DNA of 63,986 bases, the filler included, from Kipferlia bialata (Eukaryota), in assembly GCA_003568945.1 (NCBI GenBank). It is 3 parts of 3 records of this genome, joined end to end, with 100 filler letters (N's around TTAATTAATTAA, not from the genome) between each part and the next. Parts side by side here need not be neighbours in the genome. Positions count along the whole stretch, not along the records: positions 1 to 29,585 come from BDIP01000135.1; 2 more parts are not named here. One strand, given 5' to 3'. Below the pieces are notes generated by a model. That model was not told the DNA's origin. It did no database searches and saw only the letters and a program-made list of their open reading frames with translations. The translations under genes were made by a program, and so were the position numbers. Every line of letters starts with the position of its first letter. The first letter of the stretch is position 1. Below are positions 1 through 63,986 of the stretch, in pieces.

Positions 1-3000
1 AGAGGTGGGTCACTATCATGGATGTTTCATATATCATATACTACATAGAGGTGGGGACTGCCATGGGTATTGGTGTGCTGGTACCATTGTATCTGTGGTT
101 GTATGTGACCCCTTCTTCATACTGACATACCAGGCCCTGGCCCAGTGGCTCGATGCCGTCCCCTTCAAGACAGGGGTCAGGGCCCTCCCCCTCGATGTGT
201 ATGGGGTGTTCCCGAGAGAGCACCTCCTGAGGATGCAGCAGGGACAGGGCGGGGCACGGCCTACCCACCCCGAGAGAGGCATCCTTAAGCACACACCACA
301 GTGCCTGCTGGAAGGTGGGGGCCCTGTCAGTGTCAATTGTGTGTGGTACCCTAGCGCATGTGTATTGCACTGACCCCAGGTGACTCCACCCCCCAGACAG
401 TTGTGGCAGTGGGAGTGAGCCAGATCGGGGGGTCCTTCCCCCTGTCCTGTGACCCCACTGCATATGCCGCAGCCCTGCCCTCCAGACCTGTCACCCCCTT
501 CCCATTGCTAAAGTATGTAGCTGCATAGTGTAGTGAGTATGAAGTGTGTAGTGTCTGACCCCCCAGGATTGTCCTGCAGAGGGAGAAGGCCTGTGGCAGG
601 GCCATCGAGGCCACCAAGTTCCCCTCTCCCTTCATGCTGGCCCAGGTGGCCACCCTAGCTGATATGTGCTCGGGGACAGTGCTGGTATTCTGCAACAGGT
701 GGGTAGTAGAGGTAGAGTGTTATGCTAGATGAACCAGTGTGGAGTTCTTCTGACCCCTAGGCGTGTCGACTGTGAGATCTACGCTGCATTCATAGCAGCA
801 TGGCGCAGTGCCTGTTATAGGGGCAGACCTCAGGCAGAGAGAGCGGCACTGGCCCATCCCTGTCTACCCTATCTCACGGTGAGTGGTGGTGTGGTTTGTG
901 TATATCTGCCAACATGTGTCTCACCCCCAGGGACTCCCCACCTACAGTGCCAAACTGGCTGCCTATCTCGAGTGTCGCACTGCCTTTCACCATGCACACC
1001 TCACAAAGGTATGGGGGGTGAGAGTTACGTGAGAACTGGATAGATATATATGTGCAGTAACCCCCAGGATGAGCGTGATGTGCTAGAGCGAGGGGTGAGA
1101 GGTGAGTGGGACGCCCCGCTAGACCCAGACCTGCCCAGCCCCCCCTCCCTAGTGCTATGTGCCACAAGCACTCTGGCAGTCGGGGTCAACCTGCCAGGTA
1201 CGAGAGATGCATGTATATACACCTCTGTGGGGTACATATGACGGACTGTTCATTATACCCTTGTCTCACCTCCAGTGGACAGAGTAATCCTTGCTGGTAT
1301 CAAGCACAGTGGCAACCTGTGCGACCCCACAAAGTGAGTTTCCATGTAGTATCTCAACGCATCAGTGCACCATTCACTCATACTGACACTAACCATGTAT
1401 ACATACATACCTATATACCCCACCCCAGGTTCATGCAGATGGTGGGCAGGGCAGGGCGTGTCATGAAGGGTAGGACCAGGGACCCCGAGGCAGTGCTGCA
1501 GAGGGAGAGAGACCTATTTGCTGGGGACATGACCACCCCTACATCCACAGGCAGTCTGGCTCACATGGAAGGTATTGATTGCCCGTATGCACATTGTACT
1601 TATAGTATATACTCACTCTCCCCCTGACTGTCAGGTGCCGCTGGGTCTAGGGGTGAGGCCTTCATTGTGTATGCAGATGGGCCTGAGGGGGCAGTGGCTA
1701 CTATGGGGTCATACACTAGGTATGATATATAGGCTAGTACTTGTCTCCACCCCTCTTCTAACCCTCCAGTAGTATACCTGGTGTCTTCAAGGTGGAGAGA
1801 CCCATTGACCTCGACGAGAACCCTGACCCCAAGCTGATATCACTGTACAACCAGAGACAGAAGGAACTGGACTCAGAGACAGGACTCAACCTGGTGCGAT
1901 TGTGTCAAATAGAGAGAGAGTATATGAATGTATCATCTCCTCACTCTGCCTGACCCCAGCACGCTCTACCCCCCAAGAGGGACTACTCCAACATGACAGT
2001 GGATATGCCCAGACTCATGTCCTACTACCTTTTCCTGCCACCCGATGCCCATATGGTCAGGAGTGGCCTCCTGGCTGACAACTCCATGCCCTCCACTGTA
2101 CTCACTGCCGTGTCACACTTCAGATCGGCCACAGCTCACCAGGTCGGGATACTCCCACCCTCCCTCTATTTCTATTAATGTCTCTCTCCCTCTCTTTCTA
2201 CTAATGTCTCTCTCTCTCTCTCCCTCTCTCATGTGTCAGGTCCTGCAGTTCCTGGGCCGTAGCTATGAGCTGTCCCATGATGGGCATGGGGAGGACATGG
2301 CCGCTATCAGGTGCGGATGGTAGTCCAACATATATGTGTATATATCAAATACCATACATTGTGTGTCACGTTCTTAACCCCAGACGCCGTGTGCAACAAG
2401 AGCTCAACTTCCTAGTGGAGCGTAAGTACATCAGGAGGCAGTCCTCTGGGCCAGATGGGGATGCCCAACGTGACACCCTGTCCGCCATGGAGGAGGCCGG
2501 GTCTGCCCTCCCCACCGACACAGAGGCCCAGCAGAAACTGTACACTCTGACTGAGTTGGGCACTGCGTGTATGGCAGGTGGGTTCACACCTGAGCAGGGG
2601 GCCAGGCTATATGCTGAGCTAGCCGCTGCCAGACAGGGCATCAGACTGGACACCCCCCTGCACCTGCTGTTCCTGGTGGCACCCATGCCCGTAACAGACA
2701 TGATGTCATCAACGGCCAGGGAGAAGGAGGTGGGGGAGGTGTATGTATATATATATATATATGTATGTATGTATGTGCATGGAGTGAATACGTCACCCAC
2801 CCCAGGTAGCCCTAGCCACTACGGGTGTCCTCAGGGGGGTGGCCCATCTGGGGGACACGGCAGCGGCGGCAGGTACAGTGTATCGATATGTATCTCTTGA
2901 GGTTGCTCAGTCAGCCTCTCTTTCTCTAAGCCTACAATACCCTTGCCCCCTACCTACCCCCAGCTGCCAAGGTTGGACAGGGCAAGAGGTCCAGTGTGGC

Positions 3001-6000
3001 GGCGTCTGCCGAGGCTGACCTAGCCACTATATACACCCTGCTGACCGGGTCCCCCCTTGCCTATTCTAAGGCAGACACACACACCAACCAGCTCAGAGTC
3101 AGTATAGAGGCTAGACTCACTAGGGGGTGAGGGAGTGGTGCTCTCTATTCAGTGTGTATATGAGTTCCTAACCTACTCAGCAAGTGGCGTATATAACTCC
3201 AGTACCCCCGAGGCCCGCCTAGCATTTAGACTACGCGACGCCTTGGTATTACGCGATCTTATGAACGATGTGGCTATCCTGGACGTTGCTGAGCGGTACC
3301 AGATCGAGTGCTCCAGGTGCAACAAGGTGGGCAGTGATACCCTATAATCTCTACCGTTCGTCCTCAGATCTCCCTCCTCCTCCTTATCCCCCATAGTACA
3401 CCCTACTATCACCTACATCCCCTTACCCCCCAGATCCTCGAGGACACAGGTACCCTCTCCTCCCAGATCATCTCCTTCACAAAGGCACTCAGATGGACCC
3501 TGCTGCAGGTACAGATGCATGCACTGATCCACTCACTATCTACATATAGTGACCCCCCCTAGACTTACCCCAGGTTCTGTTTGAGCAGTTCAGACAGCAG
3601 GCCCAGTTCGGTGTGTCAGCCGAGCTCACCCCCTTCTGTGCCGCCCTGCCATTGGTCAGACGATACGAGATCATAGCACTCGCCAAGAACGGTGGGTGGT
3701 GGCATGTGTTACCGATGGTGCATGTAGTGATGACCTTCCCCTATTCTCTAACCCAAAGGTATCATGGGTGCCCAGAGTCTAGCTGCCGCTAACCCCGCCA
3801 TGGTGTGCAAGATACTGAGTGCCTGTGTCCCATACACTAAGGTAACCCAGCCCATATATATGCACTTAGTAGTATATGATCACATGAATGCATCTAATGC
3901 CCTTAGGAAGACTCCACCGAGAGGGATGCCGCAGACAATGCCAGGGCCCGTGAGATCCAGTCCATGGCCCAGGCCTATCTAGATAGGAGACGGCTGGAGA
4001 AGGCCAGCCCATCAGTGCTGTCCAAGTCGATGACTGGCACAGTATCTGCATCAGGCCAGGCCCCATATGTGTCTCCCACAGGTGTACCCCAGAGGCACAG
4101 TGTCATTGCCACCCCTGCTGCCTCTAAGCACCGCCCCCCCACCACCGGTGTGTCTGGTGTGTCTGTGTCTGTGTTTGGAGATGATATGGACATGGACGAT
4201 ATAGACTATGGGGAGGACGTGCAGGTCGGGAACAGTGACGAGGAGAGGATGCTACAGGAGTTGGAGAGAGAGAGTGGGCTGGACAGCGGTTATGACTCCA
4301 GGTCCCGTACCTCATCATCTGCTGCATCTGGCAGTGTCTCTAGTAAGTACAAGGAGGAGAAGCAGCCCAAGGCCTCACCCAGTGTGGTGTCTGTGTCAGA
4401 GTCCCCTGTCAAGGGGGAGGGATACACTGACACAGGTGATGTGGCCATGGTCCCCAAGGAGGAAGGAAAGGAAGAGGGGGAGGGAGAGGGGGAGGGAGAG
4501 GGGGAGGAGGATGATCTGACCGAGCCCCTAAGTGCCCTGTCCATATCAATGTCCCTGGCAGTGCAGGCTGGGTATGCAAAGGCCAAGGGAGCAAAGGGTA
4601 GACACATTGCACAGGTGCCATCAAGGCCCAAGATAGAGGGAGAGGGAGATGCATACCCAGGTGGACAGTCTGCAGAGGCAGAGAATGAGGCTGCTGGGAC
4701 TGGGGATGTAGACATGGTTGAGGAGGATGAAGGGTCTGAGTGGGTACCGGATGGGACACAAGGAGAGGGAGAGAGAGAGAGAGAGGACGAGAGGCTGTAT
4801 ACAGACGTGGATGAGGAGGTCCCTCGGAAGAGAGCACCTGCCAAGAGATCCAGGGGTAAGAAGGGGAAGAGACCCAGGGTCAAGAGAGAGACCGATGTAC
4901 CGCCCACTGTGTCTAGGGTCAAGAGGGAGAGAGAGGGCGCTAGGCCTAGGGATGAGTGGACCGTGCCCGGGGACGGGAGTGAGGGCAGTGACGGTGCCAC
5001 CTCAGAGTACGTCCCCTCCTCCCCCTCTGCTGATGCACCTGCACCCCCGGCCAAGAGGGCACACGTGCCCAGGCATAGTGGGGGAGAGGCAGAGGCAGAG
5101 ACAGAGGCCATGAAGGCTAGGCCCAAGGGAAGGGGCAGGGCTGCGTTTGCAGGCATGTCTCCCTCCATCACCTCTATGGGTGGGGTCAAGGGGGGGAAGC
5201 CAGCCCCAGCTTCGGTACCCGAGGTGCCAGAGACACCCCATACCGGCACTGTGGGTCCGGGTGAGGTCAAGGAGGAGGAGGAAGAGTCAGAGGACTCCCC
5301 CCTCCTGTTGAAACAGGCCCTGAAGAGACGCCCCAAGCGAGAGACGCCATCCCTGGCCAGGTTCAAGAGAGAGACACCCGTTGTCAATGCGGTGGGTGTG
5401 TCAGCTGAGGCAGGCGTCCCCCAGTCCCAGTCCCCAGAGACCCAGGAGATAGGGGGTGTGGGTGGTACAGCCGGTGATGGACAGGCCGATGTGATACCCG
5501 CCACCCCCAAGATCACCCCAGCACCCGTCATACCAGTGAGACAGAGAGAGAGGCCACCTACCAATGGTACCAAGCGCAGGATCATCGACGACTCTGACTC
5601 TGAGAGTGATGGGTTCCTGCAGAGCCTAGGCCTCATGCCTAGTCAGAGGTCCCAGGGGCAGAAGGGGGGGAGAGAGAGAGAGGCTCGGCCCCTCACTCAG
5701 ACGGGGAGGGGCGGTGCCTCCCTCCGCATGACCCTTGGGTGTGCTGCACTGAGCCCCCGTATACAGCAGAGGCTGGATGAGATAGGGGACGCAGGGCAGA
5801 GAGAGGTCACCAGGCAGCAGCTGAGAGAGAGGGAGGACGCCCTTGGTGTAGGGGGGGAGGATGTGATTGAGGAGTCCCCACCTGTTAAGGCCAAGCCCAA
5901 ACCCAAGGCTGGTGCCTCAGATGTGTCTCCCCAGACCAAGTCTGCCGTGCCCACCAACCTCAGTGGTGTACCCTGTACCCCCCAGCCACCCAGTCAGGGC

Positions 6001-9000
6001 ATAGGCACAGGGGAGGGCCTGAGTCCCCAGCCAGGTGTGACTGTGTTCACCGCCAACCAGACCTTCATGGTCAATGGCCGCATATCCAGGGGAGGGTCTG
6101 CCGCAGAGGGACTGCCCCATAGAGACAGAGAGGCAGAGGCAGGGAAGAGACCGGTGGAGAGGGGTGCTGGGGTGCCTGTGGTCACTCAGGCTGGTGCCTC
6201 CACTGGGACAGGTGGAGACACACAGGCAGGTACCCGGGTGCCTGAGACACCGAGGGAGACGTCTCAGCTCTCCAGACCTCTTGAGAGGGAGAGAGAGGCC
6301 GGCAATGGGCAGGAGCGGCCCCTGCCCACAAGACGTGCCCTACCCCCCACCCCCTTCGATGATGACGAGGATGAGTCACTGTCAGAGGGGTACTCACCCC
6401 CCGCCCCTGTCCCAACACATGCACCCACGGAGTGGCCATATGCCATCACAGCACCTGACGTGCCCGCAGAGGAGAGGATCATTACACCCATGTAAGTGAC
6501 ACTGACTGTTTGATAAATATACCCCTACCCCCTCCTCACCCGTAGGCAGCAGACCCACCTGTCCCAGGCCCCCTCCCCCCTGTCCATGAGTGAGCAGTAT
6601 GTGTCTGTGCTGCATGTGTCTGACAACACCTTAGAGAGCTCTGAGGCATGTGGTCTGATCAGGGGAATCCTGGTGGCAGGGCTCAACTACACCAGGTGCG
6701 GCATGACTACGCGGTGTATGTCACGGAGTCGTGGACACTTCAGTCTGGCAGAGATCTCGTGTTCGCTGTACGCATAATCCTCTGTGTTCTCTCCTTACCC
6801 CCAGGGACAGTGCGTATGTGACAGACATGCCCTGTATGGGTATCAGCACCAAGCTAGACAGCCTGCAGAGGCTACGCTCTGTGTCGCTGTGTCCCTGTCC
6901 CTTCCTAGTGGTCACAGTGTCTGTCAGCCAGGCCAACACAGGGGGTGCGGTTACTACATGTAGACAGTATATAACCACGTTAATAGCAACACCCATACAC
7001 CTGACCCCTCACCCCCAGGCATGATGCCCTGTCTGCAGAAGATCCTCCCCCCCACCCACTCCTACATGCTGGCAGGCGTCAACCTCCAGCGCAACCTGGT
7101 CCACCTCTGGGCCGAGTCCCCCTCCCTCCTGCCCTATGACACACTGTCTGTACTGAGGGTGGGGGCAAAGGGGAGAGAGAGACTCAGGGCCAAGGGCAAG
7201 GGGGTGGAGATACCCACGTGGGTCGACCCCAAGGTGTTGGTGTGGATACTATCCACAAACACTAAGGTGAGATGGTGTGTTTTGCTATGTCCCTTCATGT
7301 ATGCATACCTCACTCTAGATCAAGAGCCAGAGGGACATGTGGGATTTTGTCTTCGACGACTCCCGCAACTACAACCCTCCCCTGCAGACGTACAAGGTAC
7401 GGGTCGTAGATTGCATATCGCTCACATACATAATGGTATATTTGTGTATATACTGCTGGACCTGTTCTCACCCCTAGGTTGCCAGGAACAAGATCCAGAT
7501 AGCCCCCTTCGACATATTGGATGTCCCCCTGTCCCGACACATGAGGGAACTGGCCAGATACATCACAAGGGACTTCACACGGAGTGAGGGGGAGGAGCAG
7601 CCGTGCCCTATGGAGGTGGGTGGCTGGAGGGTGTTGCAGTAGTAGTTCATTGGGATAGTTACGTGTATCCATACCCCTACGTCTCACCCAGGCCATGCGA
7701 TCCAGGTCGCTGAGTATCGAGATTGCCTCCAGGATCAGACAGAGACTCCCGGGTGGGGGGTGACTAATACTATTTGTAGTTTACTCTAGGCATCAGTTAT
7801 ATGTGTGTGAACACTACTCTGACCCCAGCTGCCTACACGATGCTGACCAGGATGGAGTCTCTCATCATACCCCTCCTGGCCTACATGAGGTGGATGGGAA
7901 TCGGGGCTAGGTGCGTCTATTCTGTACCTCTGTCTTTTCGTGCCGATGATATTTCCTTCCCTAACCCCCCAGGGCCAACGAGGTGTGGTACCAGATAGGC
8001 CTGCTAGCCAAGTACCAGGTGGGATATCTGCCACTGTATCAACTGCTACTGACCCCCCCCCTCTCCCTCACCCCTAGGACTACACCCATGACTATGTCAA
8101 GAAGACGTGGGGCAGGCATGTGCGCATTGCTACCAGGGGCAAGGCCGCCGCCTCCGAGCACCTCCTGCTGACATCCCCTGCCAACTGCGCTGTGCTGCTG
8201 TACAATGAGCTGGGCCTACCATCCCCAGACTCCAAGGTGGGTGGGGGGGGATTATGTCACTGTCTGGATATGTATACAAACATAGTGTCGCTGACTCATC
8301 CCAGCGAAAGGGTGCGGCCTCTCGGATGAAGAAGAAGACCCACCCCTCGACAGGAAAGGCAGTCCTGGAGCACATTGTACAGGTGTGGTTGACGGTGTAT
8401 ACCATGTATCTCTTGTAGATGATGCCTCTCTCTACCTCACATCAGCTGCATCCTGTGGTCAGGCTGATACTCAACTTCCGGTCTGCCGGTAAGAGGGCAG
8501 GGCTACTCAAGGTGAGATAGAATTCAGAGACAATATGTATATCGGGACACACTAGGCCTAGTATACCCTCCTCACCCTCAGGGTTTCAAGGCCCCTCCGT
8601 CCCGCCGCCCCACCCCTGGCCAGACAGGCGACTCCTGCTTCAGGATCCATGCAGACTATGACCAGACCTCAGCTGCCACTGGCCGCATCACCATAGAGAA
8701 CCCACCAATGCAGCAGGTTCGTGATTAGTATATACACCCCTAGTGTATAATGCATCTCATGCATCTACCCCCTTACTGCCAGACCAGCCGCCCCTTTGAG
8801 ATGAACCTGCCTGGCCCTGTCCTGCTAGCCATGCTGGATGACGGGGTGATACCAGCAGGTGCGGGATAGATATACACACTAGCACTCCTATACACTCCTA
8901 CCTGTCTCACCCCCCAGACAAGTTGCAGCCCAGGTCTGAGGTGCTGCGTATCCTTGCATATGCGGAGGGGGAGGTGGACAAGGCGGTCAAGGGTGCATCT

Positions 9001-10424
9001 GTGTACATGCCCAGTCAGAGTACGGTGGATAGACTCAGGAGATGCAGTGAGGCAGAGGAGACAGAGGAGACCAGGGGGTGGCTCAGCCTCACTCTGCTGC
9101 ACGAGGAGAAGAAGGTGGGAGGAGTATATACAGTAGTTAGTGGTACCTTACCGTAACGTATCAGTGAGTGTTCACTCATACCCACCCACTCACCCCCAGA
9201 CCACCTACCAGAGCACGATGGGTGAGGAACGGACAGTGACGTGGGACCAGACCTGGCAGCTGACATTGCAGAACAGACACTGTATAGGGCCTGAGAAGGG
9301 TGGGTACTAACTATACCGATCTCACCGTCTTACTGGGCTGGTCTAACGATAGGCTACTCGCTTGTGTCCATCGACTTCAAACAGATGGAGATGCGGCTGC
9401 TTGCCCACCTCAGCACTGACAAGGCTCTCAAGGAGGCATGTGCCACCAAGGACGTGTTCACGGTACGGGTCTGTGTTATACATGTATTATGCATAGTGTC
9501 AGAGTACCCATCCCGTCCTTGATTGATACCCCAGAACATGGCGTCTGACCTGTTCCACATACCTGTGGACAGCGTGACCAAGAACCTCAGGGGCATGGGT
9601 GAGTGGGGGTGGCATGGATCCACCAGATATACACATTCGGACTCTCTCTGCAGCCCTGTTTCCGTATCTGTCCCTTCTCACCCCAGCCAAGCAGATGAAC
9701 TATGCCGTCATGTACGGTATGGGGGCTGTGTCCCTGGCCAAGAAGCTCAGTGTCGCCATGGACAGAGAGGTGAGGGGGGATGCATATTGTTGTCACTTAC
9801 ACATGTCTTAAGGTGTATATACCTGTTCACACTGTCCTCCCACCCCCAGGTGACAGAGAGTGAGGCCCAGGCCCAGATTAATAGGCTGTACAGGTCGTAC
9901 CCCAAGATGGGTGAGTACCAGACTGCCGTTGAGCAGTTCGGCATGTCCAACGGGTATGTGGTCACTATGAGGGGCAGGAGGAGGGAGGTCGACAGTGGCC
10001 ACACTGGGGATGCAGCCATGCAGGAGTATGACAGTGCCGCATGCAGGAGGCAGTGCCTCAACAGCGTGGTGCAGGGGAGTGCCGCAGACGTCGCCAAGGA
10101 GGGAATGCTCAAGGTAGTCGCTATGCAATGCTCTACTATATACACCCACACTCTGTAGTCTCTCTCTGACCCCAGGTGTTCAAGCGGCTAGTGATGACTG
10201 GCGACCCCTCTGCCCCCTTCGACGACAGTGTCAGGATGGTGCTGGGCATGCACGACGAGATACTGCTGGAGATCAGGGATGACAGGGTGAGAGAGGTGGT
10301 GCCCGTCATGCAGAGCCTGTGGGAGTCCAGCAGCGGCATATCCGTAGCACTGCCAGGCAACGTCAAGGTCGGCAAGACCTGGGCCACAATCATACCCTAC
10401 GACGAGTGGGTCCAACAGCAGTGA
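1..10424 (+). CDS. POLQ: DNA polymerase theta (SF2 helicase, long disordered linker, family A polymerase); multi-exon, 5' end outside the window
   Basis: Spliced exons give helicase motifs VLVFCN, AFHHAHL..DERDVLE, VLCATSTLAVGVNLP and FMQMVGRAGR. Polymerase motifs are A (SIDFKQMEMRLLAHLS, ~9370), B (RGMAKQMNYAVMYGMG) and C (LGMHDEILLE, ~10250), plus NSVVQGSAADVAK. GT-AG introns; TGA at 10422-10424. Confidence 0.95.
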
Positions 10425-10616
10425 GGGGGGGGAAGGCCCCGATGTTTCATATCGTGTATTTGTATTGTGTTGGCTGGTTGTATTCATTCATTACTGAACC
10501 ATCCAGTGTTTCTATACAGTTGCCGTAAATTGACGGTCGTGTTCGTGTTGGTTGCATATGAGAGTAGGGATATGGTCAATTACATACTAAAGCGACTGAG
10601 TCTCAAGTTGAGACTC

Positions 10617-13600
10617 TCAACCCAACGGGTCTGCCCACTCCCTCCACCGCGTAAGATTCTCCTTGGCAGCCTGTGTCCACTCCTCAGTGAGAGTGACTAT
10701 GGCCTCTGCATGTACGGGCACACATGTCTGTACGTACTCAGCCAGGCACCGGCACTCTCTCTCCAGGGTACCTGTCTCTACCGCCAGGTGCCTCAGATAA
10801 GACATGAGAGAGGGATACGCAAACTGTGCCGTTGATATCTCTAATAGCTGGTCCAGCATGCTAGTTGCATTGTCCTCCTTGGCCTGTCCCAGAGACAGTC
10901 TGTGACAGGTAGGCCAGTCTGGGATCAGAGGTGGCTCAGCATAGTAGCCGCGTGAATATAACTTACGCGTCTCACCTGCAAACATCCTACTCTTTCCGCC
11001 AATGTGTCTCAGTGCTGAGAGCAGGTGTCTCAATGCAATGCCCGAGGGTGTGGATGGTCCTAGCGTAGGGATATGATATATTGTATATTCTATATGGTGA
11101 ATGGCAGATGGCATATCAAGTTGAATTGACTGAATATCTATATCAATGGATGGTTCTGGCGTTGGGGTGTATATTTAGCTACCCGTAGCGTGTATCTCTT
11201 CATCAAGTACCATCCGTACCTGGGTCTGTGTGACTGATGAGGGTGGATCCTACCGCATCTTTCACTGGCATCGACACATGCATTTCGTTCCTAGGCATAC
11301 CAGCCGATCCCGTAGTCCCAACTATTGTGTCGCGGACAAGGTCACGAAAGCCAGGGTAGTATCCCTTCAGAGGAATGGCCTGAAGGTCAGAACAGTGGCA
11401 TGAGTCTCAACAGCTGTATATATCCCAGGGATCGGCTATGTACTCCGCTATCATACTCACCTGCTCTAACAATAGGAATATTGAGCACGCATGGAGGTTG
11501 AGCACATTGTTGCGGTGTGTGAGGGTCAGAGGGTGGTGCAGCACCTCGAGGGCCGCTGGCGTCACTATTGGTATAGAGTAGACAGTGGAACATATTGGGG
11601 TAGCGGGAATAAAGAGAGTATAGACACCCTGCTCGAATACTCCTCTCTGTAATGAAGGACCAGAAGTCAGATGGCACTAGCTTGATGTTACCTTCACTGA
11701 TCGGGGGTCTGTCTACATAAGTGAACATAGCGGCGACTGTTAGGGCCAGTGAAGCGGAGTCCGAGAACCATCCACCCTGCACTCCCCTCAGGACAGACAG
11801 CACCCTACCCAGTGTGTGGAGGGTGGAGGCAGTCTGATGGACATACAGGCTGGGGTGGGGTGATAGAAGGAGAGAGGAAGCTCAAGTACACTGGCTTTTG
11901 ATATTCTATCACACAATGACTTACTTGTCGTAGCATCCGATCAATGGTTCTGCCGCCATGAGTATCCTAGTCAGCGATGTAACAAGACGGCTCGGAATGA
12001 GTGACATGGCCTGCACTATGTATATGACAAAGTGCGTTAGGGGGTATGCGTGCCCATTTGGAGTGAGCATTGATATTCTGTCTATCAAACCCAGGTCCAA
12101 GACACAGCTTGAGAAGGATACTGTCAATGCATCCTCCATAATACTGTGTGTGGCACCAAACTGGACCACGGCCTCAGTCGTAGGGATGGTTATGTCTCGA
12201 CAGTCAAAAGGCATGATGGGTTGGATGAAGCTAGGGTGAGTAATCAGTGACCATTTGACATATATCACGCCAACCTGAGTTGCCAGTCTGTTCCGTTCTC
12301 CCTACATCTACCGGGCTGTATGTGAACAGGCACTAGCTCGGCCACAACGGATCGGGTCTGGGTGAGAGAATCTCTCACTGAGAGATCAATCGTAATTGCA
12401 CATCACATGCTAATTAGTAACAAGAATGTGGAAGTAACCTGATTCTGCAATGATTCAGTCACTGCGATGGTCGCAGTGACACACCCAGCTGGCTCAGCGT
12501 AGTTCCTTGTATAGCGACGTCTGAAGAGCTTCTCGCTATAGAACAACCGTGACGATACTAGTGGATCCACAGTGGGCTGTGTTGGTGCATACTTGTCTGA
12601 CACTACTGGTATGCCAGTTGGTGTCTCTGCAATGCGTAGGGTGTTAACGGAGTCACTGCCTAGTAGCTCAGTCAGAGGCGAGGGGTCACACATTACCCTG
12701 GGGTCAGAGGGTAGGGGGACTCACAAGTGCTACACGTGATACTTGATACCCTTATGTACACATCACCTGAGGGACCCACTCACTGTCAGGGGCACTGCAC
12801 GTGTCTCTCGAAGTAAAGACAGATGGCTACTCCCAAAGCCTGAGGACGGTTGGTCCCTGGGTCAGAGGTCGCTGAGGAATGGGGCGAGACGTGTAGATAG
12901 TGTGGTTGCAGTCCCCGAGATGCCTCACCCATATGGAAACTGCGTCTTGAGCCAGGTGACATAGGGGTCTGGACAGGAGTCAATGGGTTGGCCATTGGAC
13001 ACGAGGTACCGAGGCATAGGATAGGGGTCTAGGTGCCACTGGTGGTTAGTGTTGTTAGAGAAGTCATAGTAGAATGGTAAGTTACCGTTGGTAACATCAA
13101 GGCGGTTGCAATGTCTGGTATAACTCGAACATTGGTATACTCTCAGATACAGATACTGACATACCTCTGGGTGGTATAGCCTCTCCTGGTACAGGGTGTG
13201 TAGCTGTATACTCTGCCTCAGGGCCTAGGGTAAGCTAATGCCACACAGGAAGAAGGGTCTCCACCGAGTGACAAGAGACGTGGTACTGGGGGGTATATGA
13301 AATAACACCAGATCTGTGCACTTGCTTAATATATACAGCACTCACCCTGCCATTGTGTCTCAGTCTCAGGGTGTGGTACCTCCCAGTGGAGTCAAGGAGG
13401 TTGATGATCCTGCCAGTCAGATCGTAGTTTTAAGAGCCTGGACCTCGGTACACACGGCAAATCTGTGCATGTGTTACAATATGGGAATGGTTCGGATACC
13501 AGAATCTTTCGAACGCATACCTCTCCAACGGGGGTGCTGTTCTAGCCGACCTCTTCCCCCAGGGGCTCTTAGCCAGAGGGGGGACTGGGGTAAGTCTCTG

Positions 13601-15424
13601 ACTCAGACATACATCCAGTATCAGTATCACTAAATCAGTACCGATACCATTGCTCTACCACTTCATCTTGTGGGGGTACACGTACTCTGTAGTATGGGTG
13701 CCACAAGCTGCTCCAGTCTCATCTGGCTCTCCACCCTCTGGGCCAGAACATCTAATGCACACTGACGCGCAAAGGGTACGTGGATGGAGAGGAAACAGCC
13801 AAAGCGTCTGGACAAAGAGTCAGCCTCCGAGATTAGCTGTATACCGCCGGCAGTGCTGTCAAGTGAGCCATATAGAATTGGAAGTATGCACTAGTACTCT
13901 TATCAGCCGTACCATATGAACACCCCAGAAGAGGGGTCTGCAACTCCTAGTGTTCCCTTTAGCTTGCATACTGAAGTACATATGCGTTTTAGACCACTAC
14001 TTTGCTTCCTGGTTGAGTTAGATTCGAGAAACATAATGAGCGCACGTGAGTCATAGCGTAGAAACCTCCTAGAGCTCAGTTCCACGAACCTAGTAACATA
14101 GGAGTGACCGAGTTCTCGTCTGACATTGCTCATTGGCAAGATGTTCAGAGGGTTGGGTGGGACTGTCACATAGTCTGAGGCAAAGGACCTGCTGTGATAT
14201 TGTGAAACATAGAGTTAACGTGTTTGGGAGAGTAGAAACAACGAGTATGTCAGTCTCATTAGGTATCCATGCAGTTACTTCGTGCGTACTCTCTGAGCAG
14301 GGCCAGGCTGATGTGTGATGTCGTTGACTGTATGCAGTAGAGCACCACGAGGGAGACGAGCACCCCACACACATGGGTGGAAGGAAGACCCAGCGACGAC
14401 AGCAGTACCAGTGGGACACAGGCAAGTGCAAGGGTACACATTACTGTAGTCTCGTCCACAAAGGGACAGAGCTGTGAGTCAGCGTAATAGCCACTGTGTC
14501 CTCTATCAGAGAGAGCAAGTAGGCAAGAGACTACATCCTTAGTAGGTGTTTACCTGTGTTATCCTCGAGAACTGCATCTTGCACTTCCTGTTATACGACT
14601 CTCGGTATGCCCTGACACCCTCCATACACAGGGCTACTGATGTCGGAGCCACCGTCCAATGGACTATCGACCATATGCGTCTGAAGTCTTTACCAACATC
14701 CAGAGAGACCAAGAAAGACAGAATCTGTTGTTAAGTATGTAAAATTGTTTGTATACCATTTGAATCTTCTTCGAACCACACGTATGAAGTATTACTAAGA
14801 ATGAAACCACCTGCACTACGGTTGCCATGTGCCTTATGACTCCACATGCGCGCAACGCATTATCTCTGTGTACTGAGGGATCTGTACCATACACCACTCT
14901 CTCGAAGAGGTCCAGAGCGGCCAGGTTGATGATGAGATGACTAGGATGAGACAACCAGTGAGTTGCAGAGGTCAGATGAATACTCACTGACCTGCTCTAT
15001 ACTCACCTTCATTGCGGTGGCGGGTAAAGATATATAGCAGCTATAGCATATTGCGTTTATCCATCCTATATTGCACTCCTATACCCACCTCCACTTCAGT
15101 CCGATGGTGTATCCTACAGTGGCAATTAGTGCCAGCAAGGTGTATCTGTGAATGTCTGTCCTGTTAATGAAGACGTAGTTCACATCAGGGAGCGGGCCCT
15201 GCTCATCTGCCATCTAGACTATGTTGGGTGGGTGGAGTTACTGACTGGAATGGTGTCTACAGTGCTCTACTCACACACAAAGTGGTGGGTGAGTATCTCG
15301 GTACCGCAACCCCCTAGCAACTACCACACAGCAAATAGAACCTCTCCTTTAGCCTCTTGGGCGAAGAGTCTTCGTAACTGGATAGGAGAAGAAGCAACAA
15401 CGCACAGTCCAACAGTCGTTTCAT
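10617..15424 (-). CDS. Large multi-exon hypothetical protein (one gene or more; boundaries approximate)
   Basis: A series of minus-strand open blocks (10617-11114, 11387-11803, 11921-12268, 12403-12693, 13903-14169, 14664-14987) bounded by genome-typical acceptors (plus-strand ctggggt/ctagggt at ~11850, 12231, 12698, 13225, 13584). No family motif recognised. Confidence 0.45.
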
Positions 15425-15684
15425 ATGCTAGCTCAGTATGAGGCCATATATGTCCATATGACGCACTCAACAGCCGTATACTGTACAACCCTCAGCGGAG
15501 ATCTTTAGTCCATAAACAGTACAGGGAATACTGAAACACACTCAGCGTCAACCCTTTACTCGATGTTGTCAAACAGATTGAGGCACAGGTTCAGAAGCAT
15601 CGGTGTCGCTCTCGCTCTTGTGGCACATCTGTGGAGTGTGGATAGTTCTCTGAGACTGAGAGTGCTGCCACTAGTAGACCCGGG

Positions 15685-16257
15685 ATGGACATGGACATTG
15701 GGCTAGTGATGGACCCCGACGACCCCGACCAGGCACCCCCCAGTCCTGTGCCTAGACACACACCCCTGACCAACCCATACGGTGTGCCCCAGGCACCCCC
15801 TAGACCCCTGGTGTCACCATTTGGGACCCTGATACCCAGCAACACCACCCAGTGCCCCTGTCCTAACTGCAGTGTGGAGTGCACACCGCAGTCACTGGTG
15901 CAGCACTTGCAGGTACACACACACACTTATGCTCAACACATATGTGCTCTTCTCACATGTCCAGGACCCCCAGTTCAGTGTATCCCATGGGACTGGCATA
16001 CTGAGGATGGCCCAGGAGATCAGGGAGCTGAGACAGGCAGGTAGAGTGAAGTGGACTGAGTGGCAATATACATAGATATTCATGTATCCATAGCTACTCT
16101 CTCCCCTCCCCCCCCGTCTCCCACCCCATAGCCACCATTCCCGTCCCCAAGGTCCCTGTCCCCCCCTCTCCCTCCATCACTGATGCGGCAGATGCTGTTG
16201 AGGTGTCCTCTGAGACAGAGGCACCCGGTCAGGACCAGGGGAGACCCATCACCACAG
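15685..16257 (+). CDS. N-terminal exons of a Pro-rich protein with a Cys/His zinc-finger-like motif; probably the 5' part of the following kelch-like gene
   Basis: ATG at 15685; three phase-consistent exons, including CPCPNCSVECTPQSLVQHLQ. Phase does not match the exon at 16501, but a poly-C low-quality stretch at 16322-16400 may hide missing sequence. Confidence 0.5.
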
Positions 16258-16320
16258 GTAGGGACTGTCTCTGTTAGGGATATCTTAGTCCTCTCCCTCC
16301 CTCCTTTCTCTCTCTCTGTC

Positions 16321-16352
<32 letters not shown>

Positions 16353-16500
16353 TTTTTCTTTTTTTTTAAAAATTTCCCCCCCCCCCCCCCCCCCCCACCC
16401 CCGAGGGCTTTTACATACATGTCACATGTATATTCATAAGTGTATGAACTGTAATCATTTATATACATATATGTATATGTATATTCTCTAATCCATCCAG

Positions 16501-18897
16501 GTCTTCTGCGTGCCTGTCACTAGCACTGACATCGAGTGTGTCACTCTCACACTCCCTACCACATATGGGGAAGAGGTATGTGTACCCACTCTTCTTCATA
16601 ATTCCCCCATTACCATGTTCTATCCTCCGGGCATCTCTCTCTCCCCCCCCCCCCGCCCCGATGTCAATTCAGCATATCTCGGGTGGGTAAATAGTGAATA
16701 CCTAATCGATGTGAGAGTAATATCAGAATTGTTGTGTTTAAATGTGTTCCAGTAGTCTATGTACGCCATATCTGCTGGAATCTCTCCCCCCTGTGTCTAA
16801 CTAGTATATAGTATTGGTACACTTATACACATATATATATTCTCTACCCAGACCATGGCCGCGGATAGTAGACATAGTAGATGTATAGTACAACGACTTC
16901 TACTTTTCCGTATACCTATATATTCTCTGCTAGTATATAGTATATAGTATAGTATTCCGATATATTCTCTACCCCCAGACCATGGCCGCCTCCCCAGCCG
17001 CTATCTCCCCCTCCTAATCGCTAAGAAGTGTATTACATAATATTCATTAGTACCTACTCTTATTCTCAGACTATGCAGGCTTCCCCAGCCGCCATCTCCC
17101 CCTCCTAATCCCTATGAAGTGTATTACTATCAATTCATAAGTGCCTACTCTAATTCTCAGACTATGCAGGCTTCCCCAGCTGCTATCTCCCCCTCCTTCC
17201 TCAGGGGTGATGAGTGTGTCACCCTCACAGTGGGCACACGTCTATACGTGACTAAGAAACGCTCTTTTGGCGGGGGAAGGCTCTTTGCGGCACACGAGAT
17301 GGACACGGGTGACTGGAAGGTGTGGCATATATGTACAGATGATCAGTTGAACAGTGTACTATAAAGGTCGAGTATGAAGAAGGTGATTCTGTTCATATCT
17401 GTGCCCAACTACAGGTAATGACCTGGTATAAGGGAGCGACCGACCCTGATCCATTCATTTGGGCCATTGGCGACTGCATATACTCGCTCGGTCTGGACAA
17501 GATCATGGGCCAACCGGGCCAGGCTGTGTTTAAGAAGTATGACACAGGTTCACGTGTGTGGACTGCGCTTGATCTTCCAGAGTATGTGGGTAGGCTTATG
17601 GGGACGCTCCAGGGGCCCAGTTCACGTCTGGTGACCGTTGTGAATGACGCTGCATATGTCATGATTACACATGTGGTGGACACTCGCTCTTCTGATCCTG
17701 ACCTGAGTGAACAGAGTGGCATTAGGTATGGGATTGCAACTTGTAAAGAATGATTTCTCTATGTGTGTTGACCTTGTTTGGGTAAATAGTGGCATCATTT
17801 TGACTCAGAAATTATGTAATCACATTTTGTATCAAATTGACGTTGCTGATATCAGGGGCTTCTTCTGCTACTCTCCTGTCAGCGGATGGCTAGACTTGAC
17901 AGACACTGTTAGACACACACTCCTCCATAGTGTCAAGCCGCGTACCTTTGCACACCATAGTGTCGCGCATGTGAAGCAGATACACAGGGCACTGGTCTGT
18001 GGACAGTACATTGTGTATGTGAGACCTACACCTAGGTGAGGATGGTTGATTATGTCGCATACACATCTACACGTATATATATACTATTATATGTACCTAC
18101 ACAAGTACACATGCATATATGTCTGCGAGAGACACTCCTAGGGGAATGTGGACTATATGGGGCACCTCAAGTGTATATATTTACTTACAAGTGTATTTAT
18201 GTACTCAATTCATTTCTGACACATCAAATATTCCCTGTGTTATCATTAGTCTACTACATACATTGTCTTTCCCACGATGGGTGTCCTGTCTATGACACTG
18301 TCAGTTCAGAGTGGACAGTGGCTACCATACCTATACATGTGTATATATGTATATATAGTAATATCAATAGTTGCCTTAACCTCTATCCTTACCCTAGCTT
18401 CCCTGTCTATGACACTGTCAGTTCTGAGTGGACAGAGTGGAGTGCGTTGGACATGCATGGCACACAGTTCACACAAGTAGGGATATGTACTATACATTTG
18501 GGTACATATATAGTGTATACTGAGGTGGAGTAGTCTGGGTGTATAGGGGTGCCTATTCACTCAGGTTGACAATATAGTGTATACCATACTATATGTAGAC
18601 ATTCATATGGAGGGACTAAAACACAGTAGTGTATACTGCCTGTTATGCTTAAGATTGTTGCACATATTTCGTTCCCATGGGTAAAGAGGGAAACGGATAC
18701 TCGTTTAGTGTTCACTATGTTCATTCGTTGTCCTATTGGCAATCTAAATCTCACTCTAGGCTGGGGACGGTCGCATTTTCTACGCTCAGACACCCACTAA
18801 CCAGAGCACGAAGCAGAGCTTCTCTCTGGCTGAGGTTGAGCCCTCCCTGATATACCCACACCCAGACGTGAGATGGGCTCTGAAGCACAAGTTATAG
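16501..18897 (+). CDS. Kelch-like beta-propeller protein
   Basis: Exons include VTLTVGTRLYV, WAIGDCIYSLG..KKYDTGSRVWT, ALVCGQYIVYV and FPVYDTVSSEWTEW. C-terminus LIYPHPDVRWALKHKL, TAG at 18895-18897. Confidence 0.65.
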
Positions 18898-19344
18898 GCG
18901 CACTATGTATACTATGGGTACTCTATAGTATGGGTGGGTTATATAGTATACCCACACCCAGACATGAGATGGGCCCTGGAGCACAAGTTATAGACACCAA
19001 TATACCAAATATCTTTGCCTTTGATATGTGTTATCTGGAGCCTCCAGTCTGCAGCACTATACTTTGCACCAAGGTGTTACTCTTCCCACATCCAAACTAT
19101 GCATCTATTCTCTATCTCTATGTGACATAATGTCTATGTTCTACATTATTACTGTGTCTAGTCGGCTGGACATGGTTGCCACTGTGATTGGATGGAGAGA
19201 TTCCACATGATCAGCTATGTGGCCGGCCAAGCCCTGTCCACTCGTTGAGGGACAGAACTAATATGTGTGACAGTATACTGATAGGATATGCATGTTTCTC
19301 ACCCATGGGTCTCCTACGGCAAATACGTCAGTCCTCTCTCTTAC

Positions 19345-20940
19345 TTAGTACTTCCGTGGAAGCATCAGCGACACCAGAGGCAGAATGCCCCACCTGACTG
19401 TCATAAATACTATGAATGGATATATTACATAGACACAAACACAGATGCACGTATTTACAACGCTGTATGAGTATGTGACTATACTACATATGCTTAGATG
19501 AGAGTGACATACCTCCTACCGCAGTCCGGGTACACTAGACCCCTGTCTATGTAGCCAAGTCGGTGGGGACACGACCTACAGTTTAGCTACATAATGGTTC
19601 ACTTCTAACGCACAGTAATGTCTCCATTATGCAAGGTTTCTAATTCATTAGGACTATACCGTATAGTACCTCACAACCAATGCTGGCTGGAATACACCAT
19701 CGACAAATGGCACAGAAGGTGTCTTGGCCATCTCACCACTGATGGTGTCATAGAGGTAGGTCTCCTGGCCGCAATTTGTGCACATACTAGGGGTTAGAGA
19801 TGTATGCTTTCTGTGCATCTGTGTAAAATGAGAACCACGGTGTTTATAGTTGTAAGAGAATGCAAGACCTAGATATGGCCAAGAAGCTACAACTTAACCC
19901 TATATGTAATGTCCATATGTTTACAATACTGTCCATACTCAATACTGGTATTCAAAATTGTGATCATTACCTAGATATGGCCAAGAACTGCCCAACAAGA
20001 TGTCGTATATACACTCTATGTGTTTGTGCATAGTATATTGAGTGAGTGAGACAGTGTCTCCATAGTATTGTGTAAGAGGATTCTATACCTCGAGATGGCC
20101 AAGAACTGCCCCACAGGCACTGTTGTGAGACTCATCCGAATGGAGTAGGGCACCACTCGTTGTGCTGATACAGTCCAGCCAGTGGTGTCGTCAAAGCACA
20201 CGACGGAGCCTGAGTCAGACATGGAATATAGTACTACTATATTCCATACTATATTATATGGTAGTCAATACTTCCTGTAACTTACAGGATGCAAGTTATA
20301 TATCACTGTATACATTTGAGGCAATACTTGGAGTGAGGTAACCTGACTCATCCACCCCATATGCTCTCTCCCTAATCACAGCAAGAGAGAGACAGTACAT
20401 GCTATCAAGGGCAGGGGTGGGGATGTCCAGGCGGATCCACGGTGTCTGAGCACTCTCAGACTCTCTCCATATAGGCGTCTCTGGATCATACACCCATGTC
20501 TGTGGGGCCATGACCACCTCCTCACCCCTTGTATCAGATATCACAACATAGCACATCCCCTTGAGTGTGAAGTAGTATGTCTCTCTCACTGGCTTGTCCT
20601 GGATCAGGTTGGGATAGGGCCGTACGGGTGGATACACACTAGTATTAGGGGCTGGCTCTGGATATACAGTGTCCCAGTGGGGTACGTGTCCGAGAGGTGT
20701 GTACTCTAGGCTACCCATGTCAAGTGAGGCAAAGTGCTCTTCACCATAGAGGTAGAGAGTGCCATTCACATAGAAGGTACACTTCGGGTTGATTATGGTT
20801 GTTCCGGGTGGCGTGTTAGGGGTTAGGTGTACTACGGGTCCCAGGGTGTTGTGTGTGACTGAGCCATCCTCTAACAGTCTGTGCACACAGAGACTCTGCT
20901 GTGACACCAAGAGGCTCTGAGATGTCAGGTCAGTCAGCAC
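19345..20940 (-). CDS. Kelch-like beta-propeller protein (start upstream, unresolved)
   Basis: Exons include FYVNGTLYLYG, TWVYDPETPIW, VPVGQFLAISR, YLYDTISGEM and GLVYPDCGRRWG; TAA at 19345-19347. Convergent with, and similar to, the plus-strand kelch-like gene. Confidence 0.65.
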
Positions 20941-22047
20941 CTGGAAGTAGTGAGATTGGATCGATAAGCTCCTATTAGACTCATGTATTCAGATGTCAGA
21001 TTGTCTCTCTGAAACATTATCTCTTTTGTGCATCATAGTATTGAAAGAGAGCGATTACATCGAACCTGGCTATTATGCCCAGCATTTGTCTCGTATCTGA
21101 CACAAACTGGAGTCTTGGTGGTTGTGTAGTGTCTAGTGGTGAGAGCTGTTGGCGGTGAATGTGTGATTGCACAACATACAGGCTGAATCGGACTCTGATT
21201 GAGATGACTGTCTGATCACATCAATGATATGATGAATAAAATATGGGTTGGACTCTATGAATCTGTATATCATATGAATCTAGCCTATACATGCCACCCA
21301 CCTGTCGACCAACGGATGGAGGAGGCTTGGCATCAGTGTGTCCCTCTCGCCTTGTCTCTCTCTCTGTAGTAACCAGTGTTCTATAATGGCTTAGAGAAGG
21401 AAACAAGTCTGACTTGTAGTAGAAGGGTCAATCCACACATGACTGCTGTGTGGTTCCTACTGTACACAGGGCCACACAATGGTCAACAGCGAATGAACAA
21501 GTCTACAGTGTCAACTTGAAGCCATCAAGCGTCAGACGAGATTCATCGTGACAAGTGTGTATCAAGAAGTCAATATATCCAATGACCTGAACATACTGTT
21601 CAGGAGTTCCTTTCTACCCTACCAGACCTGGTCATCTCACTCCCCTGGTTAAGGTCCACATAGAAGGTATGGGTGTGGAGGAGTAAGTAATTATTTGTTT
21701 TTGTATGTATTTGCCCTCTGCGTGGATGGTAATGTATCACTGGAGTGTCATATGACTGACGCCGTTTGTGAGGTATCTATCTTGAACACTGCCCCCCCCC
21801 CCCCTCGGAAGATACCATTAAAGCGGTAGTATGATATGAGCCCAGCTCCCATTGATTCATCCTCTCTCCCTATTTCTATCCCTCCCCCTATTAGTCTTTC
21901 ACTCTGAGTGTGAGAGACATAGGATCAGGTTTCCTTCCTCCTGTACATGAGATAGACCCTGTCATTTGCACTAATAGACACGGAGTATATATATTGCGAC
22001 AGTACATCTCTCTCTCTCTGTACCTCACATGATTTCTCTCTCTAATC

Positions 22048-22092
<45 letters not shown>

Positions 22093-22098
22093 TCCCCC

Positions 22099-22621
22099 NN
22101 NNNNNNNNNNNNNNNNNNNNNNNNNNNNNNNNNNNNNNNNNNNNNNNNNNNNNNNNNNNNNNNNNNNNNNNNNNNNNNNNNNNNNNNNNNNNNNNNNNNN
22201 NNNNNNNNNNNNNNNNNNNNNNNNNNNNNNNNNNNNNNNNNNNNNNNNNNNNNNNNNNNNNNNNNNNNNNNNNNNNNNNNNNNNNNNNNNNNNNNNNNNN
22301 NNNNNNNNNNNNNNNNNNNNNNNNNNNNNNNNNNNNNNNNNNNNNNNNNNNNNNNNNNNNNNNNNNNNNNNNNNNNNNNNNNNNNNNNNNNNNNNNNNNN
22401 NNNNNNNNNNNNNNNNNNNNNNNNNNNNNNNNNNNNNNNNNNNNNNNNNNNNNNNNNNNNNNNNNNNNNNNNNNNNNNNNNNNNNNNNNNNNNNNNNNNN
22501 NNNNNNNNNNNNNNNNNNNNNNNNNNNNNNNNNNNNNNNNNNNNNNNNNNNNNNNNNNNNNNNNNNNNNNNNNNNNNNNNNNNNNNNNNNNNNNNNNNNN
22601 NNNNNNNNNNNNNNNNNNNNN
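22099..22621. other. Assembly gap flanked by poly-C
   Basis: Run of N with C homopolymers on both sides. Confidence 0.99.
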
Positions 22622-22700
22622 TTTTTATTTTTTTTTATTTTTTTATACCCCCCCCCCCCCCCCCCCATTGTCAACGTGTCATCTCCTGTCTTTGTCTAGG

Positions 22701-22736
<36 letters not shown>

Positions 22737-22794
22737 TTTCTCTCTGTCTCTCTGTCTATGTCTCTGTCTCTCTCTCTCTCTTACTATTGGGTTA

Positions 22795-22895
22795 TCAGCT
22801 GTGTTTGTCAGGGTACTCTCTCTCTCTCTCTCTCTTACCATTAGGTCCTCAGCTGTGTTTGTCAAGGGTGCACCCCCTAGGCATGAGGACAAGGG

Positions 22896-22938
<43 letters not shown>

Positions 22939-23394
22939 ATAAGTATACAGATATGTCTTACTATCAGATCTTCTGCTGTGTTTGTCAAGGGTGCACCCCC
23001 TAGGCATGAGGACAAGGGCCTTGGGGCACCCAATCTCTCTCTCTCCCTCTCCACATATATATAAGTACGTATTCTCACTATCAGATCTTCTGCTGTGTTT
23101 GTCAAGGGTGCACCCCCTAGACATGAGGACATTGGCCTCTCTCTCTCTCTCTCTCTACACAAATGAATGAATGTACATATACCTCTCACACTTAGGGCCT
23201 CAGCTGTCTTTGTCAAAGGGGCACCCCCCAGACATGAGGACAAGGGCCTGGGTGCACCCAATCCAAGGCAGATGGACATGTCAGTGCAGTTCATACGCTT
23301 TGTACGTGAATACTGTATATATACATATACATATATATTCCTCTATCTATACAACCCTAGGAACATGGACATGTCAGTCCAGTTCATACGCTTT
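22795..23394 (+). repeat. Exon-echo cluster: four acceptor-side partial copies and one donor-side partial copy of exon 23196-23301
   Basis: Copies of AG+(S/A)SAVFVKGAPPRHEDKG at ~22795, 22845, 22968 and 23085, each running into (CT)n. NPRNMDMSVQFIRF+GT at 23353. Confidence 0.95.
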
Positions 23395-23624
23395 GTACGT
23401 GAATACTCTCTTTCTCCTAAGTCTATATACTGTCCCCAATTCTCTCTCTCTGTGTCTAGGCATATACTGACCCTCAGATGCTTGTCCTGTTCATAGTTTA
23501 CCACCTCTCTCACTCTCTCTCTCACTCTCCCCCCCCCCTCTCTGTCTCTTTCTCTGTCTGTCTGTCTCTCTGTCTGTCTATGTCTCTCTTAACCCTCAGA
23601 TGCTAGTCCTGTTCATCGTGTACC

Positions 23625-23663
<39 letters not shown>

Positions 23664-26600
23664 AACTCCTCCTTGTGTGAGTATGAATATCGATACTTAC
23701 CCTCAGATGCTAGTCCTGTTCATCGTGTACCACCACTCCCCGCAGACAAAGATATGGAAGGTATATAGCAACCTTATACACGACAGATTCAAGTAGTATA
23801 TAATCATACAGAGTATAGATGTCCCTCTCCGTTACTCTCCGGTAACAAGTGTATATTCATTGTATTATATGTGTTCCACTATAGAAATGTTCTAACCCCC
23901 AGCGCACTGGTGACTGTTGGGACCACCTGCTGTATTATATATGTATTCATATATTCATACATATATACATGCGTATATATATATTCTATTTAACATAGAT
24001 AGATATACACATTGACTCCAGCGCACTGACGACTGTTGGGACTACCTGCCCTTCTACGGCACTACATTCTGGTGAGTCTCTCTCTATCTCACTCTCTCTC
24101 TACTATTCTGGTGAGTCTCACCGTCTTGTCCCCCTACGTTAGTTCTATTTGCTTCACAGTAACAGTAATTGGAAACAGTATGAAGACAATGACCTTTACA
24201 CCCAGGTATGCGTTCAAGGACGGCTGTCACATTGTGATTGAGGCATTCCTTCTGTTGACAGGGTACCTTCTGGTCCAGAGCAGCCTCCGCCGCAGACCCA
24301 CAGCTCTACCCATGTGTACACACTCACTCCGGTAGGATACATGTATAGTCATATACGCTGTATGATATACAATACTATAAGTGAATGAATTACATCCATA
24401 CCCTTTATTCACTTAAGTATATATTAATTAAATATATATTAATTAAGTATATATTCAATATAGTATGCAGAGCCACTGCACTACCCATGTACACCCACTC
24501 ACTGCGGTACAGTATATACCATATACACACATATAGTATGTAATCCTATGTGAAGTAGTAATCATTGATGTGCATACTGATAATAGTGGTACAAGTAATG
24601 GGCTTCGTAGCAATTCGTTTGTATTTCTTTCTCTTACCCCTATCTTTGTGACTCTTGAGCACTTCCCAGTCCATGACCAGATACTATGCGTACATATCTA
24701 TACATACAAGTATGCTATTCTAAATCTATTTCACTATTCAATTTGTTCCCTTACCCTAGCTATGTAGCCCTTGAGCACTCCCTGGTCTATGTGCAGAGAC
24801 TCTTTAGGCTGTGGCTGCTGGGATTCATAGTGCACCTGATGAGGTAAACTGACATTCCAGAGTCATTTCTGATACCGATACTGTAACTGAATGTAGTCAC
24901 GTTCGTATATGACACTATTTACAATGTATATATGAGGCTTAGAGTAAAAGTACTTTGTGGACCTATCTGATGACAGGAATGGAGATGACATCCTATCCTG
25001 GCAGTTCTGGGGTGCCATCGTTGGAGCAGATGTATATACATAGGATTCATAGTTACCACTTACTACTATAATGACTCACTCTAGAAATGGTGATGAGATC
25101 CTATCCTGGCAGTTCTGGGCTGCCATTGTAGGAGCAGATATATGTATTTGTATATATATGTATCATCATAGTATGGTGTATTATCGTCTCACTCTAGGAA
25201 TGGAGATGATATCCTGACCTGGCAGTTCTGGGGTGCCATTGTGGGTGCCGATACATCTATATATATATATGTATCATCTATGTATCATCATAGTATGGTG
25301 TACTTGCGTCTCACTCTAGAAATGGTGACGAGATATTGACCTGGCAGTTCTGGGGTGCCATCATTGGTGCCGATGTCACTGGCAGCAGGACATGGTACCT
25401 GGGGATGGATATGCTTAATACAATGGTACGATGCCATAGCAGCAACAGTACTATATACATATATGTAGTAGTTATATATATGTAGTAGTTATATATATAC
25501 ACATGTGTTGGTGCCGATGTCACTGGCAGTAGGACGTGGTATCTGGGCATGGACATGCTCAATACGATGGTGAGTATATATATATATATATATATATATA
25601 GTAGTTGTATTTGTTATATGATGCATATATATATGATGTCATCAGTAGCAGAACATGGTACCTTGGGATGGACATGCTCAACACTATGGTACGATGTCAT
25701 ATTATGTAGTTCTTAGGAGACTGACATTGTGTTACTGGATTTACAGCATAATACGAGGACATGGACGATAATACTAATTATAATGATGTACTATTTTCCT
25801 GTCATTTATCTCACTGGTCCCCTCCCTGTCTTAACCTCATGCTAGGCCAATCTGCCTTTGATGCTCACTCTGGCAAGGCGTATAGGACCAGGTATTTGCT
25901 GTTGGGGCATTGGGCAGTAACATACCTATCCCTATATATCAATATATATGTGTGTGATGCATAAGGAGATGTTTTTGTGTGTGTGTATTCATACAACAAT
26001 GTCACAAGGGGAGAGAGACAGACTAACTGTGCAGGCAAGGCTAAGGACGGTTACCTCCGCCCAGTATCTCTGTGGCGCTACCTACCCCTTGCCCTACCTG
26101 CACTGTTTCTTGAAGTGGCTGCAGCGTGGTTCTATGTGAAACCCAAGGGAACACTGCCATACAAGGTACTCATTGACATACTCTATATAGGTGTGTAGAC
26201 TATACCCCTTGCCCTACCGGCACTGTGTGTGGAGATGATCACTGCTTGGGTGTATGTCAAGCCTAGAGGGATACTACCATATAAGGTAACTATGTATAGG
26301 ATATGTGGTATATAGATCATATGTATACTATACCTGCACTGTGTGTGGAGATGGGTGTGGCATGGGTATACGTGAGACCTAGAGGAACACTACCGTACAA
26401 GGTACTTGAATTACTCAACAGTATATATATATATATGGGGGGGGGGTCCTACCTGCACTGTGTGTGGAGATGGCCACTGCTTGGGTATATGTCAGACCGA
26501 GAGGAATACTACCCTATAAGGTATTACTAGTTGGCATACCATATGCATAAGTACACTCTACCTGCACTGTGTGGAGATGGGTGTAGCGTGGGTATAAATC

Positions 26601-29099
26601 AAGCCTAGAGGGATACTACCATATAAGGTAACAATATAGAGAGTAATGTATATACTATACATATACATATACATATATATATGTGTGTGCACCCTACCTG
26701 CACTGTGTGTGGAGATGGCCACTGCTTGGGTATATGTGAGACCCAAGGGTATACTACCATATAAGGTACCTCTTGCCCCTCTATATATGCAAACTATACA
26801 CGCACTGTGTGTGGAGATGGGTGTAGCATGGGTATATGTCAGACCAAAGGGTATACTGCCGTACAAGGTACGTATATTGTAAAGTACTTGTACTATATGA
26901 ATATGTATATGCCCTACCTGCACTGTGTGTGGAGATGGCCACTGCTTGGGTATATGTCAAGCCTAGAGGGAACACTGCCTTACAAGGTGACTCAATTTCT
27001 CTTATTATCTTACTACACCCACCAAGGTCAGTATTACTTACAAATTGACTCAATACATCTAGTATTGCTACTACAGAGAACATTTAAGTATCGTGCACTG
27101 ACTATTAGGTCCCTTACAAGCACTTCCTTTCCCTTGGTCTGGTCGTCATAATCAACAAACTTACAATATATACATTAAAAACATATACATTGTATATGTA
27201 ACTAGTACTTGTATATTCTAATTCTTAGGTCCCCTACAAGCACCTCTTCTCCTTTGGCCTTGGGGGTGCCATGGGGGCATACAATATATACATATATACA
27301 TATATATATATATACATATATATGTCATCTATATATATATACTAGTACATAACCTTCAGGTCCCCTACAAGCACCTCTTCTCCTTCGGTCTGGGTGGAGC
27401 CATGGGTGCATACAGGCACTACAACACAGTGGCAAGTAAGGCAGAGAGAGAGAAAGCGCAAGTGGTAGAGAGTGTGCCTGAGGATTGCAATACCACCCTT
27501 AACCCGACACCATCTGTCCTTCGGTGTCTGTGGGACACACTCATGTGCATAGTCTGGGTATCAGTGCTAGTCTCTATACCCTTCCTAGCATACACTGAGC
27601 GCACTAACGGTACATCAGTGCCATACCTGGTGTCTCTACTAGGGGTGGGCCCAGTGTGTGCCATACTCTATCTAGTGCTCCTGCACCTGTTCCTCCACAC
27701 TAGGCACCTGCAGCCCATGCGGTATGCACTGTCACTCTCACAGTGGGTGGCCAAGGTAACATTTCTCTCTCTCTCTCTCTACATCCTCTCTCATCCACCG
27801 TACCATATACAGCTGTATATATATATCTGTCTACACTCATGTTCCTCACAGTGGGTGGCCAAGGTATCATACCTTTCTCATTCTCTCTACACCCCCTTTC
27901 ACCCTCTTTCTAGTTCTTCCGCGTTGTATTTCCCTCTCCACCTTGCCTCTCTCGCTACATCCCTATTCCCAAGGTCGCCGCGTTGTCGTTCCCTCTGTAC
28001 CTTGTGTACCTTTCTTTCTCTCTCTCTCTCTCTCTCTATCTACACCCTTACTATTAGGTTGCCGCTCTCTCTTTCCCTCTGTACCTTGTGCACTGGGAGC
28101 TACCCCTTGCTGACCCTGGCATCGATAGTGACACTGGCATACAGTGGAGACCACTGCTTGATGTATCCATAGTATTAGGTATGTATATGTATGCATGTGT
28201 ATTCTTATAGAGAGAGAGGGAGTGAGAGAGACTTTCTGAGGGACACTGACATACAGTGACCACTTTTGGAGTATCCGTTGTGCTAGGTATATATGTATAT
28301 ATGAATGTGTGTTTATATATTGGCAGATAGGGAAAGGGAGTGACCCTGGCGTCCAGTGGAGGCCCTTACTCGATATCTCAATAGTCCTAGGTAGGTTTCA
28401 ACTAATATGAATGATAGGAAGTGAGTATTGTCTGTGTTGAACCCCCAACTGCAGGCGGACTCGCCCTAGAGATACGCTTTGTCACCTTCTTCTGGGGTCT
28501 GATTAATCTAAATACTCATAATGTGGCATTGTTTTCCATTACGGTATAGTATAATATTATTATACATTGCTAATGATAGGTGGACTCGCCCTTGAGATAC
28601 GCTTTGTCACCTTCTTCTGGGGTCTGCTCAGCCGGACACTTGGACACCACATCAAATTGAAGGTAATATTAGGTCACGTATCAGTATATATGAAATATAT
28701 TTTGAATGTATATGTATTGGTCGGCCGCACGCTTGGTCACCACATCAAACTGAAGGTAGAATTAGGTTAAGTATCAGTGTATATGTAGTATATATCGGTA
28801 GTATATTCTATCGGTACCAGTTTAATGAACAATTATTCTTGTTTAGGTAACAATATATACGTGTACTATAACGTCCCACAATGTATAGTATACATACTAT
28901 ATACACTTATTGGTCAGCCGCACTCTTGGACACCTTATTAAGTTTAAGGTATGAGATTGATGATATTAGTCGACTATTTAGCATCACTCACTTGTTCTCT
29001 TCAGTGAAACTATGTAGTAATCGCTTCTGATAACAGGTCAATATGCCGGAGTATTGCCCTCCAGAGACCGCGAAACCATCCAAGCACAGTGTCGTCTAA
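23196..29099 (+). CDS. Acyltransferase-3 (OafA/Acyl_transf_3-like) membrane protein; 5' end in or before the gap
   Basis: Spliced reading gives QFIRFMLVLFIVYHHS (R..H helix 1), IVIEAFLLLTGYLL (F.LSG motif), QRLFRLW, TWYLGMDM, KHLFSFGLGGAMG and LSFPLYLVHW (SY.LYL.H motif). Several hydrophobic helices; TAA at 29097-29099. Confidence 0.8.
24977..25688 (+). repeat. Exon-echo cluster: three acceptor-side and two donor-side partial copies around exon 25320-25425
   Basis: NGD.IL.WQFW.AI.GAD copies at 24977, 25085 and 25198. DV..SRTWYLGMDMLNTM+GT copies at 25507 and 25635. Confidence 0.95.
26202..26986 (+). repeat. Stack of seven donor-side exon echoes (PALCVEM..AWVYV.P.G.LPYK+GT)
   Basis: Seven ~70-85 nt copies of the 3' half of exon 26035-26165, each ending AAG|GT and separated by dissimilar AT-rich spacers. 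Confidence 0.95.
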
Positions 29100-29171
29100 C
29101 TCCATGAGAGTCAGAGTCTCATACTATAATACTATTGAGGATCTTGACAGAGAATGGAATCGTTCTGTTCT

Positions 29172-29585
29172 TCAACAGACACTTCTTGTAGTATTGGCAA
29201 TACATATGTTATTGTTTGAGGGTAGGCACTCGTTGTTGCAAATGCGTTCGGATTGAGAGTCAAGAGTTTCATCACAGATGTTTCGGCTGACAGATAACAA
29301 GTGCAGAATAACTGATTGTAACACTAACTGAATCATTGGTGGGCCTGATTCGGCGATATGATTTCCCGTTATGTCCCACTCTTCAGCAGTCAGTACACGA
29401 CTCAGCATTAGGAATACCCCAAAGGCCACTGCAGCTCTTTTCCAGTCCAGTTTACTATTGGTATCCTCTGGGCCAGAGGCTCTGGCTCTTGGTTTTCTGT
29501 AGTCATAGAAACATCTCCCATCAGGGGTGTCAGAATGGATCCAGTCTGGACTGAAGCCAAACTGGATCGCCCAATCCAGAACTGG
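29172..29585 (-). CDS. 3' end of an unknown ORF truncated by the contig edge
   Basis: Frame open from the contig end (PVLDWAIQFGFSPDW...) to the stop at 29172; no motif recognised. Confidence 0.35.
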   Translation of the reverse strand, partial: PVLDWAIQFGFSPDWIHSDTPDGRCFYDYRKPRARASGPEDTNSKLDWKRAAVAFGVFLMLSRVLTAEEWDITGNHIAESGPPMIQLVLQSVILHLLSVSRNICDETLDSQSERICNNECLPSNNNICIANTTRSVC

Positions 29586-29685
29586 NNNNNNNNNNNNNNN
29601 NNNNNNNNNNNNNNNNNNNNNNNNNNNNNTTAATTAATTAANNNNNNNNNNNNNNNNNNNNNNNNNNNNNNNNNNNNNNNNNNNN
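29586..29685. other. Artificial contig-joining linker (N + TTAATTAATTAA + N)
   Basis: Six-frame stop spacer at 29630-29641 inside a 100-nt N block; the same structure recurs at 59242-59341. Confidence 0.95.
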
Positions 29686-29743
<58 letters not shown>

Positions 29744-29754
29744 CTGACTCCCAG

Positions 29755-30930
29755 GTAGGGAGGGTCTTATTGACACTGCCGTTAAGACTGCCACCTCTGG
29801 ATACTTCCAGAGATGTGTGACTAAGGTATGCATCATCTATCCATATATAGTTGTATATATACGTATATTTATTAGTACATACTTACCCCCAGGGCATTGA
29901 GTCTGCCGTTGTTGCCTATGACGGCTCTATATATAGTTATATATATATATACGTATGTCAATTAGATTACATATTTACCCCCAGGGCATTGAGTCTGCTG
30001 TCGTTGCCTATGACGGCTCTGTCCGTAACGACGATGGCTCTATCCTACAGTTCCTGTACGGAGGAGACGGCCTGGATGTGTCCAAGACATCCCTCCTCCA
30101 CGACATGCGCTTTGCAGCTGAGAACTACCAGGGCCTCATTGCCAGGTATAGATATATATATATTATTCTTTATATATATAATGTGTTTATGCTTATGCTA
30201 TGTGTATACTTACCCCCAGGCACATGCCCCCTGCCCACCAGATCGGTCTCCTCAACGGCAAGCTGAGCAAGGACACCACTCTGCCCCCCCAGGTACTCTT
30301 TCTCTCTCTCTCTCTCTCTCGTCATCTATGGTTGATTAATATGTGACTCACCCCCAGTACACTAACAGCCCCTACACCTGCATGGGAGCCGTGTCCGAGG
30401 CATACACCGCCAAGGTAATCTCTCTCTCTCTCTCTGCTTGTGTATGCCTATTAGTATATACATATTTGTCTCTAAATACACCTCACCCCTCAGGTCACTG
30501 AGTTCATGTCCAAGGCCTCCATCAAGAAGGATGCCGATACCGGTATCATCGCCAAGAAGGTATATAACCCTATATTTATCATTTATATATCAGTATATCA
30601 TCTGATATTTATCATTTATATATGTATATGTGTGTATATATATAGTGTTATGTACTGACTCCCCAGGGCCAGGAGCACAAGTTCGGCAGGCCCACTCTGT
30701 CCAAGAACGAGTTCAAGGCTCTCGCAAACCTGAGGTAACACAGCTGCATGTCACACAACATGTTCTCTCAATTCTCCTAACATGCTCTATAGTCTTATCC
30801 CCCAGGTACATGCGTGCCCTTGTCGAGCCCGGTGAGTCTGTGGGTGTGGTTGCCGCCCAGGGTATCGGAGAGCCCTCCACCCAGATGACACTGTACGTAT
30901 ATTTGTATTATAAGTATATACATATCCCTA

Positions 30931-30975
<45 letters not shown>

Positions 30976-31793
30976 ACCCCCTTATCTCAGGAACACATTC
31001 CACCTTGCCGGTCACGGTGCCGCCAATGTCACTCTGGGTATCCCTAGGCTCAGAGAGATTGTCATGACTGCCACCCGTGCCCCCAAGAGCCCCCTCATGA
31101 CACTGTACCCTCCTGTCGGGTGCAAGAACCCCATCCAGGTACAGTGTGTATATATATGTGTGTGCCTCAGTATGTGTGATGTAATAGTGCCTAACTGTCA
31201 GGTCCTGACCAAGCTGGGTGCCGCCCTTCGCCGTGTGCCCCTGGCCTCTCTCGTGTCCAGGTACAGTATAGTATAGCATAGGCCATGTAGCCCCCAACAT
31301 ATCTATGTACAGTATGCATTGTACCTTACCGCCAGGATCGGCATTGAGGAGAACGTCGTCATGGCTGGAAGGCAGTACAAGATCAGGCTCACCATCCCAG
31401 GTACACACTTATCTCTCTCTCTCTCTCGCTCTCTCTCTATAGAGACTATGAAATAGTCTGGTTCCCTTCTACATTTACCTCCAGGCTTTGTCGACAAGCT
31501 GCGTGACTTCGGTTGCACCGTTGACCAGGTAGGAGATGTCTGAACTATTATATAATTATTATATACATATATACTATACTCCATTGATACTCTCTTGATA
31601 CATCTGGGTCAGGAACTGTTCCTCTAGTCTTTGTCATATCTGTGTAATGATACAACTTCTGACCCCCAGGTCAGGAAGTGTGTCCTTGGCGCCTTCTGTG
31701 TCAAGCTTGACCAGATCATATCCAGGTCTCTCCACAAGGCCAGGTCCTCCGCCCTAGACGGCGCCATCACTGCAGGTAACCACAACCATTACC

Positions 31794-31835
<42 letters not shown>

Positions 31836-33374
31836 ATCTCTCTCTCTCTCTCTCTCTCCCTCTACACCCTTAACATCCAGGTGTGCAGATGCCGGATGTC
31901 TCTGCCGAGGCCGAGGCTGACTCTGGCGATGAGGAGCCAGTGACTGAGGAGACACCCGCCAAGAAGGCTGCTGTGGAGGACGACGAGGTACCTACAGTAA
32001 CACTCCATACTGTCTGGACTGTCTACACGTTGCTGTGTGTTGTTGTGACATGTTGTACTTACTCTCAGGAGGCCGAGGAGGAGGAGGACGAGGAGGAGGA
32101 GACTGGCTTCAAGGCCGAGGCCCTCGAGCTCAACGCAGAGGACATCATCCACCAGTGGTGCTCACACCTCTCCCAGGTACATATATACATACAGACATCT
32201 CTCGATAGATACTAACATGTATTGGTATAGTTTGTCTTACCCCAGGACCTCAAGATCCAGTTGGCCAGGGTCCAGAAGCACACATTCGTGTCTTCCATCT
32301 CATTCTCGTACGTCTGGATGTTACTCTCTTCTTCGAGATATACTAGTATACATGTAGTGGATGTATGTGCTTATCTGACCCTTCAGTATGGCTGAGAACG
32401 GTGTCGACGCCATCGCTTCTGTCTCCGCCATCCTCGGACTCAACGACAAGGTAACCGCGTAGTTTCCTATCATGTATCGCGTAAGTATGTAGACCTCTCA
32501 CTTTCAGGTCCTCATGGCTGCCAACGCTGAGGCTGCCGCAAGGCACGTGCTCGTCAAGGAGGTCCCAGGTATACATATGTGTTCCGATAAATATGTGTAT
32601 AATTAGTATATGTGGAATGTATATGAAGTATACTTATATCCAGGCATCTCTGCCTGTTACATGATGGAGAGGCCAGGCGAGGAGGCCTGCATGCAGACAT
32701 CTGGGTGCAACCTGGCTGCTGTCTTCTCCCTCCCAGGGGACCTGCTCGACCACAACAGGTATGCACATATATATGTGTATACTACTATCTATATACTACC
32801 AGCTGTATATATTCGTGATCTCTGACTCCCTAGGATCCAGACCAACCACGTTGCCGAGGTGCTGCGTGTGTTTGGAGCAGAGGCCGCATTCCAGGTACAT
32901 ACAGTGCATATGTTATTAATATTAATTATAGTGTGTAGTAGTGGTAATATACACCATCTCACCGCCAGGCCATTGTCAACGAGGTCTCTGGCGTGTTCGG
33001 TGTCTATGGTATCGACGTGAACGAGAGGCACCTCTCCCTCATCGCTGACACCATGACACACAACGGAGCTTACCAGGTATCAGTATACTATCTCTCACAC
33101 ACACACTCTACCAGGTATACTTACAACACTTTCTCTCTCTCTTGCGCCTTGTTTCTCCCTCTCTCACCCCCAGGGTATGTCCAGGCTCTCCATGCCCACC
33201 GCCACTCTCTCCCCCCTCCTCCGTGCATCCTTTGAGACATCCACCAAGTTCCTCTTCAACGCTGCTCTCTTCGGCGAGGTTGATAGCATGACGTCCCCCG
33301 CTGCTTCCATTGCATTCGGTGCACTTGCCAAGCACGGAACCGGCAAGTTCGACCTCCTGCAGAAGCTCGGATAG
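29755..33374 (+). CDS. RPA1: DNA-directed RNA polymerase I largest subunit, C-terminal part
   Basis: Bridge helix [32 protein letters not shown], Pol I-type trigger loop [31 protein letters not shown], an acidic expander-like insert, [26 protein letters not shown] and GTGKFDLL. No CTD repeats; TAG at 33372-33374. Confidence 0.95.
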
Positions 33375-33691
33375 ATCTAAAGGAACTATAGGGACTATAT
33401 AGGAGTTCCGGAAGCTTTAGATGGTAGGAGTACACGTGAATGTGTGACGACGTGTGACATGGGTTTAGTGTTGTACCCACCTCTTGTGTGTATGGGTACA
33501 GTACGTGTGGGTAGTGAGTGTGTCTCTCCGTTTAGTGTAGTGTCACAAGAGAGTTTATGAGAGGGTTCAGACTGTTCCAATAGGACAGAGAGCTGTATTT
33601 TTGCATATTATATCGTGCCGGAATAGATTGTTGAAGTGAGTTTGTTACTGCAGTGTTCAAAAACGACTTATTGTCTATTGCTAGCCACTGT

Positions 33692-36600
33692 CTATGCATA
33701 GTCCTCTGCAAACTCACTGAATGCATTGACGTGTGTGGTGACTGCCTTGGCCAATGCTTCACAGCCCAGGCAGGAGAGATGGTCCCTGGGATAAGAAGGG
33801 TTACGGTACAACAATACTATAAGGAATAGTATCGCACTGTCAGTCCAAGTAAGAAAGCATGTATATATGTGAAATAATACAAATATGACTGTACCTCAGT
33901 CTCTTGAGTACCCCATGTTGGAACCTTCTGGTCTCGCCCTCCTTATCTCTGGGGGTGAGACAATAAATAGAATCACTATATGTTTATGTATATTCGAATA
34001 CATGGGTGTGAGGGTATGGTAAACTGTTGTAAACAGTTGAAGTGCCACAGAGCCATGCTAGGCCAAGGTCGCATGTGGTGTGTTACAATATATGAAAGAA
34101 CACACTCTGGAATACATCAATAGGCCTATGCCTACCTCGGTCTATACCCCATCTCTGCCCCCTTGAGTCTCTGGGCAATCTCGGCAGCGAGGTCTGGGTG
34201 GTCAGATTGACATAGCGAGAGTCAGATTGATATATGTAGTAATAAATCTACTCAAAAATACAAATGCTCTGTCTACCTTCTCATGTATACGTGTGACTGT
34301 GAATGACATCAATACATATTTATACCTTTGGGACCAGTCCCTGTGGGTATGGGTACTCTCCCTGTCAGCACACCCACACATAAACATAGGGAGATAAATG
34401 TATATACATTTATATATACTATATATATATACTAATACATATACCTTTATGGTCTGTCCCAGCTGGTATGGGCACCCCCTCTCTCTCTCTCTCTGTCTCT
34501 CTCTCTATACATATATACTAATACACACATATATATATAATGAACATCATACCTTTATGGCCTGTCCCAGCTGGTGTGGGCACCCTCTCGGTCTGTCTCT
34601 CTCTCTCTCTATATATATACTATATTTCAGTTATGTATATGTATATATATGATACATACCTATATGATCTGTCCCAGCTGGTATGGGCACCCTCACTCTG
34701 TCTCTCTCTCTCTCTCTATATATATATACTAATACACACAAATACTATATAATATTACCCTTATGGTCTGTCCCAGCTGGTATGGGCACCCTCTCTCTCT
34801 CTCTCTCTCTCACTATNNNNNNNNNNNNNNNNNNNNNNNNNNNNNNNNNNNNNNNNNNNNNNNNNNNNNNNNNNNNNNNNNNNNNNNNNNNNNNNNNNNN
34901 NNATATATACCTATATGGTCTGTCCCAGCTGGTATGGGCACCCTCTCTCTCTCTCTCATTCTCTCTCTCTCTCTCTCTATATATATACTTTATGTCAGTT
35001 ATATATATATATATATGATACACACCCTTGTGGTCACTCCCAGCTGGTATGGGCACCCTCTCTGTCAGTATGCACAGTATAGTCTCTGTCACAATGTCAT
35101 CACTGGTGTCGGCCATCACTACACCACGAAGGGTGTCTAGCTCAGACCTAAGGGTGAGCAAGTATACATAGCATGTAGAGTAAATACATATAGTGTATGA
35201 CTGTGTACATACATATATATATTATATATATATATATATACTATAATAGTAATTAGTGTCTGCCATCACCACATCCCCGAGTGTGTCTAGCTCTGACCTG
35301 GTATAAGAATGAGGTATGTATATATATGTATATATAATGAATTCACTCTTCTATTCTTCTGCACACTATTCTAAACACTCTATACCTTGACACTTGTGCC
35401 AGGTCGTGTCAAATGTGACTGCCCAGAGTATAATAGTCTCTATAATACATAATACATATATAATACATGCACTATTGTATACCCAATTATATACCCTATT
35501 CTACACACACCTTGTCACGTGTGCCAGGTCGTGTCTGATGTGACTGGCCAGGGTCACTGCCAGCCTCTGGGCAAGTTCATACCCGCCCATCACACACCTG
35601 GGATAAGGTATATATACATGTGTATATACTATTCATATCTGTAGAATACCCTTCTATTACGTACCCGCTCTCCATTTCCTCTTCCTCAGGGGGGGTCATG
35701 GACTCATACGCAGCAAAGACCTAGGATGAGTGGATGTCACATAGAGAGAGAGCAAACACCTAGATACACATAGGTATATATAGAAATATACACTATTATC
35801 TATCTGGTGGCGCCATGGCCTCATACGCAGCAAAGACCTGAGTTAGACAAATAGACAGATAGATACATATGCAGATGCAGATACACGTATAATTGTATAT
35901 ATACAGAGAGAGAGAGATTTTCACTATTCTCTATCAGGGGAGTCCATGGCCTCACCTAGTGTGGGTGTATGTCTTATATGCAAAGACCTAGTGTGAGGGT
36001 ATGTCATAGCTATACTTCACAAGTGAGTACCCACTATCTACTATAGTATACTACGGACACTCCTGCCCCCATACTAACACTCAACATCGTAAACATGAAG
36101 TGTGAGTGGATTTCATATACCTATACTTGATAAGGAGTACCCACTACACCATATACTATCTACATCATTATACTTAGAACACACCTGATTGAGTAAGAAT
36201 GGCCCCAGCTCCCCATACTCCCTCCCATACTCGATGTACGTGAGGTTGATAGCTGGGAAGCGTGTCCTCAGTCTATCCACAGTGGCCCTGAGACTAGGGT
36301 CCACTGAGGGGTCTAGGCCTAATACATAGTGCTGCTGCGTAGCTGTGGTGCTATTGAGCCTATCAGAGTTAGTCACGGTAGGTCAAGAGAGTCAATGATA
36401 GTCAATATACCTGTCAAAGAGAGAGAGGAAGTGAGGGTCCTCGAGTGTTCCGTTGCATCCTACAAACACTAGGGACTGCATACAATCACTAGTGGAGTCT
36501 GATGAATGTCCAGAGAGTAGACATGGGGATGTGTGTCCGGGTCTGGCTCTCTTGGGGGGGACGAAGGTGGAGAGGAACTGGGCGTGGCCTAGCAGTAAGA

Positions 36601-39600
36601 GTAAGGGAATGTATAGACATATTATTCGTACCCATAGTGATGCCCAATATGGGTAATAGAGGTGTCTAGGAACTAAGTATGGCCTAAGGGTGAGTGCAGT
36701 AATACTACGATTGTACGAAACAGTGCAGAAATGCCACAGGAACACACCTGAGCAGTAGCTGCGGTATGTGAGTGGGTATGTCACACCACTTGTGACACCG
36801 TGTAGGTGCACTACATCCATGAGGGCACACACACCAGACAGGTCAGACCCTACATCCGAAGGGAGACGTGTGGATGACTTGAGGACTGTCTCAACGACTC
36901 TGTCATAGTTGACGGTGGTGCAGACGGCCTAAGGTTAAACAAGTACTGATACACATTATACATATACAGCATACATAGTATATGGTATACACTACATATA
37001 CTATCTCCACCACTCTGTCATAGTTGACGGTGGTGCAGGCGGCCTGGGGTTAGATAAAGAAACAATAGGACTATATTATACTACACTAAATCAATATACT
37101 ATATCATACTTAACTACCATATCAAACAATCAGATTGTAATAGAGAATCAATACATCACTGTCCATATGCACATGTCAATCAATAACACATACCTTGGGG
37201 AATGATGCCATTGCATTAATGGCACTGCGCAGTGTGATGCATGCATTGCTGACAGGGATCTTGAGCCTCATGCGGTCGACAACGGACTCGAGGTACCTGG
37301 AATCAGTATAGTAGTAATGACAGTATTGTAGTAATGTTGTAAACAGAATGCATTAATTCTATAATGGGAGATACTCGGGGTGTGTATATAGTACACACCA
37401 CGTGTCACTGAGAATCCCCGTGGCCATGGCCATCTCCACCTATATGTAGTAATATATACACAGTATATATCCTTCTGGTATCTATATATATGTATATATA
37501 TATATATATATATGTTTGCTAATACCTTGTGTCACTGAGCATCCCCGTGGCCATGGCCATCTCCACCACCCGGGACCTGGCATGCACAACCTAAGGTGAG
37601 TATACAGTACATAATGCATATACGATATTAAGTAGATAGTTTATATAATAGGGTACTATATATATACAGTGTACTAATATCTCCACCACCCTGGACCTGG
37701 CATCCACAACCTGGGGGGAGTACACATATGTATATGTAGTAACAACACATTGGGATGAGTATACATATGTATCAGAGACACAACATATAGACACGCTAGA
37801 CATATGTTTATACCTCCTTGTCCATCATGTCCAGTGTGCATGGCAGGGGCAGGGGGCCAGGTCTGGTATCCAAGGCAGAGAGGAGAAGCCTGCTATCAGT
37901 ACCCAGTAACTAAGCACAGGTTATGGTATGTATATCGACAGGAGGAGTCTGGTAATTAGAGACAACTAGGTAGATAGGTGTCATAATAATACATGGAGGT
38001 AAAGTACACCATCAGCCCCGGTTCCCACCGCCCAGTACTCTGGGGTGTTATCATGCCTTAATACCAACAATATATATATATACAAATATATATACATAGA
38101 ACGAGGGTATCTATACTCATAGTATACCTAGCCTCTGTCCCTATTGCCCTGTACTCAGGTATGGTGCCATCCCTCAATGATATACTATATATATATATAT
38201 ATTCTTTTTACTATATACTATCAATACTCATTACTTAGCCTCTGTCCCCACTGTCCTGTACTCAGGTGTTGTGCCATTTCTCAATACCCTCTCTCATTCT
38301 ATATATATACACTATATATAGATATACTATATACCTAGCCTCTGCGCCCACTGCCCTGTACTCAGGTGTTGTGCCAGCTGGTATCCTGGTGAAGTCACCC
38401 AGTCTGTCCTTGACCTGGGATGAGTATGGTACATATGTACACACATGCACACACATATACATGAATATATAAAACTATCTGTGTCGTGGTAGAGTCACCC
38501 AGTCTGTCCTTGACCTGGGGGTCAGTGAAGGCATATATGGACATATATCAATGTATAATACACAGGCATATATGACTGCGCCAAAAATTATACAACCAGA
38601 CCCATAGAGTTGCGGTACCTGATACAGCATGTAGTCATCCTTGCTGTCCAGGGCCAGTATCATTTAGCAGATAGTGGATATAGTGTATATAGTATATTGT
38701 ATATATATATTCGTATCCATACCTGGTATAGCATGTAGTCATCCTTGCTGTCCAGGGCCAGTATCAGGGCCACCACAGTCTGTCTGTAGGCTAGGAGGAC
38801 CTAGAAAGTGAGATATACTATGAATTCTATACAAATAATTCAACTACATACTATACACATTCTGTATACTTTACACAGTCTGTCTATAGGCTAGGAGGAC
38901 CTGGAGGGTGAGTATAGCTCACACATCTTGGTAGAGTATCCTCAACAATAATGAATAGTTACATACATTGCCAGTAACTGTTATATACTCAATAATAGTA
39001 AAAACATTGCATCCATCTGTGTCCCGGTTGAAAACATTGAATATACAGCAGTTGACGAACTACTCTAATTTGTGTAGGATATTATGGTGTATTACCAGTG
39101 ACACTGCGTCCATCTGTGTCCCGTCCACTGTCTCAGTGACAGCTGCCTCCAGAATGGACTTGGCAACCTATGGGGTTAGGATAGGTATATAACCCAGATA
39201 TATAGACACACATATATATACATACACTATAGTAGTACATGTAATAGCTGCCTCCAGCATGGACTTTGACACCTAAGGTCAGACAAATAGATGTATATTA
39301 CAGTAGGTATATATCCACAGAAAGAGAGAGAGAGAGGTAATATATGACAGAGCTGCCTCCAACATGGACTTGGCAACCTAGAGGGTTAGAATAGAGATAC
39401 ATATATGGACTTGGCGACCTGGGGGGTAAGATAAGGAAAGATAGATCGGTAGAGCGGTGTATAGATATGCATATTTATATATATATCTCACAGCTGCCTC
39501 CAGCATGGACTTGGCGACCTAGTGGGTTAGATAGGGATAGACATATATATATGGATAGACAGAAATGCTGATACATATATCAACGGTGTTTGCCTCCCGC

Positions 39601-40754
39601 ATGGACTTGGCAACCTACAGGGTTAGAATAGGAATATAGATAGGCATATGTAGAGAGATAGTAATATGGATTATGTTAGATATGTTAGTATGGTCTCTGT
39701 CTCCAGCATGTACTTGGCAACCTGTGGTTAGAAGATTATATATATACATATTTATATATGCTATACTGAAAAAGTAACCTGGTAGTATGGTTAATATATA
39801 CTAAACCTACATCACACACCTTCAAGCACTTTGAGAATAGGAGTGGCCGAGTAGTAGGAACCAGGTCGGTGCTGTACCTGAAGTGAGTATAGCTCTATCA
39901 AAGACAACACAGCGTTGTCCAAGAATTCTACTTGACACATGCATCAACGTACTGCCTGTATGCGTTGTATATGGCAAAGCATGCATTGGCTAATGCTGTG
40001 ACCCTGGCAGTGGCCTGAAGAGTGCCCTCCTGGGGCATCTCTAGGGCTGACATTAGTATATACATACAAAAGAGGCCAATATATACAGAAGTGTATTTAT
40101 ATAGTGGATATGATATCAGTAAGTGATGGTGGCCTGAAAAGTGCCCTCATGTGTAATGGCCAGGGCTGGGTGAGTACGTATTCACAGATATCCAGATCAT
40201 ACAAGTATACTGTATATAGGATACCTAATACCCCCTTGATGTGGTTGAGTGCACTCCATGCCTCCATCAGGGGAAGTATATATATTTCGATATACTTATA
40301 TATGTATGTTTATATATGAAGTATATATATTTCGATATACTTATATATGTATGTTTATATATGTATATATATATATGCACGTATATGATATACTGAGTGT
40401 ATATGTATACATACTATACATGTATATACCTAATACGCCCTTCATGTGGTTGAGTGCACTCCATGCCTCCATCAGGGGTGGGGACTCCTCGGCAAGGGAG
40501 TACGTGATCTGGGGTGAGAGAGGGAAGATGGTAACACTGACAGATGGCAGATACACACACACCCTCTCTCGCTTTCCCTATATCTCTATACATATATGTA
40601 TATACACATACCCTGTTGCATGCCCCCTCCATCAGCTGTGCCCAGGGCAGGGTGTTCTCTCTCACTCACTCACTCTCTCTCTCTATACATATATATATAC
40701 GTATACATACTCTGTTGCATGCCCCCTCCATCAGCTGTGCCCAGGGCAGGGTGT

Positions 40755-40800
<46 letters not shown>

Positions 40801-41435
40801 GTATACCCTGTTACATGCCCCCTCCATCAGCTGTGCCCAGGGCAGGGTGTTCTCTCTCTATCTCTCTATATATATAGACATATATACATATACATATGAC
40901 ACACCCTGTTACATGCCCCCTCCATCAGCTGTGCCCAGGGCAGGGTGTTCTCACACAGGGCAGATGGAACGCCAGCTCCTAACGTAAGTGACCTACCAAG
41001 ATACAGTGAATAATACATGGTATAGAGTATACCGGGCAGAGGGGACACCGGCGCCTAGGGTTAGTCAATGCATGTTCTCTACACCATATTCATAGAGTAT
41101 ATAGAGCATGTATACTATTCAAAGTATGTATATATAGAGTATGTGTATATATACTATTTAGAGTGAGTATCACACAGGGCACAGGGGACACCACTGGAAC
41201 AGAATACATAGGCGTGACATAGCAAGGCACACTTAGTGCTAGCACATGGTCATGTCTGAATGCATCCATATAGTATATGTAGTATAGTATAGAGTACATA
41301 GTAAATAGTATATATATGAACACCTAGTAGTGCCATAGTATATATATACATACCTAGCACCAGCACATGGTCTGTGAGTGCGTGTCTGAATGCATCCAGC
41401 TCAGGGGGCACTTGGACCTCAGTGGGAAGGGCATC
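33692..41435 (-). CDS. SIR2-like (SIR2_2/FAM118-type) protein with a large insertion and a C-terminal extension; 5' end not found
   Basis: Exons splice to HVLVLGAGVPSALCENTLPWAQL ... CTTVNYDRVVE ... VVHLHGV ... YRSY ... SLVFVGCNGTLEDPHFLSLF ... HYVL ... YIEYGREYGELGPFL. Phases checked from 36928 to the TAG at 33692-33694. Confidence 0.8.
34323..34945 (-). repeat. Stack of about six donor-side echoes (ERVPIPAG.DHK+GT) in the SIR2-like gene
   Basis: Repeated plus-strand cccagctggtatgggcaccctct units with (CT)n/(TA)n spacers; the most distal copy is the most diverged (GRVPIPTGTGPK). Confidence 0.9.
39245..39724 (-). repeat. Stack of six acceptor-side echoes (AG+VAKSMLEAA) upstream of exon ~39094-39167
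   Basis: Six copies of plus-strand atggacttggc(a/g)acct-type sequence, each with its own acceptor and a different upstream intron tail. Confidence 0.92.
40607..40853 (-). repeat. Three donor-side echoes (ENTLPWAQLMEGACNR) of the SIR2 GAG-motif exon
   Basis: Three copies of plus-strand catgccccctccatcagctgtgcccagggcagggtgttctc, each running into (CT)n. Confidence 0.92.
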
Positions 41436-41462
41436 CTTAGAAGTGAGAAGGGTGAGAGAGAT

Positions 41463-41495
<33 letters not shown>

Positions 41496-41841
41496 TCGGG
41501 GTCTCAGTGAAAAGGGCATCCTGGTATTAGGACAGTGAGATTATTGGCATTTAGAGGGGGGTAGAGGAGGAGTGGAGAAAGGGAGAGATAGAGACTAGAC
41601 AAGAATAACAATACACTTAGCACTGCAAAATAGAAGAGATAGAAGGGGGGGGGGGGGGGGGGGGGTCTGAAAAAGGGAGAAAAAAAAACAATCCCAGTGT
41701 ATATACTCAATCTTGTCATCATGATATACATCCAATACATTTGCCTGTCATATTTCTATACATATGTGCTCACCACAGAGACTACCTGCAGCGTGAATGT
41801 ATCCATCTATGTGGATGTATATGTATATATGCTCACCACAG

Positions 41842-42960
41842 AGACTACCTGCAGCGTGTGGTGTCTGGTCTGGTCAATGCATATGAGGAGAGACTCGCTG
41901 CACTGGCCCATGTCAACGAGGCCTCTATGACAGGTTGTGTACATGCACACACACATATATATATATATATGTATTATTACTATATATGAGTATGTATGAG
42001 TATTGGTCCATGTCAATGAGCCCTTAAAACAGGTTGTATATACACATACATAATTGAATATATATGAGCACTGGCCCATGTCAGTATATACATACACCTG
42101 AGTATTCATGTATATAATAGGTGAATGTGTCATTGATACAGTATTGTATGTGGATATAGTCAAGTGTATAGATAGTATATGTATATATCCATATATTCCT
42201 CTTCTTTCTCTCTGTATCAGAGGGTCTTCTGTGTTATCATGTATCTCCTCTCATTATCGTGTATGTCCACTGTCTCACTGAGCACATTAACTGTCAGAGT
42301 GTAAATCGTTCTTGTCTTATCTCTGAGATACACACCATCCCCATCTCTGCACTCTGTTTAATATGGATGCTATGTCCACCATCACCGTGCGTGAGTATAG
42401 CATATATGAATACAGGCATATATCCTTTCCACCCTCTTTGTCTCTATACCCCCTGTCCTGATTGTCAGGCATGCTCACCAATGCCCTCCGGGACATAACA
42501 GAGAGAGTAAACGTCTGCGAGGACGTGATTGAGGACATGCAAGAGAAGTGGGAGAGAATGGAGGAGAGAAATGCCCTCGACTTCCCCTCAGTCTATGCCT
42601 CGGGTGCACCATCTGGCCCAGCAGACGCAGCAGACAGAGAGAGAGCAGAGACTAGAGAACGGCAAATAGCCTCACTTGGCCGACCTTCCCTCCACAGGAC
42701 CCGCCCACATAGAGACGGAGATGACGATGTTTCAAATTTGGTGAGGGTCCCATCACTCACTCTACCAGTCGAGTATGTAAAGACAAGATGCCGTATTGTG
42801 TCGATGTGAACTGCTGGGACTGTAGCTATTGTTTGAAGCCTTACCCCAGGTGAACCGTGTATCCTCTCTGGAGCGCATCATTGGCAATGCGATGGGGCAC
42901 ACACCGCTAGAGCCAGACACAGATGATGTCCAGAGTCTAAATGGTCCCTTTGGCGTGTAG
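41842..42960 (+). CDS. Hypothetical coiled-coil protein, 3' exons
   Basis: Exons DYLQRVVSGLVNAYEERLAALAHV, MLTNALRDITERVNVCEDVIEDMQEKW and VNRVSSLERIIG; TAG at 42958-42960; echoes in its introns. Confidence 0.6.
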
Positions 42961-43604
42961 TGGGGATTATGAGTGTCTATCGTAACGCCAATACAGTCTT
43001 TGTTACCCCCTGTGTCAATTTGTGTCTCTGTTTCTTATGTGGCTGTGTTGGGAAAGCGAGTAAATGCATAACCATTTGTTTAGAGTAGTATGTTATGTCA
43101 TTATCCATTGGAATGCAAATCCCACACATATCCCAGCACATTCTGTGGCACAGACTGTGCTCATCCAAGAGATAGTGGGGAAACAAGTACATTGGACTTC
43201 TGACTCCGATACCAACACCCGGGGTGAGACAAATCCTCTCCAAATGACACCTACAGTAGTTGACCTTCCGTAAATACCTTCCTAGAAGGTACTCAGGCCA
43301 TCCGTATGTCACATCAACCAGGTATCCTCCGAGGATTGTTGATAATTCTGAGGTTACAGCAACGTCCTTTCAAACCGATATACCTGGTGAATAACCAGCA
43401 TGCCGGACGACATCAATTGAGCTGATGTATGTTACATACTATGTATGGTCCGGACCTGCCAGTTGTGGTTTACCTCGCAAGAGAACCTCTATGCCCCCCC
43501 CCAGCTCACCACTACCTTTCTTTCTCTCCCACTCCCTTGTCACACATGTTAACTTAGTAGTATTCCAATCGCGAACTCACTAAATATACCCTATTTTATG
43601 AGAA

Positions 43605-43797
43605 TTACTCGGGGGTTTTAGGCTGCGTAGGAGAGCACTCCTTGCAGAGGTCCTTGTCCATGTCCATGTCCATGTTGGAGAAGTCAGGCTCAGGGCGCAT
43701 CACGTCAGTCTCGGGGTCCACGCCAACCGAGGGGAAGACCTCGCAGATGGGCCTGTACTCACCGTCAAGCATCAGTCCTGGCAAGAGCACCCATGCG
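43605..43797 (-). CDS. Probable terminal exon of a hypothetical gene
   Basis: Acceptor cttacctccag followed by a GC-rich open frame (AWVLLPGLMLDGEYRP...KTPE*); upstream exons unresolved. Confidence 0.35.
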
Positions 43798-45386
43798 CTG
43801 GAGGTAAGTGCCAAAGAACCACAATGAGTTATTGTGGTGCTGAGTGGTTATTGAATGATTACTCAGCAGAAGCTCATAAACCATATACATACCTCTCTCA
43901 TCTCAGGCTTCATGTCTTATAAGGCAATCATCTCTCTTATGCACTGTGTATGGGACACAGTCCATGACCATGGACTTCATGGTCAAGCTGAGGGCCAAGG
44001 AGAGAAACCACCGGAGTGTACAGAAGAAGACATCTCCTTCATATAGAGGCCTGTGATAAGCAGGTCTCATGATACTGTGACACTAGCGGAGCTGCCGCTC
44101 ATTCGAGCGGCAACAAAATGGATAAACAGTACAGGAAGAAAGGTGAAGGAGGAACAGAAAGAACAGAACAACAATAGAACAACTGTAATGTATATTACAG
44201 CGCTATATGGTTGCCAGCGACACCGGCAACTGAATCAAACAACTGAAGAGAAATATAGGTGAAGTATTGGCAGAGAGATCACAGTGTGATCATCACACCA
44301 ACGAATCTATACCCACAGTAAGGGTTGACGTGAGAGCAGCAACAATTCCCTCCCAATCCTTGAATACACCCTATATGTGACTTCGGTGTGACTCTGGTGA
44401 ATATCTGTGCACTATCGTGGCTATTACTCCCTTGCGTTCTCGTCTGATGCTCTGTGCGCAACTGCTTCATCGCACTCAGTGCCACACCGCTGCATCCGCA
44501 CTACAACCTCTGTGGGTCTCTTGATTATGGCGCTTGCATCAGAGTGCAGTCAATACACTCAATCAAAGTATTGGATAAATACTCTTTATAGTATTCATCC
44601 AAATATCGCTATATTTATTAAATACTGTGTCTACTACAATGACTGGCTTTGTCCCCCGGGGTCTGGGGCATCGGATGTTCGCATGTTTAGGTTACTGTAC
44701 ACCTAGGTCCCAGGTTAGGTACCTCTGAGAAATGGTTCATATGCATGTTCGTTTGCACAATATTCGTCCCGTTACTAATGATAGGGATAGGAAATGGTAG
44801 GGATAACCAACATCCTAAGGGTTCAGACATTACTGTTACATATATATATGATGAAAATCCAAGATGGAGATTGAGGGTCAAGGATACGGAGTAGTAACAC
44901 CGAGCACTCCACTGCAGTGAGGGAAGTGGACCACGTTGTGCCCAAGTAAGGGGCAGACGCTGATATATGCACCGTTAAGATAACGATCAGGATATCTGAG
45001 TATCAAATAGCCAAGACGGCCGTCCCTCAGTAAATTACTATATATATATCAATAGTAGGCTTGGAAGTAGCACACATACTCACACAGTTATATATACATA
45101 CACTATGCACGGCCTTGTTGCAATGTACCGTCGGCTAGGCTCCGAGGGGAACGGGTACATACAGTATGTTATACGGTGTCTCTCTGAATGAATATGGGTG
45201 AGGAACATGTCAGACCCATAAGTGGGGTTATATATACGAGGAAGATAGAGAGAGATGGTAAACATAGACGGGGTATACCGCGTGAGGATGTAGCTCCATA
45301 TACATGTATATACATATATACATACTATCAGAGAGATAAACAAGCTCCAGACTAACACCAACACCCATAGCAACAACTCACTCTAT

Positions 45387-46159
45387 TCACTCATCAGACT
45401 GATGAGTCATCAGTAGATTACAGAGATGGTGTAGAGGCACTTCCCCCATCCGCTTGCAAGCCTCAACAAGAGCCTCAGATAGGGGGACGCATCCCTCTAG
45501 GATGACGGTGTTCTCCTTAAGAGTGGTGTGGATGGTCTCGAGATGAGTATGTAATACAAATGAAACACATACAAAGAATTATTCACAGATCACAATAGCG
45601 TGCAATAGAGGATTTGTGTAACGAAACAGGAGGAGAAACGACTTGAGCACGTGATATGAGTGGGAGGAAGGGGGGGGGGGGGGATATGAATTGGGTATAT
45701 ATGACATACACATACACTTGTTTTGTGTACCTGGAAGCTTGTGTTGAGTTCTGTCATTGTGGTCTTTAGCGAAGCAGAGGCCTCAACTACCAAGGCACAC
45801 GCACGACGAGCATCTGCTTCGACATCCTGCCATAAACACAGTCACATATATTATATCATATATATATCATATATATATCATATATGATATATGATATATA
45901 TATATATGTACTTCGGTGATTGTTGCATAATCCTCACCAGCATTTCCTGCCTTAGAGCATCCTCAGCCTCAGTTGTGTAGAAGGCGTCCTCAAGGAGACT
46001 CAACTGAATCAGATTCACTGGCATGACCATATAATAGAAATGCGATATAGTATACACAAACCAAACATGCATTGAGAGAAGTGAGTACTACTGAGTAACT
46101 AACCCTTGCGGGAGACAACACACCGGGTCATATCCGAACATATCTGCGTCGAAGGTCAT
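45387..46159 (-). CDS. Small four-exon helical protein, possible Mis12/Mtw1 kinetochore homologue
   Basis: Exons 46159-46124, 46003-45938, 45826-45731 and 45536-45387, all phase 0, give MTFDADMFGYDPLSLLEDAFYTTEAE... (115 aa). Confidence 0.5.
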
Positions 46160-46425
46160 TAAGTGTGCAGTAATAGAGTCAGTGCTGATTCAGAGATACG
46201 ATATATTGGAGTGAACCCTTTTTGCCCTGAGTGCAAAGAGCCCCAGTGGGGCTGCCCCACCCTAGTCGAGCCTGATCCAACAGATAATATACGTCTAGTG
46301 CTCCCTCTCAGCTAGTGAGAAGAGAATTCTTAGAGAGTCTGGTGTGGCAGGGTACCTAGTACGGTACTACCAGCTACACCCTCCCAGTTTTGATGGTATC
46401 TCATCTGCCCTCCTCTCCTCTGATA

Positions 46426-46464
<39 letters not shown>

Positions 46465-46826
46465 ACCCTAAATACCTAGTGAGGGTCAGATATCTCCTCT
46501 GCCCTTCTGGCCTCTGATGCCAACTGGTCTGTGGTCATGGACTTCATGGCACCAGTCTGTAGGGGTCTTCGGGTTTATAACCCCCGCACTCTCTCTCTAT
46601 ACCCTAACTGTCAGGAAGCATTTGGGGATCAGATCCCCGACATCGTTCTCAACGACTGAGCCTGAGACTCAGACACCCCAAACACAATACGGCGCTCAGT
46701 AACAGGGCGCACTATTCCAGTAAAGTCCATTCGACCTGTATATTCAATGGAAATGATGTCAGTTGTTAGTTATGTCAGTCAGTATCATACTGACTCAGTA
46801 TGTCAGTAACGTCAAGTGTTACTGAG

Positions 46827-47157
46827 TCAGTAACACTTGTCGCCGCTGTACTGGGACCTGGCTCTCTTCAGGCCCTGGTCGAACACAGCGAACTCGACCA
46901 CACTGCGCCTCTCCACCTCCGCCTTGGTGGACTCAGGCAGAGCACAGAACTCCTCCTCGTGGGTAATGACCCAGTACAGGTGTGGGAATCTGGAATATCA
47001 GTGCTAAGCCACAACGACACATACAACGCAAAACAGCAACAAATACACACTCAGTGAGTGGCACTCACCTTCTGATCGCCGCTTCCTCATTCCATACCCA
47101 ATCAGGGACACTAGGGATGGCAGTCACAACACCCATTCTCTCGCTCTCACAAAACAT
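46827..47157 (-). CDS. Small hypothetical protein, paralogue A of a divergent pair
   Basis: Exon 1 MFCESERMGVVTAIPSVPDWVWNEEAAIRR, phase-2 intron, exon 2 FPHLYWVITHEEEFCALPESTKAEV...KCY*. Confidence 0.65.
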
Positions 47158-47176
47158 TGCTCACAGCCTCCGTATG

Positions 47177-47228
47177 GGAATCGGAATAACGGAAATTCCG
47201 ATTCGGACTTCGGAATATCGGAGTTTCC
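47177..47228. promoter_or_regulatory. Putative bidirectional promoter with clustered CGGA(A) motifs and a 10-bp inverted repeat
   Basis: GAATCGGAAT (47178-47187) and ATTCCGATTC (47195-47204) are perfect inverted repeats. Six CGGA/TCCG motifs lie in the 110 nt between the two ATGs. Confidence 0.5.
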
Positions 47229-47267
47229 TACTCTCATTCCTCAGCAACGCCTTTCAAACCGATTCAT

Positions 47268-47899
47268 ATGGGCCACACAAGGAGAGACAGACGCATTGCT
47301 GCAAGGTATACCACCCTTTCCCATCTTACGGGCAAGACTGAGGTGGTGACCAAGAACTGGGTGAAGTCGATGGCAGAGGCAAGAGAGAGGTGAGACATTG
47401 TGTAATCTATTCTTATACTTCTACGACCTGCAGCACTCCTACTCTATTGCAAATGGCCCCAGACCCCTCCATATCCCAGCAAGTACCGAATACACTATTT
47501 ACATTCCTAACACAATGAATAGGAAGAGTATGGCAGGCAACTGGTACTCTTAGATATTATGTTACTCTTGGTGTCCTAATATCAGGTTCCCCTGGATCTG
47601 TTGGGTGGCCACTCACGTCAAGGAGTTTGAAGCGTTACCTAAAGAGGAGCGGGCGAAGATAAATGAGCTGTTGGACAAGGAGGACGCTGACTTTGAGAGA
47701 ATGAAGGAGGACAAGGAAAGGTATCCCCTGTCACACACTCTCTATCTCCCCTCCAGTTGTGGAGTGTCTGTGTCACCTGTACTATGTCTTCAAACTGCCA
47801 GTGCTTCATACTGTGTTTACTGTGCTGTAAGTACTCTAATAATATTTCATATTAGTGAACGTTCTACTTAGGTATCATATCCGTTACACTCATCTCTGA
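47268..47899 (+). CDS. Small hypothetical protein, paralogue B of a divergent pair (3' end tentative)
   Basis: Exon 47268-47389 ends ...KNWVKSMAEARER, phase-2 intron, exon 47586-47720 FPWICWVATHVKEFEALPKEERAKI...; probable last exon 47872-47899. Confidence 0.6.
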
Positions 47900-48343
47900 T
47901 TTGTAGCCATATGCGTAAGGTATAGTCAGTAGTACCCTCACCGTCACCATCACTCATACTCTCCTCTATATGGGGACAGCCTCCCCAGTGGGGAGTCCCC
48001 ACCCCTATTATTTCACGGCTCATTATCAGGTACATGAAATACCGTCGTGGCGCCAAGTGATATAGGATGTGGAGGAGTAGAGTCTCATGTGCACACCAGG
48101 ACACATTGTGTATCAGGGACTCTATTCTACATATGTCATGCAATATGTCTTAGGCCCAGGCTGGGTCGAGATTGTGTGGATGCAGTGAAAGTGTTCATAC
48201 AGACCTGTATTATAGAAACATTGCAATACAACAATCATATTAGATGTGGATGGGATGTTTACTACCACTGACTATGCATCATGACTATCAGGGTTCAGCA
48301 CAATGAGTTGCATCCTCTAATATGAAACAACCGAACACTCTCT

Positions 48344-51296
48344 CTACTCCCCATGTGTCTCATAGCCATTCCATCCCATCACTTGGCATGGTTTGAACCT
48401 GAAGTCAGAGAGACAGGAGTGATCAGAGGGAGAGGGCAGAGTGGAAACAGCCCACCACTTAGCCTTGTAATTAGAGGGATAGAGAAGAAGCAGCCAGTAT
48501 CACCTGGCCTTGTATGTCATCTTGGGACTGGGGTTGTAGTACCCGAGGTAGTGCAGAGGCAGGGCCCGGTGCATGCAGACTGGGGTCAGAGGGTGCACAC
48601 AGAGAGTAGAGTGACACAGGGTGAATCCAAGACTGATACTAACTTAGGACCCCTCAGCCAAGCCACATCTACCAGAGCCTGTTTGTCTCACCTGCTACCT
48701 CAGCCAGGAGCAGCCACGTGCCGAGGCCCCTCTTGGCGTGAGAGACATCCCAGGCAGCATATACAGAGGAGAGTGCGTCTGTAGAGTGAGAGACCTGTAT
48801 ACACACTAATATATAACAATATATAACCAATATACACACTATGATAATACATGTATCCAATAACAACATATATATATAGAAATAGAATGTAAAACATAAC
48901 TAACACTAATGTATACACATCGACACACCCATCTTAGAGATGCAGAGTAACACTACCACTCACCTGGGAAAGCATCGCAGAGAGTGAATGCCAGCACTGA
49001 CTCTGGGCAGAGGTCTAGACACTGAGTGACAGCAGTGGCCCCTCCCTCCCCTGTCCCTCCCTTGCCCCATGCCACCAGCATATCGGGAACATGGGGCCGA
49101 GGGGAGGGCACATAGGAGTGGTCGGGGGTGGGGGTACCAGAGAGAGCAGGGGTAGACGCCTGGGATACAGAGGCACTCATCACACTGCTGCTCCCCCTCT
49201 CCCTCTCCCTCTCTCCTTCCAACGCGGTGTCTACCAGGCCCATAGTCTGCAGGGCCTGACGCTCAACAGCCATCACTATCAGGGTCTCCTGGCCTGACAA
49301 TAAGCAACGCGAGAGAGGAAGAGATGTGTTATGTGTAGGAGACACTCACCAGAGGTCACCAGCATGTTGGAGAATGACTCTGTGGCCTTGTCTGCCTCAA
49401 TGACCTTGTCGTGCTGGGGGTCAATCAGAGTGAGGGCTATATTCATATGGTTCAGCATTGAGAACAACAGAGAGAATACAGTAAACTACGCTTCACAGAA
49501 CCGACAAGCAGCTCCGTATTCAGAGAGACTGCCATACACATAACGGGTTGCATACCTGCCTGACACATATATACACATATATATACATATATACCTGCCC
49601 ACATATATACACATACATATATACATACATATATGTATATATATATACACACATATATATACCTGCCCCCTCTCCCAGTCTGTCCAAAGGGCTGTGAGTC
49701 TCCTCCCAAGTGGAGTGTCTGGGGTCAGATCAGTGGATGCGTGAGAACATCTCATGTACATGCACAAAAGGAAAGTAGGGAGGTGGGTTAAGACATTGAA
49801 TACGTACTATTTGACTAGCGTGAAGCAAGTACCATGTCTTATCAACTTGACACCCTTAGTGCCATCACAGGCAACACACCCACCTAGAACGGTATCCTGC
49901 GCATCTCTTATGAGACTAATGTCCATGCATACTGCAACTAGGTCCTTGTTTCTATTGAAACAGCGCCTCTGGTTGCGGTCTGTCGGTGGGCAAGATATAT
50001 GCTATAACAAGAAAAAATAATATGTAAATACAGATGTGACTCAGACGCAAATGTAGGCGCTCTCTCAGGAGCTATTCAAATATACCTGGCTTGTACTAGT
50101 CAATACATAGATTGTGAGCATTGATGCGACTGACGTATATATAACTGTCTGCATATACCTGGCTTGTAGTTGTCAATACATATACTATATTGAGCATTGA
50201 TATATGTAACTGTCTGCATATACCTGGCTTGTACTTGTCGACCTCCAGCCTGATGGGTCTGCACTCCACACAGTGGGGGCAGACAGGTCTGGGGGGAGAT
50301 CCATAGTATATATATATATACATATATATATCCATATTCATATTGGTCATATACTACCTGATATGTGGGGGCAGACAGGTCTGGGGGGAGGGGGCATATC
50401 CATGCAGTGTATATGCCTTATAGGATATATATGCTGATACATCTACTACCTGATATGTGGGGACAGACAGGTCTGGGGGGAGGGGGCATATATATGCAGT
50501 GTATATGCCCTATAGGATATTTATATATAAATGTATATATATGTATGTTGACACATCTACTACCTGGTATGTGGGGGCAGACAGGTCTGGGGGGAGGGGG
50601 CATATATAAGCAGTGTATATGCCCTATAGGATATATATGCTGATACATCTACTACCTGATATGTGGGGGCAGACATATCTGGGGGCATTGGTATCCATAT
50701 ATATATATGTGTGTGTTAATGTGTGAGTGTGTATACATGTACAGTCAAGTGCCAAGGCACTGTATGACACAGTGAGTCTCACCTGTAGTAGAGGTCGTGA
50801 CACCGTCGCCAACAGTGGTCTAACAGAACACGGTACTCCTGACGATAAGGACTAAAAATATGAGGATAAATAAAATGTATATACGAAGTATTGACTATTC
50901 CATATACAGGAGAGACACAACATACACAGAAAGAGACCGTCACTCTATCTTGAAACACGTATACGCATGTACCACTATATACAAATATGCATATACCTGG
51001 ACACTCAGCACTGGCTTGATGATGTAGACGTTCCTGCTCCTCTGGGGTAAGGTATATTAGATATGATAATAAGATATGATATAGTAAGGTATGATGATAT
51101 CGCCTGACAGAAGAAACACACTGTAAACAGCATCATAACCCCTCATAATGGGTACACATTGCAGAAGGGAAGTATGCCCGTGTACTAAATGATACTAGTT
51201 GTACAATGAGCCAATACAGTGTGTTCACAGTCAGTCCTGTACCTGGGAGGGTAGGTAGCTGCACTGGTGGGGGTCCTCTTCAGTGGCATCCTACAC

Positions 51297-51341
<45 letters not shown>

Positions 51342-63986: not shown

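What the first reader, a model, noticed from the sequence alone, without database searches (positions are those of the whole stretch)
22968..28010. Echo copies differ from the live exon almost only at synonymous sites
Seen: echo 25510-25569 vs exon end 25366-25425 has 7 differences, all synonymous (AGC/AGT, ACA/ACG, TAC/TAT, GGG/GGC, GAT/GAC, CTT/CTC, ACA/ACG). Echo 22968-23034 vs exon 23196 has 8 synonymous codon changes and 1 replacement. Echo ~27974 vs exon 28058 encodes the same VAALSFPLYLV with 5 nucleotide differences. In the SIR2-like gene, GGC GCC GGT GTC CCC (~41055) vs GGA GCT GGC GTT CCA (~40978) both read GAGVP. Inference: dead intronic duplicates should mutate at all codon positions, so these diverged under coding selection. 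They are either recently captured from strongly diverged alleles, homeologues or paralogues, or they are still used.
Basis: partly seen in the sequence, partly recalled or inferred. Interest (0 to 1): 0.88.

Follow-up and report, generated by a model that had tools for sequence, protein, structure and literature searches.

The report
Introns stacked with old allele fragments
In the protist Kipferlia bialata many introns hold stacked partial copies of the neighbouring exon that differ from it mostly at silent sites, likely because they are leftover pieces of strongly diverged alleles left behind by faulty recombination repair, which would make these introns an archive of past alleles.

Summary
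The DNA is from Kipferlia bialata (100% hits so named). I found 95 echoes (53 families) in 7 of 9 modelled genes. Each is a head-to-tail unit of about 107 nt: part of the adjacent exon, one splice site and about 70 nt of intron. Echo-versus-live dN/dS is 0.16-0.18; simulated dead duplicates give 0.28-0.67. Echo-versus-echo is also low (0.18-0.20). 'Almost only synonymous' overstates it: about 40% of differences are replacements. Echo splice sites are as strong as live ones but differ in sequence, and 82 of 89 intron flanks are unrelated. A DNA contig spans echoes and live exon together; the one RNA-type contig skips them. Best reading (0.55): echoes are pieces of diverged, formerly live alleles, left by recombination that has homology only in exons. 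The donor alleles were not found. No paper describing this turned up in ten searches. The scan earlier noted junction duplicates in a sea-urchin gene; that note shows no silent-site signal.

The parts
23196..29099 (+). Host gene, acyltransferase-3-like membrane protein (database protein KIPB_001043, P0002). Live exons 23196-23301, 23707-23760, 24022-24071, 24206-24331, 24760-24843, 25320-25425, 25846-25891, 26035-26165, 27360-27755, 28058-28178, 28580-28662, 29037-29099; its 5' end lies beyond the N gap
   Evidence: 100% hit; protein mapped to exons; open frame; first three exons joined in an RNA-type contig. The family label is a lead from ESM Atlas features only; Pfam found nothing
22845..23138 (+). 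Three upstream-type echoes (3' splice site + exon start) of exon 23196: 22845-22898, 22968-23035, 23085-23138, each ending in a (CT)n run
   Evidence: DNA contigs carry 22949-23500 unchanged
23352..23394 (+). Downstream-type echo (exon end + 5' splice site) of exon 23196-23301; its first 13 intron bases are identical to the live donor's, yet the transcript uses the live donor
23478..23930 (+). Upstream-type echoes of exon 23707 (23478-23505, 23600-23627) and of exon 24022 (23903-23930)
   Evidence: skipped in the RNA-type contig
24467..24685 (+). Downstream echo of exon 24206-24331 (24467-24506) and a decayed upstream echo of exon 24760 without its AG (24644-24685)
24977..25688 (+). Echoes around live exon 25320-25425: three upstream (24977-25033, 25085-25139, 25198-25252) and two downstream (25508-25569, 25635-25688)
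26203..26986 (+). Array of seven downstream echoes of exon 26035-26165 (starts 26203, 26331, 26448, 26558, 26692, 26797, 26910), each with its own donor site and flank; one has a stop and a 2-nt gap, another a 1-nt insertion; two four-fold columns in this gene's arrays show all four bases
27109..28006 (+). Upstream echoes of exon 27360 (27109-27142, 27229-27283), its downstream echo (27845-27863) and the upstream echo of exon 28058 (27974-28006)
28239..28948 (+). Downstream echoes of exon 28058-28178 (28239-28286, 28339-28390), upstream echo of exon 28580 (28455-28501) and its downstream echoes (28718-28755, 28911-28948)
33692..41924 (-). SIR2-like-domain gene, 21 modelled exons, 33 echoes in 14 of 20 introns, including the GAGVP echo 41054-41034 and arrays at 39721-39246 and 34948-34326
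   Evidence: 655-codon open frame; SIR2_2 hit weak, E 0.017, below cut-off; echoes
52739..59112 (+). Tubulin-folding cofactor D gene, 16 echoes in 9 of 21 introns
   Evidence: P0005 100%, Pfam ARM_TBCD, echoes
29757..33374 (+). RNA polymerase I largest subunit (3' part); one echo (29893-29928) in 20 introns
48504..52514 (-). Unnamed gene, 9 echoes in 5 of 13 introns; the array 50678-50365 has near-identical flanks (same-chromosome amplification)
   Evidence: model from open frame only
16501..20940 (.). Two unnamed genes (16501-18890 +, 19513-20940 -) with 4 and 2 echoes
   Evidence: models from open frame only
134..10424 (+). Echo-free comparison gene (0 of 39 introns): DNA polymerase theta-like helicase-polymerase
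   Evidence: model; DNA_pol_A above cut-off, POLQ_helical below cut-off
60215..62842 (+). Echo-free comparison gene (0 of 11 introns): RhoGAP-like
   Evidence: (weak hit)

Best explanation
Each echo is a head-to-tail duplicate of one exon-intron junction whose two copies likely come from different, strongly diverged alleles of the same gene rather than from one chromosome. Shown: the geometry, the coding-type divergence, intact but different splice sites, unrelated flanks, and skipping in one transcript. Inferred mechanism: alleles are alignable only in exons. A break in an exon is repaired on the other allele, synthesis runs across the splice site about 70 nt into a non-matching intron, normal re-annealing fails, and the end is joined by microhomology (Pol theta-type) back into the resident exon. 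The incoming junction becomes live and the resident half-exon with its splice site is pushed into the intron. Once one echo exists, misaligned exchange between it and another allele's live exon would add or renew units at the same cut point, so arrays grow from the exon side and the outermost unit is oldest. Units that lack the second splice site are tolerated because they are spliced out.
For: Only adjacent exons are echoed: 50 of 284 adjacent pairs vs 3 of 3027 and 15 of 4544 sampled others, those mostly low-complexity. Polarity is fixed: 0 opposite-polarity hits of 101, no real inverted copy of 284, no interleaving in 11 of 11 two-type introns. dN/dS is 0.16 echo-live and 0.18-0.20 echo-echo, against nulls of at least 0.28 and 0.56 (0.22 under the kindest echo-echo null). 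Live exon and echoes are exchangeable: distance 0.154 vs 0.152. Echo splice sites score like live ones (donor 4.9 vs 5.1, acceptor 6.2 vs 5.8; other intronic GT/AG -0.5/-2.8), yet 0 of 38 acceptors match the live one over 14 nt and 82 of 89 flanks are no more alike than chance. Decay since capture is small: 2 stops vs 8-12 simulated, about 0.02 changes per site (upper bound 0.07) against dS 0.43; GC3 0.61 vs 0.625 live, introns about 0.39. Farthest echo is the most divergent (p 0.003), with no stepwise similarity along arrays (p 0.31). Cut points cluster within arrays (SD 3 vs 11 nt). Silent divergence is higher at the splice-site end in 24 vs 9 families. The repair kit fits: the PMC8516963 supplement lists for K. 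bialata PolQ, Spo11 and four Dmc1 models, and no Rad51A, Rad54 or Ku70.
Against: No donor allele was seen. DNA contigs over 22949-23500 list no other letters, so no diverged second haplotype shows there (contigs drop variants). Two metagenome scans found no Kipferlia-like locus. It needs allelic silent divergence near 0.43 (0.24 without the main gene), very high against the 14% overall distance reported for a hypervariable fungus (PMC4209137 abstract). Junction microhomology could not be shown: 22 of 90 junctions abut a dinucleotide run vs 16.6% background. In some arrays all echoes share residues that the live exon lacks. Seven echoes have flanks related to the live flank, and at least one array is a same-chromosome amplification. 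K. bialata keeps Msh2, Msh3 and Rad10, which by established knowledge should reject or trim such joints. Replacements are not clearly conservative (p 0.09). One window only.
Confidence: 0.55

Rival explanations
1. Echoes are old same-chromosome duplicates whose exon part is repeatedly refreshed by short gene-conversion tracts from live exons of diverged alleles; the flanks simply drifted apart with age.
For: Tight cut-point clustering. Mosaic patterns: 45 of 55 site pairs are incompatible in the 7-echo array. 12 echoes identical to the live exon beside unrelated flanks, several of them short. Echo 25198 has a near-identical flank yet 9 exon differences.
Against: Conversion limited to exon homology should let the echo's branch point and splice consensus decay or make them identical to the live site; they are strong and different. 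It still needs the unseen diverse alleles.
Confidence: 0.15
2. Echoes are still used, as alternative half-exons in minor transcripts or as stepping stones for recursive splicing, and are kept by selection.
For: Strong splice sites. dN/dS stays low among echo pairs with related flanks: 18 silent vs 6 replacement in 14 pairs, several related only by low complexity. Exons with upstream echoes start with GT more often: 10 of 21 vs 16 of 72, p 0.03.
Against: No partner splice site at the cut end: 3 of 38 and 2 of 52, at or below background. Echoes cover a median 35% of the exon. The single RNA-type contig laid on 22700-23930 joins the live exons with no echo letters (depth 11, so minor forms are invisible). 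The database proteins omit them. Recursive use would not conserve amino acids.
Confidence: 0.12
3. Donors are paralogues or two or three homeologues of an old polyploid or hybrid.
For: Echoes in some arrays share residues against the live exon. No whole genome was on hand to exclude other copies.
Against: The only paralogue found is 42% identical and carries the echo residue in 4 of 33 replacement states vs the live residue in 7. Echoes occur in TBCD and RNA polymerase I, usually single-copy genes (recalled). Two four-fold columns hold all four bases. Echoes always sit beside their own exon.
Confidence: 0.08
4. Ordinary dead tandem duplicates decaying neutrally, with the silent excess coming from the live copy alone.
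For: Head-to-tail geometry is that of any tandem duplication; a few units have related flanks.
Against: Rejected in all 360 simulations (minimum dN/dS 0.28 vs 0.16 observed); echo-echo pairs should be near 0.85 and are 0.18-0.20; the signal is frame-specific; it holds with one echo per family, 0.10-0.19, and with database-framed exons only, 0.14.
Confidence: 0.03
5. Assembly artefact: alleles or strains strung together through microsatellites.
For: Microsatellite-rich, gapped short-read scaffold; only 1.2 kb was checked, and against contigs, possibly from the same sample as the window.
Against: One 411-nt DNA contig (depth 429) runs unchanged over 23092-23500 through the end of one echo, the live exon, a second echo and the start of a third; another spans an echo-to-echo junction. 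Most junctions have no long repeat for an assembler to jump on, and up to 8 versions of one exon end would be needed.
Confidence: 0.03

Closest known systems
Tandem duplications from failed synthesis-dependent strand annealing finished by polymerase theta (C. elegans helq-1; PMC8654963, passages read)
   Same: Direct head-to-tail repeats from about 100 bp upward; proposed route is extension on a template, failed annealing, then end joining; K. bialata has PolQ and lacks Ku.
   Different: There the template is the identical sister copy and the median is about 1 kb in a mutant. Here the copies differ like alleles under coding selection, units are about 107 nt, always span one splice site, and fill about 38% of modelled intron sequence (9779 of 25439 nt).
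Internal gene duplication / intron gain by tandem genomic duplication (PMC3443670, passages read; Gao and Lynch 2009 seen only as a reference entry)
   Same: Short intragenic tandem duplications absorbed by splicing.
   Different: No new intron is made; an existing intron grows by about 116 nt per echo (r 0.93), and the copies do not decay like neutral duplicates.
Exon-confined recombination in a hypervariable species (Schizophyllum commune; PMC4209137, abstract read)
   Same: Recombination between very different alleles is confined to conserved exons, the premise of the model.
   Different: The abstract reports crossovers, not leftover junction copies; hypervariability of Kipferlia is inferred, not measured.
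Mutually exclusive duplicated exons (recalled)
   Same: Tandem exon copies diverged under purifying selection.
   Different: Echoes are partial, carry one splice site only, and are skipped in the transcript checked.
Silent donor cassettes for gene conversion (Neisseria pilS, Borrelia vls, chicken immunoglobulin pseudogenes; recalled)
   Same: Partial, unexpressed, frame-conserving copies near an expressed gene.
   Different: Found in housekeeping genes, inside introns, with splice sites, and conserving rather than diversifying the protein.

Membership tests
Failed-SDSA / Pol theta tandem duplication | Direct, head-to-tail, local copies | tested here: met
Failed-SDSA / Pol theta tandem duplication | Copies identical at birth (sister template), then neutral decay | tested here: not met
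   dN/dS 0.16 vs null 0.28 or more; unrelated flanks
Failed-SDSA / Pol theta tandem duplication | Microhomology or templated insertions at the junction | tested here: inconclusive
   donor intron unknown; 22 of 90 junctions at dinucleotide runs vs 16.6% background
Failed-SDSA / Pol theta tandem duplication | Pol theta encoded | tested here: met
   helicase-polymerase gene at 134-10424; listed for the species in the PMC8516963 supplement
Failed-SDSA / Pol theta tandem duplication | Formation depends on Pol theta | not testable with these tools
   needs genetics
Intron gain by tandem genomic duplication | Duplicated sites act as donor and acceptor of a new intron | tested here: not met
   no partner site at cut ends; old junctions used
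Mutually exclusive duplicated exons | Whole exon with both splice sites | tested here: not met
   median 35%, maximum 74% of exon; one site only
Mutually exclusive duplicated exons | Each copy found in mRNA | tested here: inconclusive
   absent from the one RNA-type contig, depth 11, 1.2 kb
Silent gene-conversion cassettes | Partial copies that keep the reading frame | tested here: met
   2-3 stops in 1066-1147 codons, 4 frameshift gaps in 95 echoes
Silent gene-conversion cassettes | Restricted to a diversified surface or immune gene | tested here: not met
   also in TBCD and RNA polymerase I
Junction-spanning minisatellite (VNTR) | Units alike over exon part and flank | tested here: not met
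   82 of 89 flanks unrelated to live; 68 of 82 echo pairs unrelated; the array at 50365-50678 is an exception

The most novel reading that the evidence does not exclude
Kipferlia is a sexually recombining, extremely diverse eukaryote whose alleles share only exons. Its Dmc1-only, Ku-less repair routinely swaps in a foreign exon-intron junction and shelves the old one in the intron, so a single genome stores an ordered stack of past alleles, and much of its intron length is made this way. Its spliceosome must also pick the right site among several equally strong, exon-flanked competitors about 100 nt apart.
Probability: 0.4. Interest if true: 0.92.

Novelty: new variant of a known kind. Interest (0 to 1): 0.8.

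Why it matters
If true, one genome would report population diversity, outcrossing and the order of past recombination events in a protist group where sex has not been observed (recalled). It would show a route of intron growth driven by recombination between diverged alleles, and give thousands of natural footprints of repair without Rad51A and Ku. Whatever their origin, strong decoy splice sites with real exon sequence next to them make a natural test of how a short-intron spliceosome chooses sites. In practice, echoes mislead gene prediction: my own model picked them up as exons.

Tried and rejected
No whole genome was held, so no genome-wide count or donor search was possible. The run search listed two runs, neither on record as RNA; the RNA label of X2 is the tool's guess, though its contig joins exons. 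Reads could be laid on 22700-23930 only; parts without cover there were not interpreted. Metagenome scans: nothing for P0002; 24 loci at 35-54% identity for the RNA polymerase I exon, none Kipferlia-like, not studied further. Rfam: 0 matches in 22600-42500. Pfam: no family for P0002 or P0004. The idea that echoes end preferentially in microsatellites is weak. The idea that the live exon is a systematic outlier is rejected (p 0.79-0.81). Nearest echo least divergent: not significant (p 0.39). A positional, triplet-register bias instead of selection is rejected by the degeneracy table. Look-ups of earlier scan notes by place, by words and by sequence gave nothing for this genome.

Full report
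Setting. The window is eukaryotic and intron-rich. Two exons matched database proteins at 100%, named by their sources as Kipferlia bialata: KIPB_001043 for the gene in the finding and the RNA polymerase I largest subunit next to it. No whole genome was held. I modelled nine genes (143 introns). Frames are fixed by database proteins for three genes (the first exon of the main gene lies mostly upstream of the annotated start and is framed by open reading through the RNA-type contig) and by uninterrupted reading frames for the rest. A candidate gene at about 11200-15200 and short genes at 43400-47200 were not modelled; self-BLAST showed one near repeat in those stretches.

Observation. The four quoted examples are exact. 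Aligning every intron to its two neighbouring exons gave 95 echoes in 53 families; hits scoring under 24 (with a splice site) or under 34 (without) and overlaps were dropped (the output was partly cut). They occupy 41 of 143 introns, plus the stretch before the main gene's first exon: 30 in the main gene, 33 in the SIR2-like gene, 16 in TBCD, 9, 4 and 2 in three unnamed genes, 1 in RNA polymerase I, and none in the Pol theta-like (39 introns) and RhoGAP-like (11) genes. Only adjacent exons are echoed: 50 of 284 adjacent pairs, against 3 of 3027 non-adjacent pairs and 15 of 4544 sampled pairs from other genes, mostly low-complexity matches.

Selection signal. Differences at codon positions 1/2/3 are 87/61/280 after trimming the cut ends, 109/80/318 before; dS 0.43-0.46, dN 0.07-0.08, dN/dS 0.16-0.18, family bootstrap 0.11-0.24. 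So 'almost only synonymous' is too strong, since about 40% of differences are replacements, but the excess is real. A dead copy beside a live exon should give about 0.4-0.5; 360 simulations over six settings never fell below 0.28 and gave 8-12 stops on average against 2 seen, while two coding copies at dN/dS 0.15-0.2 reproduce the data. Echo-versus-echo pairs, where neither copy is live, give 0.18-0.20 against about 0.85 expected. The signal is frame-specific and follows degeneracy: rates 0.04-0.055 at non-degenerate sites, 0.26 at four-fold sites, and 52 silent vs 8 replacement changes at two-fold sites. It survives one echo per family (0.10-0.19), dropping the main gene (0.23) and using database-framed exons only (0.14). 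Replacements are not clearly conservative.

Anatomy. Upstream echoes are always a 3' splice site plus the exon start, downstream echoes always the exon end plus a 5' splice site (0 exceptions in 101 hits; no real inverted copy). That is the geometry of a head-to-tail duplication across one junction. Units are a median 107 nt (interquartile 93-120): 34 nt of exon and 70 nt of intron, close to a whole ordinary intron of 78 nt. Intron length rises by 116 nt per echo. 90 of 95 echoes keep GT or AG, which is partly a result of my thresholds; beyond the dinucleotide their sites score like live ones, yet none of 38 acceptors equals the live one over 14 nt and 82 of 89 flanks are no more alike than random introns. 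There is no partner splice site at the cut end. Live exon and echoes are equally distant from one another, the farthest echo is the most divergent, and neighbours in an array are not more alike. Cut points cluster within an array. Silent divergence is higher near the splice site; alignment-end bias may contribute.

Real DNA, skipped in RNA. On 22700-23930, one 411-nt DNA contig at depth 429 runs unchanged through the end of one echo, the live exon, a second echo and the start of a third; shared echo stretches show about double depth. One contig of run X2 (RNA by the tool's guess, depth 11) joins 23301 to 23707 and 23760 to the live next exon, passing four echoes, one of whose donors matches the live donor for 13 intron bases. 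This is one region, contigs rather than reads, and possibly the window's own sample.

Mechanism. The copies diverged while both coded for protein, each has its own working-quality splice site and private flank, and decay since is small (about 0.02 per site, upper bound 0.07). The simplest source is other alleles of the same gene. The steps of the best explanation (invasion in the exon, run-on into non-matching intron, failed annealing, microhomology joining, then unequal exchange at existing echoes) are inferred. The parts have precedent: duplications from failed annealing finished by Pol theta (PMC8654963, passages), exon-confined crossing-over in a hypervariable fungus (PMC4209137, abstract), and mismatch stabilisation by Dmc1 (PMC6719624, abstract). 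PMC8516963 (section 8, passages and supplement rows; one supplementary file unreadable) reports no Ku in metamonads and no Rad51A in fornicates, and lists PolQ, Spo11, Msh2, Msh3, Rad10 and four Dmc1 models for K. bialata.

Against it. No donor was seen: no second haplotype in the contigs laid, none in two metagenome scans. The implied allelic divergence is extreme. Microhomology is not shown. Some arrays are plainly same-chromosome amplifications, some show all echoes sharing residues against the live exon, and the GT-start enrichment leaves room for recursive splicing. The paralogue route fails for the one paralogue found but could not be tested genome-wide.

Novelty. The species' genome paper (PMC5874029; parts 1-3 of 6 read, whole main text searched for terms, supplements not seen) reports 124,912 introns and a diploid k-mer profile and has no occurrence of 'duplicat', 'allel' or 'heterozyg'. 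Ten literature searches (listings and abstract starts only, unless named above; PMC3443670 and PMC10711314 passages) found no description of allele-like junction copies stacked in introns; the library lacks most subscription papers. An earlier scan note describes junction duplicates in one sea-urchin gene, unchecked here. Verdict: a real, strong and unexplained pattern; a new variant of recombination-born tandem duplication; interest 0.8.

Noticed in passing
window 134-10424 (+): A 40-exon helicase plus family-A polymerase gene, Pol theta-like; GC-richer introns (0.48) and no echoes.
   Followed up: partly
whole window: Echo density differs sharply by gene. The two echo-free genes have intron GC 0.48-0.49, echo-rich ones 0.36-0.42, but RNA polymerase I has 0.38 and only one echo, so expression or constraint may matter too.
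   Followed up: partly
window 54619-54684 (+): An in-frame TBCD exon with a GC donor that the database protein P0005 omits; its echo at 54731-54767 has a GT donor and a 3-nt insertion.
   Followed up: partly
window 23192-23271 and the gap 22099-22621: The RNA-type contig extends 209 nt upstream, and the 30 letters shown read open in the same frame, so the annotated start of KIPB_001043 is probably too far downstream; silent-site echoes of this part support its being coding.
   Followed up: partly
window 56680-56702, 56990-57009, 57045-57060, 58220-58232, 58490-58500, 33108-33116, 49553-49600: Very short junction echoes (about 8-20 nt plus a donor site) below my score threshold, so the count of 95 is a lower bound.
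   Followed up: no
window 40273-40362: Exact 45-nt tandem repeat inside an intron, starting at an echo's cut end: a recent same-chromosome duplication or an assembly duplicate.
   Followed up: no
window 52932-53000 (+): An in-frame internal repeat within TBCD exon 2 (the segment SDSEALAKE occurs twice), retained in the database protein.
   Followed up: no
window 29586-29685 and 59242-59341: N gaps with a central 12-nt linker, marking joins between separate records; the window is not one continuous scaffold.
   Followed up: no

What the first reader, a model, noticed from the sequence alone, without database searches (positions are those of the whole stretch)
24977..25688. Upstream and downstream echoes are complementary halves: nested 'Russian-doll' exon replacement
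Seen: the order is A1 A2 A3 [intact exon] B1 B2. All three A copies stop at ...GAD and the B copies start at (V)GAD or D. The same complementarity recurs elsewhere: 22968-23034 ends at GAPN and 23353 starts at NPR; 28455-28501 ends at WGL and 28717 starts at L-V-GRT; in the SIR2-like gene the ~37680 echo ends at VVE and the ~37438 echo starts at VEM. I saw no large overlap between A and B copies, although some pairs leave a gap. Inference: an exon was broken and a segment carrying a complete exon with both splice sites was inserted into the break, repeatedly. Only inserts restoring a whole exon would survive selection.
Basis: partly seen in the sequence, partly recalled or inferred. Interest (0 to 1): 0.87.

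Follow-up and report, generated by a model that had tools for sequence, protein, structure and literature searches.

The report
Introns hoarding displaced exon halves
In this single-celled eukaryote many introns hold stacked half-copies of the neighbouring exon that differ from it mostly at silent codon positions, so they are likely leftovers of other working versions of the gene pushed aside by DNA repair, and the cell would have to ignore their intact splice sites.

Summary
The A1 A2 A3 [exon] B1 B2 layout is real and is one case of a window-wide pattern. I kept 93 exon-half echoes; all upstream ones are 5'-anchored and all downstream ones 3'-anchored. The host is labelled Kipferlia bialata.

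The new result is that echoes differ from their exon mainly at synonymous sites: pN/pS 0.23 (bootstrap 0.17-0.30; focal exon 0.08). Simulated copy-then-decay gives 0.44-0.56 at matched divergence. So echoes likely come from diverged working copies, probably alleles; no close paralog was found.

Strict nesting is only partly supported. No overlap exceeds 13 nt, and A ends lie near B starts (P 0.02-0.07). But 21 of 35 echo-bearing exons have one type only, gaps reach 322 nt, and outer copies are not more decayed.

Best model: one-ended repair from a homolog, then unequal exchange. Echo splice sites score as well as the real ones, which implies the innermost pair is chosen (exon definition). No reads could be examined. 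Not found in print in 10 searches.

The parts
24977..25033 (+). Echo A1: 5' half of the focal exon with its own AG acceptor; spacer 25034-25084 follows
   Evidence: 81% identity to the exon, score 74; translation
25085..25139 (+). Echo A2: 5' half with acceptor CTCACTCTAG, ends at GAT next to a TA-rich spacer
   Evidence: 81% identity
25198..25252 (+). Echo A3 (innermost). Its upstream intron tail is 92% like the real exon's, yet the exon half has about 5.5 synonymous and 2.5 non-synonymous differences
25320..25425 (+). Intact exon (106 nt) used in the database protein P0001
   Evidence: exact spliced mapping of P0001
25507..25569 (+). Echo B1 (innermost): 3' half plus GT donor, no acceptor upstream
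   Evidence: 89% identity, pN 0, pS 0.55
25635..25688 (+). Echo B2: 3' half plus GT donor, begins at GAT after a TA run
   Evidence: 82% identity
23196..29099 (+). Host gene, 12 exons traced, 10 with echoes (32 echoes). Membrane protein resembling acyltransferase-3; its 5' end lies beyond the traced part
   Evidence: ESM Atlas feature score 0.95 to PF01757 clusters; no Pfam HMM hit
22795..23396 (+). Exon 23196-23301 with four A echoes (ends 20, 54, 68, 54) and one B echo (start 63)
26035..26988 (+). Exon 26035-26165 followed by seven B echoes and no A echo. The echoes share amino-acid variants that the intact exon lacks
   Evidence: 45 of 55 informative site pairs incompatible
28453..28950 (+). 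Exon 28580-28662 with one A echo (96% identical, unrelated intron flank) and two B echoes
33690..41522 (-). SIR2-like-domain gene, 20 exons traced, 34 echoes, including six B at 34324-34951, six A at 39241-39723 and the A/B pair at 37397-37712
   Evidence: PF13289; P0003
48504..52514 (-). Arginyl-transferase (ATE1)-like gene, 9 echoes
   Evidence: weak ATE_N and ATE_C hits below cut-off
52739..59112 (+). Tubulin-specific chaperone D gene, 17 echoes, mostly B
   Evidence: PF25767
29891..29928 (+). The single A echo in the RNA-polymerase largest-subunit gene (2 differences, both synonymous)
   Evidence: gene name from motifs I recall, no Pfam hit on the exon tested

Best explanation
The echoes are exon halves, each with one intact splice site, that differ from the intact exon mainly at silent sites; they are likely relics of other working alleles, displaced outward when a break was likely repaired from a diverged homologous chromosome at one end only. 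Inferred steps: (1) a break or collapsed fork in or beside an exon; (2) one end copies the homolog through half the exon, its splice site and about one intron's length of intron (spacer median 65 nt); (3) the extended end is joined back by end-joining at a few bases shared with a TA, CT or GA run, so the old half is left as an A echo upstream or a B echo downstream; (4) once an echo exists, unequal exchange between echo and exon halves on different homologs adds copies with the same end point, refreshes them with working sequence and shuffles variants; (5) selection keeps only layouts with one whole exon and no spliceable extra exon; (6) the spliceosome would need to pick the innermost acceptor-donor pair (exon definition). 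Some exons, the focal one among them, may have been hit from both sides at one preferred site, which gives the nested look.
For: Shown: pN/pS 0.23 over 93 echoes; mismatches at codon positions 1/2/3 = 98/78/299 in 1113 codons; innermost-only n=50, 0.23 (bootstrap 0.17-0.30); echo-echo pairs 0.24. Copy-then-decay simulation gives mean 0.44-0.56 and minimum 0.34-0.41 of 150 runs at pS 0.31-0.36. The same bias holds in TBCD and ATE1-like genes (0.21 each), which are usually single-copy (own knowledge). The only paralog of the host gene found is 42% identical and lacks the echo variants; none was found for the SIR2-like gene (weak search). The ratio stays 0.22-0.25 whether spacers are related or not, while pS rises 0.21, 0.31, 0.38 as spacer likeness falls, as for a pool of alleles of differing age. 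5 of 10 near-identical halves have spacers no more alike than background. One-sided exons are the majority (21 of 35); echo length is capped at 83 nt; end points cluster within arrays (61% of 92 pairs within 3 nt vs 16%). Dinucleotide runs continue across the joint more than at random re-aligned joins (1.14 vs 0.55 nt, P<1/300; innermost only 0.94 vs 0.56, P 0.043). Partner splice sites are missing (donor near 3 of 39 A ends, acceptor near 1 of 54 B starts). Using an echo site would break frame or add a stop in 88 of 93.
Against: No allele was seen. P0001 and P0003 each have one member and one contig, and a metagenome scan found no relative. The implied silent diversity (pS 0.18-0.24 in three genes, 0.49 in the host gene) equals or exceeds the highest eukaryote value given in PMC9305300 (about 0.2; passage). 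The microhomology signal is modest once arrays are reduced to one copy (P 0.043). A/B co-occurrence and closeness exceed independence slightly, which pure one-ended events explain only with break hot spots that I could not demonstrate. Three genes have no echo (0 in 75 exons) and one has a single echo, which is unexplained. Splice-site choice is inferred from database gene models, not from reads.
Confidence: 0.5

Rival explanations
1. Nested replacement: an exon breaks, and a fragment carrying a whole exon with both splice sites and both intron flanks, from a diverged copy, is captured in the break. Repeated events nest A and B pairs.
For: A/B co-occurrence is 14 vs 10.9 expected within genes (P 0.049). 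7 of 14 two-sided exons have A end within 10 nt of B start (null 3.7-4.1, P 0.04-0.07), and none overlaps by more than 15 nt. Focal A3 and B1 share a 12-nt overlap with one mismatch and a Val codon where the exon has Ile, like a target-site duplication. It also predicts the synonymous bias.
Against: 21 of 35 exons are one-sided; counts are equal in 5 of 14; gaps of 33-322 nt occur; there is no inner-outer gradient (P 0.31). It needs two non-homologous joins beside perfectly good homology (inference). One of the 14 two-sided cases rests on a B hit that lacks its donor (39004-39026).
Confidence: 0.2
2. Echoes arose as local tandem duplicates but stay under protein-level selection because they are used: spliced or template-switched into some mRNAs, or serving as gene-conversion or deletion donors to the exon.
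For: The synonymous bias, only 3 stop codons and 5 indel-bearing copies among 93, and undecayed splice sites fit continuing selection. The database model P0003 includes one 48-nt A echo as an exon.
Against: There are no partner splice sites (3 of 39, 1 of 54), and 88 of 93 would be frame-breaking. Most intron flanks are not copies of the real flank (7 of 39 and 9 of 54 above background). Selection through rare conversion needs a population so large that allelic diversity is high anyway (my argument, not a computation).
Confidence: 0.2
3. Assembly artefact: haplotypes or strains strung together at microsatellites.
For: The draft is gapped and microsatellite-rich, and no reads were examined.
Against: The joints run from mid-exon into intron sequence with only about 1 shared base on average, far below any assembler word length. 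Up to 8 distinct versions lie in tandem, whereas the published draft of this species is described as diploid, Illumina/SPAdes, about 150x, with no amplification step mentioned (PMC5874029 methods). Polarity is strict.
Confidence: 0.05
4. Plain tandem duplication of [intron end + exon half] followed by neutral decay.
For: It gives the right polarity and unit size (112 nt of intron per echo). Some arrays have clearly related spacers (28 of 179 pairs above the 99th percentile), such as 50365-50680.
Against: It predicts pN/pS of about 0.44-0.56; observed 0.23, and 0.25 even among pairs with related spacers. Flanks mostly diverge more than the exon halves.
Confidence: 0.05

Closest known systems
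Intron gain by tandem genomic duplication of an AGGT proto-splice site (PMC3443670 and PMC2891723, passages read)
   Same: Small head-to-tail duplication of exon sequence across a splice-like junction that leaves the mRNA unchanged.
   Different: There the duplicate becomes a new intron and copies start identical, then decay. Here no intron is gained: an existing intron grows, the copies show purifying selection, and flanks are often unrelated.
Microhomology-mediated break-induced replication / template switching, and one-sided invasion (PMC4888836: passages on MMBIR read; one-sided invasion seen only as a reference title)
   Same: Short templated duplications with few-base microhomology at the joint.
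   Different: Described there as rare rearrangements. Here about 100-nt events recur at more than half of the exons of some genes and would use a diverged homolog. The pathway itself was not tested.
Gene-end replacement by incoming elements (Rhs toxin-tip displacement, phage integration into tRNA genes, the fungal mitochondrial atp6 hybrid gene); recalled, and search found nothing
   Same: An incoming diverged working piece restores the gene and leaves the resident piece as a relic; repeated events build arrays.
   Different: No mobile-element gene or shared element was seen in the spacers (median 65 nt); this happens at many nuclear exons and on both sides.
Mutually exclusive or cassette exon clusters such as Dscam (mentioned in a PMC2397502 passage; details recalled)
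   Same: Tandem, synonymously diverged copies of exon sequence inside one gene.
   Different: Those copies are whole exons with both splice sites; these are halves with one site.
Silent gene-conversion donors (chicken immunoglobulin pseudogenes, Borrelia vls cassettes); recalled
   Same: Non-expressed partial copies beside an expressed one, with shuffled variants.
   Different: Found here in housekeeping genes with little amino-acid variety; no conversion activity was shown.

Membership tests
Intron gain by tandem duplication (proto-splice model) | The duplicated segment is bounded by GT and AG and becomes a new intron | tested here: not met
   Donor near 3 of 39 A ends, acceptor near 1 of 54 B starts. 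GT at exon start is not specific to A echoes (within-gene P 0.13).
Neutral tandem duplicate | pN/pS of about 0.5 or more between copy and exon | tested here: not met
   0.23 observed vs 0.44-0.56 simulated at matched pS.
Neutral tandem duplicate | Intron flank as similar as the exon part | tested here: not met
   Flanks above background in 7 of 39 A and 9 of 54 B; no correlation with pS.
Mutually exclusive exon cluster | Each copy is a whole exon with both splice sites and keeps the frame | tested here: not met
   One site only; 88 of 93 frame-breaking if the echo site is used.
Nested whole-exon replacement | A and B echoes paired one to one | tested here: not met
   21 of 35 exons one-sided; equal counts in 5 of 14.
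Nested whole-exon replacement | A end coincides with B start | tested here: inconclusive
   7 of 14 within 10 nt, P 0.04-0.07; no overlap above 15 nt, P 0.005-0.23; gaps up to 322 nt.
Nested whole-exon replacement | Outer copies more decayed than inner | tested here: inconclusive
   Inner more similar in 10, less in 6, of 19 arrays, P 0.31; true at the focal exon.
Microhomology-joined templated duplication | Short shared sequence at the joint | tested here: inconclusive
   Dinucleotide-run continuity 1.14 vs 0.55 nt (P<1/300, all copies) and 0.94 vs 0.56 (P 0.043, innermost); the donor sequence is unknown.
Microhomology-joined templated duplication | The donor is a homologous chromosome or allele | not testable with these tools
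   No genome, second isolate or reads were available. Paralog donors are unlikely.
Exon-definition splicing | The innermost acceptor-donor pair is used despite equally strong outer sites | tested here: inconclusive
   Echo sites score as high as real ones, and the database models use the inner pair at all 11 introns of P0001. No reads were seen, and P0003 includes one echo as an exon.
Gene-conversion donor cassettes | Variants move from the silent copy into the expressed copy | not testable with these tools
   Variant shuffling is present (69 of 98 site pairs incompatible), but direction and recurrent mutation cannot be separated.

The most novel reading that the evidence does not exclude
In this protist, exons are routinely swapped with versions from extremely diverged homologs by a repair route that leaves the old half-exon in the intron. 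A single genome then stores a stacked archive of up to eight past alleles per exon, introns grow and turn over by this route, and a reduced spliceosome in a short-intron organism relies on exon definition to skip dozens of perfect decoy sites. This would be a new mode of gene-structure evolution and would point to silent diversity at or above the known eukaryote record.
Probability: 0.4. Interest if true: 0.88.

Novelty: new variant of a known kind. Interest (0 to 1): 0.72.

Why it matters
If true, one genome would record the allele pool of its species, readable without population sampling. It would show a frequent homolog-templated repair outcome in a lineage with reduced machinery (87 of 174 spliceosomal proteins found, PMC6679479 passage). 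It would explain intron lengthening here: about 112 nt per echo, with median intron length 80 nt without an echo and up to 1194 nt with nine hits. It would also give a natural test of how splice sites are paired in a short-intron unicell, where intron definition is generally expected (PMC2397502 passages). In practice the echoes can mislead gene models (P0003).

Tried and rejected
No whole genome is held, so all statistics come from this window. No sequencing reads were examined, so assembly and splicing remain untested at read level. A metagenome scan for relatives found 27 pattern matches and none confirmed. Paralog donors: the one paralog found is 42% identical and does not carry the echo residues. 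Recursive splicing of A echoes through AG|GT: the raw enrichment (10 of 19 vs 8 of 45, P 0.007) disappears within genes (P 0.13) and is as strong for B echoes (13 of 26 vs 5 of 38), so it was rejected. An RNA-intermediate origin in which the spacer is a whole intron starting at GT: donors near 3 of 39 A ends, no more than controls at 6-13%, so it was rejected. My first microhomology test overstated the effect because alignments absorb chance matches; the re-aligned null halves it. Simple-repeat runs right at the break are not clearly commoner than elsewhere in these introns (0.20-0.25 vs 0.18). Pfam does not name the host protein. Dropped before counting: 5 of 98 hits (3 not anchored at an exon end, 2 CT-repeat matches); one exon of 2585 nt was not scanned; genes at 15.6-21 kb and 41.7-48.3 kb were left out because their frames were uncertain. 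Literature: 10 searches found no description of this pattern. The main text of the species' genome paper has no word starting with 'duplicat' or 'allel' (I read parts 1-2 of 6 and passages, not supplements). Earlier-finding look-ups by place and by relatives were empty.

Full report
Setting. The window is intron-rich eukaryotic DNA with GT-AG introns full of TA, CT and GA runs. A search with one exon returned a 100% identical protein that the database labels KIPB_001043 of Kipferlia bialata, a free-living fornicate. That protein maps letter for letter onto 12 exons and uses the intact exon 25320-25425, not its echoes. It has no Pfam hit but resembles acyltransferase-3 membrane proteins by language-model features (0.95). 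No genome or reads were available, so everything below rests on this window.

The observation. The focal layout is as described. Three 5' halves, each behind an AG, end at exon position 55-57. Two 3' halves, each before a GT, start at 44 and 52. To test it I traced eight genes (163 exons, 156 introns) and aligned each exon to its flanking introns, using a threshold passed by 0.9% of 5479 foreign comparisons. Of 98 hits, 93 were kept: 39 upstream and 5'-anchored, 54 downstream and 3'-anchored; none was anchored with the wrong polarity. Antisense hits (2) and non-adjacent hits (5 of 3372) are at background, against 88 adjacent hits at the same score. Echoes are uneven: 32, 34, 9 and 17 in the host, SIR2-like, ATE1-like and TBCD genes, 1 in the polymerase gene, and 0 in 75 exons of three other genes. 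Each echo adds about 112 nt to its intron.

Echo-exon differences fall at codon positions 1, 2 and 3 in the numbers 98, 78 and 299 over 1113 codons; pS 0.34, pN 0.078, ratio 0.23. At the focal exon they are 9, 2 and 35, ratio 0.08. One echo per exon side gives 0.23 (bootstrap 0.17-0.30), and echo-echo pairs give 0.24. A copy that decays beside a constrained exon gave means of 0.44-0.56, never below 0.34 in 150 runs per setting, at matched pS. So the echo sequences diverged while they were coding, or are still under protein-level selection. The intron flank attached to an echo is usually not a copy of the real flank (above background in 7 of 39 and 9 of 54), and 5 of 10 near-identical halves have unrelated spacers. 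Within arrays spacers are related to varying degrees; pS rises as spacer likeness falls (0.21, 0.31, 0.38), but pN/pS stays 0.22-0.25. Variants are shuffled among copies (14 of 21 site pairs incompatible at the focal exon, 69 of 98 overall; recurrent change may contribute). The only paralog found is 42% identical and lacks the echo residues, and the bias also holds in TBCD and ATE1-like genes. Alleles or homeologs are therefore the likely donors. This is an inference: no allele was seen, and the implied silent diversity reaches or passes the roughly 0.2 given as the eukaryote maximum in PMC9305300 (passage).

Testing nesting. Of 63 exons with both flanks in the four echo-rich genes, 14 have both types, 7 only A, 14 only B and 28 none (expected both 9.3, P 0.016; within genes 10.9, P 0.049). 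Inner A end minus inner B start is -9, 11, -322, -33, 2, -19, -2, -12, -7, -4, 9, -39, -33 and -12. Seven of 14 lie within 10 nt by medians (null 3.7-4.1, P 0.04-0.07), the median distance is smaller than null (P 0.02-0.04), and none overlaps by more than 15 nt (null 1.3-4.3, P 0.005-0.23). So there is a modest complementarity. Against strict nesting: 21 of 35 exons are one-sided, including one with seven B and no A; counts match in 5 of 14; echoes never exceed 83 nt, even at a 396-nt exon; and inner copies are not less diverged (10 vs 6 of 19, P 0.31). End points cluster within arrays (61% of 92 pairs within 3 nt vs 16%), and spacers have a median of 65 nt against 71 for plain introns. The focal exon is the best-looking nested case: A3 and B1 overlap by 12 nt with one mismatch and are the more exon-like copies.

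Splicing. Echo acceptors score a median of 6.3 against 5.5 for the real ones; echo donors 5.3 against 5.8; 87% lie above the 5th percentile of true sites. Partner sites are missing: a donor near 3 of 39 A ends and an acceptor near 1 of 54 B starts. Using an echo site would break frame or add a stop in 88 of 93 cases. The echoes therefore cannot normally be exons, and correct splicing needs the innermost pair to win. That is exon definition, which is unexpected where plain introns are about 70 nt (definitions and expectation from PMC2397502 passages). This rests on gene models; one model does include a 48-nt echo as an exon.

Mechanism. Shown: polarity, synonymous bias, foreign flanks, a length cap, clustered ends, one-site copies, and a modest continuity of dinucleotide runs across joints (1.14 vs 0.55 nt; innermost only P 0.043). 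Inferred: one broken end copies a diverged homolog through half an exon, the splice site and roughly an intron's length, then joins by microhomology, leaving the resident half outside. Unequal exchange between halves then multiplies and refreshes copies at the same end point, and selection removes any outcome with two spliceable exons (confidence 0.5). Two-ended capture of a whole exon (0.2) shares the diverged-donor element and may apply to some exons. Continued use of echoes (0.2), artefact (0.05) and neutral duplication (0.05) are argued in their sections. Artefact is unlikely because joints share about one base and up to eight versions lie in tandem, while the published draft of this species is described as diploid Illumina/SPAdes at about 150x (PMC5874029 methods); it is not excluded without reads.

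Comparison and novelty. Tandem duplication across splice junctions, microhomology-joined duplications and gene-end displacement are known kinds (the last recalled). An earlier AI note reports head-to-tail splice-junction copies in a sea-urchin gene (unchecked). I found no report of unspliceable exon halves carrying a purifying-selection signature at more than half the exons of ordinary genes, in ten searches; the library lacks most subscription papers, and I did not open supplements. Interest 0.72.

Noticed in passing
window 134-10424 (+): Helicase plus family-A polymerase gene resembling polymerase theta (PF00476 on the last exon; the name is my recall). This kind of enzyme does microhomology end-joining. 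The gene has no echoes in the exons scanned.
   Followed up: partly
window 1-15600, 29985-33374, 60112-62838: Three genes with no echo and one with a single echo, beside genes where most exons have them; the cause is unexplained.
   Followed up: partly
window 36996-37043 (-): An in-frame 48-nt A echo followed by GT is included as an exon in database protein P0003, giving a short internal repeat; it is either a real cassette exon or a model error.
   Followed up: partly
window 54619-54684 (+): TBCD exon that appears to end at a GC donor, while its B echo at 54731-54765 carries a GT donor.
   Followed up: partly
window 16852-17200, 18270-18320, 18947-18993 (+); 19865-20120 (-); 41752-42090 (+): Further echo arrays in genes whose frames I could not fix, left out of the counts. 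At 16979-17200 the synonymous pattern of the echoes points to a different frame than my gene finder chose.
   Followed up: no
window 50348-50685 (-): Four A echoes with closely related spacers (period 92-114): an existing echo unit re-duplicated in tandem.
   Followed up: partly
window 29586-29685 and 59242-59341: N-flanked TTAATTAATTAA linkers: the window appears to be three separate pieces joined by spacers, so neighbours across them are not linked.
   Followed up: no
3' ends of introns throughout: A branch-point-like motif sits only a few bases before the AG (consensus CTTACCCCCAG), like the fused branch/acceptor of diplomonads (recalled).
   Followed up: partly
window 23196-29099 (+): The host protein's nearest atlas clusters are mostly bacterial acyltransferase-3 proteins; one 42% identical paralog exists in the same species. 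Origin not examined.
   Followed up: no
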